Shown here: one piece after another, positions 1 through 64,000 of the stretch
How positions within the stretch are numbered: position 1 is the stretch's first letter
How the letters are laid out: every line of letters begins with the position of its first letter
Assembly: GCA_045542335.1 (NCBI GenBank)
Contig: JAZQKV010000116.1
Coordinates: 1,433 to 65,432, forward strand
Source of the DNA: Eubacteriales bacterium
Lineage (GTDB): Bacteria; Bacillota; Clostridia; Oscillospirales; CAG-382
Reading direction: 5' to 3'
DNA length: 64,000 bases
The notes under the pieces: generated by a model
Databases searched by the model: none
What the model was told of the DNA's origin: nothing
What the model saw: only the letters and a program-made list of their open reading frames with translations
Program-made: the position numbers and the translations under genes

Positions 1-92
1 TATCAATCCGGCTGTATAACACGTTTTTTCCGTCTTCCTTACCGTCATTTAACATCGGCTGCGCACTTTTTATTTTTAAGGAGGTTTCACTT

Positions 93-797
93 ATGAAACG
101 TGAACACAGCAAAAAAGTTATGGCAATAGTTGCAGGAGTCCTTGCAATTATGATTGTCGCTGGCACATCTGTTATTGCCGCAAGTAAAAAAAGAACAGAA
201 ACCATTGATGTCCATTACAACGATATTAAGATTGTTGTTGATGGAGTGACAATCAATCCGACAGATGTAAACGGAAACATTGTTGAGCCTTTCATTTACA
301 ACGGAACTACATATCTTCCCGTAAGAGCTGTCGGAAATGCTTTTGGCAAATATGTTGATTGGGACGGCGTAAATAAGGTTGTGTACCTTGGCGCAATCCC
401 GGGACAAAGCGAAAACTGGATGAGTCAATGTAAACCGTATCAGTACACTTCCGGAGATGAGCATTTGTTTGCTGATAATAAACACTTTATAATGTCAGGA
501 AAAAAATACTCGGATGGATTCCTTTTAGGATGGAATAATCCTGAAGCATTGTTTAACCTTGATGGAAAATACAACAAGTTAAGCTTTTCAGTCGGTCATA
601 TTGATAACACAGATAACGATAATTGCACTTTGGAGATATGGCTTGATGGAAAAATTGCTTTTACAACAGAGTTGAAATACGATGACGTTGCAAAAAAAGT
701 ATCAATTCCTTTGAATGGGGCTCTCCAGATGAAAATAAAGCTTACTGATAAAGATTATTATGCACAGTATGGCTTCTCCGAAGGAAAATTTGAATAA
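93..797 (+). CDS. membrane-anchored or secreted protein with a copper-amine-oxidase N-terminal-like stalk domain and an NPCBM-like beta-sandwich
   Basis: AAGGAGG RBS about 8 nt upstream. N-terminal hydrophobic segment VMAIVAGVLAIMIVAG. YNGTTYLPVRAVGNAFG motif is typical of the stalk domain. C-terminal GKY..SFSVGHID..LEIWLDGK pattern. Confidence 0.5.
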   Translation: MKREHSKKVMAIVAGVLAIMIVAGTSVIAASKKRTETIDVHYNDIKIVVDGVTINPTDVNGNIVEPFIYNGTTYLPVRAVGNAFGKYVDWDGVNKVVYLGAIPGQSENWMSQCKPYQYTSGDEHLFADNKHFIMSGKKYSDGFLLGWNNPEALFNLDGKYNKLSFSVGHIDNTDNDNCTLEIWLDGKIAFTTELKYDDVAKKVSIPLNGALQMKIKLTDKDYYAQYGFSEGKFE

Positions 798-823
798 GAA
801 ACCAAAGGGAAAGGGTTTATACC

Positions 824-1123
824 ATGAAGCAAAGCGAAATTGAAGAAGCTGCAAGGCACAGAGAAACAATGGAACAACTCTCACGTATTGAAAGCGAACT
901 TAGGAACAGAAAATTCACAGAGGACAACAGATACTACAGAGAGTATAATGAGAGAAAAGCTGAGGAAGCAAGATATTCAACGTCGTCAGAGCCGGGATTT
1001 TTGGAAACGTTTTTCGCTAATCATTGGCTTTTAATTGTAGGTATCTTATTGTTTTTCGGGTGTTTTGGTTGGGTCATAAACATTGTTGTTGGCATTATAC
1101 AGCTATTAACCGGCAACCTTTGA
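824..1123 (+). CDS. hypothetical small protein with a charged N-terminus and a C-terminal TM segment
   Basis: ORF with a C-terminal hydrophobic stretch (WLLIVGILLFFGCFGWVINIVVGII), followed by a hairpin terminator. No recognisable family. Confidence 0.4.
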   Translation: MKQSEIEEAARHRETMEQLSRIESELRNRKFTEDNRYYREYNERKAEEARYSTSSEPGFLETFFANHWLLIVGILLFFGCFGWVINIVVGIIQLLTGNL

Positions 1124-1149
1124 AATAACAACTATTTATTCTTATATTT

Positions 1150-1186
1150 GAAGAAGTCGTCCACAAAAGGACGGCTTCTTTTTTAT
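1150..1186 (+). terminator. rho-independent terminator
   Basis: GAAGAAGTCGTCC / GGACGGCTTCTT stem followed by a T-run. Confidence 0.6.
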
Positions 1187-1459
1187 CATAACACTCCATT
1201 ATAAAGCTTTTGGGGGATTCCAAAGGGGGACTTTTCGAGAAAAGTCCCCCTTTGGCAGGGCGTGGGACGGATTCCCACAAAAACACGCCATTTTTCCGAC
1301 AGCTTTCGCAGAGAAAATGCGTTATAATCAAATGGAATTGCTTTCCTTTTTGACCAAAAAACTCAAAAGAATCAAAAAATCAAAGAAAATCAATGATATT
1401 TGAAGAAAATCGTTGATTTTGCCACCAAAATCAGGCATAAACAGGCATAATCAGGCGAG

Positions 1460-1492
1460 TTTGACTTTTATTGACTTTGACTTTCTTTGACC
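1460..1492 (-). promoter_or_regulatory. two tandem CtsR boxes in minus orientation, overlapping the -35
   Basis: Reverse complement reads GGTCAAAGAAAGTCAAA (1476-1492) and AGTCAATAAAAGTCAAA (1460-1476). CtsR consensus is (A/G)GTCAAANAN(A/G)GTCAAA. Confidence 0.7.
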
Positions 1493-1505
1493 TTTGTGAT
1501 ATAAT
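1477..1505 (+). promoter_or_regulatory. sigma-A type promoter of the ctsR operon
   Basis: TTGACT (1477-1482), 17-bp spacer, TATAAT (1500-1505). Confidence 0.65.
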
Positions 1506-1515
1506 ATGCTCGCAA

Positions 1516-1532
1516 GGTCAGAGAAGGTCAAA
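1516..1532 (+). promoter_or_regulatory. CtsR box just downstream of the -10
   Basis: GGTCAGAGAAGGTCAAA matches the CtsR heptad direct-repeat consensus. Confidence 0.7.
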
Positions 1533-1674
1533 CTGCAAAGAGATTCTACACATAGGCAATTGACTTTTCGGACGGACGAAAGTCGCAATAGCTTCACACT
1601 CCCGTCCGACTGTGCCTTGACCAAAAGAAGAACTAAAACAGCTAAATAAAATCCCATTGAAAGGATGATGAAAA

Positions 1675-2136
1675 ATGCTGATGTCCGAAAGAATTGCAAG
1701 AATGATTGAGGAAATGCTCAACGAGGGCGGCGGCACGCTTGAACTCAAAAGAAACGAACTTGCCACAAGGGTCGGTTGCGTACCAAGCCAGATAAACTAT
1801 GTTATCACCTCTCGCTTTGGTAAGGATAGAGGCTATATTGTTGAAAGCAGACGTGGTGGCGGAGGTTATGTCCGCATAACAAAGCTTAAGATGGATAGAT
1901 CAACTTATTTGTGCCATCTTCTTGGAGCAATTGGCGATAGCATCTCCGACACAGATGCGGCATCAATTCTTGTGGCTCTTGCTTCCAATGATTTTATTAC
2001 ACGGCGTGAGCAAATGATTCTCGGTGCGTGCATCTCGCAGACAGCTCTTGAAAAGGTGAACGGCGAGCAGAATAAAGCTATTTTAAGAGCTGATATTCTT
2101 AAAGCGGCGGTGTTCGCAATTATTCAGGCAAGCTGA
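1675..2136 (+). CDS. ctsR: CtsR, transcriptional repressor of class III stress genes
   Basis: N-terminus MSERIARMIEEML...CVPSQINYVITSRF...GYIVESRRGGGGYVRI is diagnostic of CtsR. It is the first gene of a ctsR-mcsA-mcsB-clpC arrangement. Confidence 0.95.
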   Translation: MLMSERIARMIEEMLNEGGGTLELKRNELATRVGCVPSQINYVITSRFGKDRGYIVESRRGGGGYVRITKLKMDRSTYLCHLLGAIGDSISDTDAASILVALASNDFITRREQMILGACISQTALEKVNGEQNKAILRADILKAAVFAIIQAS

Positions 2137-2170
2137 TTTATAATTATACATTGATTTTGATAAGGAAAGG

Positions 2171-2779
2171 ATGAATAATATGTTGTGCGATAAATGTAAG
2201 GCTAAGGAAGCGGTTTTCCACTATAAAGTTTCAAATAACGGCAAAACAACCGAAACTCATCTCTGCGGAGAATGTGCAGCGTCGGTTGGGATTTCAACAG
2301 ATACCCTTTTCGGCTCGGCAAATGCGTCCCCTTTTTCGGGAGCAGGAATTTTTTCTGATGATGACGTTTTCGGAAGCATTTTTGGCGGAATTATGGGAAA
2401 GGCTCTTCACGCAGGCTCGGGTGCTTCTGGACTTAAAGCTCCTAAAAGACTTGTCTGCCCATCGTGCGGCATGACGGAAAATGAGCTTTCTTCCACGGGA
2501 AAACTTGGATGCGCTGTGTGCTGTAAAACCTTTGCAAAAATCCTTGAGCCAACAGTTGCGAAAATTCACGGTAACGTTGCTCACACAGGAAAAGCTCCAA
2601 AGGGATTTTCTGTACATCTTGAAAAGAAAAACGAAATTGAATCGCTTAAAAAACAGCTTTCTTCCGCAATTGAGGCACAGGAATATGAACAGGCGGCAAA
2701 GCTTCGTGACAGGATAAGAGAGCTTGAGGGTATGCAGGAATTTGGTAAAGATAATAACAATCGGGGAGGTGCAAAGTAA
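2171..2779 (+). CDS. mcsA: McsA, the zinc-finger/UVR-domain activator of McsB
   Basis: CDKC..CGEC and CPSC..CAVC zinc-finger pairs plus a C-terminal UVR motif (EYEQAAKLRDRIRELE). The real start is more likely ATG 2180, with a GGAAAGGA RBS 9 nt upstream. Confidence 0.85.
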   Translation: MNNMLCDKCKAKEAVFHYKVSNNGKTTETHLCGECAASVGISTDTLFGSANASPFSGAGIFSDDDVFGSIFGGIMGKALHAGSGASGLKAPKRLVCPSCGMTENELSSTGKLGCAVCCKTFAKILEPTVAKIHGNVAHTGKAPKGFSVHLEKKNEIESLKKQLSSAIEAQEYEQAAKLRDRIRELEGMQEFGKDNNNRGGAK

Positions 2780-3804
2780 TGAAATGGTATCAGACGGAGA
2801 TTTCTCCGGACAGCATTGTTATAAGCTCCCGTGTCAGACTTGCAAGGAATCTTGAGAATTATCCTTTTCCTCATAAGCTTGACAACATTGGACGTGAAAA
2901 GGTTATTTCAGAGGTTCGCACGGCACTTGACAAGTTTTCCGACGAGGATTTTGTTTACACAGAGCTTTCCGAAAGAACTCCCGGAGAAAATGCGGTACTT
3001 TCAGAGGACCACATTATAAGCCGTGAGTTTTGCGATATGCCGAAAAGTGTAAAACGCACTCTTGCGGCATCGGAAAACGGAAGTATTGCCATTATGATTG
3101 GCGAAGAAGACCATTTGAGAATACAGAGTATTCTTCCGGGACTTGCAGTTGAAAAGGCATTTGAAAAGGCAAACAAAATTGATGATGTGATTTCCGAGGG
3201 AGTGGCGTATGCTTATGATGAAAAACTTGGTTATCTCACAAGCTGCCCCACCAATATGGGAACAGGTCTCAGAGCATCGGTTATGCTTCATTTGCCTGCA
3301 ATTAAGGAATGTGGCTACCTCAAATCTGTAATCATCCTTATGACTAAAATCGGTCTGACGGTAAGAGGACTTTACGGCGAGGGAAGCGAGGCACAGGGTT
3401 GCCTTTATCAGATTTCAAATCAGATTACCCTTGGCATTTCTGAAAAGGACACCATTGAAAAGCTTACGGATGCTGTGGCAAAAATCGTTGACAAGGAAAC
3501 CGAGCTTCGTTCAAAGCTTAAAAGTGCCGGCGGAATTGCTTTTGAAGACAGGCTGTGGAGAGCTTATGGCACACTTACGAGCGCAAGACGTATGAGCTTT
3601 TCCGAGTTTGTCGGATTGTGGTCGGACGTCAGACTTGGTGTTGCTTGCGGAATTATCACAGCAGAGGGCTTGAGAAATAAGAATCTGACATCACTGCTTA
3701 TAAGCGCAATGCCGGCTCATATTATTGAGATTTCGCCTGAGGCAAAGGATGCCGCAAAGAGGGATGAGCTTCGTGCAACACTCCTTAGAAGCTTTTTCAG
3801 TTGA
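2779..3804 (+). CDS. mcsB: McsB protein-arginine kinase (ATP:guanido phosphotransferase family)
   Basis: EEDHLRIQ and CPTNMGTGLRASVMLHLPA motifs. The start overlaps the mcsA stop (ATGA). Confidence 0.95.
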   Translation: MKWYQTEISPDSIVISSRVRLARNLENYPFPHKLDNIGREKVISEVRTALDKFSDEDFVYTELSERTPGENAVLSEDHIISREFCDMPKSVKRTLAASENGSIAIMIGEEDHLRIQSILPGLAVEKAFEKANKIDDVISEGVAYAYDEKLGYLTSCPTNMGTGLRASVMLHLPAIKECGYLKSVIILMTKIGLTVRGLYGEGSEAQGCLYQISNQITLGISEKDTIEKLTDAVAKIVDKETELRSKLKSAGGIAFEDRLWRAYGTLTSARRMSFSEFVGLWSDVRLGVACGIITAEGLRNKNLTSLLISAMPAHIIEISPEAKDAAKRDELRATLLRSFFS

Positions 3805-3850
3805 AAATTTTTATAACAAATACTAACCAACCTAAAGGGGGGTATCATAT

Positions 3851-6376
3851 ATGCTCAGATTTACAACAAATGCCGCCGCTGCAATAACGGCAGCGCAGAA
3901 CATTGCCGCAGAGCTTGGACACAATTATGTTGGAAGCGAACATTTGCTTCTCGGTCTTCTCAAAAGAGAGGATTCAATTGCCGCAAAGCTTCTTTGCGAA
4001 AATGGCGCAGACTTTGAGGCTGTTCATACGGTTGTCGTGAGCGAGGCGGGAAAGGGAGACAACGGAGCATCCGAAAGCCTTGCCGTGACACCAAAAACCA
4101 AAAGGATAATTGACATTTCGGCAAATATTGCCCATGCTATGAATCAAGGATATGTTGGAACAGAACATCTTCTCATGGCAATTCTCAAGGAGGATTGCGT
4201 GGCGAGAAACATTCTTATACGCCTTTCTGTTGACGTTGATGCTCTTTATTCAAAGGCAAGCGGTATTGCCGGAGGACCTGCAGATAATGCATCGGCAATG
4301 AGTGGAAGTGGTGCAGAGCCGTCGTTTGGCGCATATTCTGCCGGAGAAAAAAATATGGGTTCAAAGCAGCAACGAGGTGGTGGTAAAACGCCTACTCTTG
4401 ATAAATACGGCAATGATCTAACGAAATCTGCAAAAAACGGTGAACTTGACCCCGTTATCGGAAGAGAAAAGGAAACAGAGCGTGTTATACAGATTCTCTC
4501 AAGGAGAACAAAGAACAATCCTTGCCTCATTGGTGAGCCCGGCGTTGGAAAAACAGCGGTGGTTGAGGGACTTGCAAGACTTGTGGCGTCGGGAAATGTC
4601 CCCGAAACACTCAAGGACAAGAGGGTTGTTGCCCTTGACCTTTCCGGAATGATTGCAGGCGCAAAATACAGAGGCGAGTTTGAGGAACGCATTAAGAGCG
4701 TTATGCAGGAAATCAAGGAAGCCGGTGACGTCATCCTCTTTATCGACGAGATTCACACAATCATTGGCGCAGGTGCTGCAGAGGGGGCAATTGATGCCGC
4801 AAATATTCTCAAGCCTGCACTTGCAAGAGGCGAAATGCAGGTCATCGGAGCAACGACCATTGACGAATTCAGAAAACACATTGAAAAGGATGCCGCACTT
4901 GAAAGAAGATTCGGGTCTGTAATGGTTGGAGAGCCCACGAAGGAACAGGCGGTGCTTATTCTCAAGGGACTTCGTGATAAGTATGAGGCGCACCACAAAA
5001 TTAAAATTACAGATGAAGCAATTGAGGCAGCGGTAAATATGTCTGTGCGCTATATTGCAGACAGATTCCTGCCCGACAAAGCGATCGACCTTATTGACGA
5101 AACTGCTTCAAGAAAACGTATCGGAGAAATAACCGAGCCTGAGGAAATACGCACAGCTGAGGAAAAACTCAAGGTTGTGAAAGAGCAAAAGGAAGAAGCT
5201 GTAAAGTCACAGGCGTTTGAAAAGGCAGCAGAATATCTCACTGAGGAGAAAAAGCTTTGCGCCGAGATTGAAAAGCTGAAAGGCGAATGGAAAAACGGCA
5301 AGGGCGGAATGCCTGAAATCGGCGAGGACGATATTGCCGAAACTGTTACAAGCATGACAGGAATCCCTGTTTCAAAGCTTGAGGGAGAGGAAACAGAAAA
5401 GCTTCTCAAGCTTGATGAGATTCTCAAGGGCAGGGTTATTGGACAGGACGAGGCGGTGTCCGTTATTGCAAGGGCAATAAGGAGAGGCAGAACGGGACTT
5501 AAAGACCCCAAACGTCCGCAGGGCTCTTTCATTTTCTGCGGCCCGACAGGTGTTGGCAAGACCGAGCTTTCAAAGGCTCTTGCAGATGCGCTTTTCGGCA
5601 ACGAAAATGCAATTATCCGCATTGATATGTCCGAATACATGGAAAAGCACAGCGTTTCCAAGCTCATCGGCTCTCCTCCCGGTTATGTGGGCTATGACGA
5701 AGCGGGACAGCTTACCGAGAAGATTCGCCGCACGCCCTATTCCGTTGTCCTTTTCGATGAGATAGAAAAGGCACATCCCGATGTGTTCAACATTCTTCTT
5801 CAGATTCTTGAGGATGGTCAGCTCACAGATTCTCATGGCAGAAAGGTTGATTTTAAAAACTCGGTTATAATCATGACTTCAAACCTTGGCTCATCCGATA
5901 TTGTTGAAAGACGTGCCCTTGGATTTGGAGGCTCGGATTCAGAGCAGGCAAAAAAGGATGACAGAGAGCGTGCAAAGGAAACCGTGATGACTGCATTGAA
6001 AAAGGCGTTCAGACCGGAGCTTCTCAACCGTATTGATGAAATTGTTGTGTTCAACAAGCTTTCCGACACGGATATTGCGGCAATTGCACGTCTTATGCTC
6101 CGTGAAATTTCCGCAAGGATTTCCGCACTTGGTATGGAAATTGAGTTTTCCAATGCTCTTTGCGCACGTCTTGCAAAGGCAGGCTTTGATCCCATTTATG
6201 GTGCAAGACCGCTTCGCCGCGCAATTCAGAGACGCATTGAAGATTCTTTCTCCACACAGCTTCTTGAGGGTAAATTCAAGGCAGGCGACAAAATTCTTGC
6301 CGATGTTGGCGAGGGAGAAGACGATGAAGTTGTTTACTCCATAAAGGGCAAGAAGGATAATCAATCCGAACAATAA
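3851..6376 (+). CDS. clpC: ClpC, an AAA+ ATPase with two nucleotide-binding domains
   Basis: Clp_N repeats, two Walker A motifs ([16 protein letters not shown]), a UVR-like middle domain, and its position as last gene of the ctsR operon. Confidence 0.95.
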
Positions 6377-6406
6377 ATGTTTTGCTGAAGCTCAGAATAC
6401 AGAAAC

Positions 6407-6447
6407 AAAGGCGGTTGCCGTTATACGGCGACTGCCTTTGCATTTTA
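6407..6447 (+). terminator. rho-independent terminator after clpC
   Basis: AAAGGCGGTTGCCG / CGGCGACTGCCTTT stem, then GCATTTT. A second hairpin lies at about 6486-6530. Confidence 0.6.
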
Positions 6448-6533
6448 AACGGAAATGTATTGAAAAAGAAATGGTGTGATATAGAGAACGGTGATGAGGC
6501 TTGCAAAAACCTTATCACCGTGTTTTTGGGTTA

Positions 6534-8042
6534 TCATATTATAACACTTATATTCTCACAGAATTTGTTTTGATTAACAGTGTAACTATCGGGGGCAAGA
6601 GGGATACCATTTATAAAAATACTTTTAATGGTGATGTTTGACACCTGATGCTCGCTGTCATATCCTGAAAAATAAAAGCTTGTCTTTTTGTTTCCGTGAA
6701 TTTTTATGTTTTCAAAAAGTATATCGTGGTTTTTGCCACGTTTTGCACCGCCGGCAGAGTATTCCTCATGAAAGGACACGCCGACGTTTATGATTTCAGG
6801 GCAAAAATGCGGGTCGGGGTTTTCATATTTGTGATTGTCGGATTCCTGGATAACGGACATTGGAATGATGGGGTCAAGTTCAATGCTGATGTTTTTGTAT
6901 TCAACATCGTGAATGTCAGCATAGTCAACGTTCTGGCAACTGAGCACAGAACTTGTGACATGAATTATATGGCAATTTTCAAAGAGAATGTTGAATATTT
7001 CTTCGGCTCTTGTTTCTGCACCTATTTCAAGGCATTTTCCCCAGTCGTTCCATATGACACAGTCAGAAACACGGACATTTTTAAAAACATCATAGCTCTT
7101 TCCGTTGCAGTACATGGCATTGTGAACGGCTTTTTCAATATCGCCGTCATAAAAGCAGTCAAAACCTTTAACACAGATTGAGTCGTCAAATGTGCGCAAA
7201 AAGCAATTGCTTATTTCAACATCGACGCAGTTGTGCATATCAATTCCATCCGAATTATAACGCCAGCATCCGATTATTTTGACATTTTTTATGTTGAGGT
7301 TATGGCATCCGATTGGGCGGATATTATAGACAAGGGAGTCACGGATTGTTATACCCTCAATGGTTATGTTTGTGCAGTACTCAAACTGAATAGTATGAAG
7401 CCGTTGTGCATTTGGTATTGCAACAGAATTGTTCTTTTCGTTTGCCTCATAAAGAATTGTTTCCTTGTTTCGGCTGTTATCAAGGATTCCCCTGCCGACA
7501 ATTTTTATGTTTTCAGCATCAATTGCATGCACACAGGCATAGACAACGGCTCCTTCATCGATAAAAAGTGTCTGGTTGCTTTTTAACTCTATATGACCGA
7601 TGTCGTGTTCACCTTTGCCGAAATATAAGACGTTTTTGTCGACCTGAGAAATGGTGTAATTGGAAATGGGGTCGGCAAAAATGTGCAGGGCATTTGTTCT
7701 TCCATAAGGTTCAACAGTAAAATATGACGCTGTTGGGAGGGTGAAAATTATTTTCCCGTCTTTAACTTCGGGGGTTATTCCGAGTGTTGTGGGGCGTATA
7801 ACAACATTTTCAAAAGGCATTTTGGGCGTTATTTCAAAGGTCAGAGGCTCGTCAGTTTCAAGGGACAGGAAGTTTATAAGTTCTGTCTGATCAAGGCTTC
7901 TCTGATGTCCGGGCCAACGTCTGTTAAATGGAAATGCAGAAACTCGTGCGGTGTTGGCAGAAACGGAGACCCCATTGATTTTGATTTGATAGCCGTCATG
8001 TGAAAGATGTGTTGGGGTGATGGGATAAATTTTATAGCTCAT
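6534..8042 (-). CDS. GH28-like right-handed beta-helix glycoside hydrolase (polygalacturonase family), with no signal peptide
   Basis: NSDGIDM and FDDSICVKG motifs match the GH28 catalytic motifs NTDGxD and G(D)DxIxxK. Repetitive beta-helix pattern throughout. Confidence 0.7.
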   Translation of the reverse strand: MSYKIYPITPTHLSHDGYQIKINGVSVSANTARVSAFPFNRRWPGHQRSLDQTELINFLSLETDEPLTFEITPKMPFENVVIRPTTLGITPEVKDGKIIFTLPTASYFTVEPYGRTNALHIFADPISNYTISQVDKNVLYFGKGEHDIGHIELKSNQTLFIDEGAVVYACVHAIDAENIKIVGRGILDNSRNKETILYEANEKNNSVAIPNAQRLHTIQFEYCTNITIEGITIRDSLVYNIRPIGCHNLNIKNVKIIGCWRYNSDGIDMHNCVDVEISNCFLRTFDDSICVKGFDCFYDGDIEKAVHNAMYCNGKSYDVFKNVRVSDCVIWNDWGKCLEIGAETRAEEIFNILFENCHIIHVTSSVLSCQNVDYADIHDVEYKNISIELDPIIPMSVIQESDNHKYENPDPHFCPEIINVGVSFHEEYSAGGAKRGKNHDILFENIKIHGNKKTSFYFSGYDSEHQVSNITIKSIFINGIPLAPDSYTVNQNKFCENISVII

Positions 8043-8175
8043 ATTTAACCTCGCTGTTTAAACGTCATTGCAAAATGATTCTATCATAAAGGTTTGCGTT
8101 TGTCAAGAATAATTGATTCTTTATATAATAGGTTTTGATAATGAGCGAATTGCAAAGTTTTTTTACTCACAAATA

Positions 8176-8218
8176 AGTAAAAATGCTCAGCCGGAAACAA
8201 AATTGTATCAGGCTGAGC
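8176..8218 (-). terminator. rho-independent terminator
   Basis: GCTCAGCC / GGCTGAGC stem followed on the minus strand by ATTTTTA. Confidence 0.5.
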
Positions 8219-8226
8219 AGCATTGT

Positions 8227-8517
8227 TCATTTTGTTTGTGATATGTCGCAAAGCAAATTATAAATGCCATCCTCGGAAAGAACACCACGTTTCATTGTTT
8301 GCGGAACAAGGTGATTTTCATCGAAGCGGAAATCAGCTTGCCATTTGCCACTACAGTAATAACGTTCAAGCATTTTCAAGCTTTTTCTGATGGATTTTTC
8401 ACGAAGCTTTCCTGTTCGTGCCGCTTTTGAAATATGGTTGAAATGTTTTTCCATGCGTTTTATCCGCTTTATTGCTTTTTTTACAGAGGGAGTGAGTTTA
8501 AAAATATGTTTCGACAA
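8227..8517 (-). CDS. small hypothetical protein, DUF4298-like
   Basis: Sequence KRIKRMEKHFN...YYCSGKWQADF..DE. The best start is TTG 8517, with an AAGGAG RBS 9 nt upstream. The track ORF starting at 8571 lacks an RBS. Confidence 0.45.
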   Translation of the reverse strand: MSKHIFKLTPSVKKAIKRIKRMEKHFNHISKAARTGKLREKSIRKSLKMLERYYCSGKWQADFRFDENHLVPQTMKRGVLSEDGIYNLLCDISQTK

Positions 8518-8678
8518 TAGTTGTTGCTCCTTTGTGTCAAATCGCAGATACACACCAACATGATACCACAAAGACGGACAAAAGTCAACAATTTTTGTGT
8601 AAATGCCACCGCTTCACCATGTAATAAACCTACACCTGCTGACACATCAGACGGAGATTGTCACTCAAAAAGCCTTAT

Positions 8679-9836
8679 TCAGATACAGTATGCAATGACC
8701 GCTATTCTTTTTGCAGCCTCCGCCAAGGATTTTAAAACGGCATATTCACGGGTGGTGTGAATGTAGTTACCTTCGACACCGATTGAATCCACACAGGGAA
8801 TACCGTGTTCTGTCACGTCTGCGGCATCAGAGCCCCCAAGACTTTTTCTTGCTTTCAGCACATCAAGTCCTGTCTGCAAGTAAATCTCATTCATGCGATC
8901 AAATAAGGACGTGTTAGCGTCGGTTTTTTCCATGGCAGGACGGTAGCTGACTTGTTTCACACTGCATCTGCAACCCGGTACCGCACAGGTTTCTGAAACT
9001 TCTTTTATGTATTTCTCAATCCATCCCAATTCTTCACGAGTAGAAAACCTTATGTCTGCAACAAACGAGCAACAGCCCGGTACAGTGTTTGCCGCAGTTC
9101 CACCATTTATTGTTCCACAGTTGCAGGTTATTCCGTCCGCATCTTTCAGCTTTTCAAGCTGAATAATTTTGTATGCGGCATCCGCAATGGCACTTGCTCC
9201 TTCCGGACATCGTGATGAATGGATTTCCTTTCCGCAAATGTCAAACTGATAGCGTATAATACCCTTTCTCTCAAGCACCAGAGTGCCCCTCCTGCTGCTT
9301 TCACAGTTCAGAAATGCAACAGATCCTTCGGAGGTGCGACAAATGTGACGGATTGTCTCCTTGCCACTCAAACTGCTGTTGCATTCTTCGTCCGTCTGCA
9401 ACATAAGACGTACCGGTCGCTTTTTAAAATCACATCTGCTTAAAGCATCTATTGCAAGAAATGCGGCAACAACACCGCCTTTGCAGTCCATGACTCCCGG
9501 ACCATAGATGTTGTTCTCGTCAATCCTGACAGCCGGAGCGCCGAATGAGCCTACCGCATGAACAGTATCAATGTGTCCCGATAGGGTTATCGGAGACTCG
9601 GAGGAATCGTGATTCATCGTTATACAAACCACATTTCCGACAGAAGCTTGCTCGTACACTTCCACCTTCCAACCATGTTTTTCTGCCATTCTGATAAAAT
9701 ATGCGCCCACCTCGTCCACGCCATATTTGTATTCAGTCGGGCTTTCAAGATTACACACATCTTCCCAGACACGGACGTATTCTTCATATAATTCGTCGAT
9801 TGTATTGAACAGCTTTTCACATTTCATATATATCAC
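8679..9836 (-). CDS. M20 family metallopeptidase (carboxypeptidase G2 / acylase-like)
   Basis: LSGHIDTVH metal-ligand motif, GPGVMDCKGG, and the M20 dimerisation-domain layout. Confidence 0.8.
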   Translation of the reverse strand: MIYMKCEKLFNTIDELYEEYVRVWEDVCNLESPTEYKYGVDEVGAYFIRMAEKHGWKVEVYEQASVGNVVCITMNHDSSESPITLSGHIDTVHAVGSFGAPAVRIDENNIYGPGVMDCKGGVVAAFLAIDALSRCDFKKRPVRLMLQTDEECNSSLSGKETIRHICRTSEGSVAFLNCESSRRGTLVLERKGIIRYQFDICGKEIHSSRCPEGASAIADAAYKIIQLEKLKDADGITCNCGTINGGTAANTVPGCCSFVADIRFSTREELGWIEKYIKEVSETCAVPGCRCSVKQVSYRPAMEKTDANTSLFDRMNEIYLQTGLDVLKARKSLGGSDAADVTEHGIPCVDSIGVEGNYIHTTREYAVLKSLAEAAKRIAVIAYCI

Positions 9837-9900
9837 CGCATTAAATATTGTTTCTTTTTGAATTGAAGTTTTCTCGGCTTTGCTTGCTTTTTGTCAAGCT

Positions 9901-10680
9901 CTAAAGATTTTGTTCTATAATCTGATTGATTTTTGAAAGCCTTTCCTCTAAAAAAAGATTCCATTCTTTCTGACTGTTTTCAATAAACGGATTTATACCG
10001 GAGTTTTCTTGCTTTTTAAGCTTTTCTTCTGTATTGTTGTTTCCGAGATGATTCCCGAGAAATATTTCCACCTTTTCATTCTTGATTTTATTGATGCTTT
10101 CAATAAATATTCTCCGGCTTTCAAAGGGGAGATTATGCTCTTGCAAAAAAGCTTTCTGCAATGTGTTGGTTCCTGCTCCCCCGAACATCCCGGCACGGTA
10201 AGTTTTTTCTCCGTCGCTGACATCGAAGAAAAATGACATTGTACCGTCCGTATGCCCCGGCGTTGAAACACAATTTATACTTGTATTTCCCAGCTTAATA
10301 ATATCTCCGTCCTCTAAAAGAACATCGGGCTTAAAGGGTTTAATGGGATAGTGGTATATTTCACCTGTCAGAAGAGGCAAATCGGCTTTTCCTATAAAGG
10401 TTTTTGCACCTGTCATGGAAACGAGAGCATCTGCTGAATCCATGTGGTCAAAATGTGCGTGTGAAATAACAATGTATTTTATATCTGACGTTTTAAATCC
10501 GAGTTCCCGTATATTATCCACTATGATGTTTAAGCTTTCGGAATAACCGGGATCGATTATTATAAGTCCGTCGCCCGTATCAATAAGATGGGTGCATACT
10601 GCGCGGATACCTATAAAGTATAAATTTCCAAAAATTCTCGCCGGCTTTATGTATTGCATAAGGAGATCTTTGTCTGTCAT
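9901..10680 (-). CDS. MBL-fold metallo-hydrolase
   Basis: ISHAHFDHMDS (HxHxDH) motif and a downstream TPGHTDG. Confidence 0.85.
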   Translation of the reverse strand: MTDKDLLMQYIKPARIFGNLYFIGIRAVCTHLIDTGDGLIIIDPGYSESLNIIVDNIRELGFKTSDIKYIVISHAHFDHMDSADALVSMTGAKTFIGKADLPLLTGEIYHYPIKPFKPDVLLEDGDIIKLGNTSINCVSTPGHTDGTMSFFFDVSDGEKTYRAGMFGGAGTNTLQKAFLQEHNLPFESRRIFIESINKIKNEKVEIFLGNHLGNNNTEEKLKKQENSGINPFIENSQKEWNLFLEERLSKINQIIEQNL

Positions 10681-10681
10681 G

Positions 10682-11767
10682 TTATTTCATCTCCCATAAG
10701 TATTTAAGAGATTCTTTAAATCTTATGCCCTCTTCTTTAGTTTCAATCGCTGAGCTTGAGCAGACTTTTTCGTAATACCTGTCAAAGTTATCCTCTGTTT
10801 TTTCTATACCTATATCACCAATAACGCAGGGCATATTGTATTTTTTCATTAAATCAATCAGCAGCTTGTTGTTCTCCGGCTCACCGTTGAAATGATTCTG
10901 TATAAGCAGTCCCATGCCCACCAGTTCACCGTGAGTGTAAGGCTTTGATTGCTCGGGAAACAAAAATCTTGTTGCTTCGTAGAACTTGTGAGCTACCGCT
11001 GTCTGATTTGAACCCCTTGCAATTCCGCTTATAACACCTGTTGCCGAAATTGTTGTGAAAATGATGTTTTCAACATCGTCGGATATGTTGCCCTTTTGCA
11101 TATCGTCAATACATTTTTGCACCTTTTCATTGAGCAGATTGAAAGAATATTTTGACATAATATATGCATAGTCAAGACCAATAGGATATTCTGATGTTTC
11201 TTCGTTAAACCGCTGTTTTATTTCAACGAATTTTGCAAGAGCGTCAAACACTCCTGCAAGAAACAGACGCACAGGCTGAGCCGCAATCACCCCTGTGTCA
11301 GCTATAACGCAATTCACTTCGTTTTCGTAGTGAAGCGAGCCTACGGTCCTTCCCTCGGGGGAATACCTCACGCTGAGTGGAGTATATGCGGCACAGGTAG
11401 CGCTGGAGGTCGGCACGTTGATAACAGGGAGCTTTGAATAATAAGCACATAATTTTGCAAAATCGCAGATTACACCTCCGCCAACGCCGACTATGACATC
11501 ATATCCTTTTTCTTTTGCAAGTAAGGCAAGCTCTTTTGCACGCTCATCGTTGCACGTCCCCGTATGCACCACAAATTCATATTTATTGCACTTTCCCGAA
11601 ATGCTCTTTTCTATTTTTTCTCTTGTTATACCAAGTGCTGTTTTTCCGCCTATAATAAGCGGAGAAGTGCCCAGCCTCAGTACCTCGTCACCGACTTTTG
11701 AGATATATCCTTCACCCTGAATATATCTGCCACAACCTATTCTGAAAGATTCCTCTTTAATTGGCAT
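10682..11767 (-). CDS. iron-containing alcohol / glycerol dehydrogenase family protein
   Basis: GVGGGVICDFAK nucleotide-binding motif and HGELVGMG metal motif. The start was chosen at ATG 11767, with an AGGAGG RBS 8 nt upstream. Confidence 0.8.
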   Translation of the reverse strand: MPIKEESFRIGCGRYIQGEGYISKVGDEVLRLGTSPLIIGGKTALGITREKIEKSISGKCNKYEFVVHTGTCNDERAKELALLAKEKGYDVIVGVGGGVICDFAKLCAYYSKLPVINVPTSSATCAAYTPLSVRYSPEGRTVGSLHYENEVNCVIADTGVIAAQPVRLFLAGVFDALAKFVEIKQRFNEETSEYPIGLDYAYIMSKYSFNLLNEKVQKCIDDMQKGNISDDVENIIFTTISATGVISGIARGSNQTAVAHKFYEATRFLFPEQSKPYTHGELVGMGLLIQNHFNGEPENNKLLIDLMKKYNMPCVIGDIGIEKTEDNFDRYYEKVCSSSAIETKEEGIRFKESLKYLWEMK

Positions 11768-11885
11768 ATTCTTAACCTCCTGAAAGCTTCTTGACATAAT
11801 TTAATTATAGTGTTATAATAAGAAAAAAGGAATAGAATAAATTGACATAAATTTCAGCTTTATTGCTATTTTAGGAGGTTTTGAT

Positions 11886-12710
11886 GTGGTTTTCAGCGCA
11901 TATCAGGATACGGACAACGGTATCGGCGGAGTTTCGGTCGTTAGCAGCGGACATATCTTTGCCCAAACTGGAAGAAAAATAGACCGTCCTTGCGGAAGGT
12001 CCGATTATCTTTTATTCTATATATCAAAGGGCAGGGAGCATTTTTTCCTTGAAAATGAAACCGTCGGCAAAGAAGGGTCTTTTATATTCTTCAGACCCTT
12101 TGAACGGCAGGAGCACATATACTTAGAGAATAAAACGGGTGAGTTTTATTACGTCCACTTCAATGCCCCGGAGAATTTTGATTTGTTCGGCTTTGAAAGC
12201 TCCGTTGTGTATGATACAGAGCCGAGCGTCAAGGTGCGTGATTTGTTTGAGGAAATCATAAGCGAATTGCAAACAAAACAGCCTGCATATGAGATGCTAT
12301 GCGTTTCAAAACTTTTTAATATTATTTCGCTATTAATCAGAAAAACTGAAAAAGAATCCGCACCTCAAGGAAGATATTTTGACAAAATCTCCTTTGTTAT
12401 CCAGAAAATGAACAAGGAATACAGGAACAATTGCACTTTAGATGAATACGCAAAAATGTGCAATATGAGTAAGTTCCATTTTTTGAGGATATTTAAGGAC
12501 GTGACGGGCGCATCTCCCCTTGAGTACAGAAACAATATAAGGCTCGACCACGCAAAAGAGCTGCTGTTGGATACCAATCTTCCCGTGAATGAAATCGGGA
12601 GAAGCGTGGGCTATGCTTCCGATGCATATTTCTGCGATGCCTTCAAGGCGAAAATCGGGATGTCACCGAGTCAGTACAGAAAAAGTGATAAACAAAATGC
12701 TCGCCTGTAA
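11886..12710 (+). CDS. AraC family transcriptional regulator (cupin + HTH)
   Basis: C-terminal AraC HTH (SKFHFLRIFK...GASPLEYR..., GYASDAYFCDAFK..GMSPSQYR). GTG start with an AGGAGG RBS. Divergent from the ADH operon. Confidence 0.9.
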   Translation: MVFSAYQDTDNGIGGVSVVSSGHIFAQTGRKIDRPCGRSDYLLFYISKGREHFFLENETVGKEGSFIFFRPFERQEHIYLENKTGEFYYVHFNAPENFDLFGFESSVVYDTEPSVKVRDLFEEIISELQTKQPAYEMLCVSKLFNIISLLIRKTEKESAPQGRYFDKISFVIQKMNKEYRNNCTLDEYAKMCNMSKFHFLRIFKDVTGASPLEYRNNIRLDHAKELLLDTNLPVNEIGRSVGYASDAYFCDAFKAKIGMSPSQYRKSDKQNARL

Positions 12711-12724
12711 ATACAGGAGAGCAT

Positions 12725-12822
12725 TTATATGTATACAAATTCCCGAAAAGCCTCATCGGCTTTATGTATTGCGTAAGGACTTCTTGCCTGTCACATCAAT
12801 TTATTCCCCATAAGTATTTAAA
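12725..12822 (-). pseudogene. decayed duplicate of the ADH-3'end / MBL-5'end junction (copy of about 10612-10707)
   Basis: Aligned by eye to 10612-10707 with many identities, for example CGGCTTTATGTATTGC and CCCATAAGTATTTA. On the minus strand it reads ..KYLWGIN* then VTGKKSLRNT*, versus ..KYLWEMK* and MTDKDLLMQYIKP in the intact copy. Confidence 0.6.
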
Positions 12823-12841
12823 ACCTTATATAAACAGCTGA

Positions 12842-13369
12842 TTATTTTCTGAGTCCTGTCCGACACCAACCGGACGATTGTAAGGTTTTTGATATCATTG
12901 ATACGAGAGAAATGCTTTCGTTCAACACTCCAACCCATGAGCCCACAATTACATCGTAAATTAAAAACGTAACTGAAATGGGTATGGAAAGCAGTCTTAT
13001 GTTTGCCGTGTTTTTAAAGGTCAGCGATACAGTCACTAAGGCTGATGCACATATGGGAACAAATTGAATATAAGAATCTGCCAATATGGTTGCAAGACCG
13101 GCATTTATTGTTATAAATATCGCCGCCCAGATGACCTTGGTGTATCTGTTTTTGAACTTTTTCATAAATACCAGCTCACGCACAATGCCCATCATATTGG
13201 GGATTGCACCGCCAATGGCAAACAGCATTAAATAATGAGCTGCCCAGATTATATCGGATGCGAGTTTAAAATACAGATATTTCATACGGTCGGATTGCTG
13301 ATACATTATGAACAGCGAAAGCATTCCGCAGGCACCAACTATTTGTGCCGCAAATTGTAGCTCAGTCAT
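12842..13369 (-). CDS. small multi-TM membrane protein (YgjV-like)
   Basis: Five to six predicted TM segments. ATG 13369 overlaps the upstream stop (ATGACTGA). Family assignment is from memory only. Confidence 0.45.
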   Translation of the reverse strand: MTELQFAAQIVGACGMLSLFIMYQQSDRMKYLYFKLASDIIWAAHYLMLFAIGGAIPNMMGIVRELVFMKKFKNRYTKVIWAAIFITINAGLATILADSYIQFVPICASALVTVSLTFKNTANIRLLSIPISVTFLIYDVIVGSWVGVLNESISLVSMISKTLQSSGWCRTGLRK

Positions 13370-14444
13370 TGTCAAAATCAATCCACCAATGCTTTACATT
13401 GACACGACCCTCATCATACGCGTCCGAAGCCTGAACGAGGATTCGTTTTTCGCCGCCAAAACGACCTGTGACACAGTTGTTGGAATAATACGCCATGGTT
13501 CCCCAGCCCTTGGGGAGAGTTATACGAACATACTCGCCTTCATCCCAGGTTAAGCCGTCTTTTGATGTATAAAGAACGAAGTTGAACGGAAGCTCATCGG
13601 TATTGTTGCCTGAACGACCATGCATAAAATAAATGCCGTTTGCCTGACAGATCTGAGGGTTTCTTATGCGTTTTGCAAAATATGCACTTGAAGGCTCTGA
13701 CCAGGTTTTGCCCATATCGTAGCTGATGCAATAATCAGAGTGGTATTCATCGTTTTCGTTATAGTTGTATACAATGAGTCCACCGTCGGGCAGAAGTTCC
13801 ATTGCACCATAGCTTCTGCCAAATGTATCAAAGGGGAGGATACTTAGCTCTTCAAAGGTCTCTCCGTTATCAGTGCTTGTGAAAAGTCTGTAAACGTGTT
13901 CGGGTTTGTTGCCTGTCCATTTGATTTCCGCATCATTGCAGAATTCAAGTGCATAGATTGTGCCGTCCTTATACATTACATCCATCACGCGACCTCGGTG
14001 ACCGGTCATAAATTTTGCCTCAGTCCAGGTTTCACCGCCGTCGAAGCTTCTCAAAACAGCGGGCTCAAGGTAAGGCTCCCAACGGGTGATTTGCTTGTTG
14101 CGTAAACAGAAAAGAACGATTGTGCCGTCATCTGTACATACTGCTTTTTCACAGCTGATATTGCAAACGCCGTCAATAAAGCATTTGTAGCTGTAGTCTA
14201 AGACTATCGGAGAAGACCAGGTTTTTCCGCCATCGGTTGTGCGTTTGTACTCCATCCAGCCATAGCCAGTATGACCGTGTTCAATAGCTGCAGATGTGTT
14301 GCTGAAGAAAGCTAATATGCTGTCTTTTGCATATTCCACCAAGGCATGACCCATGTGTCCGCTACGGTATACACTTTCGTTGTCAACAAACATTATTCCG
14401 TCATTCGGTATGTTGTCAGGCGTGGTTCTGAATTCTCTTGCCAT
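13362..14444 (-). CDS. BNR/Asp-box beta-propeller protein (sialidase-like glycosidase), with no signal peptide
   Basis: Repeated Asp-boxes: TTDGGKTW, SFDGGETW, STDNGETF, SYDMGKTW, SKDGLTW. Confidence 0.75.
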   Translation of the reverse strand: MAREFRTTPDNIPNDGIMFVDNESVYRSGHMGHALVEYAKDSILAFFSNTSAAIEHGHTGYGWMEYKRTTDGGKTWSSPIVLDYSYKCFIDGVCNISCEKAVCTDDGTIVLFCLRNKQITRWEPYLEPAVLRSFDGGETWTEAKFMTGHRGRVMDVMYKDGTIYALEFCNDAEIKWTGNKPEHVYRLFTSTDNGETFEELSILPFDTFGRSYGAMELLPDGGLIVYNYNENDEYHSDYCISYDMGKTWSEPSSAYFAKRIRNPQICQANGIYFMHGRSGNNTDELPFNFVLYTSKDGLTWDEGEYVRITLPKGWGTMAYYSNNCVTGRFGGEKRILVQASDAYDEGRVNVKHWWIDFDND

Positions 14445-15171
14445 TTTTTATTATCTCCTTGTCGTAAATGATTGTAGATTTTCCGTAACTGTGTAGGTTT
14501 TTAATGCCTGAACATTCCATGTGGTGCATTTTATCTGTTTCGGCATCTATTTGATTTAATGCACAAATCATGTCTTTGCATATATCTGACGTGAGAGGCT
14601 CGCAGCCATGTCCTTCAAATATGGTTTCAACACCGTATTTCCGAAGCTTGTCATAGAATGCCGATACTTTTTTTGCATATTGCTCCGGCATATCACAGGA
14701 GTCCCAACATAGCCAGGTTTCACGGTTTATAATATCGCCCGTTAATGCATAGCCGTCGTTTTTATTTATAAAACAAAACGCACCGTCTGTATGTCCACTG
14801 AGTGCATAAGCCTCAAGCACCGTTCCTCCAAGGTCGATTTTTTCGCCGTGTGAAAGAGGGATAAGCTTCAGTCCCTCCTCCAACATCCCGCAATCAGCCA
14901 TGCCAATGTGTATCTCATCGAAATATGAAGCGTTTCCAACGTGGTCACGGTGTCCGTGAGTCAGGTATAGTGCTATGGGGAGAGCTGTAAAACGCCGTAG
15001 CAGCTTTAATAATCCGGGGTCCTTTTGATTTCCTGCATCTATTAAAGCTGCTTTGCTTGTCCCGATAACAAGCTGCATACAAAAAACAATACTTTTATCA
15101 TCGTGCGACTCACAAATAACAACCAGTGAGTCGCTGACTTTTTTTGCACCAAGCATTTCTTTCCACCCCAT
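14416..15171 (-). CDS. MBL-fold metallo-hydrolase
   Basis: LTHGHRDHVGN motif and SGHTDG. The start was set at ATG 15171 (MGWKEML...) because the 5' extension to 15318 runs into the divergent promoter region. Confidence 0.75.
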   Translation of the reverse strand: MGWKEMLGAKKVSDSLVVICESHDDKSIVFCMQLVIGTSKAALIDAGNQKDPGLLKLLRRFTALPIALYLTHGHRDHVGNASYFDEIHIGMADCGMLEEGLKLIPLSHGEKIDLGGTVLEAYALSGHTDGAFCFINKNDGYALTGDIINRETWLCWDSCDMPEQYAKKVSAFYDKLRKYGVETIFEGHGCEPLTSDICKDMICALNQIDAETDKMHHMECSGIKNLHSYGKSTIIYDKEIIKNGKRIQNHA

Positions 15172-15300
15172 GTTATGTTCTGAATAAAGTATAGCATGAA
15201 ATATGCATTTTTTTAATAAATATAATCTTATAAATATTGACAATAATCTTGTATTGTGATATAGTAAAGCTGAAATATCACAAAAGCGGAGATGTATATA

Positions 15301-16146
15301 ATGAAAAACACCAATCACAGTGTCAATACAATGTCGGACAGATATTTACAAGTGAATAATTGCAGTATCCAGACGCGTGATAATGGTTTTGTCGTTAATC
15401 GTAGTGAAGGATGGCGTGATTATCACATTCTGCTGATTATAAGCGGAAAATGTGTAGCGACCCATAAAGGAAAAGAATATGTGCTGTTTCCCGGAGGTGT
15501 TGTTCTGTATGCACCGGGGGAAGCTCAGAAATACATTTTTCTTCACGAGTGTAAATCACTGTGGATTCATTTCTCAGGTACAGCAGTCGGGGAAATATTA
15601 GATTCCTGTTCATTGAAAAGCGGTGCATACCAATTAAAACCGGATAATTATCTGAATGATATTTTTTATAATGTTATAAAGAGATTTCACAATGAGAAAA
15701 CCACAGAATATACAAATGCATCTGTGATTGAATTATTGTGCAGTATATCTGATAGAATCCATAGTCCCCGTACGCAAAACTGCCCGTCGGGGATATACGA
15801 TGTGGCAAACTATATTACCCGGAACTACAAGGATGATTTCACCATTGAAGAACTGGCAAAAATATCGGGATATTCTAAAAGCAGATTCTCTTTTCTTTTT
15901 AAATATCATATGGACAAAACTCCGATGGAATTTCTAAGGGATATAAGGTTAAGCTCTTCACGCGATTTGCTTATATCCACTGACCTTTCCATCAGCGAAA
16001 TATCCTTATGCTGCGGATATGTTGATGCCCTTTATTACAGCAGGATTTTTAAAGAAAAGTACAGTGTATCTCCCTTGCGATATCGTAAAGAAGAAACAAA
16101 AAAACAGATGTGTGAAAGATGCGAAAACAATACTCATAACCAATAA
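15301..16146 (+). CDS. AraC family transcriptional regulator
   Basis: AraC HTH (SKSRFSFLFK..DKTPMEFLRDIRL..., GYVDALYYSRIFKEKYSVSPLRYR). Divergent from the MBL / sialidase-like operon. Confidence 0.9.
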   Translation: MKNTNHSVNTMSDRYLQVNNCSIQTRDNGFVVNRSEGWRDYHILLIISGKCVATHKGKEYVLFPGGVVLYAPGEAQKYIFLHECKSLWIHFSGTAVGEILDSCSLKSGAYQLKPDNYLNDIFYNVIKRFHNEKTTEYTNASVIELLCSISDRIHSPRTQNCPSGIYDVANYITRNYKDDFTIEELAKISGYSKSRFSFLFKYHMDKTPMEFLRDIRLSSSRDLLISTDLSISEISLCCGYVDALYYSRIFKEKYSVSPLRYRKEETKKQMCERCENNTHNQ

Positions 16147-16249
16147 AATCACTATGTTTTACCATACGCCTCTCAAAGTTGCGATGTTTATACCGTGAGC
16201 AAATATTTATATATATCGCATGACTGCAAATGATGTATAGTTTAAAGAT

Positions 16250-16285
16250 AAACAAAACAGCCCGTTGTTGCGGGCTGTTTTGTCG
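16250..16285. terminator. bidirectional rho-independent terminator
   Basis: ACAGCCCG / CGGGCTGT stem flanked by an A-run and a T-run. It lies immediately after spoIVB-fragment copy C on the minus strand. Confidence 0.7.
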
Positions 16286-16312
16286 CTTATTTAACTCAGC
16301 ACTCCCTGTATC

Positions 16313-16420
16313 CCCCATACCCTTTTTGCGGATCGCCCGCCATGACGCAGGTCACGGCTCCGATTATGCGATTGTCCTGAATTATGGGAGAGCCACTCAC
16401 GAGTAATGTCAATATTGGAC
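16313..16420 (-). repeat. copy C of the spoIVB 3' end (50-bp identical core 16350-16399, displaced 3' end and foreign arm)
   Basis: 16350-16399 is identical to 27081-27130 and to 23315-23364. It reads [29 protein letters not shown].. on the minus strand. Confidence 0.9.
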
Positions 16421-16427
16421 AGCAAAT

Positions 16428-18674
16428 CTATTTTTCGTCAAACACATTCTCCGCTCTCAAAATATAGGCATCCTGCTCTTTTTTGTTCATATTATTCCAA
16501 AGAGTATTCCATCCGCAGATCCGAACCTGTAAATTTTGATATTTACAGGGATTCATCTGTGCATCCCGAAGTGTTTCGGTGTTGAAAATATTAAACTGAA
16601 TCGACTGACCACCTTTATTAAGATAAGCCATAAGAATACCTTTCAGTACCTTTAATCCGTCCTCGCCGCTAACAGCACTTGGGTGAAGCATAACATCAAC
16701 ACAAAACGATTCATGGTAATCCGATGGAATGAGATTGGTTGCTGATTCTATTAAAGCTGTAATACCATTTTTATCCATTCCGATTACCGGGCTTGCGTTT
16801 TTTGAAAGTTCTTCACCGCTTAATCTGCCATCCGGCAAAGCACCGGTTTTTTCTCCTTGGTTTATAAAAGCACGGGCGGAGTGGAATATCGCTTTATACA
16901 CACCGCCTCTGCCATTAGGTACATTGTTGACCTTATTGGCAAAATAGCTTGACATAGCCGATGCGTAAGTATCTGCCACAGCATCGTTGTTACCATATTT
17001 ATGTGGTGATTTTTTAATTTTAATCTGTAATTTTTCGTAACCCTTCCAGTTAGCTTCCAAAACCTTTGCAAGCTCAGACAGCGTTATTTCTTTTTTATCA
17101 AAAACAAATTCTTTTATAGCCATAATGCTGTCAACCGCACTGGCAAAACCGCAGTTGAGCATAGCATTGTTATTGAACTTAACCCCACCGCCGTATCCGT
17201 CTTTGCCGTTTTTCAGAGAAGTTTCAATTGTTGCAGAATACATAGAAGAAGGATTTACAAATGCAAGAAAACGTTCTGCATCATTTGTGATTTTCATACT
17301 TTGCTCAATGAGATATTCCCATTGTTTTAAAAAGGCAAAGTAGAAATCTTCAAAGGTTTTGATTTCTGATAGCTCACCTGTTTTTACACCAACCTGCTTT
17401 CTGATTCCATGATCATAACCATTAGTAAACACAAACTCAACTGCTTTTGCTGCATTAACATAACCTGATGTAGAGCTGACTTCATTTGCCCTGACTCCTG
17501 TTTCATAACATCCTCTGATATCATAGTAAATCGCTTCTTCATAAGTAGCTCCATAACCCATTATAGCTTTTATCATAGCAGGCTCACAGCAAAATACAAT
17601 GCTTGCATTTTTGCGGCGAACCATATCAAATGCTTTATATAAAATTTTATCGGGTGTATTTTTATTTATCTTTAACTGTATTTTAGGGTTATAGATTTCA
17701 AGCTCATCATACACATCAAGAATTTCGTATGAAAGTTCGTTGTACTTTGTGTTATTGTTTATATCTGTACCGCCCATATAAAACGGCTGCCCCCAATAGT
17801 TACCTATAGCAGACCACTGCATCAAAAAGTAAGATAAATAATTTCTTATATCCTCTTTTGTGCATTTACCTGACTCCAAATCATTTTTATAAAATTTATA
17901 CAACGTATTATCGAGACCATTCCCCAAAGAACGCACCTGATAACTGTCTATGGATTCGGAAATGATAAAATATAGATAGATAAGTTGTAAAGCCTCATAA
18001 AAGCAAGTAGGTTTTCCGTCACGAAGATTTTTAAGGCAATCGGCTATAAGAGGTGCCTTTTCAAAGGTCAGTCCGCAAGCAGTATGATACATTCTGTCAA
18101 TTAAATCAATAATTGCCGTATATTGAATTTCAATGCCATCGAAGAAAGAATCAGTTTCTTTGGTCATTGTTCCGTTTTGGATATGTGTTTTGCGATAGTT
18201 TCTTGCTCTTTCCCGAATACCGTAGAAACCCAGTTCCATCAAAGATTTCCAGTCAGGCACAACATGGTCATAATCTGTCCCAATCATTACCGCACCGGAT
18301 TGATTAAAATCATTGGAGCACTCCATAGTATCGGAATTTCTTAAGGTGTATGATTCTTTTTCCCATTTTTTGAAGGTGCTTTCGTTAGCCAAACGATTAA
18401 GCGAATAAAGTCCTACAAAATAATCATGCTCATTGATATACAACCGTTCATTTGCAAGAATATACTTAATAGCTTTTGCCCTTGCGACAGGATGCGGTAG
18501 CTGTGCTGTCTCTTGAGAAAGCAATTCAAGTCCTTTTAATAATTCTTCATCACTCAAACCGCTTTCTTCCATATATCCCGTTCCGTGATATGCCATACGG
18601 GCAAAAGGGTTAAATTCTTTTTCAGGATCGTGATATTTTCGTTCAATAAAATATCTGTCTTCAGAATTAATCAT
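16428..18674 (-). CDS. glycyl radical enzyme (PFL2 / glycerol-dehydratase-like family), substrate unknown
   Basis: C-terminal glycyl-radical motif QVRICGWN (Gly codon 16512-16514) and Cys-loop IRGCYETG (C-x-E). The start was set at ATG 18674, with an AAAGGTGGAG RBS. Confidence 0.8.
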   Translation of the reverse strand: MINSEDRYFIERKYHDPEKEFNPFARMAYHGTGYMEESGLSDEELLKGLELLSQETAQLPHPVARAKAIKYILANERLYINEHDYFVGLYSLNRLANESTFKKWEKESYTLRNSDTMECSNDFNQSGAVMIGTDYDHVVPDWKSLMELGFYGIRERARNYRKTHIQNGTMTKETDSFFDGIEIQYTAIIDLIDRMYHTACGLTFEKAPLIADCLKNLRDGKPTCFYEALQLIYLYFIISESIDSYQVRSLGNGLDNTLYKFYKNDLESGKCTKEDIRNYLSYFLMQWSAIGNYWGQPFYMGGTDINNNTKYNELSYEILDVYDELEIYNPKIQLKINKNTPDKILYKAFDMVRRKNASIVFCCEPAMIKAIMGYGATYEEAIYYDIRGCYETGVRANEVSSTSGYVNAAKAVEFVFTNGYDHGIRKQVGVKTGELSEIKTFEDFYFAFLKQWEYLIEQSMKITNDAERFLAFVNPSSMYSATIETSLKNGKDGYGGGVKFNNNAMLNCGFASAVDSIMAIKEFVFDKKEITLSELAKVLEANWKGYEKLQIKIKKSPHKYGNNDAVADTYASAMSSYFANKVNNVPNGRGGVYKAIFHSARAFINQGEKTGALPDGRLSGEELSKNASPVIGMDKNGITALIESATNLIPSDYHESFCVDVMLHPSAVSGEDGLKVLKGILMAYLNKGGQSIQFNIFNTETLRDAQMNPCKYQNLQVRICGWNTLWNNMNKKEQDAYILRAENVFDEK

Positions 18675-18786
18675 ATAATCTCCACCTTTCAGACATATTT
18701 TATCACAAAAAGAAATTAGTTTCAATGAATTAAAGAAAACACTTGACTTTTTAGAAACTAAATGATATAATAAATACGGTGATTAT

Positions 18787-19557
18787 ATGATTGATTTTAT
18801 GAAACAAGATTTTATTGTTGAAAAAATTGAGCTTGCATGTTTAGTAAAAGCCGGAAAAGGCACATTGATTCACAAAAACAGAGCAAGCCATGGACTGGCT
18901 TTGTTTTTAGGTGGAGAGAGAATCTTCTGTTTTGATGAGAAAAAAATCAAAGTTAATAAAAACACAATCGTGTATTTCCCAAAAGGTTCAAACTACATAA
19001 TCAAAGAAAGAGAATCTTCTGATTGCTATGCAATTAACTTTCAAATGCCTGATAATGTAGTTTTTGAGCCGTTTGCATTTAAAATAAAAAATCTTAACAC
19101 ATATTTAGAAAGCTTTAAAAACAGTCAAAAAATATGGGATAAAAAAGCGACGGGTTATTTGTTGAAGGTTAAATCTGAGCTTTACAGCATAATTTACAAT
19201 ATGCAGTCAGAATATGTTATTCCTTACGGTAACACATCAGTAATTCAACCTGCTATTGATTATATACACTCAAATTATTATAAAGAGAACATAAGTGTTG
19301 TTCATCTGGCTTCGCTCTGCAATATTAGCGTTGTGCATTTAAGAAACTGCTTTATTAAGGTCTTTGCCATATCTCCTGTCAGATATATAAATTCTCTTAA
19401 GTTAACCCGAGCAAAAGAGTTGCTTGAATCAGGGCTTTATACTGTTGGTGATGTTTGCTTCTTATCCGGCTATAATGACGAAAGCTATTTTTCTCGTGAG
19501 TTCAAAAAAATTTTTAAGCTATCACCAAAAGAATATGTAAAAGCATCCCGCAAATAG
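18787..19557 (+). CDS. AraC family transcriptional regulator
   Basis: AraC HTH (SVVHLRNCFIKVFAISPVRYINSLKL..., GYNDESYFSREFKKIFKLSPKEY). Divergent from the GRE gene. Confidence 0.9.
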   Translation: MIDFMKQDFIVEKIELACLVKAGKGTLIHKNRASHGLALFLGGERIFCFDEKKIKVNKNTIVYFPKGSNYIIKERESSDCYAINFQMPDNVVFEPFAFKIKNLNTYLESFKNSQKIWDKKATGYLLKVKSELYSIIYNMQSEYVIPYGNTSVIQPAIDYIHSNYYKENISVVHLASLCNISVVHLRNCFIKVFAISPVRYINSLKLTRAKELLESGLYTVGDVCFLSGYNDESYFSREFKKIFKLSPKEYVKASRK

Positions 19558-19572
19558 CAGGATGCTTTTTCT
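19541..19572 (+). terminator. rho-independent terminator after the AraC gene
   Basis: GCATCC / GGATGC stem, then TTTTTC. Confidence 0.5.
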
Positions 19573-19573
19573 G

Positions 19574-19660
19574 TCACTTTATTCTTTCAGCCTCAGCCAG
19601 CATATTCTCAATAAAAACGCCATAGCCCTTTGTCGGCTCGCTGCAATTACGCAGTTCACA
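19574..19660 (-). repeat. copy D of the spoIVB 3' end (diverged, lacks the core)
   Basis: 19599-19640 aligns to 27025-27066, with the first 20 nt identical and about 37 of 42 identical by eye. The minus strand reads ..EPTKGYGVFIENMLAEAERIK*, against DPQKGYGVFIENMLSEAEKMK* in SpoIVB. Confidence 0.75.
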
Positions 19661-19692
19661 AGAAACTAAAACCCGTATCGGCAAAGCTATGG

Positions 19693-21318
19693 TTAATTGC
19701 AAAACAAAATCTCAACAGATATTTTTTTGTTTGCAAATCTTGTAAAGTTGATATACGATGACTCACCGATAAGCTCGGTTTCAAAAACAGCCTCGTCTCC
19801 GTTTATGAGGAGCTTTGCGCATTTTCTGCCTTTCGGGAGAAGTATGTGTGCCTGTATTTTCTTTGCAGGAGAGTATACATCATATCGCATCCCCTCGTCG
19901 GTCAGGATATACCGCACGTCTACCAATGCTCCGGTTACTTCATATCCCGTCAGGTAGCGAAGCTCGGTATAGTATGTAACAGGAAATTTAGGCGCAAAGA
20001 ATATTTCATCGTAATTGACACCCATGTCATTGATGCCCGCAAGAGCCTCGTCAACCGCGCTGACAAGAGCTGCAGCACCCCAAGCACTCGGACCGCCCTC
20101 AGGCTGCGGTTTGCCGTCGGTGTCGTAAAGGAAATAGATAGTTCCGTCACGCTCCACAAGCTCTATAAAACGCTGAATGATATTCCATCCGTATTCCTCA
20201 TACCCGTTGTTGAGTGCGGCTTTTGCAAGCTCTCCTGCAGTGAACGGAGAGATAGCACCGTTGACATACCTGCCTTTTTTGTAAGTATGGAATAACTCAT
20301 ACGGAGGATCAATTGTAAACCACTCCGCAAAGCATCCGGTGCGTTGCCGTCTTGCCATGTATTCCTCAATAATCGCCCGGGATTGCTCTGTATCGGTTAA
20401 GCCTCGGTTGATATCGTAAGTGTTGGAAAGAGACAGACGCTCATTTTCAAGGTTATCGATGCCGTCGTGATTCAGGTGTAACTGATGAATAAAGAATTTT
20501 CCGTTCCAAAGATGCTTGAAAATGTTTTCTTTCAAAGAAACGGCGCGGACTTCCCATTCCTTTGCTTTTTCCTCGTTTCCAAGACGGCGATTGAGCCAGG
20601 CGAGCTGACGCATTGCCTGATACACACCTGAATTGTCACCGTGCATAATGGACATAGGGCTGTCGGGATTTATTCTGCGGTTGATGCCTGCATCGGGAAG
20701 ATAGGTGAAATCCCATGTGTCGATGGTAAAAGGCCTTTTTACAAGTCCGTGTTCTTTATCAAACCGTTTTTCGTCGGACATTATGTAATCAATGCCCTTT
20801 TCAAGCTTTGGTAAAACCTTTTTCAGCCATTTATCGTCGCCCGTTGTCCTGTAAAGATAAACTGCACCTTCTACCACAAGATATTCAATATCCGCCTCAA
20901 GCTCCAGACGCACGAGTGAAAGGTTGTCGTCGGGATACATCACATAGCAGTCCTCGTTTACAAAGCTCCAATGCTTGTCATCGACTTGCTTGATCAGCTC
21001 ATAAAACTGACCGTCCTCACGTTGCGTTTCAATGATAAAATCCAGAAAGGATTTCAGGTCATACTCCCAATGCCGCATTGCTTTCATCACATGAACATGG
21101 TCACGGATCCAGTTTTTGTCGGTCATGAGGATTTTGCCGTCGATAAAAACAAGACTCCTGTCGGCTAAAATATTGCTTTGCATCTGATGTAAAAACAGAC
21201 CGAGCTTGGGGTCGGTAGTGGTGAGAATAGAGGGAAAACCAAGCTCACGGTTGTTGTATGTACCGCAGAGAACATTGTTTATCCTCATGGCAGGGAGCTT
21301 GTGCTGAAATTCAATCAT
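19693..21318 (-). CDS. six-hairpin (alpha/alpha)6 glycosidase-like protein with a C-terminal beta-sandwich
   Basis: The start was set at ATG 21318 (MIEFQHK), with a GGAGAG RBS. Overall resemblance to rhamnosidase/trehalase-type six-hairpin enzymes is from memory only. Confidence 0.5.
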   Translation of the reverse strand: MIEFQHKLPAMRINNVLCGTYNNRELGFPSILTTTDPKLGLFLHQMQSNILADRSLVFIDGKILMTDKNWIRDHVHVMKAMRHWEYDLKSFLDFIIETQREDGQFYELIKQVDDKHWSFVNEDCYVMYPDDNLSLVRLELEADIEYLVVEGAVYLYRTTGDDKWLKKVLPKLEKGIDYIMSDEKRFDKEHGLVKRPFTIDTWDFTYLPDAGINRRINPDSPMSIMHGDNSGVYQAMRQLAWLNRRLGNEEKAKEWEVRAVSLKENIFKHLWNGKFFIHQLHLNHDGIDNLENERLSLSNTYDINRGLTDTEQSRAIIEEYMARRQRTGCFAEWFTIDPPYELFHTYKKGRYVNGAISPFTAGELAKAALNNGYEEYGWNIIQRFIELVERDGTIYFLYDTDGKPQPEGGPSAWGAAALVSAVDEALAGINDMGVNYDEIFFAPKFPVTYYTELRYLTGYEVTGALVDVRYILTDEGMRYDVYSPAKKIQAHILLPKGRKCAKLLINGDEAVFETELIGESSYINFTRFANKKISVEILFCN

Positions 21319-21341
21319 TTTTGTCTCTCCTTTTGTGAAAT

Positions 21342-22208
21342 TTACAGTATACCTATTATGATTATTCCTGCTATGCCAAATACAAGACCTGTCAACTGCC
21401 TTGCGGATATCTTTTCTTTGAAAAATATCATGCCAAAGATTGTGGATAATACAACTACACCGCCGTTGAAAGCAGGAAAGAATATGACACCGTCGAGTAC
21501 CCCTGAAAGGTAAATGTTCAGCCTGTTGTAAAGACAGCTTAACAGCCCCGATATAAGGGCAAGAATGATAAATAAGTGTTTTTCCTGCTTTGAATTCGGA
21601 TTGGAGCATGAAGTAAATCCACCTGTGAAAAGACAGATTGCCGTGTAAGAAATGAGCATGACAAACGCCGCAATTATCATCATATCCGAGGTGTATTCCG
21701 AGCCTCCGCTTTTTGAAAACGCCTTGAAGGTTATGCCCACTCCTGCGGCAAAAATGAGAAACAGCAGGGAAATCACCGCCCATTTTCTTGTGAATACACC
21801 GCCCGATTTCTTGTAAGTGGTAAGGGAAAGACCGAGCATCAGAAGCATAAGCCCTGCAATATCGGCAAGAGAAATAGGCTCTTGCCACACAACAAAGCAC
21901 ACAATCGACGATACAACAAGCGAACAGTTGCCGATAAGTGTCGTCACCGACACAGGACCGCTGTTCATGGCAGCGGTTTTAAATAAGATAAAAAGAGACT
22001 GCATGATTCCGTAAATGCACCCCCAGAGCAAAGCACCCGATTCGAAATGTAATGCGCCTCCGTTTGCAATAAACAGGCATACACACCATACCAATGCACC
22101 CAATAGGTTGAATCTGTATATCGAGCCCTTTTCCGTCAGCCTTGCTTTGTGAAGAAGTGTGCTGTTCAGCGATGCGGCAAGTATGGAAAACGGCAATAAA
22201 ACTGTCAT
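21342..22208 (-). CDS. DMT superfamily (EamA/RhaT-like) 10-TM transporter
   Basis: About 10 hydrophobic segments in a duplicated 5+5 layout. Sits upstream of the glycosidase-like gene in the same operon. Confidence 0.6.
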   Translation of the reverse strand: MTVLLPFSILAASLNSTLLHKARLTEKGSIYRFNLLGALVWCVCLFIANGGALHFESGALLWGCIYGIMQSLFILFKTAAMNSGPVSVTTLIGNCSLVVSSIVCFVVWQEPISLADIAGLMLLMLGLSLTTYKKSGGVFTRKWAVISLLFLIFAAGVGITFKAFSKSGGSEYTSDMMIIAAFVMLISYTAICLFTGGFTSCSNPNSKQEKHLFIILALISGLLSCLYNRLNIYLSGVLDGVIFFPAFNGGVVVLSTIFGMIFFKEKISARQLTGLVFGIAGIIIIGIL

Positions 22209-22377
22209 GTGTTTCTCCCCTTTGATATTTTCTGCCTATATTCTATCACAAATCGTCAGCAGTTTGAATGCCGGTATTCACCAATATTATGCGATTTTTG
22301 AGCATTATATTGACAAAACCCCTTCAATTTGATATAATATATGCGAATTTTCATTCTTTTGCAAGGGGGCAAGTCTT

Positions 22378-23175
22378 TTGACATCGGTGTTGTACGAATT
22401 TGGTGAGATGGTTCACGGGCAACAAAAGAATTTTATTTTTCAATTCATAAAAGGCAGAAAGCTGACAAATATTTATCACTCGCACGATTTTTACGAGTTC
22501 ATTTGCTTTTTGCGTGGAAGCGGAACGCAAATTGTCAATGATGAAGAAATCCTGACGGAAGAAAAAACGGTGATGCTTTTATGCCCCGGAGATAAGCATT
22601 GCTTTGTGGATCAGTCACGGAACATAGAAATACTTTCTCTGTCGGTAAGACGTGAAACTTTCGAGCTTTTGTCAGATGTGTACGGAATATCCTTCATGCA
22701 AAACCCCATCCGCTTTGCTTTTCCGCGAATTTCGGGGCTGTACGATATCTGCGGAGAAAACCGTCCGATTACTGAAAACGATTGTACGCTGATTCTATCA
22801 ACATTGTTGCACGCATATACCGGGATGAAGAACCGTCAGAGCCGCACGGACATACCCGAAGAACTTTTCAATGCCGTTGTGGAAATGAAAAAAAGAGAAA
22901 ATCTGAAAACAGGCATCCCGGCATTTGTTGCTCTGTCAAATTATAGCCACAGTCATCTTTCAAGGCTTGTGAAAAAACATTTTGGCATGGGACTCAAAGC
23001 ATATATAAACGAGCAGAGATTACTTTGTGCGTATGACGATATCCTCTGGACAAACGAGTCTGCCGAGGTTATTTCGGAAAACCTCGGATTTTCAAGCTAT
23101 AGTCATTTTTATAAAATATTTAAAGAGAAATTCTCCGAATCTCCCTCATCTTTGAGAAAGGGTTTTAAAAACTGA
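22378..23175 (+). CDS. AraC family transcriptional regulator
   Basis: AraC HTH (SHSHLSRLVKKHFGMGLKAYINEQRL..., GFSSYSHFYKIFKEKFSESPSS). TTG start is uncertain. Confidence 0.85.
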   Translation: MTSVLYEFGEMVHGQQKNFIFQFIKGRKLTNIYHSHDFYEFICFLRGSGTQIVNDEEILTEEKTVMLLCPGDKHCFVDQSRNIEILSLSVRRETFELLSDVYGISFMQNPIRFAFPRISGLYDICGENRPITENDCTLILSTLLHAYTGMKNRQSRTDIPEELFNAVVEMKKRENLKTGIPAFVALSNYSHSHLSRLVKKHFGMGLKAYINEQRLLCAYDDILWTNESAEVISENLGFSSYSHFYKIFKEKFSESPSSLRKGFKN

Positions 23176-23190
23176 AAAAAGCCCTTGCGT

Positions 23191-23227
23191 AAAGGATGGA
23201 GGCCTGCATAGCAGACCTCCATCCTTT
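23191..23227. terminator. 12-bp-stem hairpin between the AraC gene and spoIVB-fragment copy B
   Basis: AAAGGATGGAGG / CCTCCATCCTTT stem. The T-run is only on the minus side and is displaced. Confidence 0.45.
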
Positions 23228-23258
23228 GCACAATGAAGACTTTTACGTCGCCGCATTC

Positions 23259-23390
23259 AGCATATTCTCAATAAAAAACCCATAACCTTTTTGCGGATCG
23301 CCCGCCATGACGCAGGTCACGGCTCCGATTATGCGATTGTCCTGAATTATGGGAGAGCCACTCACGAGTGTGTCAATATGGGACAATATT
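23259..23390 (-). repeat. copy B of the spoIVB 3' end (50-bp identical core 23315-23364, displaced 3' end and foreign arm)
   Basis: 23315-23364 is identical to 27081-27130. The minus strand reads [40 protein letters not shown]. Confidence 0.9.
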
Positions 23391-23403
23391 TTTAACATAA
23401 ACT

Positions 23404-25356
23404 TTATTTCCATTTTTCAGGAGTAGGATATTTATGGTCAATCCCTAAGAGTTTTATACAGTACTTGAATTTTTCAATTTCTGAATCTTCAGGTGTTCTT
23501 GCTTTGTGAGAATTATCCGAACAAGTCCCATCCTTTATATGCCACCATCCAATATCCTTAAAATGATAAGATTCGCTTTCGCCGATACCGCAATTAAAGG
23601 CGTCAGGACTTGCAACACCTTGAGTCAGAAGCACTTTAAACTCGTCAAGATGCTCGGTGTAAACTTGGCGTGGAGTGCAGTTGTATTTTTTGCAAATTGA
23701 ACTTGCCAATCCCACAACCTCGCCAAGCTCTCCGAGAGTACGCATAACCCTGACGGCAGAAAATGCCACATGACTGGTGCTTACAAGACGGCCCCCGATA
23801 AACAGATTGTCGGCATCTTTTGCATACAGACAGCGGTAAGGCATGGGATAAGGGATAGGAAATCCTCTGTGATATGCAAAAGAACGGAACGCCTCTCCAA
23901 ACTCTTTTTCATTGGTCGGGTCGGGGAAGTGCATATCAATGCTCCATGTAAGACAAGCTGTTGCATCATCGTATATAACCGTGTTTTCAATATCATTCTG
24001 CGTAAGGATGTAGTCACCTTTTACTCTGTAACCTTCTCTTTTGCCACCTATATGAGATACCCATTTCAGTTCAAGATTTGCAAATTTTTCTTTGTCTTTA
24101 AAATGATGTTTCTGATACGCCCAATTCGAGTAAATGGCTCTTAAACCGTAATCGCGGATATACTCAATTTCATTGACCATATCTTTTCTGAAACCGGTTT
24201 CCTGCTCCCAGTCTCCGGATGTGCAATTTAGACATGAGTTATCATTAAAGGCTAAATTCCAGTCAATATCAGGGAAATCTACTTTATTTTCACGTGCTTC
24301 GCTATACCAGCGGATAGAATGTCCCATAACCAGATTCTGATGTTCTTCCGGTGCCAGTGATTCATTAAATTCATCCTTAGATTCTCTGCCGTACATAGTC
24401 TGGCATCCCATTTTTCGTGCAAGAACAGCATCTCCGCTGCAATCTGCAAATGTATTTCCGATAATTCGCGTTTTTTTCCCGGTTACAGTATTTGTACATA
24501 TAATACCTGTAATTTTTTTGCCGTCTCTTTCTATATTTGACACGAATTCGTTTGTGAATATTTTGCAGTCTGCATACTTTTCTTCTTTGACCTGAAAAGC
24601 AGCCATTTTTCTATAATCTTCATAACATTCTTTTTCATATATGGAAGGGTATCCTACAATCGGAGCAATCTCTTTTACGATTTTTCCCAAATTAGGATAT
24701 GGCGGTAAATTAATCATGCCGCCCATGCAAACACGGATTTCACTGCTGTTGCAGCCCCCTAATATGGAACGGTCGTTGATAAGGGCAACGTGAACACCTT
24801 TACGAATTGCTGAAAGAGCTGTACAGATTCCTGCAATACCGCCGCCAACAACAACAAGGTCGAAAGTTTCGGGACAGTCTTGGATTTCTTTCCAGTTAAG
24901 CTCTCTTCTCATTTCATCTATAGAAGGAATAGCACTGTCCGGAGTTTCATCTGAAGCTGTAATATAAATGGCATCGCATCTGCCGTTAAAGCCTGTCAAG
25001 TCATGAAGTGAGATGCTGTGTGTGCCTTTTTCAAGCTGCACTTTGCCTGCAAACTGCCATGCCCAGTCTTTGCCGTTTGTTCCGAGAATTTCAGAAAGCT
25101 CAATGCCGTTAAGTTTTATTGTAAACTTTCCTGCAGAGTCCTTTACATCCCATACAGCAGTCCAATCCCTTGTAAGGGCATAGATGCTGTAGGTTCCGTT
25201 ATTGGTAATTTCAAAATCGGTAAAAGCATCTTCCACCGGACTACCCATTCCGTGTGCCATAAGGTATGCTGAATGTATCGTTTCCATGGATGCGGTATCT
25301 ATAACCCACCCGCCTTTGTTTTTAAAACTTTCTGCCTCTATGAATATATTATTCAT
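23404..25356 (-). CDS. FAD-dependent oxidoreductase with an N-terminal CBM-like beta-sandwich domain
   Basis: Dinucleotide-binding motif [16 protein letters not shown]...[10 protein letters not shown]. The roughly 150-aa N-terminal domain resembles carbohydrate-binding modules. Confidence 0.7.
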
Positions 25357-25367
25357 AATATCTCTCC

Positions 25368-26072
25368 TTAAAGTGGATTTACCTGTTTGTCAATCCCCCA
25401 TACGGTAACATCTTCAACTACAGCACGCTGCGGAAGGTTTGCTATGTACAACACTGTTTCAGCAATATCCTCAGGGAGCAGCTTGTCAGTAGTTTCACCT
25501 ATGCCGCACGCACTCTGGAAGCCCGTGCTTGCAGATGAGGGGACAACACAAGTAACTCTCACATTGTACGGCTGCATTTCAAGATACATTCCTTTTGAAA
25601 AGTTCAGCACACCTGCTTTTGCCGCAGCATAAACGCTCCATGTAGGCCAGCACTGACGGGCACAGACAGAGGAAATATTTATCATTGTACCGGTTTTTTG
25701 CTCTTTCATCATACCGGAAAATGCACGGCATCCGTAAATTACGCTGTTTAAGTTGAGTGTGATTGTTTCATCAATTTCTTCGGTTGAAAATTCACTTACT
25801 TCCTTGATAGTCACACCGCCGCCTGCGTTATTTACAAGTATGTCAAGTCTGCTGTATTTTTCCTTAACAATCTTTACAGCATTTTCCCAATCCTGCGGTT
25901 TTGTAACGTCCATTGAAAAGGCAAGGTCTCCGCCAACCTCTTTTCTTGCCTGCTCAAGCTTGTCATAATTTCTGGCGGTCATAATAACGGTGTCACCGTT
26001 ATCCTTAAAAGCTTTGGCGATTGCTTTTCCGTAGCCGCTCGATGCGCCTGTGATTAATACAATTCTTGACAT
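25368..26072 (-). CDS. short-chain dehydrogenase/reductase (SDR)
   Basis: TGASSGYGKA cofactor motif, NNAG, and the catalytic YAAAK. Confidence 0.9.
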   Translation of the reverse strand: MSRIVLITGASSGYGKAIAKAFKDNGDTVIMTARNYDKLEQARKEVGGDLAFSMDVTKPQDWENAVKIVKEKYSRLDILVNNAGGGVTIKEVSEFSTEEIDETITLNLNSVIYGCRAFSGMMKEQKTGTMINISSVCARQCWPTWSVYAAAKAGVLNFSKGMYLEMQPYNVRVTCVVPSSASTGFQSACGIGETTDKLLPEDIAETVLYIANLPQRAVVEDVTVWGIDKQVNPL

Positions 26073-26085
26073 GATTTTCAGTCTC

Positions 26086-26901
26086 CTATTCTATTGGTAT
26101 TCTAATCTCCCACTCAAAATCTTCTTCTGACATATCAAAAGGATAAACCTCAACTGTGGGTATATTTTTATTTCTTTTTAAGTTCGCCGAAGGCAACCAT
26201 TCATAAATGATTTTGCAGTACATTTCGTTTACGATATCATCATCTACAGTATTTAACGTAAAACAAGCCCACCTTGATGACGGTATTTCCTGACCTTTAT
26301 CTGATTTTTCTCCTATACTGCAGCTTACGTTTTCGCCTTGATTCAGGTAGGACACATAAATTTTGTCCGTATTAAGAGCCTTGTCGGCTCCACTTTCGTA
26401 AAATGCATTCCACACATCCTCACAGCAACAGCTGTCAGTGATGGGGGATATGCCCGAAAATCCGTTTATACAAAATGCATCGGTTTTAATAAGCCTGAAA
26501 GGTACATCCTCTCTGCCTGAAATACTTACAGAAAAATTAGGACGGGTAAAAAGATTTATTGTCGGAGTTTCATTAAGGCAGACGCTTGGAGCTACACCAT
26601 GATGTTCTTTAAATGCTCTTGCGAATGCTGATTGGTTTGAATATCCGTATCTTTCGCTTATTTCTGATATATCTGCCTTGTCTGACGAGATAATTTCAGC
26701 AGCGGCAAGGGAAAGCTTTCTTTTGCGGATGTATTCAGATACCGGACATCCTACCACAAATGAAAATATTCGCCTGAATTCATAAACCGATAAAGTCATT
26801 ATTTTTGCCATTTCATCATAATCAAGCTCTCCCATCAGATTAGATTCAATGTAGTCAATAACATCTTCTATTTTTTTGATTCCGTCGTACATTTTTCTCA
26901 C
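26086..26901 (-). CDS. AraC-type HTH regulator with a GyrI-like effector-binding domain
   Basis: N-terminal HTH (SVYEFRRIFSFVVGCPVSEYIRKRKL..., GYSNQSAFARAFKEHHGVAP) plus a C-terminal GyrI-like region. First gene of the minus-strand SDR / FAD-oxidoreductase operon. Confidence 0.8.
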   Translation of the reverse strand: MRKMYDGIKKIEDVIDYIESNLMGELDYDEMAKIMTLSVYEFRRIFSFVVGCPVSEYIRKRKLSLAAAEIISSDKADISEISERYGYSNQSAFARAFKEHHGVAPSVCLNETPTINLFTRPNFSVSISGREDVPFRLIKTDAFCINGFSGISPITDSCCCEDVWNAFYESGADKALNTDKIYVSYLNQGENVSCSIGEKSDKGQEIPSSRWACFTLNTVDDDIVNEMYCKIIYEWLPSANLKRNKNIPTVEVYPFDMSEEDFEWEIRIPIE

Positions 26902-26964
26902 ATCCTTTATTATATTATAACATATAATTTTAAAAATGGTTTATCTTTTTTTGCACTATAAAGT

Positions 26965-26997
26965 AAATGCTCGCCTATATCAGATAGACGAGCATTT
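26965..26997 (-). terminator. terminator after spoIVB
   Basis: AAATGCTCG / CGAGCATTT stem directly after the spoIVB stop on the minus strand. Confidence 0.5.
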
Positions 26998-26999
26998 TC

Positions 27000-28379
27000 C
27001 TATTTCATTTTTTCTGCCTCCGAGAGCATATTCTCAATAAAAACCCCATAACCCTTTTGCGGATCGTTAATCATGACGTGGGTCACGGCTCCGATTATGC
27101 GATTGTCCTGAATTATGGGAGAGCCACTCATGCCCTGAACAATGCCTCCGGTCGTTTCTATAAGCGCCGGGTCGTCAACTTCAAAAACAAAGTTTTTGTT
27201 AGTGCCGTCATTTTTATAGATTTTTGTGATGTTTACAGAATACTGTTTAGTTGCGCCGTCAACGGTTGAATATATCTCGGCTTTGCCCTCGTGAATGCTG
27301 TCGGAAAGGGCAATGGGCAGAGCCTCGGGGGCGGTTGCAGGATCATATGGCGGCTTGTCGAGCTGCCCGAATACTCCAAGAGGCGTGTTTTGCAAAAGCG
27401 AACCTCGGCTGATGTTGCCAAATGTGCCTTTTAATTCTCCGGGTCGCCCCTTTTCTCCTTTTATGACATCGGTTAGAGTTATATCGACTATGGTCGCTCT
27501 GAGAAGTGGCATAAGCTTTCCTGTGTCAATGTCGCAGATTCCGTGCCCGAGCCCGCCGAACATCCCCGTTTCCGGGTCATAATAGGTCACAGTTCCAATG
27601 CCTGCTGTGCTGTCCCTTATCCATAAGCCGGATTTATATTTGCTTCCCGATTCGGAAAGTGAAAGAACAGGCAGCAGAGAGGTTTCAAGTATCTCTCCGT
27701 TTCTTTCAAATTCAATCGGTAACACCGAGCCTTTTGCACTTTCAATTAGAAACGCCGCATCCTCAACGGTGTTGACCTCGATGCCGTTGATTTTTCGGAT
27801 TGTGTCAGCCTGGCGAAGTCCTGCCTTTTTGGCAGGATTTATTTTTCCGTCTGAAGTCTGAACATCGCTTGTGCCTACAACAAGTACACCTTTTGTGAAG
27901 AATTTTACGCCAAAAATGCTTCCGCAGGGTATAAGTCGGACATCCGGATAGATTTTAACGTCAACCTCTTTGACGGCAAAGTTGCCAACCATGGCTTTGA
28001 CATTGACATTTGTTTCGTGAGAGGAGCTTTCCTTGACAGATGTGTCGGGGAGGGCTTGACCGCTTTTGTCATTACTTTCGTGAGCATCTTGTTGTGGCGT
28101 CACCTGCGCTTCAATTCCGCTTTGTATGCCGGCAGCATTAAGACTTTCCGAAAGCTGCTCCTTTGCTGAACCTCGAATGTTGTTGCTTTGCAGACCGACA
28201 TATGCAACGCTGTCAGGTATCGAAAGATCCGCCGCACCAATAACCATTGTTGCGCATATGGCAAGAGTCACTACCGCAAAAAAAGCATAATGCCCTGCGG
28301 ATGTGTGCCTGTGTGGGGCGCGGGTTGTCACCTTTTTTGCTGCCCTTGTCGGCTTGCCTGAATTTTCCTCATTTGGCAT
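27000..28379 (-). CDS. spoIVB: SpoIVB, stage IV sporulation signalling serine peptidase (S55) with a PDZ domain
   Basis: N-terminal TM segment, PDZ region (GLRQADTIRKINGIEV), and S55 catalytic region (GGLGHGI..., [25 protein letters not shown]). Confidence 0.9.
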   Translation of the reverse strand: MPNEENSGKPTRAAKKVTTRAPHRHTSAGHYAFFAVVTLAICATMVIGAADLSIPDSVAYVGLQSNNIRGSAKEQLSESLNAAGIQSGIEAQVTPQQDAHESNDKSGQALPDTSVKESSSHETNVNVKAMVGNFAVKEVDVKIYPDVRLIPCGSIFGVKFFTKGVLVVGTSDVQTSDGKINPAKKAGLRQADTIRKINGIEVNTVEDAAFLIESAKGSVLPIEFERNGEILETSLLPVLSLSESGSKYKSGLWIRDSTAGIGTVTYYDPETGMFGGLGHGICDIDTGKLMPLLRATIVDITLTDVIKGEKGRPGELKGTFGNISRGSLLQNTPLGVFGQLDKPPYDPATAPEALPIALSDSIHEGKAEIYSTVDGATKQYSVNITKIYKNDGTNKNFVFEVDDPALIETTGGIVQGMSGSPIIQDNRIIGAVTHVMINDPQKGYGVFIENMLSEAEKMK

Positions 28380-28786
28380 TTTATCATTCCTTTCATTTTT
28401 CTTCTTATATTAACCGAAGCTTATCGGTTTGAATTCCTTTTATATAATCTTGTTTTGGGCAAGTCCCGGTCAAGGCTTTTTGTGTGCCTTGCTTTTGCCG
28501 CCCGTGTTTTTAATATGGCATAAGAACGGCTTTGTATGTTATGAAAAAAACCAAGTAAATTGGAATATCTGCCGAAAGCGGAATTTGTTCTTGAAGAATT
28601 TTTTTGAAATGCCCTTGTTTGCGACACCTGTTTTTTTGTGTGCCCTCACTTTTTCTTGAATGGATTTTTTTGCATAATTTTGTTATCTCAACTGATTTTG
28701 TCTGCTTTATTATAACCATTTGAAGCGATGTATATTCTGCTTGCTGCAGTATGTGGCGACTTTTACATTTTTTGCAACAAAGATTG

Positions 28787-28815
28787 TTGACAAAGGCTTC
28801 TTTGTGTGCTATAAT
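28787..28815 (+). promoter_or_regulatory. strong sigma-A type promoter reading toward the AraC / SLH-protein genes
   Basis: TTGACA (28787-28792), 17 bp, TGcTATAAT (-10 at 28810-28815). Confidence 0.6.
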
Positions 28816-28945
28816 TGTACATACTAATAAAAACACAAATAATTTATATTAAAAAACAAAATTACCATATTTATATTGACGTTTCGATATTGTATAATTG
28901 ATATTGCAAAGAACGTCAATACAGCTTTGATTTGATTTTCGGGAA

Positions 28946-29809
28946 GTGAGAAACGTGGCGACGGATAATAAGCTGAAATACAGGCGGCTGAATTGTTCCA
29001 AGGAAATTGGCAATGGCATTGTTGACGTTAAGAAAAAAGCTTTGACAAAAAACTATGAGCTTCATTGGCATGATTTTTTTGAGGTTGACTATTGTTATGA
29101 AGGCAGCGGCATCAATATTGTAAACGGAAGACATTATGAGTATTCACCCGGAAGCGTTTTTTTGTTGACTCCCACGGATTTACACGAGATTAAATTGAAA
29201 AATCCGTCGGTTATACTTACGGCAATGGTGGCACCTGCGGCTATTTCTCAAAAAATGACAAATGAGATCCTTGGAACAGATGACGTTATTTGCTGTAAAC
29301 TGACAGGAAACAAGCGCGTGCAGTTTGAGGCTTTGCTTGATATGCTTTTAAGCGAAAGCAAGTGGAACGAAAAGTATAATGACCTTTGTTTAAAGAGCCT
29401 TGTGAATCTTTGCTTTGCTTCAATTCTTCGCGAATATAAAAACAAAAAAGGAAATGCCGCAGACATTCATAACGTAAAGAATGAAAAAGGATTTGAACGT
29501 GCCATTTCCTATATAATGCTGAATTTCACCAAAAATCCGTCACTCACCGAAATATCTGAAGCACTTGGCTATAACCCCTCATATTTTTCCAAGCGTTTCG
29601 GCGAGCTTTATGGAATGTCATACCGTGAATATCTTTTAAAAACCAAACTCGGTTATGCAAAAAGCCTTCTTATTTCCGGTGATCTTGATGTATCCGAAGT
29701 GGGCTATCTCAGCGGTTTCTCCTCCACCCAGACATTTGTGGCGGATTTCAGGAAAGGTTTTGGCTTTACTCCAACACAGTTCCGGAAAATGAATTGTTCG
29801 CAGTGTTGA
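28946..29809 (+). CDS. AraC family transcriptional regulator
   Basis: Cupin (HWHDFFEVDY) plus AraC HTH (NPSYFSKRFGELYGMSYREY..., GFSSTQTFVADFRKGFGFTPTQFR). There is no in-frame ATG, so the start is GTG 28946 or GTG 28955. Confidence 0.85.
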   Translation: MRNVATDNKLKYRRLNCSKEIGNGIVDVKKKALTKNYELHWHDFFEVDYCYEGSGINIVNGRHYEYSPGSVFLLTPTDLHEIKLKNPSVILTAMVAPAAISQKMTNEILGTDDVICCKLTGNKRVQFEALLDMLLSESKWNEKYNDLCLKSLVNLCFASILREYKNKKGNAADIHNVKNEKGFERAISYIMLNFTKNPSLTEISEALGYNPSYFSKRFGELYGMSYREYLLKTKLGYAKSLLISGDLDVSEVGYLSGFSSTQTFVADFRKGFGFTPTQFRKMNCSQC

Positions 29810-29882
29810 AGTAAGACCGAAAACTATTTGCTTTAACGTTTTTATTGTAGAAATAGGATTTAAAATATAAAAATCTGAAAGG

Positions 29883-32800
29883 ATGGTTTTGATGAAAAAC
29901 AAAATGAGAAGAATGGTTTGTGTTGCCCTTGCCGTAGTCATGGCGGCGACGGTTTTCAGCTTCACATCGGCAAATCTGACCGTCGATGCGGCTGATTACA
30001 GCTATTCGGGCAATGTTGCATATGTTTCCGACAACGGAAGCGATGCGGCAGACGGAAAAACTCCCTCCACACCAAAGCTTACCTACGGTGCGGCAAAGGC
30101 CGTCGCAGGTGACGGCGGTACTGTTGTTATAACAGATAAGCTCACCCTGAATTCATCCACAAAACCGGGAAAAGTCACCATTGCCGGACTCAACGACAAG
30201 TCCGTACTTGCAATGAGCCAGTGGTGTATTTCTCTTTCAGGAGATACAACCTTTAAGAATATTAAACTCATGCCTTTAAAGGATTATTCTTTCATTCTTG
30301 CACAGGGCTTCAAGCTTGTTATTGACGAAAACGTCGTCGTGGAAAAAGGCGAGGGCGTAAAGACCAATCTCGGTATCAGAGGCGGCGGAGACCAGAACAA
30401 CGTAAAGAGCACCCACGTCGTTATCAGGAGTGGTAATTTTGGAGGCGTATACGCAGGTACAAGAGCCGGAAATGTAGAGGCAAGCTGCTACGTTGAGGTT
30501 CATGACGATGTTACCATTGATTCTCTCGGTACGGGAAATGACGGCGGAAGTGATATCAACTTCGGGAAATACATAGGAGGCTGTTCTGTGGTCAAGCTTG
30601 TGGGAAATCCTTCAATTACAAATCTTAACTTCAGCGATATCGTAAGAGGACCCGTGTGCATCGATGTCTCTGAATTCAAGGGAAAGGTTTCCGACCGTTG
30701 GACTGCCGCAAGCAAGGGCAAGGTCGTAAAGAATCCGTCCGAGCTTCCCGATATGAATGAGGTTTACCCCGACCCTGATGCCCCTGTAGAGCCTCAGACT
30801 CCAACAATCCCTGAGGACGGAAACCCCGTGAATCTCACAGGCGAAAAAAAGGTGATTTACCTTTCCGACTACGGTGATGACGGCAAGGACGGTCTCACAA
30901 TAGCAAATGCCGTTCAGAGCCTTGATGTTGCCTTAAAGCTCGCAGGAGGCACCGGCACAATTGCCATCGTTGATAAGTATACTCATGCAAGGAACGTGAA
31001 AATCGGAAACGTGAAAATCATGGGCATAATGGATACCTCTGAGTTTGTAATACAGTATTGGGCAATTATGCTTTCGGGAAATACAACCTTTGAAAATATC
31101 ACAATCACAAATGCCAGAAGCCATTCCTTCTTCCTTGCGCAGGGTAAAGAGCTTGTATTCGGAGAAGGCATAACAACCAAGAGAGCCCCCGGTACATCTA
31201 CCGATATTTGTATCCGTGGCGGCGGCGAAAGCGGAGACATCAACAGCGGTACACATATCGTCATGAAGAGTGGTACATTCTCGTCTGTCCATGCCGCAAC
31301 AAAGCAGGGCTCTGTAAAGGGCAACCTCTATGTTGAGGTGCATGAGGGTGCAACAATAAGCAGCCTCAACATCGGAAACGATGGTGGCACGAGTGAGCAT
31401 AAGACCGGCGGTACGGCATATATCAAGCTTGTCGGTGCTCCTTCAATCAAGGCACTTAGTGCTTCCGAAATAGGTGCTCCTGCCGGCGGATACCTCTTTG
31501 ACCTTACCGGATTTACCGGTGAGCTTCCCGAATCATGGGCGGTTCTTAAAAAGGAAAACGTAACTCTCTGTACCCTTGCTGATTCCCTCCCTGAAGAATA
31601 CAAAGAGTTTCTCGAAGTAAACACAGGTATTTATGACCTGTCCGGTGAGAAAAACCTTGTATATATCTCCGATTCCGGCGATGATAACAACGACGGTAAA
31701 ACACCACAAACGCCCTTTAAAACCATCAAAAAAGCATATGAAGTGCTTGGCGAGCAGGGCGGTACAATAGCCGTGACCGGTATGTTCACTCACACTACAA
31801 GCGACAGCCCCAAAGGACCTGTCAAGCTCACCTCCACCTGCAAGGAGGACGTGTTTGTGTGGAACGTATGGGCGCTGTTTGCAAAAGGCATAGAAATTGA
31901 TAACCTTTCAATCGTCATGGATAAAAACCATGCCTTCATGCTCCATGGCGGAAAGCCTGTAAAGATAGGCAAAAATGTAACCGTAACACTCGGAAAAGCA
32001 ACGGTTTACCCCAGCATGAGAGCGGGCGAAGGCGGCAATATCAACAGCAGTACAGATATCTCAATCGCAGGCGGCACATGGAATTCTATCTACACGGGAA
32101 CAAAAAAAGGTAACGTAATCGGCAACGCAAATGTCGTTGTTTCTGGAGGAACTGTTTCCCTTATTACCATCGGTAACGACAGCACCGAGGGAAAACTTCT
32201 CGGAAACGTCACCGTCGTTCTCAAGGGGACGGCAGAAGTTGGCAGAATCAACACCAAGGATCAGACCGACGGCATTGTCGTTCTCGATGTCAGTGAGTTC
32301 CCTGTACAGAACTACAGCCTTTCGGGAGATGCACCCATAAATGTCGTAAAGGATAAAACAAGTAAGGACTTTGTTTATACATCAAGTTCAGCCGTATTCA
32401 TCAACGGCTATACCGACGGCACCTTCAAGCCAAATAAGACCATGACAAGAGCCGAGGCGATTACCGTCGTTTCAAAAATCAGCGGTATAAATGAGGCTTA
32501 CGTCCCCACAGATGCAAGTGCATTTTCGGATGTGAAAAACACTGACTGGTATTATAAAAATGTAAAGTGGCTTGAAGAAAAGAACATGATAGGCTTCTTC
32601 GGAAACGAGCTTCATGCAAATCAGGGTATAACAAGAGGCGAGTTTGTAAAGCTTATTTCCAATACCTATAAAGCGGTTGAGGGAACAGCCTCTTTCTGCG
32701 ATGTTCCGGCGGGTCACGCATACGCTTCCGAAATTACAAAGGCGGCAAACGCAGGACTTGTTACCGGTTATACCGACGGCACCTTCAAGCCCGATAAAAC

Positions 32801-34400
32801 CCTCACAAGAGCAGAAATTGTAACAATACTTAACAGACTCATAAAGAGAAATCCCGTGGATGTGAATATTGCAAAGCTTTCCGTGTTCAGCGATATTGAT
32901 ACCCATTGGGCAAAGAATAGTATCGTGGCTGCGGCAACAGAAAAACAAAAGGATGACATGGTTATGTGGTACACAGGCGAAAAGATAAATGAGCTTACAG
33001 CCGAGCAGCTTGCATCTCTCGACACAAAGCTCACAACAAGCATTACAACAGGCATCGATGCAAATAACGCAGATGCCGTGAGAAGTGCCATCGAGGCAAA
33101 GACCGAAAAGAGAATTGCAGAAATCAAAGCAACTAAAACAGCCGTAAAGGTAACCGGTACAAGCTATTATGTAAGTGCCGACGGTGACGACTCAAACGAC
33201 GGTAAGACGCCCGAAACAGCGTGGAAAACAACCGCAAAGGTTTCTTCTGCACCGCTTTCCGATGGCGACGGCGTGTTCTTCAGACGCGGTGACACATTCA
33301 GAGGCAAAGTGACCACCCAGAAGGGCGTAACCTATTCCGCATACGGCGAGGGCGATAAGCCTAAGATTTACGGATCACTCAAAAACTACTCCAATATCGG
33401 CTTCTGGCAGAAGACCGAGCAGGAAAACGTGTGGGTTTCCGCACTTACATTTGATAGTGACGTGGGACTTATAGTGTTCGATGAGGGCAAACAGTGGTCT
33501 ATAAAGATGATTGATAAGCTCGGTGGCTATACCACACGCAACCTCAAGTCAGACCTTGAGTTTGAGCATGACGTAACCGATAAGAAGCTCTATCTCTACT
33601 CTGTGTCCGACCCCAACACAAGATGGACCTCCACGGAAATCGCTCCCGGCTCTAACCTCTTTAGCGGCGTGGGCACAAACGTAACCATCGACAACCTCTG
33701 CCTCAAGTATACCGGTGCGCATTGTATCGGCTACGGCGACGGCACAGAGGGACTCACCGTTCAGAACTGCGAAATGGGCTGGATAGGCGGTAAGATTCAG
33801 TATTGGGACGCAACAAGAGTTGCAGTAAGATTCGGAAATGCAGTTGAGTGCTATGTAAGCTGTAAGGATTATACAATCGAAAACTGCTACATCTATCAGG
33901 TATATGATGCAGGCATCACACATCAGTATTTCCAGACAAGAGACAGTTACGTTGAAATGAAGAATATCCGTTATATTGACAACGTAATCACTCATTGCAC
34001 ATACGCAATTGAGTATTGCAACGCACAGCCTGCAGACAAGGGCATCATGGAAGATATCATTGTAAGCGGAAACATCCTCACACATTCCGGCGACGGCTGG
34101 GGCAACCAAAGACCCGACAGAGGTGACTCTGTAATCAAGGGCTGGAGCCTTGTAAACAACGGTAAGGAATTCTACTTCTATGATAACGTTGTCATGGCAG
34201 AGGACGATAAGACCATGCTCATGCATATGGGTGTTAAGGAATATTCCTACCTGCCCGTAGTCACAAGAAACCTCTTCTTTGGAAAAGAGGGCAATAAGTT
34301 CGGTTACTACAGCATAAATACTCCCAAGCTCATCACATACAACCAGAGCGTGAAAGAGCATCTTGGCCTTGACGGAAACACTTTTGTAATTGCAAAATAA
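29883..34400 (+). CDS. large cell-surface protein with a signal peptide, three paralogous beta-helix modules, three SLH domains and a C-terminal right-handed beta-helix module
   Basis: Signal peptide MVCVALAVVMAATVFS. The motif Y(V/L/I)SDxGxDxxDGKTP recurs four times, at about 30009, 30847, 31646 and 33160. SLH motifs include INGYTDGTFKPNKTMTRAEA and VTGYTDGTFKPDKTLTRAEI, spanning about 32385-32860. Confidence 0.8.
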   Translation: MVLMKNKMRRMVCVALAVVMAATVFSFTSANLTVDAADYSYSGNVAYVSDNGSDAADGKTPSTPKLTYGAAKAVAGDGGTVVITDKLTLNSSTKPGKVTIAGLNDKSVLAMSQWCISLSGDTTFKNIKLMPLKDYSFILAQGFKLVIDENVVVEKGEGVKTNLGIRGGGDQNNVKSTHVVIRSGNFGGVYAGTRAGNVEASCYVEVHDDVTIDSLGTGNDGGSDINFGKYIGGCSVVKLVGNPSITNLNFSDIVRGPVCIDVSEFKGKVSDRWTAASKGKVVKNPSELPDMNEVYPDPDAPVEPQTPTIPEDGNPVNLTGEKKVIYLSDYGDDGKDGLTIANAVQSLDVALKLAGGTGTIAIVDKYTHARNVKIGNVKIMGIMDTSEFVIQYWAIMLSGNTTFENITITNARSHSFFLAQGKELVFGEGITTKRAPGTSTDICIRGGGESGDINSGTHIVMKSGTFSSVHAATKQGSVKGNLYVEVHEGATISSLNIGNDGGTSEHKTGGTAYIKLVGAPSIKALSASEIGAPAGGYLFDLTGFTGELPESWAVLKKENVTLCTLADSLPEEYKEFLEVNTGIYDLSGEKNLVYISDSGDDNNDGKTPQTPFKTIKKAYEVLGEQGGTIAVTGMFTHTTSDSPKGPVKLTSTCKEDVFVWNVWALFAKGIEIDNLSIVMDKNHAFMLHGGKPVKIGKNVTVTLGKATVYPSMRAGEGGNINSSTDISIAGGTWNSIYTGTKKGNVIGNANVVVSGGTVSLITIGNDSTEGKLLGNVTVVLKGTAEVGRINTKDQTDGIVVLDVSEFPVQNYSLSGDAPINVVKDKTSKDFVYTSSSAVFINGYTDGTFKPNKTMTRAEAITVVSKISGINEAYVPTDASAFSDVKNTDWYYKNVKWLEEKNMIGFFGNELHANQGITRGEFVKLISNTYKAVEGTASFCDVPAGHAYASEITKAANAGLVTGYTDGTFKPDKTLTRAEIVTILNRLIKRNPVDVNIAKLSVFSDIDTHWAKNSIVAAATEKQKDDMVMWYTGEKINELTAEQLASLDTKLTTSITTGIDANNADAVRSAIEAKTEKRIAEIKATKTAVKVTGTSYYVSADGDDSNDGKTPETAWKTTAKVSSAPLSDGDGVFFRRGDTFRGKVTTQKGVTYSAYGEGDKPKIYGSLKNYSNIGFWQKTEQENVWVSALTFDSDVGLIVFDEGKQWSIKMIDKLGGYTTRNLKSDLEFEHDVTDKKLYLYSVSDPNTRWTSTEIAPGSNLFSGVGTNVTIDNLCLKYTGAHCIGYGDGTEGLTVQNCEMGWIGGKIQYWDATRVAVRFGNAVECYVSCKDYTIENCYIYQVYDAGITHQYFQTRDSYVEMKNIRYIDNVITHCTYAIEYCNAQPADKGIMEDIIVSGNILTHSGDGWGNQRPDRGDSVIKGWSLVNNGKEFYFYDNVVMAEDDKTMLMHMGVKEYSYLPVVTRNLFFGKEGNKFGYYSINTPKLITYNQSVKEHLGLDGNTFVIAK

Positions 34401-34408
34401 GACAGAAT

Positions 34409-34450
34409 AAGCCGTGGCTCATGCTTTTTAGCATGAGCCACGGCTTTACA
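34409..34450. terminator. bidirectional rho-independent terminator
   Basis: 16-bp stem AAGCCGTGGCTCATGC / GCATGAGCCACGGCTT. Confidence 0.75.
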
Positions 34451-34469
34451 AATTAAGTAAAAAAGCATA

Positions 34470-35459
34470 TCAGATGTTTAATGCACCCACAGCGACAGCG
34501 GCGAAATCTCCAATGCTTTCGCCGAGCATTGCAGGAACAACCTTGCAAACCTTTCGTGCAAGAGGAAGTGCTTCTTTTTCGATAACACTTTCCATTGCGC
34601 TTCGCATAAGTCCCTCACTTCTCGCAAAAACGCTTCCGATGATGATGACTTCGGGGTTCAGAATGTCAATAATTACAGAAAGTCCTCTTCCAAGATATTC
34701 GCCTGAAATGCGGTAAATTTCTTTTGCATCTTCAAATCCCTCGTTTGCCTTTTGAGCAATTGATTTCGCACTTATAGAATCAAGGTTTCCATCAGGACAG
34801 AATGAAACACGTTTTCCGCATTGCATTGCCTCTTTTGCACGCATTTTTCCAAGCTCGGCAATTCCGTTGCCGCTGCAGAAGCCCTCGAATGAGCCGCTTT
34901 TGCCATAACCAACCGGACCATAATCGCAAAGCCTTATGTGCCCTGCTTCACCGGCGTTGTCGTTTGTGCCGGAGTACAGCTTCCCATCGAGTATCAGACC
35001 TGCACCAAGTCCTGTGCCAAATGTGAAGAACACAATGTTCTTTAAGCCTTTTCCTGCACCGAATTTCCATTCTGCAAGCGCACAGGCGTTGGCATCATTC
35101 TGAACTGCGCATTTAATTCCATGTCGCTTTTCAAAATGCTCAACAACGTGAATTTCATCCCACCCCGGAAGACCGGGCGGAGAAAGTATGATACCTTTCC
35201 GGCTGTCAAGCGGACCGCCGCAGCTTATGCCGATGCTGTCTATTTCAAGACCGTCGGCAATTCTTTTTTCAATTTCTGCCGAAAAACGCTCAAGAACTCC
35301 AAAAGGGTCGTTTTTGGGGGTATCAAATTTTATTTTGTCGATAATTTTTATATCGGAAATGTTGTTTTCGCTCTTTTCGGAAAGTGTTATTTTCCCGATT
35401 GAAAGGGCGCATTTCGTACCTCCAATGTCAACGCCGGCAATTGTGTATTCCTTGCTCAT
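34470..35459 (-). CDS. ROK family sugar kinase (glucokinase / N-acetylhexosamine kinase-like)
   Basis: N-terminal DIGGTK ATP motif, ROK signature region (GAGLILDGKLYSG..GEAGH), and a Cys-containing zinc motif. Confidence 0.85.
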   Translation of the reverse strand: MSKEYTIAGVDIGGTKCALSIGKITLSEKSENNISDIKIIDKIKFDTPKNDPFGVLERFSAEIEKRIADGLEIDSIGISCGGPLDSRKGIILSPPGLPGWDEIHVVEHFEKRHGIKCAVQNDANACALAEWKFGAGKGLKNIVFFTFGTGLGAGLILDGKLYSGTNDNAGEAGHIRLCDYGPVGYGKSGSFEGFCSGNGIAELGKMRAKEAMQCGKRVSFCPDGNLDSISAKSIAQKANEGFEDAKEIYRISGEYLGRGLSVIIDILNPEVIIIGSVFARSEGLMRSAMESVIEKEALPLARKVCKVVPAMLGESIGDFAAVAVGALNI

Positions 35460-35636
35460 TATTCTCCTCTTTTCATCGAGATTTAATTAACACTTTAAAT
35501 TATACTATACATCGGCACAAAGGTCAATGCTTTTTTGTTAATTTTGAAAAAATGCGTTTTTCCCTTTTGTATTCCATATTGTGACACATTTCTTGCACAT
35601 GGCGTGATATAATCACACGGAATAAACATAGAGAGG

Positions 35637-38069
35637 ATGTTATCCGTGAATTCGCAAAAAACAGGAAGTGGCGGCAGCTTGCCGAAAAATATTGTAATGT
35701 GGGTGTCGGACTTTGTAAAAACCGCAGTGCGGTCAGTTGCAGTCTCGTTTTCAACACCGGCAAGAGTGGACAACCGTGTGTTTCCCCGAAAAAAACTGGT
35801 TGATGGGAATGTTGGCAGGATGATTGAAAGTGTTGTACAGGTGGTGGTGTGTGCGGCGCTTGGCTTTGTGCTGTCCCTTGGAAAGGTCGGCGACAGCGTT
35901 TATCCGTTTGGTACGGCATTTCTCGTTTCGGGGGCAGCTTGCGTGACCGGCACTTTTTCAACAGCCGGCAATTACAAGATGATGGAAAAAATAAACTGCT
36001 CAGCAATTTTTGCAGGTGCTTGTGCGGCGTGTTTTACATATGAATCCTTTGTGCTTTCATATATCGGGCTTAATCTTGTGGCTTTTGTTGTGAAAATGTG
36101 GTTTCTTTCTTCGGGAGCGCATGACGGAGTCAGGGCAAAGCTTTTAACTGCTTCCGCCTGTTGCGCTCTTATGGCTGTGCCGAGAATGGTGCTTGAGCCA
36201 TCGGCATATTCAGTGCTTTCAACTATTTTGCATTTTGTGCTCTCTCTGCTTACGGTGTGGGTGCTGTCAAAATCCATGGAAAAAGGTGTTGTCGAGGATT
36301 CGGTTGCGATAAAATACCTGAAAATAGCAGTTTTGGTTTATTGCCTGAGGGGGATTTCCTATTTCGGGACATCGGTTTGCTATGTTGCGGCAAGCGTGGG
36401 AGTTATGTGCTTTGCAAAGCTCCATGGAAGCGTGTTCGGATGTGTTTCGGGAGTGATTTTTGGGGCGGCGTGTTTCGGAGAACCTTTTTTGCCGACGGTT
36501 CTTGCACTTTGCGGATTGTGTGACGGAGTTTTTTCTGCAAAGGTCGGGAGGTTTGAAATAGGTGAAAACGTGTTTTTTGTACCGACGGTTCACACATTTT
36601 GCTCTGTCATTTGTGCAATGTTTTTTTGCACAGAGGGCTTTGAACAGCGTATTATTACGGACAGCATTGTTGCGGTGTTTGTTTATATGTCGTTTATGCA
36701 CAGACTGGAAGCGGAGGATGCAACTGTTTTTGCAACCCATGATGCCTTGACAACAGACGTTTACGGCAATGATCTCGAAGGACTGTCAGACGCTTTCGCC
36801 TGGCTTTCAAAGGTGTTTTTTCAAATGTCGGACAAGCTTAAAAATCCTCCGCCGTATGAGGTTAAGATTGCGGTTGAAAAGGCTTGCAGAGGATATTGCT
36901 CACGGTGCACAAGGTCGGAGGAGTGCAAGGTTAAGGCCGCAGTTTACGGCTCGGAATTTGTTATAAAAAAACTTGCATCAGCATCGGGAAAACTGACAGT
37001 GGCAGAGTTGCCTCATGGTGTTTCTGAAAGATGCACCAATGCCGAAAAGCTTGTCAGCGAAATAAACCTTGCTTATAAAAATGTGTTTTCCGACTATTTC
37101 AAAAATAACAAAACCGAGATTCTTGCGGCACAATATAGCTCAATGGCACGCCTTATCCGGCACACATCAAAGAGCTGCGCAGAAAGAAGCACGCAATGTA
37201 TGCCCGTTGCGGTGACCGCCCTTGATGCTCTTGACAAAATGGGAATACGGCCTGAAAAAGTGACGGCGACTTCCGGCAGAGGGACGGTGATAGATGCAAT
37301 CGGAGTCAGAATTGAAACGGTTTCAAAGAGTGCCTCAGAGCTGTCTGCACAGGTCAGTAAGGCAACGGGGATTCTGATGTCCACGCCTGAATTTATCATG
37401 GACGGGGCGGCGGCAAGAATGCGTTTCCGTCAGAAACGAAAAATATGCGTTGAATATGCAAAGGCCTGTCACGCAAAAAGCGGTCAGGGAGTGAGTGGCG
37501 ACAGCGTTAGCTTTTTTGAAAGTGACAAGGATTATTTTTACGCTCTTATTTCCGACGGAATGGGAAGTGGCAGAGAGGCGGCGCTGACTTCACGGCTTAC
37601 AGCTGTTTTTATCGAAAAACTGTTGTCCACAGGGGCGCACAAGGGTGCAACGTTGGAGCTTCTCAACAATCTTCTCTTGTCCAAGAACAACGAGTGTTTT
37701 GCAACGGTTGATCTGCTTGAAATCGACCTTCTTGAAGCCAGAGCCTCTTTTATAAAAGCAGGCGCAGCACCGGCTTTCGTTGTTCGCTCGGCAAAGCTCT
37801 ATAAGATTTCCTCCGAAACGCCTCCCGCCGGAATTATCAACGCCTTTTCTGCCGAGAACACCTCTTTTTCTCTTTGCTCCGGTGACGTCATTCTGCTTTT
37901 GTCCGACGGAATCATAGAGGGCTTTGACAGCACTCCGTGGCTTGCCGAGATTCTTGGATTTCACCGTGGAGGCGATATTGCAGAGCTTGCCTCGAAAATT
38001 CTTGCAAGGGCAAAGGAACTTGCACTTCACGATGATGATATGTCTGTTGTGGCGGTCAGAGTCAGGTGA
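35637..38069 (+). CDS. spoIIE: SpoIIE, stage II sporulation protein E (polytopic membrane domain + PP2C phosphatase)
   Basis: About 10 N-terminal TM segments. C-terminal PP2C motifs are GVSGDSVSFFES..YALISDGMGSGREAA and LLLSDGI. GTG 35646 has better RBS spacing (GAGAGGA, 8 nt) than ATG 35637. An extended -10, TGaTATAAT, lies at 35605-35613. Confidence 0.9.
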   Translation: MLSVNSQKTGSGGSLPKNIVMWVSDFVKTAVRSVAVSFSTPARVDNRVFPRKKLVDGNVGRMIESVVQVVVCAALGFVLSLGKVGDSVYPFGTAFLVSGAACVTGTFSTAGNYKMMEKINCSAIFAGACAACFTYESFVLSYIGLNLVAFVVKMWFLSSGAHDGVRAKLLTASACCALMAVPRMVLEPSAYSVLSTILHFVLSLLTVWVLSKSMEKGVVEDSVAIKYLKIAVLVYCLRGISYFGTSVCYVAASVGVMCFAKLHGSVFGCVSGVIFGAACFGEPFLPTVLALCGLCDGVFSAKVGRFEIGENVFFVPTVHTFCSVICAMFFCTEGFEQRIITDSIVAVFVYMSFMHRLEAEDATVFATHDALTTDVYGNDLEGLSDAFAWLSKVFFQMSDKLKNPPPYEVKIAVEKACRGYCSRCTRSEECKVKAAVYGSEFVIKKLASASGKLTVAELPHGVSERCTNAEKLVSEINLAYKNVFSDYFKNNKTEILAAQYSSMARLIRHTSKSCAERSTQCMPVAVTALDALDKMGIRPEKVTATSGRGTVIDAIGVRIETVSKSASELSAQVSKATGILMSTPEFIMDGAAARMRFRQKRKICVEYAKACHAKSGQGVSGDSVSFFESDKDYFYALISDGMGSGREAALTSRLTAVFIEKLLSTGAHKGATLELLNNLLLSKNNECFATVDLLEIDLLEARASFIKAGAAPAFVVRSAKLYKISSETPPAGIINAFSAENTSFSLCSGDVILLLSDGIIEGFDSTPWLAEILGFHRGGDIAELASKILARAKELALHDDDMSVVAVRVR

Positions 38070-38197
38070 TTTCGCAGTTGATTGTGTTGTTGTAAATAGT
38101 GTTTTCTCTTATTTTTACCTTTGACAAGCGGAATTTGATTTCGAGTTGATTATAACAAAAAAGACTTGAAACTTATGCCCTTTAAAACTGTTTGGCA

Positions 38198-38226
38198 TTG
38201 ACAAAGTCTGACAGGTGTGCTATAAT
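38198..38226 (+). promoter_or_regulatory. sigma-A type promoter
   Basis: TTGACA, 17 bp, TATAAT. Confidence 0.6.
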
Positions 38227-38261
38227 GGTCACAGCAAAAGGTAAGGGTAAGGAGAAGAAAA

Positions 38262-38984
38262 ATGTTATTGTTTTATGTAAGACACGGTGACCCGATTTAT
38301 GATCCCGACAGTCTCACTCCTCTTGGGCTGGCTCAGGCAGAGGCGATGAAAAAACGCCTTGGTGTGCACGGACTTGATAAGATTTATTGTTCTTCCTCAA
38401 ACCGGGCAATTCTCACAGCCAAGCCTACAGCGGATTTGCTGAAGATTGAGCCGGAAATATTTGACTGGGCAAATGAGGGACACGCCTGGAATCAGCTTTC
38501 TGTTGTAAATGCAGAAAACAAAAGACACTGGTGTTATTTTGATCCGGAATATGTGCGATTGTTTGCAACATCCGAAATAAGATGCCTTGGAAGAAAATGG
38601 TATGAACATCCGAAATTTGAAAACACAACCTTTGGAGAGGGAATCTGCCGAGTTCAGAAACACGCAGATGAATTTCTTGCTTCCCTCGGATATGTTCACG
38701 ACCATGAGAAAAACGGATATTTTGCACAAAAGCACAACAACGAAAGGGTCGCTTTCTTTGCCCATGAGGGATTTGGATTTGCTTTTCTTTCCTGCATCAT
38801 GGACATTCCATACCCGGAGTTTTCGACAAGGTTTCACTTTAATCATTCGGGGCTCACAATTATAGAGTTTGCAGAGCCATATGAGGACGGATTTGTTGTT
38901 CCCCATATTCTTCAACACTCAAGCGATGCCCACATTTTTGCAGAGGGACTTCCGCTTAAATATCAGAACAGAATCTATTTGTAA
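38262..38984 (+). CDS. histidine phosphatase family protein (phosphoglycerate-mutase-like)
   Basis: N-terminal LFYVRHGD (RHG) motif, with a downstream FFAHEG. Confidence 0.8.
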   Translation: MLLFYVRHGDPIYDPDSLTPLGLAQAEAMKKRLGVHGLDKIYCSSSNRAILTAKPTADLLKIEPEIFDWANEGHAWNQLSVVNAENKRHWCYFDPEYVRLFATSEIRCLGRKWYEHPKFENTTFGEGICRVQKHADEFLASLGYVHDHEKNGYFAQKHNNERVAFFAHEGFGFAFLSCIMDIPYPEFSTRFHFNHSGLTIIEFAEPYEDGFVVPHILQHSSDAHIFAEGLPLKYQNRIYL

Positions 38985-39109
38985 GACGTGAGATAAAGCG
39001 GCGTTTACGGCAGTGTTTTGTGATATGTGCCGAAAAATGCCGCTTTTTTCAGCTGTTTTTGTGCCTCGTGAGAAAATCACGTTTAAATTGTTAAATTTTC
39101 AAAAAACTC

Positions 39110-39138
39110 TTGACAAAAGGGAAAAAGTGTGGTATTAT
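39110..39138 (+). promoter_or_regulatory. sigma-A type promoter for the tRNA gene
   Basis: TTGACA (39110-39115), 17 bp, TATTAT (39133-39138) preceded by TGTGG. Confidence 0.6.
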
Positions 39139-39182
39139 ATACGAGTGTTCAGGGGAGCCATTCCCGAACGCCGTAATAAGTT

Positions 39183-39259
39183 GCGTCGTTAGCTCAGCTG
39201 GATAGAGTGACTGGCTACGAACCAGTAGGTCAGGGGTTCGAGTCCCTTACGACGCGCCA
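39183..39259 (+). tRNA. tRNA-Arg (anticodon ACG), with the CCA encoded
   Basis: Hand-folded cloverleaf: acceptor GCGTCGT/ACGACGC, anticodon stem ACTGG/CCAGT with loop CTACGAA, T-arm AGGGG-TTCGAGT-CCCTT, discriminator G, then CCA. Confidence 0.9.
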
Positions 39260-39261
39260 GA

Positions 39262-39290
39262 AAAGCACTTCGTAAGAAGTGCTTTTTTTA
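39262..39290 (+). terminator. rho-independent terminator after the tRNA
   Basis: AAGCACTTC / GAAGTGCTT stem followed by a T-run. Confidence 0.75.
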
Positions 39291-39323
39291 GTGGAAGATA
39301 TTTTTGGATTGGTGTGATTTTTC

Positions 39324-40112
39324 GTGACAAACTCCTCGGTGGAGCATAATAGCTTTCTGAAAGGCATTATAGACGGTATTCCGATATGCCTCGGGTATCT
39401 TTCAGTATCTTTTGCATTCGGAATATTCTCTGTTGAACAAGGACTTACCATCCTTGAAGCCGTGCTTATTTCAATGACAAATGTAACCTCTGCAGGACAG
39501 CTTGCGGCAGTGCCGATAATAACAGCAGGCGGAACACTCATTGAGCTTGCTGTGGCGCAGCTTGTAATAAATCTCCGCTATGCGCTGATGTCTGTTTCGC
39601 TTTCGCAAAAGCTTGGAAAGAGCGTAAAGATGCTTGACCGATTTATAATTGCTTTTGTCAACACCGATGAGGTTTTCGGAGTCGCTTCGGGAAAGCAGGG
39701 GACGGTTGGAAAGAATTATCTATACGGACTCATTATAACGCCCTACCTTGGTTGGAGCTTCGGAACTCTTGTCGGGGCGGTTGCCGGCGATATTCTCCCG
39801 GATTCTGTTACATCGGCTCTTGGCATTGCGATTTACGGAATGTTTGTTGCAATTGTTGTACCTCAGATGAAAAAGAGCAAGGCGACGGCTCTTTGCGTTG
39901 CGTTGGCAGTTGCACTTAGCGTTGCATTTACATACGTTCCTGTCATAAACCGTGTTCCGTCAGGCTTCTCAATAATTATTTGTGCGGCGGTTGCGAGTGC
40001 ATTGTTTGCATTTGTTTGCCCGGTTTCTGATGGTGAAAACGATGCAGACCAAGCAGATAAAGGCTCGGTTGAAACATCAGGCAATGATAACGGAGGTGAG
40101 ATAAATGCGTGA
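39324..40112 (+). CDS. azlC: AzlC family branched-chain amino acid transport protein
   Basis: GIPICLGYLSVSFAFG motif and a multi-TM profile. Followed by an overlapping azlD-like gene. GTG start. Confidence 0.8.
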   Translation: MTNSSVEHNSFLKGIIDGIPICLGYLSVSFAFGIFSVEQGLTILEAVLISMTNVTSAGQLAAVPIITAGGTLIELAVAQLVINLRYALMSVSLSQKLGKSVKMLDRFIIAFVNTDEVFGVASGKQGTVGKNYLYGLIITPYLGWSFGTLVGAVAGDILPDSVTSALGIAIYGMFVAIVVPQMKKSKATALCVALAVALSVAFTYVPVINRVPSGFSIIICAAVASALFAFVCPVSDGENDADQADKGSVETSGNDNGGEINA

Positions 40113-40419
40113 ATTTCTTCCTTATCTCATAACCTGCGCAGGAATCACTTATCTTGTTAGAATGTTGCCGCTTGTCCTGGTAAAGCATAAGATTCAGAAC
40201 AGGTTTATTCTCTCTTTCCTTTATTACATACCCTATGCGGTACTCAGCGTTATGACAATTCCCGCAATTTTCAGCTCAACCTCTGAACCTCTTTCTGCAC
40301 TTATCGGCTTTGTAGTTGCGGTGGTGCTTGCTTATTTTGAAAAGAGCCTTGTGGTTGTTGCGGCAATTTCATGCGCCTCTGTTTTTGTTATTGAGGCGTT
40401 GATGAAATTTATGATATAA
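40105..40419 (+). CDS. azlD: AzlD family branched-chain amino acid transport protein
   Basis: About 100-aa, 3-4 TM protein that overlaps the azlC stop. This is the typical AzlCD pairing. Confidence 0.75.
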   Translation: MREFLPYLITCAGITYLVRMLPLVLVKHKIQNRFILSFLYYIPYAVLSVMTIPAIFSSTSEPLSALIGFVVAVVLAYFEKSLVVVAAISCASVFVIEALMKFMI

Positions 40420-40479
40420 AAACCTACCAAAATGTAAATTACGTTTTGGTATATTTATGCTACAAAAATGTAGTATCGC

Positions 40480-40508
40480 TTGACAAATACACATACCTGT
40501 GGTATGAT
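40480..40508 (+). promoter_or_regulatory. sigma-A type promoter
   Basis: TTGACA (40480-40485), 17 bp, TGgTATGAT (-10 at 40503-40508). Confidence 0.6.
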
Positions 40509-40548
40509 TTCTTATACGATTTTTGAGACGGCAAGGAGGTAGAACAAA

Positions 40549-40893
40549 ATGAAGATGTCGATGTTTTCAAAAACGTCATGTTCTTTCAAAGATGCGTGTG
40601 CATTTATGTCCGCACCTTCGGTTTGTTCTGCCCAGAATAGTTGTAACGGGGACAGTGCGTCTGAATCCCTTTATAGCGTTGTTGTAACAGACATTGCCAA
40701 GGCAGTGTCTGTTTTTGCGTTTTTGCTTCTTGCCATAATTGCGATTGCCCTTATTATTGCCCTTGACGGCATTATTGGTATTGGCATAATTGATATTCGA
40801 CTTAGCCTAATCGCCCTTGTGCTTACACTGTGCATAAGCATTACAGATGCGATTATTATAAGAAGAAAATCCGCAATGAAAAGCAAAGCGTAA
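40549..40893 (+). CDS. hypothetical small membrane protein with a Cys-rich N-terminus and an extremely Ile-rich C-terminal half
   Basis: AAGGAGG RBS. Two hydrophobic segments. No recognisable family. Confidence 0.5.
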   Translation: MKMSMFSKTSCSFKDACAFMSAPSVCSAQNSCNGDSASESLYSVVVTDIAKAVSVFAFLLLAIIAIALIIALDGIIGIGIIDIRLSLIALVLTLCISITDAIIIRRKSAMKSKA

Positions 40894-40941
40894 TTCGGGC
40901 GAGATGTGGGTTGTAAAAGACCTGCGGCGAAATTCGACAGT

Positions 40942-40985
40942 ACGGCGGTTTTGCTTTTCGGCAGAATCGCCGTTGATTTATTATT
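40942..40985 (+). terminator. hairpin, possible terminator or attenuator before the IPMS-like gene
   Basis: ACGGCGGTT / AATCGCCGT stem, then T-rich TGATTTATTATT. An upstream CGGCGAAATT (40925-40935) could pair with the same 3' arm. Confidence 0.4.
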
Positions 40986-41013
40986 ACAAAAACTTTAAGG
41001 AGAAAAAGAAGGC

Positions 41014-42435
41014 ATGAGCGACATTAGCATTTCTGACATTACACTGAGAAAAAACAGCGCAGAGGGTTCGGCTCTCAGCTTTAACGAAAAGATCGAGGTT
41101 GCAAAGCAGCTTGATAAAATCCGTGTGGACGTTATTGAAACGGCTCCCATTACGGGCGGAAAGACGGATGTACTTTTTTTGCACACAGTTGCTTCCCTTG
41201 TTACCAACAGCGTGCTTGCCTGCCCTACAGGACTCACAGAACAATCCGTTGAGGAGGCATACGATGCAATAAAGGGTGCGGCAAAGCCAAGGCTTGTTGT
41301 GAGCGTTCCCGTTTCAACAGTTCAGATGGAATACCATTGCAAAATGAAGCCTGCAAAGGTTCTTGAGCTTATTGCAAAGCTTGTTTCAAAGGCGGCTTCG
41401 CTTTGCTCTGATGTTGAGGTCTCCTTTGCAGATGCAACAAGGGCAGAAAAAGATTTTCTCAAGAGCGCAATAACGGCAGCGGTTGAAAACGGAGCAAAAA
41501 CCGTTAACCTTTGCGATAATGCAGGTGCGATGCTTCCCGATGAGCTTGAGGCTTATGTAAAGGAAATCCGTGAGAGTGTTGAGGCACTTCAGGGAGTTGT
41601 GCTTTCGGTTGAGTGCAGTGACAGACTTCATATGGCGGTTGCGGAAGCAATTTGTGCGGTTGAAGCAGGTGCGGCTCAGATAAAGACAGTTGTTAGCGGC
41701 GATGGTGTAAACCTTAAGAGCTTTGCGGAAATTCTCCGTGAAAAGGCAGACAGCATTGGCGTTTCAACGGGAATTGACATGACAAGAGTTGAGAATTGTG
41801 TCGCAAAGCTTTCTTTTGTGAATGACACAAAGGCGGCGGTGGCGGCTTCTCCCTTTGATAACGGGACCGGCATCAATCCTTTTGCCGGAATAACTGTGAG
41901 CGCAGAGGACGACATCAAAACCGTGTCCGACACAATCACAAAAATGGGCTATGAGCTTTCCGGCGAGGACATGAAGAATGTTTATGCCGAAATCAAAAAG
42001 GCGGCAGAAAAGGCAAAGAAGCCTGTTGGCGCAAAGGAAATTGACAGCATAATCGCAACAGTTGCAATGCAGGTTGCTCCCACATATAAGCTTAAGAGCT
42101 ATGTTATCAACAGCGGTGACATTATTACTCCAACCGCAAATATTGAGATAACCAAAAACGGCGAGGTTTACAGAGGCTTTTGCATCGGAGACGGTCCGAT
42201 TGGTGCGGCGTTCCTTGCAATTGAACAGATCACTGGTCATCATTATGAGCTTGACGAATTCCGTATTCGCTCTGTAACCGGTGGCAGCGAGGCAATGGGC
42301 TCTGCACTTGTCAAGCTTCGCCACAATGGCAAGCTCTTTTCCGGAAGCGGCGTTTCAACCGACATCGTTGGTGCCGGAATCAATGCTTATATCAACGCCC
42401 TCAATAAAATTTGCTTTGAGGAGGACGTAAAGTGA
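41014..42435 (+). CDS. 2-isopropylmalate synthase-like protein that lacks canonical catalytic residues but keeps the LeuA C-terminal regulatory domain
   Basis: HMGL-like TIM-barrel layout, but DITLRKNSAEG replaces DTTLRDGEQ, VECSDR replaces HxHND, and VSGDGVN replaces GIGERAGN. The C-terminal LeuA_dimer-like region (GDGPIGAAFLAIEQITG...GSEAMG) is present. Confidence 0.7.
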   Translation: MSDISISDITLRKNSAEGSALSFNEKIEVAKQLDKIRVDVIETAPITGGKTDVLFLHTVASLVTNSVLACPTGLTEQSVEEAYDAIKGAAKPRLVVSVPVSTVQMEYHCKMKPAKVLELIAKLVSKAASLCSDVEVSFADATRAEKDFLKSAITAAVENGAKTVNLCDNAGAMLPDELEAYVKEIRESVEALQGVVLSVECSDRLHMAVAEAICAVEAGAAQIKTVVSGDGVNLKSFAEILREKADSIGVSTGIDMTRVENCVAKLSFVNDTKAAVAASPFDNGTGINPFAGITVSAEDDIKTVSDTITKMGYELSGEDMKNVYAEIKKAAEKAKKPVGAKEIDSIIATVAMQVAPTYKLKSYVINSGDIITPTANIEITKNGEVYRGFCIGDGPIGAAFLAIEQITGHHYELDEFRIRSVTGGSEAMGSALVKLRHNGKLFSGSGVSTDIVGAGINAYINALNKICFEEDVK

Positions 42436-44888
42436 ATTTATCATTTTCCACAAACAATTGGAACAGCTTTGACATAGACAGCTTTTTTGAAATAGCAAGA
42501 CAATATAAGTTCAGCGGTATTGAGCTTCACGGCAATTGCGGCATAAACGACGACAGATTGACTCAGATTTACCGCAAGCTTATTGAGTATAAGCTGAACA
42601 TCCCCTGCATCGACGTTGAAACCGACATTTCAACTGACATTGAGGCGGCGTACGCAGAGCTCGTTGAAGCAAAGAGAATTGCAAAAAAACTCCATGCACC
42701 GTATATCAGACTTAAGTCTGTGGGAGATGCAACTCCTTTCCTTGAAAAGGCACTTCCCCTGGCAGAGGAAAGCGGACTTGTTCTTCTTATTGAAACAATG
42801 GGCATTTACGCTGACACCGCAAAGCTTCGTGAGCTTATGGAATATTTTGCAAACGATGCCCTTGGCGCACTTTGGGATTTCCATTACCCTTACAGAGTTT
42901 GCGGCGAAAGTGCAGAACAGACCATAACAAATCTCGGTGCATATGTTAAGCACATACACATCAAGGACTCCCTTTCCGCAGATGAATATTGCCTCATGGG
43001 AGAGGGAAATCTTCCCGTCAATGAGTTTATCAACGCCCTAAAAAGCGTAAACTTTGCAGGTTATGTTTCACTTGAATGGAATCCTGCATGGATGCCCGAA
43101 ATTGACAGTCACGATATTATCTTCCCCCATTTTGTAAGCTACATGAGCCGTTTCCGTTCACCCTCACGTTCAAAAAAGGTGCTTTACGACAACAACAGGA
43201 AAAACGGCAAATATGTCTGGAAAAAAGATGCCCTTATTGAAAAGACATTTTCGCAGGTGCTTGACACTATGGTCGAGGAATTTCCCGATCAATATGCTTT
43301 CAAATATACAACCCTTGACTACACAAGAACCTATTCCGAGTTCCGTGATGATGTTGACGCTTTTGCACGTTCGCTTATTGCAATGGGAGTGAAGGCAGGC
43401 ACACACGTTTCCGTGTGGGCAACAAATGTTCCCCAATGGTATATCGCTTTCTGGGCGACAACCAAAATCGGTGCGGTGCTTGTTACGGTTAACACGGCAT
43501 ATAAAATCCACGAGGCAGAATACCTCTTCCGTCAGTCCGACACCCATACAATTATTATGGTTGACGGCTACCGTGATTCAAACTATGCACAGATTATGCA
43601 GGAGCTTTGCCCGGAGCTTGAAACCAAACCCGAGGGCAAGCCTCTCCACGCAAAGCGTTTGCCTTTCCTCAGAAACATTATAACAGTCGGTTTTGAAATG
43701 AAAGGCTGTCTTACATGGGAGAAAGCACTCGCCATGGGAGAAAGCGTAAGTCAGGACGAGGTTCGCATGATGGCAAACGCCGTTGATATACACAGCGTGT
43801 GCAATATGCAGTATACCTCCGGAACAACCGGATTTCCCAAAGGCGTTATGCTTACCCACTATAACGTAGTAAATAACGGAAAGTGCATCGGCGACAGAAT
43901 GGACCTTTCAACTGCCGACAGAATGATGGTTCAGGTTCCCATGTTCCATTGCTTCGGCATGGTTCTTGCAATGACTGCAACCATGACCCACGGCGGAACA
44001 CTTCTCCCCCTGCCGTATTTCTCACCCAAGAGTGCACTTACCTGCGTCAACCGTGAAAGAATAACCGCTTTCCATGGCGTTCCGACAATGTTTATTGCAA
44101 TGCTTGAGCATCCCGATTTTGCCAACACCGATTTCTCATATATGAGAACCGGTATCATGGCAGGTTCACCGTGTCCCGAACCCATCATGAATGAGGTCGT
44201 GAACAAGATGAACATGAAAGAAATCACCATTGTTTACGGTCAGACCGAGGCTTCTCCGGGATGCACAATGAGTTCCACCGACGATTCTATCGCAGTGAGA
44301 GTTTCAACTGTCGGCCGTGCTCTTCCCGAAATCGAGTGTAAGATTGTTGACCCCGAAACCGGGGAGGAGCTTCCCGATAATACCACGGGTGAGTTTGTTG
44401 CAAGAGGTTACAACATTATGAAAGGCTATTATAAAATGCCTGTTGCAACCGCAAACACAATCGATGCCGACGGTTGGCTTCACACAGGCGACCTTGCGCT
44501 CAGAACCCCTGAGGGCAACTACAAGATTACAGGTCGTCTTAAGGACATGATTATCCGTGGCGGTGAGAATATTTACCCCAAGGAAATTGAGGAGTTTATA
44601 TATACTCACGATGCGGTTAAGGATGTTCAGGTTATCGGTATTCCCGATGAACAATACGGCGAGGAAATCATGGCTTGTATCATTCTCAAGGAGGGCGTAA
44701 GCCTCACCGAGGACGAAATGAAGCAGTATATTCTCTCTCATATGGCAAAGCATAAGTGCCCGAAATATATCAATTTCGTTGATGCTTTCCCGATGAACGC
44801 CGCAGGAAAGATTCTTAAATACAAAATGCGTGAGCAAGCCGTTGAAAAACTTAAAATCAAAAAGGTTGACGGCATTGTAGCTCAGTAA
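42432..44888 (+). CDS. fusion protein: xylose-isomerase-like TIM barrel (sugar phosphate isomerase/epimerase family) + AMP-forming acyl-CoA ligase
   Basis: The first roughly 250 aa resemble the AP-endonuclease-2 / xylose-isomerase-like TIM barrel fold (IELHG..., HIHIKD). The remainder has AMP-binding motifs: YTSGTTGFPKGV, GYYK..T, WLHTGDLA, GRLKDMIIRGGENIYP. GTG start overlaps the upstream stop (GTGA). Confidence 0.75.
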   Translation: MNLSFSTNNWNSFDIDSFFEIARQYKFSGIELHGNCGINDDRLTQIYRKLIEYKLNIPCIDVETDISTDIEAAYAELVEAKRIAKKLHAPYIRLKSVGDATPFLEKALPLAEESGLVLLIETMGIYADTAKLRELMEYFANDALGALWDFHYPYRVCGESAEQTITNLGAYVKHIHIKDSLSADEYCLMGEGNLPVNEFINALKSVNFAGYVSLEWNPAWMPEIDSHDIIFPHFVSYMSRFRSPSRSKKVLYDNNRKNGKYVWKKDALIEKTFSQVLDTMVEEFPDQYAFKYTTLDYTRTYSEFRDDVDAFARSLIAMGVKAGTHVSVWATNVPQWYIAFWATTKIGAVLVTVNTAYKIHEAEYLFRQSDTHTIIMVDGYRDSNYAQIMQELCPELETKPEGKPLHAKRLPFLRNIITVGFEMKGCLTWEKALAMGESVSQDEVRMMANAVDIHSVCNMQYTSGTTGFPKGVMLTHYNVVNNGKCIGDRMDLSTADRMMVQVPMFHCFGMVLAMTATMTHGGTLLPLPYFSPKSALTCVNRERITAFHGVPTMFIAMLEHPDFANTDFSYMRTGIMAGSPCPEPIMNEVVNKMNMKEITIVYGQTEASPGCTMSSTDDSIAVRVSTVGRALPEIECKIVDPETGEELPDNTTGEFVARGYNIMKGYYKMPVATANTIDADGWLHTGDLALRTPEGNYKITGRLKDMIIRGGENIYPKEIEEFIYTHDAVKDVQVIGIPDEQYGEEIMACIILKEGVSLTEDEMKQYILSHMAKHKCPKYINFVDAFPMNAAGKILKYKMREQAVEKLKIKKVDGIVAQ

Positions 44889-44928
44889 TGAGCTGTAAAC
44901 ATAGATAATAACGAAAGGAAATAAAATC

Positions 44929-45987
44929 ATGGACATTAAAATCACAAAAACAACAACCCCTAAACCCATTCCCACAGAGAACCTTGGCTTTGGAAAGATT
45001 TTTTCTGACCATATGTTTGTTATGGACTATGTTGCAGGAGAAGGCTGGAAAGATGCAAGAATTGTTCCCTTTGAAAGACTTTCCATTCACCCCGCAGCAA
45101 CAGTCCTCCATTACGGTGTTGAGATTTTCGAGGGACTTAAGGCTTACAGAACAAAAGACAACAAAATTCAGCTTTTCAGACCCATTGAAAACTGCCGAAG
45201 AATGAACAATTCTGCCGACAGACTTGAGCTTCCCACAATACCCGAGGAAATGATGCTTGAAGCAATTCTCAAGTTTGTTGAGGTTGAGCAGGATTGGATT
45301 CCCCGCAAAGAGGGCGAGTCTTTCTACCTCAGACCTTTCATGTTCGGTAACGACGAACACCTTGGCGTTCATGCCGTTAAGTGTGCAACCTTCATGATTA
45401 TCGGCTCTCCCAGCGGAAGCTACTACGCCGAAGGCATTAACCCTGTTAAAATTATGATTGAAAAGGACGACGTAAGAGCCGTAAGAGGCGGCACAGGTTA
45501 CGCAAAATGCGGTGGTAACTATGCGGCTTCCAACAGAGCCGGTGCAAGAGCAGAGGCAAAGGGATATACACAGGTACTCTGGCTTGATGGTGTTGAAAGA
45601 AAGTATATCGAGGAAGTTGGCGCAATGAACGTTATGTTCAAAATCGGTGATGAAATTGTAACACCTGCTCTCACAGGTTCAATTCTCCCCGGTATCACAA
45701 GAATGTCCTGCCTTGAGCTTCTTAAAAAGCATGGCTACAAGGTAAGTGAAAGACTTCTCTCGATTGATGAGCTTGTTGACGCAATGGAAAAGGGCACTCT
45801 CGAGGAAGCATGGGGAACAGGAACAGCGGCTGTTGTTTCTCCTATCGGCGAGCTTAGCTATGACGGCAAAAAATATACCATCGGCGGCGGTAAGATTGGT
45901 AAGGTAACACAGGCTCTTTACGATGAACTCACCGGTATTCAGTGGGGCAAGTGCGAGGACACAATGGGATGGACCGTACAGCTTTAA
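44929..45987 (+). CDS. ilvE: branched-chain amino acid aminotransferase
   Basis: Class IV aminotransferase features: FEGLKAYR, the lysine region GGTGYAKCGGNYAAS, and EVGAMNVMF..PGITR. Confidence 0.9.
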   Translation: MDIKITKTTTPKPIPTENLGFGKIFSDHMFVMDYVAGEGWKDARIVPFERLSIHPAATVLHYGVEIFEGLKAYRTKDNKIQLFRPIENCRRMNNSADRLELPTIPEEMMLEAILKFVEVEQDWIPRKEGESFYLRPFMFGNDEHLGVHAVKCATFMIIGSPSGSYYAEGINPVKIMIEKDDVRAVRGGTGYAKCGGNYAASNRAGARAEAKGYTQVLWLDGVERKYIEEVGAMNVMFKIGDEIVTPALTGSILPGITRMSCLELLKKHGYKVSERLLSIDELVDAMEKGTLEEAWGTGTAAVVSPIGELSYDGKKYTIGGGKIGKVTQALYDELTGIQWGKCEDTMGWTVQL

Positions 45988-46655
45988 GTCACAGGAGAAT
46001 AACGATTTTTGCCGGGCATTACGGAAGTGGTAAAACAAATGCCGCTGTCAACTATGCTTTGATGCTTAAAAAGCTTTATCGTGATGTTTCGGTAGCTGAC
46101 CTTGATATTGTAAATCCATATTTCAGAACCAAGGATGCAGCGGAGGTTATGTCTGCAAACGGAATACGCCTCATTTCCTCCGAACTTGCCGGCACAAACG
46201 TTGACACTCCTGCACTTCCATCGGATACCTATTCAATAATCCACGATAAAAGTATTCACGCAGTAATTGATGTCGGTGGCGACGACAGAGGCGCACTCGC
46301 CCTTGGCAGATATGCTCCCGATATTGTGGCAGAGAATAATTATGATATGCTGCTAGTTGTCAATAAATACCGTTATCTCACAAGAGATGTTGAATCGTTG
46401 CTTGAAGTTATGTCAGAGATTGAGCAGTGTGGCGGCATAAAATTCAATGGTATTGTGAACAACTCCAACATCGGCATCGAAACGGAAATTTCACACGTTG
46501 TGTCCGGACTTGAATTTGCAAATGAGGTTGCGGCGGCAACGGGACTTGAAGTGAAATTCACATCGGTAAAAAGCGATTTGCTTGAAAAAACGCTGGAGTT
46601 TACCGACAAGGTGCTTCCCATGGAGCTTTATGTCAGACAGTCGTGGCAGAAGTAA
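45969..46655 (+). CDS. P-loop NTPase (SIMIBI / MinD-ParA-like), function unknown
   Basis: Walker A FAGHYGSGKTN and Walker B-like AVIDVGGDD. The start is uncertain: ATG 45969 or 45942 overlaps ilvE, and an ATT lies after an AGGAGAA RBS at about 46002. Confidence 0.55.
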   Translation: MDRTALSHRRITIFAGHYGSGKTNAAVNYALMLKKLYRDVSVADLDIVNPYFRTKDAAEVMSANGIRLISSELAGTNVDTPALPSDTYSIIHDKSIHAVIDVGGDDRGALALGRYAPDIVAENNYDMLLVVNKYRYLTRDVESLLEVMSEIEQCGGIKFNGIVNNSNIGIETEISHVVSGLEFANEVAAATGLEVKFTSVKSDLLEKTLEFTDKVLPMELYVRQSWQK

Positions 46656-46685
46656 AAGAAAAATAAGCAAAAGGAGGAAAGAATC

Positions 46686-46895
46686 ATGGCGAAAGCTATA
46701 TTTAATGAAGATATGTGTAAAGGCTGCGGACTTTGCGTTGCGGCTTGTCCAAAGAAAATTGTTGTACTTAAGGATAAGTTCAATGCCAAGGGTTACAGAC
46801 CTGCAGGCGTTAAGGACGAAGACCTTGATAAGTGCATCGGATGCGCATTTTGCGCAACAATGTGTCCCGATTGCGTAATTACGGTTGAAAAGTAA
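46686..46895 (+). CDS. 4Fe-4S dicluster ferredoxin subunit (delta) of 2-oxoacid:ferredoxin oxidoreductase
   Basis: Two CxxCxxCxxxCP motifs (CKGCGLCVAACP, CIGCAFCATMCP). Lies directly upstream of the alpha/beta/gamma subunits. Confidence 0.85.
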   Translation: MAKAIFNEDMCKGCGLCVAACPKKIVVLKDKFNAKGYRPAGVKDEDLDKCIGCAFCATMCPDCVITVEK

Positions 46896-46949
46896 AAAAT
46901 GAGCAAAGCGTGTTTCGGGACAAATGCCCCGGACGGAAAGGAATATAAC

Positions 46950-48014
46950 ATGAGTGAAAAAGTGTTGATGAAAGGTAACGAAGCAATGGCTGAAGCCGCT
47001 ATCATGGCAGGCTGTCATCATTATTTCGGATACCCTATCACTCCTCAGACAGAGGTTGCGGCGTATATGTCAAAAAGACTGCCCAAAATTGACGGCGGTG
47101 TGTTTCTTCAGGCAGAAAGTGAAATTGCGGCAATAAACATGGTTATTGGAGTTGCCTCCACAGGAAAGAGGGTTATGACCTCTTCGTCAAGCCCCGGAAT
47201 TGCCCTCAAGAGCGAGGGACTTTCCTATCTTGCAGGCTGCGATTTGCCCGCACTTGTTGTTAACGTTCAGAGAGGCGGCCCCGGTCTTGGCGGAATTCAG
47301 CCCTCACAGTCGGATTATTTCCAGGCAACAAAGGGCGGCGGACATGGCGACTATCATATGATTGTCCTTGCTCCCGCTTCCATTCAGGAAATGGTAAACC
47401 TCACATTCAAGGGCTTTGACCTTGCCGATAAATACAGAATGACATCAATGATTCTTGCCGACGGAACAATGGGTCAGATGATGGAGCCTGTTTCTCTCGA
47501 TATGGGAGAAATCACAAAGTATAATAAGGATTGGGCAACAACAGGTACAAAGTGCGAAAGAAAGCCCAACATAGTAAACTCCCTCTTTATAAAACCCGAA
47601 GAGCTTGAACAGTTCAATATTGAAAGATATAAGAAGTACGATGAAATCTGCGAAAAAGAGGTTATGTACGACGAATATCTCACAGACGATTGTGATGTTT
47701 GCGTGGTTGCTTTCGGCGTTGCCGCAAGAGTTGCGCAGAACGCCATTGACGAGGTCAGAAAAATGGGTATCAAGGCAGGAATGATTCGCCCCATCACCCT
47801 TTGGCCGTTCCCCAAGAAAGTACTTAACGAAATGGCAGATAAGGTTAAATCCTTTGTTTCGGTTGAACTCAATATGGGTCAGATGATTGAGGATATTGAG
47901 CTTGCAATAAGATGCAAAAAGCCTGTACTTTTCTGCGGCAGAAGCGGTGGCATGATTCCCACAACAGAAAACATCATTGAAAAGCTTGTTGAAGCAAATA
48001 AAGTTCAAGGCTGA
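46950..48014 (+). CDS. vorB: 2-oxoacid:ferredoxin oxidoreductase alpha subunit (VorB-type)
   Basis: N-terminus KGNEAMAEAAIMAGC..FGYPITPQTE is typical of the OFOR alpha subunit. The start was chosen at ATG 46950, with an AAAGGAA RBS. Confidence 0.8.
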   Translation: MSEKVLMKGNEAMAEAAIMAGCHHYFGYPITPQTEVAAYMSKRLPKIDGGVFLQAESEIAAINMVIGVASTGKRVMTSSSSPGIALKSEGLSYLAGCDLPALVVNVQRGGPGLGGIQPSQSDYFQATKGGGHGDYHMIVLAPASIQEMVNLTFKGFDLADKYRMTSMILADGTMGQMMEPVSLDMGEITKYNKDWATTGTKCERKPNIVNSLFIKPEELEQFNIERYKKYDEICEKEVMYDEYLTDDCDVCVVAFGVAARVAQNAIDEVRKMGIKAGMIRPITLWPFPKKVLNEMADKVKSFVSVELNMGQMIEDIELAIRCKKPVLFCGRSGGMIPTTENIIEKLVEANKVQG

Positions 48015-48076
48015 TTTACGATTTATGATTTTCGGGGTGGCTTAAAGACAGCGCCCTGTGAAAGGAATGGAATATA

Positions 48077-48826
48077 ATGGCAGTAGTATTTGAAAAACCC
48101 AAGGCTCTTACCGATGCACCGCTTCATTATTGTCCCGGCTGTACACACGGCATTATTCACAGACTTGTTGCCGAGGTTATTGATGAGCTTGGTATTCAGG
48201 GCAGAACAATCGGTGTTGCACCGGTTGGCTGTTCGGTTTTTGCATATAATTATTTTAATGTTGATATGATTCAGGCGGCACACGGACGTGCTCCCGCAGT
48301 TGCAACCGGCGCAAAGCGTTCCGATGGCAACAACATTGTGTTTACATATCAGGGCGACGGTGACCTTGCAGCTATTGGTACAGCTGAAACGGTTCATGCG
48401 GCAGCCCGTGGCGAAAACATCACGGTTATCTTTGTAAATAACGCAATTTACGGCATGACCGGCGGTCAGATGGCTCCCACAACACTTCCCGGTCAGGTTA
48501 CACAGACTTCTCCTTACGGACGTGATACCTCAAAAGTAGGTTTCCCCGTAAAGGTTTGCGAAATGCTTTCGCAGATTGACGGCGCAACTTACCTTGAAAG
48601 AGTTGCCGTAAACAACGTAAAGAATATCAGAGCCGCAAAGGCAGCAATCAAAAAGGCGTTCCAGAATCAGGTTGACGGAAAGGGCTTTTCGCTTATTGAG
48701 GTTCTTTCAACCTGTCCGACAAACTGGGGCAAGACTCCCACGGATGCAATTGCGTGGCTTGAGGAAAATATGATTCCTTATTATCCTCTGGGCGTTTATA
48801 AGGACAAGTACGCCGAAGAAAAGTAA
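48077..48826 (+). CDS. 2-oxoacid:ferredoxin oxidoreductase beta subunit (TPP-binding)
   Basis: YCPGCTHG cluster-ligand motif and GDGD..A..G TPP motif. Confidence 0.85.
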   Translation: MAVVFEKPKALTDAPLHYCPGCTHGIIHRLVAEVIDELGIQGRTIGVAPVGCSVFAYNYFNVDMIQAAHGRAPAVATGAKRSDGNNIVFTYQGDGDLAAIGTAETVHAAARGENITVIFVNNAIYGMTGGQMAPTTLPGQVTQTSPYGRDTSKVGFPVKVCEMLSQIDGATYLERVAVNNVKNIRAAKAAIKKAFQNQVDGKGFSLIEVLSTCPTNWGKTPTDAIAWLEENMIPYYPLGVYKDKYAEEK

Positions 48827-48854
48827 TGCGGCACGGACGAAAGGAATGTGTATT

Positions 48855-49391
48855 ATGAACAAGAAAATTCTTATTGCAGGCTTTGGTGGGCAGGGTATTC
48901 TTTTCTCGGGAAAGTTCCTTGCTTACGCAGGGCTTATTGAGGGCAAAGAGGTAAGCTGGCTTCCCTCTTACGGCCCCGAAATGAGAGGCGGTACTGCAAA
49001 TTGCAGTATTATTATCAGCGACACAAAGGTCGGATCTCCCATTGTTGATAAACCCGATATACTTATCGCAATGAACGCTCCCTCGCTTGACAAGTATGTA
49101 AACGACGTTGTTTCCGGCGGTGAGATTTATGTTGACAGCGCACTTATTGAGAAAAAGGTTGAAAGAACAGACGTCAAAACATATTATATCCCTGCAACTG
49201 CAATTGCGGATGCCGAGGGACTCAAAGGCCTTGCAAACATGATTATTGCCGGCATGGTTTGCGAAAAGAGCAAGATTATTGAAAAGGAAACCATAGAAAA
49301 GGCAATGCAAAAGGTTGTTTCCGCAAAGAAAAAGGAACTGTTTGACCTTAACATGAAGGCAATGGAGATTGGCGCAAATTACGAGGGTTGA
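48855..49391 (+). CDS. 2-oxoacid:ferredoxin oxidoreductase gamma subunit
   Basis: IAGFGGQGILFSGK motif is typical of the gamma subunit. The start was chosen at ATG 48855. Confidence 0.85.
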   Translation: MNKKILIAGFGGQGILFSGKFLAYAGLIEGKEVSWLPSYGPEMRGGTANCSIIISDTKVGSPIVDKPDILIAMNAPSLDKYVNDVVSGGEIYVDSALIEKKVERTDVKTYYIPATAIADAEGLKGLANMIIAGMVCEKSKIIEKETIEKAMQKVVSAKKKELFDLNMKAMEIGANYEG

Positions 49392-49440
49392 AATTTTACT
49401 TGTGTCAGAATGCCGATAAGATTTGATGAAAGGACGGTTC

Positions 49441-49998
49441 ATGGAAATGAATGATCAGATTAAAGACATTGGTTTAAGACTTAAGCTTTTAAGAGAAGAT
49501 GCGGCGATTGAAGCGGAAGATATGGCGGAAAAGCTTGAGGTTTCCACAGAGGAATACCTCGCTTATGAAAAAGGCGAAAAGGATTTTTCGTTTGGACTTA
49601 TCTATAACGCCGCTGAAGTTCTCGGGGTTGACGTTGTTGATATTATCAGCGGCAATGCTCCCACACTTTCCATGTGTTCCATGGTTAAAAAGGGCAAGGG
49701 CTACAGCGTTAAACGTGAGCACGAATACGACTATAAGCACCTTGCTTTTACTTTCAGAAACAAGAAAGCTGAGCCTTTTCTTGTTACAATCACTCCCGAC
49801 AATGAGCCTCCCGTTATGAAAAGCCATGAGGGACAGGAATTCAACTATGTTGTTTCGGGGAAAATGATGCTTTATATAGGAGACATCTCCTATGAGCTCT
49901 CCAAGGGCGATAGCGTTTACTTTGATTCGAGTGTACCTCATGCTGAGGTAGCTATGGGCGATAAGGAAGCGCAGTTTATCGCCGTAGTTATTAAGTAA
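49441..49998 (+). CDS. XRE-family HTH + cupin-domain transcriptional regulator
   Basis: N-terminal HTH_3 region (IGLRLKLLRED..MAEKLEVSTEEYLAYEKGE) and a C-terminal cupin (HEGQEFNYVVSGKMML...GDSVYFDSSVPH). Confidence 0.8.
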   Translation: MEMNDQIKDIGLRLKLLREDAAIEAEDMAEKLEVSTEEYLAYEKGEKDFSFGLIYNAAEVLGVDVVDIISGNAPTLSMCSMVKKGKGYSVKREHEYDYKHLAFTFRNKKAEPFLVTITPDNEPPVMKSHEGQEFNYVVSGKMMLYIGDISYELSKGDSVYFDSSVPHAEVAMGDKEAQFIAVVIK

Positions 49999-50046
49999 AC
50001 GACGGTCGGCATTGTATGCCGTCACGCAGATTCGGAGGTTATTCAG

Positions 50047-51762
50047 GTGGCAATCTATGAAAATTTCGTTGGCGCCTCAAGAGATGATTTTCTATCTCTT
50101 AAGGATGCCCAGAACAATTACAAGCTGTCTTACGAAGAAAACTTTAACTTTGCATACGATGTTCTTGATGTTCTTGGAACAACCAAGCCCAATAAGCTTG
50201 CAATGGTGTATGTTTCAAACGACGGAGAAGAAAAAAGATTCACTTTTGAGGATATGATGATTGCGTCAAACAAGGCGGCGAACTTCTTTACGTCCCTTGG
50301 TATCAAAAAAGGTGACACAGTTCTTCTGACACTCAAGAGAAGCTATTATTTCTGGTTCTGTATGCTTGGACTTCACAAGATTGGTGCAATTGCTATTCAG
50401 GCAACGCATATGCTCAAGGCAAAGGACTATATTTACAGATGTGAAGTTGCCAAAATAAAGTGTGTTATTATTACCGGTGACGGCGAGGCAACCGAGTATT
50501 TTGACGAGGGTGCAGATAAGTGCAAGACCGTCAAGGTAAAGCTTACAACCGGTGGTAAGGAAAAGAAAATCGGAAACGGATGGCTCAGTTTTGAGGAAGG
50601 CTTTGAAGGCTCAAGCAGCCGTTGGACACGTCCCACGGGCAAAAAGGCAACCAAGGCAGACGACACCATGCTTGTTGCTTTTTCTTCCGGCACAACAGGT
50701 TATCCCAAAATGATTACCCACAACTTCAAGTATCCTCTCGGACACATTATGACAGGCGTGTTCTGGCACAGAGTTGTTGACGGCGGTCTTCATTTTACGA
50801 TTTCCGACACAGGCTGGCTCAAATCCCTTTGGGGCAAGTTCTATGGTCAGTGGTTTGGCGAATGTGCTGTGCTTGTTTACGATTTTGATAAGTTTGTTGC
50901 TAAGGATATTCTCAGTGTTATTGAAAAATATAAGGTTACAACCTTCTGTGTGCCTCCGACAATGTACAGAATGCTGCTTGAAGAGGATGTTTCAAAGTAT
51001 GACCTTTCTTCAATGGTTCATTGTTGTTCTGCAGGTGAAGCACTTAACCCCGAAATTTTCAACAAGTGGAAGCAGGCTACCGGACTTAAAATTTATGAGG
51101 GCTTTGGTCAGACCGAAACAACCGTTTGCATTGCAACGCTTTATCCCTGGAGTGAACCTGTTCCCGGAACGTTGGGCTACCCTGTTCCCGGATATGATGT
51201 CAATATTCTCGATTCCGAAAATAAACCTTGTCAGAGAGGTACTACAGGCGAAATCAGCATAAGAGTGCTTTCTCAGAAAAGAAAGGCTTGCGGTCTTCTC
51301 GATACATATAATTATAGCAAGGAAGACACGCAGAACGCAGTTTATGGCGGCTATTTCCACACCGGTGATACGGCATACCGTGATGAAACAGGAGTGTTCC
51401 GTTACGTTGGCAGAAATGATGACGTTATCAAATCGTCCGGCTATCGTATCGGACCATTTGAAATCGAGAGTGTGCTTCTTGAGCACGATGCTGTAAAGGA
51501 AGTTGCCGTTACAGGTGTTCCTGACCCGATAAGAGGCTTTGCGGTAAAGGCGGCGATTGTGCTTGCGGAAGGTTATGAAGGCTCGGATGAACTTACAAAA
51601 GAGCTTCAGAAGTACGTTAAGGATAACACCGCACCCTACAAATATCCGAGAGTTGTCGAATATGTCAAGGAGCTTCCCAAAACCTTCAACGGCAAGATAA
51701 GAAGAAGCGAAATAAGAGAAAATGATGCCAAAAAAGCAGCAGAGGAAAAGGTAGGCAAGTGA
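50047..51762 (+). CDS. AMP-forming medium-chain acyl-CoA synthetase (MACS/ACSM family)
   Basis: N-terminal NFNFAYDVLD... pattern of the ACSM/MACS family. AMP-binding motifs: FSSGTTGYPKM, YEGFGQTET, FHTGDTA, GRNDDVIKSSGYRIGP. GTG start. Confidence 0.8.
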   Translation: MAIYENFVGASRDDFLSLKDAQNNYKLSYEENFNFAYDVLDVLGTTKPNKLAMVYVSNDGEEKRFTFEDMMIASNKAANFFTSLGIKKGDTVLLTLKRSYYFWFCMLGLHKIGAIAIQATHMLKAKDYIYRCEVAKIKCVIITGDGEATEYFDEGADKCKTVKVKLTTGGKEKKIGNGWLSFEEGFEGSSSRWTRPTGKKATKADDTMLVAFSSGTTGYPKMITHNFKYPLGHIMTGVFWHRVVDGGLHFTISDTGWLKSLWGKFYGQWFGECAVLVYDFDKFVAKDILSVIEKYKVTTFCVPPTMYRMLLEEDVSKYDLSSMVHCCSAGEALNPEIFNKWKQATGLKIYEGFGQTETTVCIATLYPWSEPVPGTLGYPVPGYDVNILDSENKPCQRGTTGEISIRVLSQKRKACGLLDTYNYSKEDTQNAVYGGYFHTGDTAYRDETGVFRYVGRNDDVIKSSGYRIGPFEIESVLLEHDAVKEVAVTGVPDPIRGFAVKAAIVLAEGYEGSDELTKELQKYVKDNTAPYKYPRVVEYVKELPKTFNGKIRRSEIRENDAKKAAEEKVGK

Positions 51763-52514
51763 CTATGAAAGGGACGGAAGACAGAGGTTCCGACGCCCAA
51801 AGATTGAGCAATGAGCTTTTTGATTATTTGTTTCTTGCAGTTGCCGAAGTGTATATAAATGGCGCAAGTGATTATTGCGTAGTCAAGGTTATATTCAGCC
51901 GCGATAAGAGGTTTTATGAGGGTCACACACTCACCCCTGAACAGGCAAAGCAGATTTTGCTTTCACCGTCGTCTGTTTCAGCAACATTTGATGCAGATTG
52001 CCTTCGGGACGTAACAATCAAGGATCTTGCTGAAATGACGGGTAAGAGACGTTTCTGTTATAGCATTGAACCTAAAAACGGCATTTTGAAGCGCAGGATT
52101 CTTACGCTTTATGTTGTTCAGCCGGGAAAGAGGATTATTGCAACCGTCAGCGAAGCAGAGCATTCAGATGGCGGTGACCTGATTTTCAGGTTAAACAAGA
52201 GCGAATATGTTATCCGGCGTTCTGACATTATATATGTTGATTATGGTAATCACAGTGTTGTGGTACACGATCTCTCGGGTAAGCGCAGCTTTTTCAGCGT
52301 GTCCTTTAGCGATGTTGCAGACGAGCTTCTTTCAGACAGAAATTTCGTTCGCAGTTATAAAAACTGTATTGTAAATATGGACAGAGTGCGAAAACTTGAG
52401 AATGATGCGTTTATAATGGAAAACGGCGATGTTATTTCTATTCCCAAGAGACGGCTTCGCGAGATTAAGGCTTATTATGAGGCTTATCTTGTGCTCCGTG
52501 GGAATCCACAGTAA
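51759..52514 (+). CDS. LytTR DNA-binding domain protein with an uncharacterised N-terminal domain (no receiver motifs seen)
   Basis: C-terminal LytTR pattern (IRRSDIIYVDYGNHSVVVH...FVRSYKNCIVNMDRV). The start overlaps the upstream stop. Confidence 0.65.
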   Translation: MTMKGTEDRGSDAQRLSNELFDYLFLAVAEVYINGASDYCVVKVIFSRDKRFYEGHTLTPEQAKQILLSPSSVSATFDADCLRDVTIKDLAEMTGKRRFCYSIEPKNGILKRRILTLYVVQPGKRIIATVSEAEHSDGGDLIFRLNKSEYVIRRSDIIYVDYGNHSVVVHDLSGKRSFFSVSFSDVADELLSDRNFVRSYKNCIVNMDRVRKLENDAFIMENGDVISIPKRRLREIKAYYEAYLVLRGNPQ

Positions 52515-52523
52515 ACAACAATT

Positions 52524-52558
52524 AAAGGTGATGGGACTTGAACCCATCACCTTTTTGT
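52524..52558. terminator. bidirectional rho-independent terminator
   Basis: 12-bp stem AAAGGTGATGGG / CCCATCACCTTT followed by a T-run. It sits between convergent genes. Confidence 0.75.
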
Positions 52559-52657
52559 TATACAAAAAATGTTTTTCAATCATGTCTTAAAGTTAGACTA
52601 TAACACCACTTGATATGGAAAAGGATTTAAAGTCTGAAATAGCTCCAACCGTTTAAA

Positions 52658-55294
52658 TCAATGACCTGCAAACCATGTTTCGCCTATTTCAAGCTCAACC
52701 TTCAGGGGAACGTTGAGTGTTACAGCGTTTTCCATTTCACGTTTGAGAATTTGCGCTGCTTCTTTCGCGCAGGATTTTGCTGATTCAACAATAAGCTCAT
52801 CATGCACCTGGAGAATAAGCCTTGCGTCAAGTCCCGATTCTGTGAGTGCCTTGTCAGCTTTGAGCATGGCAATTTTTATGATGTCGGCGGCTGTGCCCTG
52901 AATTGGCGTGTTCATGGCAACACGCTTTCCAAATGCCTGAAGCGGTTTTTTGGGCGAGGTGAGCTCGGGAATATTGCGCTTCCTGCCGTAAAGTGTTGTC
53001 ACATATCCGTCAGCCTGTGCCTTTTCGATAACCCCATCCAGATACTCTTTAACTTTTGCATATTTTTCAAAGTAATTTGCAATATACTCCCCTGCCTCCT
53101 TGATTGAGGAACCGATGTCGCCGGCGAGGGAATAGTCGGAAATTCCGTAAACAATGCCGAAATTCACAGCTTTTGCCTTTTTGCGAAGTTCTGAGTTTAT
53201 AAGCTCAAGGGGAAGTCCGAAAACCTGGGAGGCTGTCACAGAGTGAATGTCGATGTCGTCCTTGAAAGCGTTTATCATTGTTTGGTCGCCGGAAATTGCG
53301 GCAAGCAGACGAAGTTCAATCTGCGAATAGTCTGCATCGATAAGCACATGGTCGCTGTCCTCCGGCACAAAGAAACGGCGAAGCTCTCTGCCCTCAGGCT
53401 TGCGGATAGGAATGTTCTGAAGATTTGGCTCAGCGGAGGAAAGTCTGCCGGTCTGGGTGAAAGCTTGCTTGAAGTTTGTGTGAAGACGTCCGTTTTGGTC
53501 AACCGCAGAAAGAAGTCCTTCAACATAGGTTGAACGGAGCTTTGAAACAAGCCTGAAATCAAGAATTTCGTTTACAATCGGGTGGTATGAACGGAGCTTT
53601 TCAAGAGTTTCGGCATCGGTTGAAAAACCGCTTTTTGTTTTTTTGAAGCCGTGAAGTCCAAGGTGTTCAAATAACACTTCTCCAAGCTGCTTTGGAGAAT
53701 TTATGTTAAATTCCATGCCCGAAAGCTCATAAATATTGTTTTTTCGTTCTTCAAGGCGCGCATCAATTTTTCTTCCGTATTCGGAAAGACCTGCTGTGTC
53801 AAGCTTCATGCCGTGATATTCCATTTTTGAAAGCACAACGGCAAGAGGCAGTTCTATATTCCGATAAAGATTGTCCGCACCGTCCACACCTGAAGCAAGC
53901 TTTTTTGTCAGTCTTTCAAGAATCTCACCCATGGAAAGACAAAGCTCGGCAGAGCTTGAAACGTCCATACAGTCACTGTATTTTTCCGCAAGGGACATGG
54001 CATCGTTTTTGTCAGCAGGGTCGCAAACATAGGCGAGCAGCATAAGGTCGTCGGAAATGTTGAGGCTGTCTGCATCGGAAATGTTGAAATCCATCTCATT
54101 CAAAAGCCATAAAACAGCGTCCTTTGAATTGTAAAGCACAGTTTTGAGATTTGTGTTTTTGAAAATTCCCCGGCAAATTTCAGGTGTTGCGTTGCAGGAA
54201 TAAACAGTTTTATCTCCGGGAGTGCAGGTGTAAACCTTATTGCTCCGGACATCCGGAAAAACGCAGAAAACCCCGTCAGTAGCGGGAGAAACTCCCTCTT
54301 TCTCTGTTATGTTTTCAGGGACGTTATTTGTGCAACCGCAATCCGCCTCATCGCCAAACATACTGCTTTGCGCATTTTTGGCAATGGCAGTGGTGGTTTT
54401 TGCAGGAGCCATTCCCGAAAGACCAAAACGTTTGATGAGGCTCTTCAGTTCAAGATCGGAAAGTATGCGTAAAAGCTCTGCTTCGTCACGCTCTTTCACT
54501 TCAATATCTTCTGGACAAAGCGGCAATGGGACAGCCGTGAAAATCTCGGCAAGAAAACGGCTTTTGTAGGCAGATTCCTTTCCTGCTTCAAGCTTCGCCT
54601 TAACTCCCTTTGCAACAGACGGAGAATCTGCATAGCTTTCATAAACTCCGTCAAGACTACCGAATTCTGAAATCAGCTTAAGGGCGGTTTTTTCGCCTAT
54701 TCCGGGGACACCGGGAATGTTGTCGGAGGTGTCGCCCATGAGAGCTTTAACATCTATCAGTTTTTTTGGTTCAAGACCGTATACCTCGGCAATTTTTGCC
54801 GTGTCGTATGTCACCGTGTCAACATTTCCTGCAAGAAGAACCTTGCATTTTTCGCTTACAAGCTGAAAAGAATCTCTGTCACCCGTGAGAACATAACACT
54901 CGTTACATTCACCATCAGCATCCGCAAGGGCGGCACAGGTTCCGAGAATATCGTCTGCCTCATAGCCCTCAATTTCCATGACATTGAATCCCAACGCACG
55001 GATTATATCTTTCGTCGGGGAAAGCTGAGCGGCAAGCTCGTCGGGCATACCGTGGCGGTTTGCTTTGTAAAAGTCACATTCCTTATGGCGGAAAGTAGGA
55101 GCTTTAAGGTCGAAAGCAACTGCAATGCTGTCGGGACAAAGGCTGTCGACGGTTTTCATTATAATATTGAAAAATCCGAAAATGGCGTTTGTGGGTCTGC
55201 CGTCGGAGGTAGTCAGCGGTTTTACGCCGTAAAATGCACGGTTGAGGATGCTGTTGCCGTCAATGGCAAGAACTTTTTTGCACTGTGTACTCAT
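52658..55294 (-). CDS. polA: DNA polymerase I
   Basis: 5'-3' exonuclease N-terminus (LAIDGNS..., GDRD, TSDNIPGVPGIGEKTA), a degenerate 3'-5' exo region, and polymerase motifs (DYSQIELR, RRKAKAVNFGIVYG, QVHDELI). The start was chosen at ATG 55294, with an AAGGGG RBS. Confidence 0.95.
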   Translation of the reverse strand: MSTQCKKVLAIDGNSILNRAFYGVKPLTTSDGRPTNAIFGFFNIIMKTVDSLCPDSIAVAFDLKAPTFRHKECDFYKANRHGMPDELAAQLSPTKDIIRALGFNVMEIEGYEADDILGTCAALADADGECNECYVLTGDRDSFQLVSEKCKVLLAGNVDTVTYDTAKIAEVYGLEPKKLIDVKALMGDTSDNIPGVPGIGEKTALKLISEFGSLDGVYESYADSPSVAKGVKAKLEAGKESAYKSRFLAEIFTAVPLPLCPEDIEVKERDEAELLRILSDLELKSLIKRFGLSGMAPAKTTTAIAKNAQSSMFGDEADCGCTNNVPENITEKEGVSPATDGVFCVFPDVRSNKVYTCTPGDKTVYSCNATPEICRGIFKNTNLKTVLYNSKDAVLWLLNEMDFNISDADSLNISDDLMLLAYVCDPADKNDAMSLAEKYSDCMDVSSSAELCLSMGEILERLTKKLASGVDGADNLYRNIELPLAVVLSKMEYHGMKLDTAGLSEYGRKIDARLEERKNNIYELSGMEFNINSPKQLGEVLFEHLGLHGFKKTKSGFSTDAETLEKLRSYHPIVNEILDFRLVSKLRSTYVEGLLSAVDQNGRLHTNFKQAFTQTGRLSSAEPNLQNIPIRKPEGRELRRFFVPEDSDHVLIDADYSQIELRLLAAISGDQTMINAFKDDIDIHSVTASQVFGLPLELINSELRKKAKAVNFGIVYGISDYSLAGDIGSSIKEAGEYIANYFEKYAKVKEYLDGVIEKAQADGYVTTLYGRKRNIPELTSPKKPLQAFGKRVAMNTPIQGTAADIIKIAMLKADKALTESGLDARLILQVHDELIVESAKSCAKEAAQILKREMENAVTLNVPLKVELEIGETWFAGH

Positions 55295-55633
55295 GTTTTC
55301 GCCCCTTTTAAGGTTTTTCATGTGTTTTCATTATCTCCTATTTTACACCATTTTTTACATCTTTTGGTTTACCGCTTGAATATATTTTGCAAATTTTTAT
55401 GGTTTAAATATGCAGTCAAGCATATTTTCGGCAAAAATCTATGTTAAAATGTGACAAAAGGGACAGTTAATATAAATTTTATAAGAATTTTCAAAAAATA
55501 TCTTTGAAATACTGCTTGAAATCATGAAAAAAAGGTAATATAATGATGTAAGTGAAATTGTTGTCTGCGAAAGGACACAAAGTCTGAAAATAGATTTTCG
55601 GATTTACACCGCAAGAAAGGAATGGTAATAAAA

Positions 55634-56806
55634 ATGACAAAGATAGATATATTTTCGGGTTTTCTTGGCGCAGGAAAAACCACGCTTATAAAAAAACTCA
55701 TCACCGAAGCCTATAAGGGCGAAAAGCTTGTTCTTATTGAAAACGAATTTGGCGAAATAGGAGTTGACGGCGGCTTTCTTAAGGAAGCAGGTATTCAGAT
55801 TAACGAAATGAACTCCGGCTGTATTTGCTGCAGTCTTGTGGGTGATTTTTCGGAAGCTCTCGGAAAGGTAATTGCGGACTATGCTCCCGACAGGATTCTT
55901 ATAGAGCCGTCGGGCGTGGGCAAGCTCAGCGATGTTATAAAGGCGGTTGAGGGGCTTGGCGACAAGGTTTGCGTAAACTGTGTCACAACCGTTGCAGATG
56001 CTTCAAAGTGCAAAATGTACATGAAGAATTTCGGCGAATTTTTCAACAATCAGATTGAAAATGCAAAGACGGTAATTCTCAGCAGAACCACAGGAATGGA
56101 CGAAGCAAAGCTTGAAAAATGCGTTGAGCTTATTCGTGAAAAGAATAGCGATGCCGTTATAATCACAACTCCCTGGGAGGACCTTGACGGAACAAAGATT
56201 CTCGAAGCCATGGAAACTTCTCCGTCACTTGACGACATTCTCCGCCAGCTTGAGCACGACGCTCACGAGCATCATCACGACCACGATCATCATCATGACC
56301 ACGAGCATCACCACCACGACCATGATGATCACGACGAGCACGATGAACATTGCACCTGCGGTTGCCATGATCACGACCATGAACATGACCACGAGCATCA
56401 CGACCACGATCACGAGCATTATCATGATCACGAACATCATCATGAGCATGATCACCACGACCACCACCATGAACACGGTGAACATTGTTGTTGCGGACAC
56501 GATCATGATCATCACCACCATCATCACCATGCTGACGAAGTGTTTGAAAGCTGTGGCGCAGAAACCGCAAAGATATTCACCGAGCAGGCTATAACAGAAG
56601 CGTTGACAAAGCTTTCAAATGTCGGAGAATACGGTTTTGTACTGCGTGCAAAGGGCATCGTAAACGGTGGCGACGGTTGGATACATTTTGACTACACCCC
56701 CGGCGAAATTAACGTGCGCAAGGGTGCGGCAGATGTCACAGGACGCATTTGCATAATCGGCTCGGGCATTGACAAGCATGAGGTTATGGAGCTGTTCGGA
56801 CTTTGA
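55634..56806 (+). CDS. COG0523 (CobW/YjiA/ZigA-type) G3E GTPase metallochaperone with a very long His/Asp/Cys-rich insert
   Basis: GFLGAGKTTL P-loop, ENEFGE, and the GCICCS metal motif. The His-rich tract is encoded at about 56253-56530 and includes CTCGCH and CCCGH. A promoter TTGAAA-17-TATAAT lies at about 55517-55545. Confidence 0.85.
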   Translation: MTKIDIFSGFLGAGKTTLIKKLITEAYKGEKLVLIENEFGEIGVDGGFLKEAGIQINEMNSGCICCSLVGDFSEALGKVIADYAPDRILIEPSGVGKLSDVIKAVEGLGDKVCVNCVTTVADASKCKMYMKNFGEFFNNQIENAKTVILSRTTGMDEAKLEKCVELIREKNSDAVIITTPWEDLDGTKILEAMETSPSLDDILRQLEHDAHEHHHDHDHHHDHEHHHHDHDDHDEHDEHCTCGCHDHDHEHDHEHHDHDHEHYHDHEHHHEHDHHDHHHEHGEHCCCGHDHDHHHHHHHADEVFESCGAETAKIFTEQAITEALTKLSNVGEYGFVLRAKGIVNGGDGWIHFDYTPGEINVRKGAADVTGRICIIGSGIDKHEVMELFGL

Positions 56807-56858
56807 GATTAAGGCAAAAAGGTCTGCAAGCTAAAATGACGAAAGGAACAATTGCAAA

Positions 56859-57806
56859 ATGAAAGAAATTCCCGTATATCTTTTCACAGGCTTCCTTGAA
56901 AGCGGCAAAACGAAGTTTATTCAGGAAACATTGTGCGACAAGCGTTTTAACAACGGCGAGAGAACCCTGCTTATTGTTTGCGAGGAGGGCGAAGAGGAAT
57001 ATGCGCCTGATATGTTTTCGGGCAAAAACGTTTTTGTTGCAAACATTGAGAGCGAGGACGAGCTGACGGAGCAAAAGCTTGCCGCCCTTGCGAAACAGCA
57101 TAAAATTGAAAGAGCTGTTGTCGAATACAACGGAATGTGGACTCTTGACAAGCTTTATGGTGCGCTTCCCGAAAACTGGAGCGTATATCAGGAAATGATG
57201 TTTGCAAATTCCGAGACATTTCTGTTTTACAACACAAACATGAGAAGTCTTGTTGTAGACAAGCTTCAGAGCTGCGAGCTTGTTATACTTAACCGTGCAA
57301 GTGACTCAACCGATAAGGATGAGATTCATAAGGTTATCCGCGGCGTTACACGTCGTTCGGACATCGCCTATGAATACGCTGACGGTCATGTCGAGTATGA
57401 CGAAATTGAAGATCCGCTTCCTTTTGATGTTGAAGCGGAGGTCGTTGAGGTTGCTGACCGTGATTATGCTCTTTGGTATAGGGATCTCTCCGAGGATATG
57501 GCAAAATATTCGGGAAAGGTTATGAAGTTCAAGGGACAGGTTGTTGCGAGTGACCCGGAAGACAAGCATTTGTTTGTTTTCGGCAGAAAGATAATGGTTT
57601 GTTGCGAAAACGACATTGCCATGCGTGGACTTCTTTGCCGTGACACAACCGGTTCTTATAAGGCAAAGCGTGGCGAATGGCTTGTTGTGACAGCTTCGGT
57701 TTCAATTGAAAATCATAAGATTTACGGTAGCGAGGGTCCCGTTCTCAACATGGTTGATTTTGAAAAGGCGGATGCACCCGAAAATGAGGTTGCAACGTTT
57801 TATTGA
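56859..57806 (+). CDS. degenerate G3E-GTPase-like protein fused to a DUF1980-C-like Cys-containing domain
   Basis: GFLESGKT P-loop, but CEEGEEE replaces ENEFGE, there is no CxCC motif, and NRAS replaces NKxD. The C-terminal KFKGQVV...FVFGRKIMVCCENDIAMRGLLC resembles the DUF1980/TIGR03943 C-terminal pattern (from memory). Confidence 0.55.
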   Translation: MKEIPVYLFTGFLESGKTKFIQETLCDKRFNNGERTLLIVCEEGEEEYAPDMFSGKNVFVANIESEDELTEQKLAALAKQHKIERAVVEYNGMWTLDKLYGALPENWSVYQEMMFANSETFLFYNTNMRSLVVDKLQSCELVILNRASDSTDKDEIHKVIRGVTRRSDIAYEYADGHVEYDEIEDPLPFDVEAEVVEVADRDYALWYRDLSEDMAKYSGKVMKFKGQVVASDPEDKHLFVFGRKIMVCCENDIAMRGLLCRDTTGSYKAKRGEWLVVTASVSIENHKIYGSEGPVLNMVDFEKADAPENEVATFY

Positions 57807-57818
57807 TCAGATAATATA

Positions 57819-57847
57819 AAAGTGCGGATTTTGTCCGCACTTTTTTC
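57819..57847 (+). terminator. rho-independent terminator
   Basis: AAGTGCGGA / TCCGCACTT stem followed by TTTTTT. Confidence 0.75.
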
Positions 57848-58009
57848 TCATATATTCAGCTTAATAACCACACTTGTTTTCACATTATGGCATATATAAA
57901 AATATCGTTGTGATTCCGAAGGATAAAAAATTTTTACAATATAAAAACACAATCAGCTTTAATAAACTGTCGCACAGGTGTATAATTATTCAAAAGAATG
58001 TTGTTGATA

Positions 58010-58044
58010 TGAATATTTATGCAATATTTGTGTATAACAATTCA
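58010..58044 (+). promoter_or_regulatory. candidate tandem ARG boxes (ArgR/AhrC operator) upstream of carB
   Basis: TGAATATTTATGCA (58010-58023) and TGTATAACAATTCA (58031-58044), against the core consensus TGAATwwwwATTCA. The two starts are 21 bp apart. Confidence 0.35.
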
Positions 58045-58119
58045 GAGATATTCAAAGGGTAACCCGAAAACACGGACTTTTAAAAGCTATACCCCGACGT
58101 TCCAAAGGAGGAATATACA

Positions 58120-61100
58120 ATGCCACTCAATAAGAATCTGCATAAGGTTATGGTTATCGGCTCCGGACCCATTATTATCGGTCAGGCGGCTGAATTTGAC
58201 TATGCAGGCACACAGGCTTGCCGTGCCCTTAAAAAGGCAGGACTTGAAGTTGTTCTTGTAAACTCAAATCCGGCTACAATTATGACGGATAACCATATGG
58301 CGGATAAAATCTATATCGAATCCCTTGACCTTGAAACTGTTAAGCGTATCATCGAAAAAGAAAAGCCGGACAGCCTCCTGTCAACCCTTGGCGGTCAGAC
58401 GGGACTCACGCTATCCATGCAGCTTGCAAAGGAGGGATTTCTCGCTTCTCACGGAGTGACACTCCTCGGTGCAAATCCCGAAACCATTGATAAGGCAGAG
58501 GACAGACAAATGTTCAAGGACACAATGGAGAAAATCGGTCAGCCGTGTGTGCCCTCAACAATCGTTGATAATGTCCCGGATGCTCTGCGTTTTGCTGAGG
58601 AAATAGGTTACCCCGTTATCATTCGCCCGGCATTTACCCTTGGCGGAACAGGCGGCGGCATTGTAAATAACGTTGCACAAATGAAAGAAATCTGCGGCAA
58701 CGGACTCAGACTTTCGCCCATTACACAGGTTCTTGTTGAAAAGTGCATCTCCGGCTGGAAAGAAATTGAATATGAGGTTATGAGAGATAGCGCAGGGCAT
58801 TGCGTTGCGGTCTGCTCAATGGAAAACTTTGACCCTGTCGGCGTTCACACAGGCGACAGCATTGTTGCCGCACCTGCGGTTTCCCTTAGCGAAAAAGAAC
58901 TTGGTATGCTCCGTAAGGCGGCACTTGATATTGTCAATGAGCTTGGCGTTGAGGGCGGATGCAACTGTCAGTTCGCACTTCATCCAACAACAGGCGAATA
59001 TGCCGTTATTGAGGTGAATCCCAGAGTTTCCCGTTCGTCTGCCCTCGCTTCAAAGGCAACAGGATACCCCATTGCCAAGGTTGCAACAAATATCGCAATC
59101 GGCTTTACCCTTGAAGAAATCTGCAACGAAAACACAGGTAAAAACTGCGCTCATTTTGAGCCTGCGCCCGATTATATAGTTTGCAAATTTCCCAAATGGC
59201 CCTTTGATAAGTTCGTTTACGCCGACAGAAAACTCGGCACACAGATGAAAGCCACAGGCGAGGTTATGTCAATCGGCGCAACCTTTGAAGAGGCCCTCAT
59301 GAAAGCCGTAAGAGGTGCGGAGCTTTCCCTTGAAACACCCACACTCCCTGCCCTTGCAGAGCTTTCAGATGTTGACATCATGAACGGAGTCGCCGCTTGT
59401 ACAGACGAAAGACTTTTCTATCTGTACGAAGCAATGAAGCGTGGCGTGACCGACGACAAGCTTTACGAAATAACCCGAATTGACCCATGGTTCCTTGAAA
59501 GAGTGAGAAAGCTTTGTGATTTTGAAATGTCCCTTAAGGGTGCTCAGATTACAGAAGAAATCTATGATAAGGCGAAAAAGCTCGGATTCCTTGACAAAAC
59601 AATTGAAACCTTAAGCGGCAAGCCTCTCAAGTATAAGAAGTATGCATCTTACAGAATTGTTGATACCTGTTCCGATAATATCTACGCCGATTCTCCCTAT
59701 TTTTATTCAACCTTTGCCGAGGATTCCGAAAGCAACGGCAACGAGGCAAGAACTCATAAGCAAAACAACGTTACAGGCAAAAAAACCGTAATAGTGTTTG
59801 GCTCAGGTCCAATAAGAATCGGTCAGGGAATAGAGTTTGACTATGCCTGCGTGCATTGTGTAAATTCCCTTAAAAAGCTTGGGTTTGAGGTTGTCATTGT
59901 CAACAACAACCCCGAAACCGTTTCCACCGACTATGACACCGCCGACAGACTCTATTTTGAACCGCTTCATATTGAGGATGTCATGAGTATCATCAACACC
60001 GAAAAGCCTTACGGCGTTGTTGTTGCATTCGGAGGTCAAACGGCAATCAAGCTTACAAATAAGCTTTCAGCCGCAGGAATAAAAATTCTCGGAACATCAG
60101 CCGACAGCATTGATGCCGCCGAGGACAGAAAGCGTTTTGATGCGCTTCTTGAGGAGCTTGAAATAAAGCGTCCCCGTGGTTTCACGGTGTTCACAGAGGA
60201 TGAGGCAATTGAGGTTGCAAAAGGTATCGGCTATCCTGTCCTTATCCGACCCTCATATGTGCTTGGCGGTCAGAACATGATTATCGCCTACACCGAGGAC
60301 GACATTCACGAATACATGAAGATTGTCCTCACCCATACAGAGAAAAATCCCATTCTCATCGACAAGTATCTCTCCGGAACAGAGCTTGAGGTTGATGCAA
60401 TCTGCGACGGCAAGGATATTCTTATTCCCGGAATTATGGAGCACATTGAACGTGCAGGAATCCATTCAGGTGACTCAATTGCGGTTTATCCTGCGTTTAA
60501 TGTGAGCGATAAGATGCGTGAAAGGATTATCGACTGTTCCCGTCGCCTTGCTCTTTCGCTGGGAACTATGGGACTTATCAATATACAATATCTGATTTAT
60601 GAAGATGAGCTTTATGTTATTGAGGTAAACCCCCGTTCTTCAAGAACAATTCCCTATATAAGCAAGGTCACAGGCGTTCCCATGATTGATCTTGCAGTGC
60701 GTTCAATGGTGGGAACTTCCGACAACCCCGAAAAACCCGAGGCACTTGCGAATATGGGCTTTGGAACAGGTCTTTACAGAAATTCACCTTATTTTGCAGT
60801 CAAAGTTCCGGTGTTCTCGTTTGCAAAGCTCATTGATGTTGACAATCAGCTTGGTCCGGAAATGAAGTCAACCGGTGAGGTGCTCGGTATCGCAAATACC
60901 CTTGAGGAAGCGCTTTACAAGGGAATTTCTGCCGCAGGCTATAATCTTAAAAAGAGTGGCGGTGTTTTGTTTACCGTCCGTGATATTGACAAGGATGAAA
61001 TGGCGGATGTTGCCGCAAAGTTCCATAAGCTCGGTTTCAAGCTTTATGCCACAAAGGGAACGGCGGAACGCTTTATTTCGGCAGAGCTTCCCATCACGGT

Positions 61101-62214
61101 TTGCACAAAGGGGCAAGCCGGAGTTGACATGGATGAGCTTATTGACGGCGGCATGATTGACTATGTTGTCTCAACGTCAAGACGTGGAAGAACCCCCACA
61201 AAGGACAGCGTGCGACTGCGCAGAAAAGCAATTGAACGCAGTATTCCGTGCCTTACCTCGGTTGACACGGCAAGCGCACTTGCAGACAGCCTTCTTTCAA
61301 GATATTCAGCGGCATCGGTTGAGCTTGTAAACATTAACGATATGCGCCATGAAAAGCTTAAGTACACCTTCACCAAGATGACGGACTGCGGAAATGACTA
61401 TATATACTTCAATTGCTTTGAGGAAAAGATATATAATCCCGAAGGTCTTGCAGTCAGCCTTTCCGACCGTCATAACGGCATTGGCGCAGACGGAGTTATT
61501 CTTATCGAGCCTGATTTTTCAAAACAGGCAGATGCCCGTATGCGAATGTTCAACCGTGACGGAAGCGAGGGCAAAATGGCGGGAAATGCCATAAGATGTG
61601 TTGCAAAATATCTCTTTGACAACGGCATTGTGAAAAAGACAGAAATGAAAATTCTCACTGCAAGCGGTGTAAAGGAGCTTAGCCTTACAGTTAATGAAGG
61701 CAAGGTCAGCACGGTTTGCGTAAAGGTTGCAAAGGCAGAGCTTTCCCCTGAAAGTATTCCTGTGAACATCAAGGCTGAAAGAGTTATTGGAAAATCTGTT
61801 CAGATAGGCGGAAAGGAATATGAGATAAGCTGTGTCTCTGTTGGAAATCCGCATTGCGTAATCTTCTGTGAGGGCGAAAATAAGGTTTCAGAGGCGGATG
61901 TCGCAGGAGAGGGAAGCGTTATTGAGCATTGTGGTCTTTTCCCCGAAAGAACAAATGTTGAATTCTGCAAGGTTATCAATCCCGATTCAATTATTATGAG
62001 AGTGTGGGAAAGAGGCAGTGGCGAAACGCTTGCCTGCGGTACAGGTGCGTGTGCGGCGGTTGTTGCGGCGGTCGAAAGAGGACTTTGTGAACATGGTAGA
62101 GAGGTCACTGTCAAACTCCTTGGCGGAAATCTCAAGGTAAGATATGACGAGGATGGCTTTGTTTATCTCACAGGCGATCCACGAAAGGTTTTTGACGGAA
62201 TAATTGAGATTTAA
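58120..62214 (+). CDS. carB: carbamoyl-phosphate synthase large subunit fused in frame to a C-terminal diaminopimelate-epimerase-like domain
   Basis: Two ATP-grasp halves (IGSGPIIIGQAAEFDYAG and FGSGPIRIGQGIEFDYA) plus an MGS-like domain make up aa 1 to about 1080. Aa 1081-1364 (nt 61360-62211) carry DapF motifs: FTKMTDCGNDY, SVGNPHCV, ERGSGETLACGTGA. Confidence 0.85.
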   Translation: MPLNKNLHKVMVIGSGPIIIGQAAEFDYAGTQACRALKKAGLEVVLVNSNPATIMTDNHMADKIYIESLDLETVKRIIEKEKPDSLLSTLGGQTGLTLSMQLAKEGFLASHGVTLLGANPETIDKAEDRQMFKDTMEKIGQPCVPSTIVDNVPDALRFAEEIGYPVIIRPAFTLGGTGGGIVNNVAQMKEICGNGLRLSPITQVLVEKCISGWKEIEYEVMRDSAGHCVAVCSMENFDPVGVHTGDSIVAAPAVSLSEKELGMLRKAALDIVNELGVEGGCNCQFALHPTTGEYAVIEVNPRVSRSSALASKATGYPIAKVATNIAIGFTLEEICNENTGKNCAHFEPAPDYIVCKFPKWPFDKFVYADRKLGTQMKATGEVMSIGATFEEALMKAVRGAELSLETPTLPALAELSDVDIMNGVAACTDERLFYLYEAMKRGVTDDKLYEITRIDPWFLERVRKLCDFEMSLKGAQITEEIYDKAKKLGFLDKTIETLSGKPLKYKKYASYRIVDTCSDNIYADSPYFYSTFAEDSESNGNEARTHKQNNVTGKKTVIVFGSGPIRIGQGIEFDYACVHCVNSLKKLGFEVVIVNNNPETVSTDYDTADRLYFEPLHIEDVMSIINTEKPYGVVVAFGGQTAIKLTNKLSAAGIKILGTSADSIDAAEDRKRFDALLEELEIKRPRGFTVFTEDEAIEVAKGIGYPVLIRPSYVLGGQNMIIAYTEDDIHEYMKIVLTHTEKNPILIDKYLSGTELEVDAICDGKDILIPGIMEHIERAGIHSGDSIAVYPAFNVSDKMRERIIDCSRRLALSLGTMGLINIQYLIYEDELYVIEVNPRSSRTIPYISKVTGVPMIDLAVRSMVGTSDNPEKPEALANMGFGTGLYRNSPYFAVKVPVFSFAKLIDVDNQLGPEMKSTGEVLGIANTLEEALYKGISAAGYNLKKSGGVLFTVRDIDKDEMADVAAKFHKLGFKLYATKGTAERFISAELPITVCTKGQAGVDMDELIDGGMIDYVVSTSRRGRTPTKDSVRLRRKAIERSIPCLTSVDTASALADSLLSRYSAASVELVNINDMRHEKLKYTFTKMTDCGNDYIYFNCFEEKIYNPEGLAVSLSDRHNGIGADGVILIEPDFSKQADARMRMFNRDGSEGKMAGNAIRCVAKYLFDNGIVKKTEMKILTASGVKELSLTVNEGKVSTVCVKVAKAELSPESIPVNIKAERVIGKSVQIGGKEYEISCVSVGNPHCVIFCEGENKVSEADVAGEGSVIEHCGLFPERTNVEFCKVINPDSIIMRVWERGSGETLACGTGACAAVVAAVERGLCEHGREVTVKLLGGNLKVRYDEDGFVYLTGDPRKVFDGIIEI

Positions 62215-62244
62215 ACAGATAAAACGGTTTAATATAAAAAAAGA

Positions 62245-62277
62245 GGAGCTTGATTTGTTCAAGCTCCATTCTTTTTT
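62245..62277. terminator. bidirectional rho-independent terminator
   Basis: GGAGCTTGA / TCAAGCTCC stem flanked by an A-run and a T-run. It sits between convergent genes. Confidence 0.7.
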
Positions 62278-62317
62278 ATATAATGCATAAATAAAAAACG
62301 GTATTGTGTTAAGCCGG

Positions 62318-63769
62318 TTACACTCGCCCATAAAGCTCCGCCAGCTTGCGGTATTTTTTCGTGTCAATGCCGTCAAGCTGCTCTTTTGTAATGCGGTATT
62401 GCCAGTTTCCATCGGCTTTCCCGGGAATATTCAGCCTTGTGTCAGAACCATATCCAAGTATGTCCTGAATGGGGAGAATAAGAAGTCCTGCACCGCTTGC
62501 ATACATTGTGCGGATAATGCGGTCATAGGCTTCTGTGCTGTCCCATTCGGAAGAAAAATGACCGCAATAGTTCATCACTTTTTCACGGGTTACCTCATCA
62601 AGCTCCCACACATACCCAAGAAGAGTGTTGTTATCGTGAGTGCCTGTGTATGCGACGCTGTTGTTGGGGTAATTATAAGGACGGTGAGGCGAATCTCCGC
62701 CGTCAAGAAAACCGAATTGAAGCACTCTCATGCCGGGAAATCCGCTGTATTCAACAAGGTCATAAACCTCTTTTGTTATGTCCCCAAGATCCTCGGCAAC
62801 CACAAGCTTTTCTCCCGCACATTCTTTAATTACATCAATGAATTCTTTTCCGGGCCCCTTTATCCAGCTTCCCTCTTTTGCACTTTTTGCATCAGCCGGT
62901 ACGCTCCAATACGACTCAAATCCACGGAAATGGTCAATTCTCACACCGTCAAAAAGTCTGAACATATGCATGAGCCTTGCACGCCACCAGCCAAAACCGT
63001 CGGACTTCATGCTTTCCCAGTCATAGAGAGGATTACCCCAAAGCTGACCATCCTCGGAGAAATAGTCCGGAGGAACTCCTGCAACACATCTCGGATGACC
63101 GTCGCCGTCAAGCAAAAAACGGTTTTCGCCGCAGGCACTCCACATATCACAGCTGTCCGGTGCAACGTAAATGGGAATGTCGCCCATAATCTTTATGCCC
63201 TTTTGATTTGCATAGGATTTTATTTTGTCCCATTGGGTGAAAAACTCATATTGGATAAATTTCCACATAAATTCAACCTGAGATGAGAAATCTTCGGTTG
63301 TCCATTTTTCATGGGGAGCACCATGGTTTGCCGTTTTCAAAGCCATGTAACGGCAGAAGTCGGCAATATACTTGTCGCCGTCAATAAAGTCTTCCACTTT
63401 TCTTCTATAAGCCTCATCTACACGGCAGGAAGCCTTCATCAGAACTGAAAAACGTGTGTGATAAAGACGGACAAATTCACAGCTGTAGGGAGTGTGCTGA
63501 CGGCAGCTTTCAAGCTCGTCTGCTGTTATAAATCCTTTTTCGCAAAGTGTCGGCAGGTCAACAAAATATGGATTTCCTGCAAAAGCAGAGTCGGATTTAT
63601 AAGGTGAGTTACATTCGTCAACAGGGCAGAACGGAAGCGTCTGCCACCAGGAAAAACCGCTTTCGGCGAGAAAATCAATAAATTGCTTTGCTTCTTTTCC
63701 AAAGCTTCCGCAGGAAAAGTCGCCGTGGAGAGTGCTTATGTGCATGAGCACGCCGCATTGTCTTTTCAT
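62318..63769 (-). CDS. malQ: 4-alpha-glucanotransferase (amylomaltase, GH77)
   Basis: Motifs typical of GH77 MalQ: GVLMHISTLHG N-terminus, WGNPLYDW, VRIDHFRGF, AEDLG, TGTHDN. Confidence 0.9.
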   Translation of the reverse strand: MKRQCGVLMHISTLHGDFSCGSFGKEAKQFIDFLAESGFSWWQTLPFCPVDECNSPYKSDSAFAGNPYFVDLPTLCEKGFITADELESCRQHTPYSCEFVRLYHTRFSVLMKASCRVDEAYRRKVEDFIDGDKYIADFCRYMALKTANHGAPHEKWTTEDFSSQVEFMWKFIQYEFFTQWDKIKSYANQKGIKIMGDIPIYVAPDSCDMWSACGENRFLLDGDGHPRCVAGVPPDYFSEDGQLWGNPLYDWESMKSDGFGWWRARLMHMFRLFDGVRIDHFRGFESYWSVPADAKSAKEGSWIKGPGKEFIDVIKECAGEKLVVAEDLGDITKEVYDLVEYSGFPGMRVLQFGFLDGGDSPHRPYNYPNNSVAYTGTHDNNTLLGYVWELDEVTREKVMNYCGHFSSEWDSTEAYDRIIRTMYASGAGLLILPIQDILGYGSDTRLNIPGKADGNWQYRITKEQLDGIDTKKYRKLAELYGRV

Positions 63770-63829
63770 GAGAGTTCTCCTTGTTTATAAAGTATTTTAT
63801 GCAGTAAAAGGTGTTCTAAAATGATAGAT

Positions 63830-64000
63830 TAAGCCTTGTTGGCTTGCTTTTTTATGACTATAACCGCTGCACTTATCCCATCAAGTGTAATGCATAATCC
63901 ATTAGTTGTTTTTTTACAGTCAAGGGGCTTTTGTGTAAGAAAATCTGTGATTAAGCCGTCAAAGCCAATCGGGAGCAAAACGTCTGAACACGCCTCATTT
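63830..64000 (-). CDS. 3' end of a gene truncated by the window edge (function unknown)
   Basis: The hand-translated minus frame is open to the window edge and ends ..PIGFDGLITDFLTQKPLDCKKTTNGLCITLDGISAAVIVIKKQANKA*. Any resemblance of FDGLITD to a GDPD C-terminus is weak. Confidence 0.3.

Follow-up and report, generated by a model that had tools for sequence, protein, structure and literature searches.

The spoIVB gene and its displaced 3' ends

The window (the whole stretch of 64,000 nucleotides that was analysed) carries a spoIVB gene on its minus strand, coding for a 459-aa SpoIVB with PDZ and Peptidase_S55 domains. The end of the live gene (copy A), three displaced copies of it (B to D) and the hairpins that follow them are as follows.

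27000..28379, minus: live spoIVB, 459 aa, PDZ and S55 peptidase
27129..27131, minus: ATG (Met) codon of GMSGSP, attL/attB-like junction; relic homology to the live gene starts at TG
27081..27130, minus: 50-nt block identical in copies A, B and C (sequence comparison)
27000-27131, minus: copy A (gene orientation), the live 43-codon end
26965..26997, minus: spoIVB-type terminator hairpin (AAATGCTCGTCT...AGGCGAGCATTT) after copy A, conserved across species
23243..23365, minus: copy B, displaced 3' end, 40 codons and stop, His->Cys in AVTHV
23185..23233, minus: hairpin after copy B, inverted-repeat pair
19539..19642, minus: copy D, C-terminal ~22 codons and stop, with its terminator hairpin (19539-19569)
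16296..16400, minus: copy C, displaced 3' end, 34 codons and stop
16251..16284, minus: strong terminator hairpin after copy C
12695..12726, minus: second spoIVB-type terminator (AAATGCTCTCCT...AGGCGAGCATTTT), without a remaining coding relic

As reported in the initial annotation, a 50-nt block (GGTCACGG...CCACTCA) is found three times (16350-16399, 23315-23364 and 27081-27130), in one orientation and with no mismatches, where shuffled sequence gives an expectation of 0. Sequence comparison also bore out that copies B and C preserve, in frame, relics of the final ~40 spoIVB codons (C being truncated after KGYG), and that D is a C-terminal relic (coding part ~19577-19642, ending in ..SEPTKGYGVFIENMLAEAERIK and a stop) which does not contain the block. 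A TGC (Cys) signature is common to B, C and D, and each of the copies A-D has its own stop codon and hairpin. The end of the homology to the live gene, previously described as lying within a few nt of the catalytic GMSGSP codons, could be placed exactly where the Met codon starts. Copies A and B are still related beyond the block (47 of the next 60 nt are identical), and diverge permanently only past ...GAGAATATGCT.

The proposal that the identical 50 nt are the recombination core did not hold, because the length of the identity blocks varies among arrays, from 0 nt in locus L002 to more than 100 nt in L012 (L numbers denote the loci recovered outside the window), while the 5' boundary at xTG is invariant. 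From these comparisons, the 50-nt identity is interpreted as an array-specific homogenised tract and not as a recombinase core. The hairpin after copy C, suggested earlier as the ancestral spoIVB terminator, is probably not that terminator, as the conserved type follows copy A and recurs at 12695-12726; the latter is a candidate for the ancestral one. Since a spoIVB-type terminator recurs there, the array may extend leftward past 16.3 kb.

Cassettes and their cargo

Domain searches confirmed the module gene content described earlier. The genes of the three cassettes, and of a possible fourth, are as follows.

23366..27016, minus: cassette 1 (gene tail and terminator, cargo, end motif), from Pfam domains and cross-array homology
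26086-26901, minus: cassette 1, AraC-GyrI/Cass2 regulator
25368-26072, minus: cassette 1, SDR
23404-25356, minus: cassette 1, FAD oxidoreductase
19693..23175, mixed strands: cassette 2 cargo
22378-23175, plus: cassette 2, AraC, consensus promoter at 22310-22338
21342-22208, minus: cassette 2, EamA transporter
19693-~21300, minus: cassette 2, MGH1-like glycoside hydrolase (GH)
16424..19557, mixed strands: cassette 3 cargo
18787-19557, plus: cassette 3, AraC
16428-18725, minus: cassette 3, glycyl-radical enzyme (GRE)
12727..16146, mixed strands: possible fourth, older cassette
15292-16146, plus: fourth cassette, AraC
14416-15318, minus: fourth cassette, MBL-fold
13362-14444, minus: fourth cassette, BNR/sialidase-like
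12842-13381, minus: fourth cassette, YgjV

The last ~5 codons of spoIVB and its terminator travel with cassette 1. An AraC/EamA/GH module like that of cassette 2 is found in the L081 array (68% nucleotide identity). Of the genes in the possible fourth cassette, BNR has a homologue (47% identity) in the motif-adjacent cargo of L061, and YgjV forms part of the cargo of L002. The GC content of the 6-30 kb region is lower than that of the remaining window. In agreement with the earlier statement that the window holds no recombinase, Pfam detected no recombinase, integrase or transposase domain in its ~44 main non-nested ORFs of at least 150 aa, and tblastn with large serine recombinase (LSR) proteins gave no match.

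A conserved end motif at the junctions

Directly before each full-length relic lies a conserved motif of ~25-35 nt, GTTGTCCCaTATTGACAtCAcTC, whose consensus was built from 27 distinct junctions. Its two occurrences in the window, which had gone unrecognised in the initial annotation, are the following.

23366..23387, minus: element-end (P-arm) motif ATTGTCCCATATTGACACACTC before copy B, with an A/T-rich extension to ~23393
16401..16423, minus: degenerate end motif GCTGTCCAATATTGACATTACTC before copy C, 4 nt past the GRE stop codon

The first lies 16 nt past the stop codon of the FAD oxidoreductase. The number of deviations from the consensus is 2 for B and 4-5 for C, and D has lost both the motif and the proximal part of the relic. 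Outside the window, over 40 junctions of other Clostridia show the motif immediately followed by a displaced spoIVB 3' end, whose first bases are the TG of the Met codon, and the xSGSP boundary recurs in independent species (L002 with two relics, L012, L021 and L032). A scan of metagenomes with a degenerate motif gave 21 loci, 20 of which have a SpoIVB C-terminus in frame after the motif, so the repeat is not a generic intergenic one. The distance between the cargo stop codon and the motif is 4-20 nt in many independent cassettes (4-16 nt in the window), and this suggests that the motif is a functional element end.

Large serine recombinase trios in other Clostridia

Three tandem LSR genes, part of larger elements and each with Resolvase, Recombinase and Zn_ribbon_recom domains, lie directly before the motif-plus-relic junction in at least 13 loci, so that a candidate for the cognate recombinase is found elsewhere, abutting the junction. 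The trios are complete in L050, L052, L054, L069, L073 and L074-L078, with 3-75 nt between gene end and motif, and partial in L053, L055, L060, L062, L064 and L065. L076 and L077 have an identical LSR element, while their host relics and flanks are different (spo0A directly, versus YfhO and then spo0A), and the host-specific sequence begins right past GTGAGCGG. Similarly, L052, L053 and L054 have LSR-C proteins that are 97-98% identical and identical P arms, with mutually different relics. Against the mechanism proposed below, no circular or attP form was found, exact-core scans of viral and metagenome contigs being without a match, and the sole "phage" record bearing an LSR trio is a chromosomal junction. 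Nor, among the loci recovered, did any single contig span an LSR-bearing element as far as its left (attL) junction.

Exchange of cassettes among spoIVB arrays

By its homology, cassette 1 is shown to be a discrete unit, present in the spoIVB arrays of several other hosts. Its nucleotide identity is 94.8% with L081-L084 and 97.75% with L086, over a span reaching from the gene tail to the final motif base; the motif of the window copy, with 3 differences in 23 nt versus 2.25% overall, is less well preserved than the cargo, which counts against the mechanism proposed below. It is found with the same boundaries in at least 4 different arrays, in which its rank and neighbours vary. The SpoIVB of the L081 host, taken from the contig that carries the host gene, is 42% identical to that of the window. 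More distant versions (73-78% amino acid identity) are found in L087-L089, with a motif-plus-relic at both flanks. Polymorphism between close relatives was also observed, as L021 and L046 share 93.7% identity as far as the spoIVB terminator, beyond which they carry unrelated cargo in the same slot, with homology returning at the relic.

Proposed mechanism and alternatives

We consider, with a probability of about 0.78, that three or four non-autonomous cassettes, all without a recombinase, have accreted in tandem between 27.1 kb and 16.3 kb (possibly down to 12.7 kb), and that they belong to an LSR-trio element family which inserts site-specifically in spoIVB at GMSGSP. The motif-plus-relic junctions, the different cargo of L021 and L046, the LSR trios and the occurrence of cassette 1 in other hosts' arrays thus support the earlier idea of repeated site-specific integration at the spoIVB 3' end with a replacement gene end, leaving non-autonomous or fossil cassettes. 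On this reading, spoIVB is a hotspot of integration not known to have been described before, at which cassettes that lack a recombinase gather and pass between species.

Each cassette is composed of a spoIVB-like gene end with terminator, the cargo, often with a divergent AraC regulator, and the ~25-35-nt end motif. The LSR trio would recombine the element site (the motif followed by TG and a spoIVB mimic) with the chromosomal site in spoIVB, the crossover probably occurring within TGAGYGG. The element would bring a new gene end and terminator, leaving spoIVB intact and pushing the old end downstream. The P' arm would mimic the gene, hence attL would resemble attB and attR would resemble attP; with such mimicry, the live-gene junction would be reusable and could take the next element, so the newest cassette would be beside the gene, and cassettes flanked by such sites could be excised and re-inserted by LSRs acting in trans. 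Gene conversion, which would partly homogenise copies within one array, is proposed as the cause of the identical 50 nt and of the His->Cys change that B, C and D share. Given the absence of an LSR from the window and the decay of the motifs, the cassettes seem to be currently stranded, and, from their predicted genes, make up an island of accessory genes, in catabolic modules under AraC control.

A different route for the LSR-less cassettes, which we regard as unlikely, is that the junctions were made by LSRs but the cassettes are reshuffled through RecA-dependent homologous recombination of incoming array DNA, not circles, anchored in ...TATGGnATATTTATTGAGAATATGCT close to the end of the gene and in the motif, which are the best conserved of the short blocks. 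Indeed, the high-identity block of cassette 1, in the window versus both L086 and L081, starts around the IENML codons and the terminator and not at the TG junction, and the array-specific proximal ~110 nt of the preceding spoIVB copy are co-inherited with the cargo in 0 of 3 contexts. A TG-to-TG cycle alone is therefore insufficient, and extra gene conversion or homologous exchange is needed. Mosaic copies are also known (B and C of L002 are identical distally and different proximally, and copy B of L046 is fused, without a motif), and homogenisation inside arrays means that homologous exchange between copies does happen. However, the right edge of the cassette 1 homology falls exactly after CTCGTG in both comparisons (L086 and L081), and the IrrE/DUF4417 cassette common to L012 and L081 is co-inherited from the TG junction onward (91% identity) although the spoIVB bodies upstream of it are not alignable. 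The anchors are only ~25-30 nt long, and the closeness of cargo stops to the motif in many independent cassettes again suggests a functional element end.

It is improbable that the cassettes were never independently mobile and that each descends by decay from a full-size LSR element (ICE/IME) of its own, as independent decay would not yield the identical boundaries of the LSR-less cassette 1 in its several arrays. Intermediates of such decay do occur, with a truncated LSR-B beside an intact LSR-C in L053 and frameshifted LSR-C genes in L065 and L069, and the window motifs are off consensus or, for D, lost; yet no LSR pseudogene fragments were found beside the window motifs, where the cargo instead lies within 4-16 nt.

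The motif is partly palindromic (GTTGTC-N7-GACAAC), with a dyad symmetry of a size typical of tyrosine-recombinase core sites, which could point to its use by another recombinase (a host Xer-type or other tyrosine enzyme, or an integron-like one acting on folded single strands), with the LSRs as coincidental cargo. This is very improbable considering that the LSR trio is consistently beside the motif in autonomous-looking elements, that live spoIVB has no half-motif, which places the crossover outside the palindrome, that the single-stranded motif folds no better than shuffled sequence (z -1.9 to +0.4), and that neither IntI nor a tyrosine recombinase turned up in the window or among the cassettes that were inspected. 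Finally, the spoIVB 3' region might have been duplicated locally, in tandem or as a segment, with later divergence and insertion of unrelated DNA and without any mobile element. This could account for the array-specific His->Cys in B, C and D and the 50 nt shared by A, B and C, but is effectively refuted by the metagenome motif loci, the L076/L077 junction and the horizontal transfer of cassette 1, as well as by the foreign motif conserved at every boundary, the boundary at the same codon in many species and the LSR trios beside the junction.

Comparison with known systems

Tandem arrays of integrative elements have been discussed before (PMC7192596). The SCC/pseudo-SCC composite island at rlmH is the nearest analogue of the proposed LSR-driven array. 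In the staphylococcal cassette chromosome (SCC/SCCmec), LSRs insert into the 3' end of the conserved housekeeping gene rlmH/orfX, which is preserved, and direct repeats of the gene-end sequence demarcate elements with adaptive accessory cargo (PMC7029136). These features are shared with the spoIVB arrays, as is the presence of recombinase-less cassettes (there ACME and pseudo-SCC) in tandem with or without recombinase-bearing ones. The target is here however at the catalytic-serine codons of spoIVB, ~130 nt before the stop, and a 43-codon replacement end with terminator is carried, whereas the SCC repeat is ~18 bp. Three LSR paralogues take the place of ccrAB or ccrC, with no orthology to Ccr proteins implied, the arrays belong to uncultured gut/rumen Clostridia, and the cassettes are smaller (1-4 kb), in arrays of at least 6 units (L081).

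ICEs and IMEs with a serine integrase triplet are found in Firmicutes (Ambroset et al. 2016, PMC4701971); those described target mutT, traG or hsdM with 2-8-bp repeats, and the gene is disrupted (PMC4701971). Common to both systems are three tandem LSR genes (Resolvase and Recombinase, with or without a Zn ribbon) at one element end, in the same orientation relative to the target gene, and site-specific insertion in a protein-coding target, while in the present system spoIVB is targeted, an end carried by the element restores the gene, and cassettes without LSRs build up.

In Streptococcus thermophilus, non-autonomous att-flanked elements lie in tandem where CIMEs and ICEs have accreted at the fda 3' end. 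Like these and the tandem island arrays at tRNA/tmRNA genes, the spoIVB arrays have tandem elements beside the target gene and would grow by re-use of a regenerated site; those systems rely on tyrosine integrases and identity cores, in contrast to the serine recombinases and the long, partly homogenised coding repeat seen here. The compact recombinase-less cassettes, with a conserved recombination signal directly after the cargo ORF, an array rank shuffled between hosts, and cargo including defence and metabolic genes, are reminiscent of integrons, but there is here no IntI tyrosine recombinase, attI or Pc promoter, the signal does not fold into an attC-like hairpin, and regulators, promoters and terminators come with the cassettes themselves. 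Insertion of an element with a large serine recombinase in a sporulation gene is also known for intervening elements of sporulation genes such as skin in sigK and SPbeta in spsM, where the gene is split and mother-cell excision is needed to restore it, whereas spoIVB is here intact and no excision is required.

Displaced spoIVB ends in the window

The 3' end of the live spoIVB gene (copy A) recurs in the window as three displaced relics (copies B, C and D), with a separate stop codon and hairpin for each of the four copies. The 50-nt string that the initial annotation had reported in triplicate occurs exactly three times (16350-16399, 23315-23364 and 27081-27130), in one orientation, with none expected by chance, and the homology said to stop near the catalytic GMSGSP codons extends no further than the first base of that motif's Met codon. 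The Pfam content of the modules between the copies also matches the original description.

Features of the spoIVB array
27000-28379, minus strand: live spoIVB, complete 459-aa ORF with PDZ and intact Peptidase_S55 domains
27000-27131, minus strand: copy A, live spoIVB end, 43-residue reading in gene orientation
23243-23365, minus strand: copy B, displaced spoIVB end, 40-residue reading
about 19577-19642 (also given as 19577-19660), minus strand: copy D, keeping only ..SEPTKGYGVFIENMLAEAERIK and the stop
16296-16400, minus strand: copy C, displaced spoIVB end, 34-residue reading
12695-12726: second spoIVB-type terminator (AAATGCTC..AGGCGAGCATTTT), without coding relic, 3.6 kb beyond copy C
12727-16146: possible fourth module (AraC, MBL-fold, BNR, YgjV), between copy C and the 12.7-kb terminator
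Cassette 1, bounded by junction A and by the end motif with copy B: AraC-GyrI/Cass2, SDR, FAD-oxidoreductase
Cassette 2: AraC, EamA, MGH1-like glycoside hydrolase
Cassette 3: AraC, glycyl-radical enzyme
Cassettes 2 and 3 combined: bounded by copy B and by the end motif with copy C

Relics B, C and D carry a Cys (TGC; AVTCV) where all other SpoIVB ends seen have His (AVTHV), which could reflect gene conversion among the relics or a variant that formerly served as the live end; MAG also replaces MIN in B and C. No recombinase or transposase domain was found in the roughly 44 main non-nested window ORFs of at least 150 aa put to Pfam, no tyrosine recombinase adjoins spoIVB or lies elsewhere in the window (Pfam, same size limit), and tblastn of the window with six large serine recombinase (LSR) proteins gave no match, which bears out the earlier statement that the window is free of recombinases.

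The module at 12727-16146 may be a fourth, older cassette of the array that has lost its coding relic and motif. Cargo of this kind occurs in other loci, a BNR homologue adjoining the end motif in locus L061 and YgjV being cargo in locus L002, and no further degenerate motif was found left of copy C, only the terminator relic at 12.7 kb. The GC content is about 0.36-0.42 across 6000-30000 (one 2-kb bin at 0.45) versus about 0.43-0.48 in the core-gene part (30000-64000), and the entire AraC-rich, low-GC stretch from clpC to the SLH-protein gene looks horizontally acquired. Near-perfect sigma-70 promoter matches, all three with an extended TG, precede the divergent AraC genes of the cassettes (22310-22338, 12/12; 18743-18771, 11/12; 15237-15265, 11/12). 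No gene for the activating radical-SAM enzyme of the glycyl-radical enzyme (16428-18725) was found in cassette 3 or nearby.

A conserved motif at the junctions in other Clostridia

The SpoIVB C-terminus was used as a tblastn query against 49 spoIVB loci of species-representative genomes, all from uncultured Oscillospiraceae/Eubacteriales with SpoIVB proteins 37-57% identical to that of the window. Extra downstream copies of the gene end were found at loci L002 (two copies), L012, L021, L046 and L032, the complete ones all starting at the same xSGSP position. The DNA between copies codes for ROK/YgjV/GH2, AraC/GH32/PfkB, GH32 alone or IrrE/DUF4417, and no recombinase genes were found there. When the junctions were aligned, the motif GTTGTCCCaTATTGACAtCAcTC (consensus built from 27 distinct junctions) was seen directly upstream of every complete relic, including B and C of the window, with an A/T-rich stretch before it and its other edge abutting xTG. 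This xTG belongs to the Met codon of GMSGSP and is the constant starting point of the relics, both in the window and at more than 40 junctions elsewhere. A degenerate search with the motif and only TG..GG....CC downstream found 21 loci in metagenome contigs, 20 of which run on in frame as the SpoIVB C-terminus; the motif-plus-relic junction is therefore a specific and widespread signature, and not the generic repeat that would have undermined the initial annotation. Within the window, the motif is best preserved in cassette 1, deviates from the consensus at 4-5 positions before copy C, and is lost before copy D.

Single-stranded folding of the motif region is no better than that of shuffled sequence, with a stem of only 4-7 bp, so that the motif looks like a duplex protein-binding site, and an attC-like hairpin was rejected on the same grounds. 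A promoter, suggested by the TTGACA within the motif, was also rejected, as there is no consistent -10 element and the direction is into a dead relic. The bare motif TTGTCCCTTATTGACAACCATC was seen in two viral contigs (L071, 12106-12127, and L072, 10207-10228), probably by chance, with neither a spoIVB relic nor an LSR nearby. Locus L025 (11197-12265) has a one-gene cassette for a TIR-domain protein after spoIVB, with a perfect motif at its end and no spoIVB relic behind it.

Serine recombinase trios adjoin the motif

The search for a cognate recombinase, proposed along with the original observation, led to related elements in which LSR genes stand at this very junction. Three tandem same-strand genes (about 535-607 aa) lie immediately before the motif in L050, L052, L054 and L069, and the arrangement is partial or decayed in L053, L055, L060, L062, L064 and L065. 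All three proteins have the Resolvase, Recombinase and Zn_ribbon_recom architecture (Pfam) of LSRs. Intermediates of decay include a truncated LSR-B beside an intact LSR-C in L053 (5076-7398, oriented) and frameshifted LSR-C genes in L065 and L069 (4076-5652), and motif and relic still follow the decayed modules of L053, L065 and L069. Further loci, L074/L075 and L076-L078, were reached through homologues of the first LSR. In these the trio, again followed by motif and relic, closes a larger element that also codes for DUF3854, a ParM-like ATPase, HTH proteins, a sigma-70 region-4 protein, HTH_16 and DUF6870.

The position of the crossover is given by near-identical elements in different hosts. 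One and the same element is present in L076 and L077, without a difference through ...TTGTCCTTCTATTGACACAAGCGTGAGCGG; the relics and flanks beyond are unlike, with spo0A and the S10 ribosomal operon in one host and YfhO followed by spo0A in the other. Similarly, LSR-C is 97-98% identical and the P arms (the element-side half-sites) are identical among L052, L053 and L054, while their relics are mutually different. From this the crossover is placed in TGAGYGG, at the relic's 5' edge, and the relics are identified as the displaced gene ends of the respective hosts. The anatomy thus shown is a gene end with its terminator, cargo and motif, followed across a constant junction by the displaced gene end, and a cognate LSR trio is present in related elements; such LSRs are encoded only by elements elsewhere, with none in the window.

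L073, the best "phage" match (GenBank MT836038.1, deposited as "Bacteriophage sp." from a faecal virome), has the trio, the motif and a spoIVB relic, beyond which lie cobT/cobU-type cobalamin genes and a PP-loop ATPase gene (possibly tilS). It was rejected as a native attP on a phage, being a chromosomal junction on a bacterial fragment. No circular or attP form was found among the metagenome and viral contigs, this record included.

Cassettes as exchanged units

Comparison of relatives for presence or absence of cassettes, as the initial annotation had suggested, gave a case in L021 and L046, which carry different cargo in the same spoIVB slot. Their identity is 93.7% over the 10 kb leading to the spoIVB terminator; the cargo after it is unrelated (GH32 vs two unknown proteins), and homology returns at the relic. 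For the window itself, no record of the exact SpoIVB was found in the assembly index; the closest SpoIVB anywhere is 56-57% identical, and the sites are empty in the two closest loci (L079 and L080). The FAD-oxidoreductase of cassette 1, on the other hand, has relatives that are 96-98% identical, vs only 56% for the best SpoIVB, and their contigs contain the whole AraC-GyrI/SDR/FAD-oxidoreductase module within other spoIVB arrays. At the nucleotide level, window positions ~27016-23366 are 97.75% identical to L086 and 94.8% to L081-L084. The shared block comprises the last ~5 codons of the spoIVB copy, the terminator and the cargo to the last base of the motif, and identity drops away exactly after CTCGTG. 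The SpoIVB of the L081 host is only 42% identical to that of the window. The module comes first in the window, second in L081, and after an AraC plus 362-aa cassette in L086. More distant versions (73-78% amino acid identity) in L087-L089 have motif plus relic on both sides.

The module preceding it in L081 is an IrrE/DUF4417 cassette shared with L012, with 91% identity from the junction on and upstream spoIVB bodies that are unalignable, and a module like cassette 2 (AraC/EamA/MGH1-GH) is also present in the L081 array, at 68% nucleotide identity. Taken together, these sequence comparisons indicate that the cassettes are discrete, horizontally exchanged units and that cassette 1 moved as a unit; transfer between hosts is shown for both an LSR element and an LSR-less cassette.

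The L081 array (3367-21953, also in L082-L084) packs at least six copies of the gene end into 17 kb; a truncated relic is fused into another cassette, and a cassette segment of ~0.55 kb is duplicated internally (88% identity). Defence-like LSR-less cassettes were seen in L057 (402-5845, oriented; DUF5986, HTH-IrrE, KilA-N and metallophosphoesterase) and in L012 (11161-13860; IrrE with DUF4417).

The 50-nt identity and the route of transfer

The initial annotation had taken the 50-nt block for the recombination core, a reading that did not hold. The identity between copies of the same array ranges from none in L002, where relics B and C are identical distally instead, through 50 nt in the window and ~60 nt in L021/L046, to more than 100 nt in L012. 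No exact match to a 40-nt core was found among metagenome and viral contigs, so that the identical core is specific to the genome of the window and is not a shared att core. Window copies A and B are still identical at 47 of 60 positions past the block, diverging only after GAGAATATGCT. Crossover at the 3' edge of the block was rejected as a general rule, since divergence between near-identical LSR elements of different hosts sets in directly after GTGAGCGG. The identity is most simply explained by concerted evolution through gene conversion among the copies of one array, in which case the block is a homogenised tract rather than a recombinase core. Selection would bar a defective relic variant from the live copy.

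The main rival to movement by the recombinases is homologous recombination anchored in the IENML block and the motif. It competes over how the cassettes move, not over how the junctions arose, and finds room in the variable identity blocks and in the proximal ~110 nt of the copy before cassette 1, which are array-specific in all three hosts compared. The cassettes would be mobilised in trans by the cognate recombinase, homologous exchange being a live alternative.

Proposed mechanism

In the proposed reaction, the trio would recombine the motif and the adjoining TG-mimic (attP-like) with the spoIVB site (attB), and the gene end carried by the element would keep spoIVB intact. Since the P' arm mimics B', attL would resemble attB and attR would resemble attP, so that new elements would enter on the live-gene side and cassettes could be excised or captured by LSRs acting in trans. 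The array of the window is consistent with last-in-first-out accretion, as cassette 1 lies beside the gene, has near-identical copies elsewhere and the best-preserved motif, while C is decayed and D motif-less. As the window has no LSR, its cassettes are currently stranded. Repeated site-specific integration at the 3' end of spoIVB, the interpretation first given to the array, is thus supported by the constant junction, the cognate trios and the transferred cassettes, and is extended by them.

A further reading, which we put forward tentatively and consider rather unlikely, is that the spoIVB locus of a family-level group of gut and rumen Clostridia is an integron-like cassette platform run by serine recombinases instead of tyrosine recombinases. 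Compact LSR-less cassettes with the 25-nt signal at their end would be excised singly, captured at the live-gene junction and reshuffled by an LSR trio that a visiting element provides in trans. Each of the three LSR paralogues might serve one of the three kinds of half-site (the gene-side B arm, the element P arm with the motif, and the shared B'/P'), in which case the reaction would be reversible by nature and need no directionality factor.

Comparison with known systems

The closest functional counterpart of the spoIVB arrays is the staphylococcal SCC system, whose LSRs target the 3' end of rlmH for cassette insertion; gene-end direct repeats mark off each element, and composite islands also take in elements without ccr (PMC7029136). 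SCC/SCCmec requires the att site in rlmH (orfX) (PMC7029136), whereas the target here is spoIVB; the Pfam architecture, on which the comparison of the trio with ccrAB/ccrC is based, is shared. Serine-integrase triplets are also found in streptococcal ICEs, which disrupt mutT, traG or hsdM and leave 2-8-bp repeats (PMC4701971), while the spoIVB elements leave their target intact. The constant insertion position is a trait shared with serine-integrase ICEs, IMEs and prophages, although the window has no LSR of its own. As with such elements, the same element is followed by host-specific sequence from the crossover (L076/L077 and L052/L053/L054), and LSR-less cassette 1 behaves likewise in the window, L081 and L086. 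The window cassettes, lying without a recombinase between att-type sites of a cognate element, are of the CIME/pseudo-SCC type, and their motif matches that of the LSR-bearing elements.

Integrons are recognised by an IntI tyrosine recombinase with adjacent attI and Pc, and by attC sites folding as imperfect hairpins. The spoIVB arrays are integron-like in form, but they lack IntI and the attC fold, and their cassettes carry their own regulators and terminators. Elements of the skin type split a sporulation ORF and must be excised for the gene to be reconstituted; with spoIVB intact, this is not such an intervening element.

The principle is not new, its logic being parallel to that of SCC composite islands and CIME accretion; what is new is a family of elements with a serine recombinase trio, whose target is novel and highly conserved and whose LSR-less cassettes are abundant. 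As the initial annotation had supposed, spoIVB is not known as a hotspot: no link of this gene to element integration, an attachment site, an island or a recombinase was found in the literature searched. Its catalytic-serine codons are a novel insertion hotspot, in wide use among uncultured Clostridia of gut and rumen, for which the element family and the end signal are now identified. Small recombinase-less modules, whose cargo is either sugar and redox operons under AraC control or defence-like genes such as TIR and IrrE, move between distantly related hosts and form stacks of up to at least six units. The motif with the SpoIVB C-terminal relic is a concrete, searchable signature for accessory-gene islands in MAGs, and the elements offer naturally occurring LSR/att pairs whose chromosomal target is highly conserved, as well as a case in which the reason for three serine recombinases in some elements can be tested.

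Other genes in the window

Two further ORFs of the window combine domains of different enzymes. The 1364-aa ORF at 58120-62214 contains a full carbamoyl-phosphate synthase large chain and a C-terminal diaminopimelate epimerase domain, and may be a CarB-DapF fusion. The 818-aa ORF at 42432-44888 joins a xylose-isomerase-like TIM barrel (AP_endonuc_2) to an AMP-binding enzyme of the acyl-CoA ligase type.

What the first reader, a model, noticed from the sequence alone, without database searches (positions are those of the whole stretch)
58120..62214. CarB fused to a DapF-like domain that lacks one of the two catalytic cysteines, with no carA nearby
The 1364-aa ORF is a complete carbamoyl-phosphate synthase large subunit (aa 1 to about 1080). 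It continues in frame into a roughly 284-aa diaminopimelate-epimerase-like domain (nt 61360-62211) with motifs FTKMTDCGNDY, VGNPHCV and ERGSGETLACGTGA. In the position of the first catalytic Cys of DapF (canonical ..SE..MCGNG.RC..) the sequence reads SEGKMAGNAIRC, with Ala encoded by GCG at 61579-61581. The second Cys (LACGTGA) is retained. A two-base epimerase missing one thiol is expected to be inactive or repurposed. No glutaminase subunit (carA) is adjacent. The fusion may be regulatory or scaffolding, a new activity, or an artefact.
Basis: partly seen in the sequence, partly recalled or inferred. Interest (0 to 1): 0.7.

Follow-up and report, generated by a model that had tools for sequence, protein, structure and literature searches.

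The report
CarB fused to one-thiol DapF domain
This gene joins the large subunit of carbamoyl-phosphate synthase to a diaminopimelate-epimerase domain that lacks one of its two catalytic cysteines; the fusion is real, common in gut Clostridia, unrecognised in annotation, and the cysteine has been lost many separate times while the rest of the pocket stays conserved.

Summary
**Observation:** confirmed. ORF 58120-62214 (+) encodes 1364 aa: a full-length CarB (aa 1-1060), a short conserved linker, and a full-length DapF domain (aa 1083-1364). Ala1154 (GCG, 61579-61581) replaces the first catalytic Cys. The second Cys (1306) is kept. The 64-kb window holds no carA and no second dapF.

**Artefact:** ruled out. 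The same in-frame fusion occurs in 77 of 80 representative-genome hits, including cultured isolates, and in all 120 best full-length database hits.

**Annotation:** sources call it only "carbamoyl-phosphate synthase large subunit", or "diaminopimelate epimerase, partial". No paper describing it was found.

**Pattern:** among 186 full-length fusions the first position is C105/A30/G28/S23 and the second is C185/A1. Parsimony needs at least 22 changes against 1. About 50 stand-alone DapFs all keep both Cys. Every other substrate-binding residue stays conserved. dN/dS between two Ala-bearing relatives is 0.08.

**Interpretation (inferred):** the domain can no longer run the canonical two-thiol epimerisation but is kept for a role that depends on its pocket. 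That role is most likely ligand binding or a structural function on the CarB allosteric end. CarA must be encoded elsewhere.

**Untested:** the ligand, any residual activity, and whether the genome has another DAP epimerase.

The parts
57818..57850 (+). Hairpin plus T-run (AAAAGTGCGGATTTTGTCCGCACTTTTTT). It ends the upstream CobW/DUF1980 unit and separates it from carB::dapF.
   Evidence: consensus scan and direct reading; function inferred
57959..57986 (+). Promoter-like site: TTAATA, 16 nt, TATAAT.
   Evidence: 10 of 12 consensus match; not proof of function
58104..58111 (+). Shine-Dalgarno sequence AAAGGAGG, 8 nt before the ATG.
   Evidence: direct reading
58120..61299 (+). CarB part (aa 1-1060): two preATP-grasp/ATP-grasp modules (ATP-grasp 1 at 58501-59118, ATP-grasp 2 at 60139-60735), oligomerisation domain (59392-59613), and MGS-like allosteric domain (60997-61257).
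   Evidence: NF003671 1407.5 bits, TIGR01369 1360 bits; dN/dS 0.06 against L084
61300..61365 (+). Short conserved linker (..SRYSAASVELVNINDMRHEKLKY). The family consensus is NTELVDINxMR.
   Evidence: E, L, I, N and R of the linker are invariant or at least 90% conserved among fused homologues
61366..62211 (+). DapF-like domain (aa 1083-1364), complete two-lobe DapF fold.
   Evidence: dN/dS 0.08 against L084
61579..61581 (+). GCG = Ala1154, at the position of the first catalytic Cys (Cys73 in H. influenzae numbering).
62035..62037 (+). Codon of the retained second catalytic Cys (Cys1306, equivalent to Cys217).
62212..62214 (+). Stop codon TAA.
62245..62267 (.). Bidirectional terminator-like hairpin (GGAGCTTGATTTGTTCAAGCTCC) with T-runs on both strands. 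It lies between carB::dapF and the convergent malQ.

Best explanation
The gene is a genuine member of a widespread but unrecognised clostridial family in which CarB carries a DapF domain on its C-terminal allosteric (MGS-like) end through a short conserved linker.

The ancestral and commonest form has both catalytic cysteines and is presumably bifunctional. In the window's lineage, as in many others, the first thiol (the Cys73 equivalent, the base that acts on L,L-DAP) has been replaced by a small residue. I infer that the domain can no longer run the canonical two-thiol epimerisation at a useful rate.

The domain is nevertheless kept under purifying selection with its whole substrate pocket and the second Cys intact. 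The most likely reading is that it now works as a pocket-dependent, non-epimerising module of the synthase. It would bind DAP or a DAP-like amino acid, close its two lobes as DapF does, and so stabilise, dimerise or regulate the adjoining allosteric domain of CarB.

The CarB part is an intact large subunit. It is transcribed here as a single-gene unit and must pair with a CarA encoded elsewhere, or use ammonia.

Shown: the anatomy, the recurrence, the one-sidedness, the selection, and the conserved pocket.
Inferred: loss of epimerase activity, ligand binding, coupling to CarB, and CarA being elsewhere.
For: 1. The fusion is real and common. 77 of 80 species-representative genome loci have one in-frame ORF of about 1340-1380 aa, including Ruminococcus sp. 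FC2018, Yeguia hominis and Neglectibacter caecimuris. All 120 best full-length hits are 1345-1365 aa with both domain sets. A RefSeq isolate protein exists, WP_457789897.1.

2. Catalytic pair in 186 full-length fusions: position 73 is C105/A30/G28/S23; position 217 is C185/A1. Fitch parsimony on a CarB-only tree needs at least 22 changes at position 73 against 1 at position 217; shuffled tips give a mean of 61.

3. About 45 true stand-alone DapFs among the hits, plus 7 in loci, are all Cys/Cys. The one apparent exception, P0079, starts inside the fusion linker.

4. All other DapF pocket residues (N11, N64, G74, N75, N157, H159, N190, E208, R209, G218, T219) are kept in the Cys-less copies, except N11D in part of the arg-operon Ala clade. 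The disrupted L061 gene shows what real decay looks like: most of these residues are gone.

5. dN/dS between the window and L084, both with Ala, is 0.082 in the DapF domain and 0.062 in CarB. At equal CarB divergence, Cys-less domains are only 0-5 identity points more diverged.

6. Only small residues (A, G, S) replace the Cys, although Y, F, R and W are equally reachable by one mutation. F does occur in four sequences outside that full-length set (P0041 and three metagenome loci).

7. A 'half-CarB' class keeps the domain with Ser at both positions, so the domain persists without any thiol.

8. Literature. Single Cys-to-Ser changes in PddB and M. tuberculosis DapF leave <0.1% activity (PMC8225329). 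The E. coli C73A/C217A double mutant is inactive, and DapF already moonlights as a protein partner of RppH (PMC6061791). E. coli lacking dapF grows, and a non-homologous epimerase, DapF2, exists (10.1101/2024.10.14.618325).

9. The linker is short and conserved, and the dimer-interface aromatic residue (E. coli Y268, here F in KVFDG) is retained.
Against: No ligand, activity or interaction was measured.

I could not test whether the window's genome, or any Cys-less genome, has another DAP epimerase, which this reading expects.

Near-universal retention of the second Cys is not obviously required for simple binding. It fits a chemical role better.

The AlphaFold model gives pTM of only 0.67, so the packing of the DapF domain against the allosteric domain is not established.

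A 98%-identical metagenome contig (L085) carries a nonsense codon and a 1-bp deletion in this gene. The gene may therefore be dispensable in that strain, or the contig may be erroneous.

NJ trees and regex or alignment calls on MAG data carry error, so the count of 22 changes is a rough minimum on one tree.
Confidence: 0.45

Rival explanations
1. The domain is still the cell's working DAP epimerase. A water molecule or another residue occupies the space left by Cys-to-Ala/Gly/Ser and acts as the second acid/base. Low flux is enough for a slow-growing anaerobe.
For: The domain scores well above the DapF equivalog cutoff (257 against 114.65 bits). Every substrate-binding residue and the second Cys are conserved. 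Replacements are always small, leaving room for water. Purifying selection is strong. No second dapF is in the window. E. coli tolerates loss of dapF, so the demand for activity can be low (10.1101/2024.10.14.618325).
Against: Single Cys-to-Ser mutants of DapF homologues retain <0.1% activity, and Ala cannot act as an acid/base at all (PMC8225329). If a one-thiol enzyme sufficed, stand-alone DapFs should sometimes show it, yet 0 of about 50 do, against 81 of 186 fused copies. The Ser/Ser half-CarB class keeps the domain with no thiol.
Confidence: 0.2
2. The one-thiol domain is a new enzyme. It would use the retained Cys as a single base for a reaction other than epimerisation, such as elimination/dehydration or isomerisation of a DAP-like or arginine-pathway compound. 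The precedent is the Cys-Thr members of the proline racemase superfamily, which are trans-3-hydroxy-L-proline dehydratases.
For: The one-sidedness is strong: at least 22 changes at the first Cys against 1 at the second. This is what a one-base catalyst predicts. Pocket-lining positions co-vary with the Cys loss (window positions 1300, 1304, 1241, 1181, 1157), and the window carries the derived residue at three of them. A large Ala clade is embedded in arginine operons and part of it also has N11D. For the precedent, see PMC3958920. The 3-hydroxyproline dehydratases share the fold.
Against: No candidate substrate emerges from the context: the window gene stands alone among unrelated genes. The replacing residue varies freely among A, G and S, rather than being fixed as Thr is in the dehydratases. 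The window's pocket differs from a canonical clostridial DapF only at the Cys among the 17 key positions checked. The Ser/Ser class exists. The co-variation signal may be inflated by shared ancestry.
Confidence: 0.15
3. The window copy is a decaying or redundant relic. It would be a second carB::dapF copy moved away from carA, with an already dead epimerase domain, on its way to becoming a pseudogene.
For: There is no carA in 64 kb, whereas nearly all relatives have carA directly upstream, including the closest full-length relative P0121. The 98%-identical contig L085 has Q823* and a 1-bp deletion at 62009. One relative, L061, is a clear whole-gene pseudogene.
Against: The ORF is intact over 4092 nt, with its own promoter-like site, a strong Shine-Dalgarno sequence and a terminator. 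dN/dS is 0.06-0.08 against L084, which keeps the same downstream synteny. Window against L085 shows 35 synonymous and 4 non-synonymous codon differences. L085 is a single low-coverage metagenome contig.
Confidence: 0.1
4. The fusion itself is a sequencing or assembly artefact, for example a lost stop codon between adjacent carB and dapF genes.
For: None found, beyond the general possibility.
Against: The junction is a conserved in-frame linker present in 186 full-length homologues from independent isolates, MAGs and metagenomes.
Confidence: 0.01

Closest known systems
Diaminopimelate epimerase DapF (TIGR00652 / PF01678; structures 2otn, 1gqz, 4ijz)
   Same: Full-length two-lobe fold (target-normalised TM 0.91 to 2otn). 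40-50% identity to solved DapFs. All substrate-binding residues, the second catalytic Cys and the dimer-interface aromatic residue are present.
   Different: The first catalytic Cys is Ala. The domain is not free-standing but is the C-terminal extension of CarB. Pocket-adjacent positions 1304, 1241 and 1181 carry residues typical of Cys-less fused copies.
Carbamoyl-phosphate synthase large subunit CarB (NF003671 / TIGR01369)
   Same: Complete domain set and length for aa 1-1060, scoring far above the equivalog cutoffs, and under purifying selection.
   Different: It carries an extra 300-aa linker and domain after the allosteric domain. Unlike nearly all fused relatives, no carA is adjacent.
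Cys-Thr members of the proline racemase superfamily (trans-3-hydroxy-L-proline dehydratase; same fold class)
   Same: A two-Cys, cofactor-independent racemase scaffold in which one catalytic Cys is replaced and the protein remains functional with a different reaction (PMC3958920). These proteins are structural neighbours of the model.
   Different: There the replacement is a fixed Thr and the substrate is known. Here the replacement drifts among A, G and S, and no alternative substrate is indicated.
E. coli DapF as a non-catalytic partner of RppH
   Same: A precedent that the DapF fold can serve as a protein-binding regulator of another enzyme (PMC6061791, PMC4227774).
   Different: In E. coli, DapF is a separate, catalytically intact protein and its partner is an RNA pyrophosphohydrolase. 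Here the partner is covalently attached CarB, and the epimerase machinery is incomplete.
DapF homologues with other substrates (DcsC O-ureidoserine racemase 7vdy; PddB 2,4-diaminobutyrate racemase)
   Same: Same family and fold. They show that the pocket can be retuned to other amino acids, including a ureido compound (PMC8225329).
   Different: Both keep the thiolate-thiol pair and are stand-alone enzymes.

Membership tests
CarB (carbamoyl-phosphate synthase large subunit) | Full-length match to the curated equivalog models, above their cutoffs | tested here: met
   NF003671 1407.5 bits (cutoff 599), aa 1-1060. TIGR01369 1360.4 bits (cutoff 1027).
CarB (carbamoyl-phosphate synthase large subunit) | Duplicated preATP-grasp/ATP-grasp modules, oligomerisation domain and MGS-like allosteric domain, in order | tested here: met
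   Pfam CPSase_L_D1 x2, CPSase_L_D2 x2, CPSase_L_D3 and MGS.
CarB (carbamoyl-phosphate synthase large subunit) | Partner glutaminase subunit CarA, usually encoded next to it | tested here: not met
   No carA in the 64-kb window. Most fused relatives have carA directly upstream. The rest of the genome could not be searched.
CarB (carbamoyl-phosphate synthase large subunit) | Carbamoyl-phosphate synthesis activity | not testable with these tools
   Needs an enzyme assay or genetics.
DapF (diaminopimelate epimerase) | Full-length match to TIGR00652 / PF01678, above cutoff | tested here: met
   257.3 bits against a cutoff of 114.65, aa 1083-1362. PF01678 gives two stretches.
DapF (diaminopimelate epimerase) | Two-lobe DapF fold | tested here: met
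   AlphaFold model pLDDT 88.8. Foldseek against 2otn_A gives target-normalised TM 0.91, rmsd 1.7 A.
DapF (diaminopimelate epimerase) | First catalytic Cys (Cys73, H. influenzae numbering) | tested here: not met
   Ala1154, GCG at 61579-61581. Aligned opposite Cys in 2otn, 9mro and 5ha4.
DapF (diaminopimelate epimerase) | Second catalytic Cys (Cys217) | tested here: met
   Cys1306 in ERGSGETLACGTGA.
DapF (diaminopimelate epimerase) | Substrate-binding residues N11, N64, N75, N157, N190, E208, R209 (assignment of roles is from my own knowledge of the H. influenzae structures) | tested here: met
   All are present in the window domain.
DapF (diaminopimelate epimerase) | L,L- to meso-DAP epimerase activity | not testable with these tools
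   Expected to be lost or reduced at least 1000-fold, by analogy with single-Cys mutants (PMC8225329). Not measured.
One-base enzymes of the racemase fold (such as Cys-Thr 3-hydroxyproline dehydratases) | One catalytic Cys replaced by a fixed, conserved alternative residue | tested here: not met
   The replacement varies: A30, G28, S23 among 186 fusions.
One-base enzymes of the racemase fold (such as Cys-Thr 3-hydroxyproline dehydratases) | The other catalytic Cys strictly retained | tested here: met
   C in 185 of 186 full-length fusions. The exceptions are the separate Ser/Ser half-CarB class.
One-base enzymes of the racemase fold (such as Cys-Thr 3-hydroxyproline dehydratases) | Genomic context pointing to an alternative substrate | tested here: inconclusive
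   The window gene stands alone among unrelated genes. A separate Ala clade lies in arg operons, but that context is already explained by CarB itself.

The most novel reading that the evidence does not exclude
The DapF domain on CarB has evolved repeatedly from an enzyme into a one-thiol, or thiol-free, ligand-sensing clamp. It would report the level of a cell-wall/lysine precursor (DAP), or in the arg-operon clade an arginine-pathway amino acid, to the allosteric domain of carbamoyl-phosphate synthase. That would be a previously unknown built-in regulatory input for this enzyme. Alternatively, the one-thiol form is a new enzyme activity.
Probability: 0.3. Interest if true: 0.8.

Novelty: new variant of a known kind. 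Interest (0 to 1): 0.6.

Why it matters
Carbamoyl-phosphate synthase is a textbook allosteric enzyme. A conserved extra domain on its allosteric end, in a large group of gut and rumen Clostridia, would be a new layer of its biology.

The family also offers a natural experiment. An enzyme domain has lost the same catalytic residue at least about 20 times while staying under selection, and that pattern is directly testable by expression, binding and complementation.

There are practical consequences too:
- Automatic annotation calls these proteins plain CarB, which misses a probable sole DapF in the Cys/Cys genomes.
- It calls Cys-less fragments "diaminopimelate epimerase", which probably overcalls them.
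- Both errors distort lysine and peptidoglycan pathway reconstruction for these organisms.

Tried and rejected
1. **Relocated catalytic Cys.** The Cys in TDCGNDY (Leu9 position) looked like a candidate, but it is common in canonical Cys/Cys stand-alone clostridial DapFs and varies among C, A, T, S and I. Cys-enriched columns in Cys-less copies (window positions 1106, 1111, 1115, and position 1157 in some) are specific to the arg-operon clade and absent from the window.

2. **Leader RNA or riboswitch upstream.** The Rfam gathering scan of the whole window found only one tRNA.

3. **Finding the source genome or close relatives.** The exact protein is not on record. The best identity is 58% in the representative-genome scan and 60% in the metagenome scan. 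Only two short ENA contigs, L084 and L085, are close. The organism is therefore unnamed: a spore-forming Clostridia member related to Oscillospiraceae/Ruminococcaceae MAGs.

4. **Testing whether Cys-less genomes have another dapF.** This is not possible with flanks of 10 kb or less. No second DapF lies within 10 kb of any Cys-less locus. Four Cys/Cys or disrupted loci do have one (L020, L052, L061, L168).

5. **L061 as a control for domain-only decay.** It turned out that the whole gene is disrupted there (four CarB HSPs, a broken ORF), so it only shows what whole-gene decay looks like.

6. **carA remnants upstream.** None were found. Homology to the carA-linked relative L086 starts exactly at the carB ATG.

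8. **First parsimony run.** It timed out and was redone with a vectorised distance matrix.

Full report
**1.

ORF 58120-62214 on the + strand encodes 1364 aa. NCBIfam matches the CarB equivalogs over aa 1-1060 (NF003671, 1407.5 bits against a cutoff of 599). It matches the DapF equivalog TIGR00652 over aa 1083-1362 (257.3 bits against 114.65). Pfam finds every CarB domain plus DAP_epimerase.

Alignment to solved DapFs places SEGKMAGNAIRC opposite SEGKSCGNGLRC of B. anthracis DapF. Ala1154 (GCG, 61579-61581) therefore occupies the first catalytic Cys position, and Cys1306 (62035-62037) is the retained second one. An AlphaFold model of aa 930-1364 (pLDDT 88.8) superposes on 2otn_A at target-normalised TM 0.91 and rmsd 1.7 A.

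The window contains no carA (best tblastn E = 1.7) and no second dapF.

**2. The fusion is not an artefact, and it is common**

A search with the DapF part returned many hits carrying the CarB MGS domain plus DAP_epimerase. These are truncated calls of the same fusion, starting at internal Met residues.

A scan of one genome per species found the in-frame fusion in 77 of 80 loci, with ORFs of about 1314-1512 aa. These include cultured Ruminococcus sp. FC2018, Ruminococcaceae AM07-15, Neglectibacter caecimuris and Yeguia hominis, and a closed Christensenellaceae MAG chromosome.

A full-length search gave 120 of 120 best hits at 1345-1365 aa with both domain sets. The linker (consensus NTELVDINxMR) is short and conserved.

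Sources name these proteins only "carbamoyl-phosphate synthase large subunit" or "carB", for example RefSeq WP_457789897.1 from Anaeromassilibacillus sp. SJQ-5. Fragments are named "diaminopimelate epimerase, partial". Four literature searches found no description of the fusion.

**3. The Cys loss is recurrent, one-sided and confined to fused copies**

State of the catalytic pair in 186 full-length fusions:

| Position (H. influenzae numbering) | C | A | G | S |
|---|---|---|---|---|
| 73 (first Cys) | 105 | 30 | 28 | 23 |
| 217 (second Cys) | 185 | 1 | 0 | 0 |

On a tree built from the CarB half alone, parsimony needs at least 22 Cys/non-Cys changes at position 73 and 1 at position 217. Shuffled tips need about 61.

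Trees from the CarB half and from the DapF half agree on two features:
- A monophyletic Ala clade always lies in arginine operons (argB/argF/argG/argH-carA-carB::dapF, for example L003). Part of it also has N11D.
- A Cys/Cys clade has A, G or S variants scattered within it.

The window sits in the second clade with the Ala variants P0121, P0123 and P0126.

About 45 true stand-alone DapFs in the hit list, and 7 in fetched loci, are all Cys/Cys. The single apparent exception, P0079, begins inside the fusion linker.

**4. The Cys-less domain is maintained, not decaying**

All other pocket residues (N11, N64, G74, N75, N157, H159, N190, E208, R209, G218, T219) are retained in Cys-less copies, apart from the N11D change in part of the arg-operon clade. 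In the disrupted L061 gene most of them are gone.

Between the window and L084 (85% aa identity, both with Ala, same downstream synteny), dN/dS is 0.082 in the DapF domain and 0.062 in CarB. At matched CarB divergence, Cys-less domain pairs are only 0-5 identity points lower than Cys/Cys pairs.

In the 186 full-length fusions the replacements are only small residues. Phe appears in four sequences outside that set.

Several pocket-adjacent positions shift together with the Cys loss (1300 S to N/T, 1304 W to L/M, 1241 M to V/I, 1181 L to A, 1157). The window has the derived residue at 1304, 1241 and 1181. Shared ancestry may inflate this signal.

A separate class of 845-870-aa proteins consists of the C-terminal half of CarB (window residues 511-1070) plus a DapF-like domain with Ser at both catalytic positions. 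It occurs on six contigs.

**5. Local context**

The gene looks monocistronic:
- A hairpin with a T-run ends the upstream unit (57818-57850).
- A promoter-like site lies at 57959-57986.
- AAAGGAGG lies 8 nt before the ATG.
- A bidirectional terminator lies at 62245-62267.

The neighbours are a His-rich CobW-type GTPase, a DUF1980 protein and a convergent 4-alpha-glucanotransferase. The rest of the window has no arg, pyr or DAP genes, and Rfam finds only a tRNA.

In relatives carA is almost always directly upstream. This includes the nearest full-length relative, P0121 (77% identity, Ala variant, three contigs). Homology with it begins exactly at the carB ATG. The solitary arrangement is therefore derived.

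**6. Interpretation**

Published single Cys-to-Ser mutants of DapF homologues keep <0.1% activity (PMC8225329), and the E. coli C73A/C217A double mutant is inactive (PMC6061791). A Cys-to-Ala domain is therefore very unlikely to be a normal epimerase. This is inference; nothing was measured.

Cys loss is seen only where the domain is fused. This suggests that losing the Cys abolishes the reason for a stand-alone gene to exist, while the fused domain has a second reason to persist. Because the pocket is conserved, that second role should involve the pocket.

My best reading (confidence 0.45) is a ligand-binding, lobe-closing, probably dimerising module acting on the adjacent allosteric domain. 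Precedents are DapF acting as a protein partner of RppH (PMC6061791), and the dispensability or replaceability of DapF (10.1101/2024.10.14.618325).

Strict retention of the second Cys is the main fact this reading explains poorly. It keeps two rivals alive: residual epimerase activity (0.2), and a new one-base activity analogous to the Cys-Thr dehydratases of the proline racemase superfamily (0.15; PMC3958920).

A relic reading (0.1) rests on the missing carA and on L085. That contig is 98% identical and carries Q823* and a 1-bp deletion at 62009. The selection data argue against it.

**7. What could not be done**

I could not search whole genomes, so it is unknown whether Cys-less genomes have another DAP epimerase, or where the window's carA lies. 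No close relative of the window's species exists in the two large collections scanned.

**8. Verdict**

This is a real, common but unrecognised architecture. Its one-thiol form is a recurrent, selectively maintained variant of unknown function.

Novelty: new variant of a known kind. Interest: 0.6.

Noticed in passing
L093 8408-10939; also L110, L127, L146, L147, L149: A 'half-CarB' class: ORFs of 845-870 aa made of the C-terminal half of CarB (second ATP-grasp module plus allosteric domain, window residues 511-1070) fused to a DapF-like domain in which both catalytic Cys are Ser (MSGNAIRC, ETQASGTSAC). No carA or CarB N-terminal half lies upstream.
   Followed up: partly
L003, L015, L019, L026, L044, L047, L048, L053, L056, L057, L071-L073, L078, L082: A monophyletic clade of Ala-variant fusions sits at the end of arginine operons (argG/argH/argB/argF-carA-carB::dapF). 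Part of the clade also has N11D and extra conserved Cys in a TCPESLCxxxC stretch.
   Followed up: partly
L020 12772-13593; L052 10997-11821; L061 6864-7682; L168 9360-10193: Four loci carry a canonical stand-alone Cys/Cys dapF 0.1-2 kb downstream of the fused gene. In L061 (an Acutalibacter MAG) the fused gene is disrupted and its DapF pocket residues are lost.
   Followed up: partly
L085 (aligns to window 59828-62747): A 98%-identical metagenome contig has a nonsense codon (Q823*, window nt 60586) and a 1-bp deletion at window nt 62009 inside this gene. This is either a strain-level pseudogene or an assembly error.
   Followed up: partly
window 55622-57806 (+): A CobW/G3E-type GTPase with a very long His/Asp-rich stretch (about aa 215-305), followed by a protein with a DUF1980 C-terminal domain. 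This is likely a metal-chaperone pair, and it ends at the terminator hairpin 57818-57850.
   Followed up: no
window 41014-52514 (+): A same-strand cluster: a LeuA-like protein (HMGL-like plus LeuA_dimer), an 818-aa fusion of a xylose-isomerase-like TIM barrel with an AMP-binding enzyme, a class IV aminotransferase, 2-oxoacid:ferredoxin oxidoreductase subunits, a second AMP-binding enzyme and a LytTR regulator. It may be an uncharacterised amino- or keto-acid pathway.
   Followed up: no
window 29883-34400 (+): A 1505-aa ORF whose only Pfam match is S-layer homology repeats near aa 938-978. The rest has no family match.
   Followed up: no
window 8679-9836 (-): An M20/M25/M40 peptidase with a dimerisation domain. 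This is the family that includes ArgE, DapE and N-acetyl-DAP deacetylases, and it is the only gene in the window that could belong to the arginine or DAP pathways. Its specificity was not examined.
   Followed up: no
window 2171-6376 (+), 27000-28379 (-), 35637-38069 (+): McsA-like, McsB (ATP:guanido phosphotransferase) and ClpC, plus SpoIVB and SpoIIE. The source is therefore a spore-forming member of the Bacillota/Clostridia.
   Followed up: no
L016 (WQUW01000014.1): A contig carrying a Gly-variant fusion is labelled 'MAG: Treponema sp.' although the gene groups with clostridial fusions. This is probably a binning error in a termite-gut MAG.
   Followed up: no
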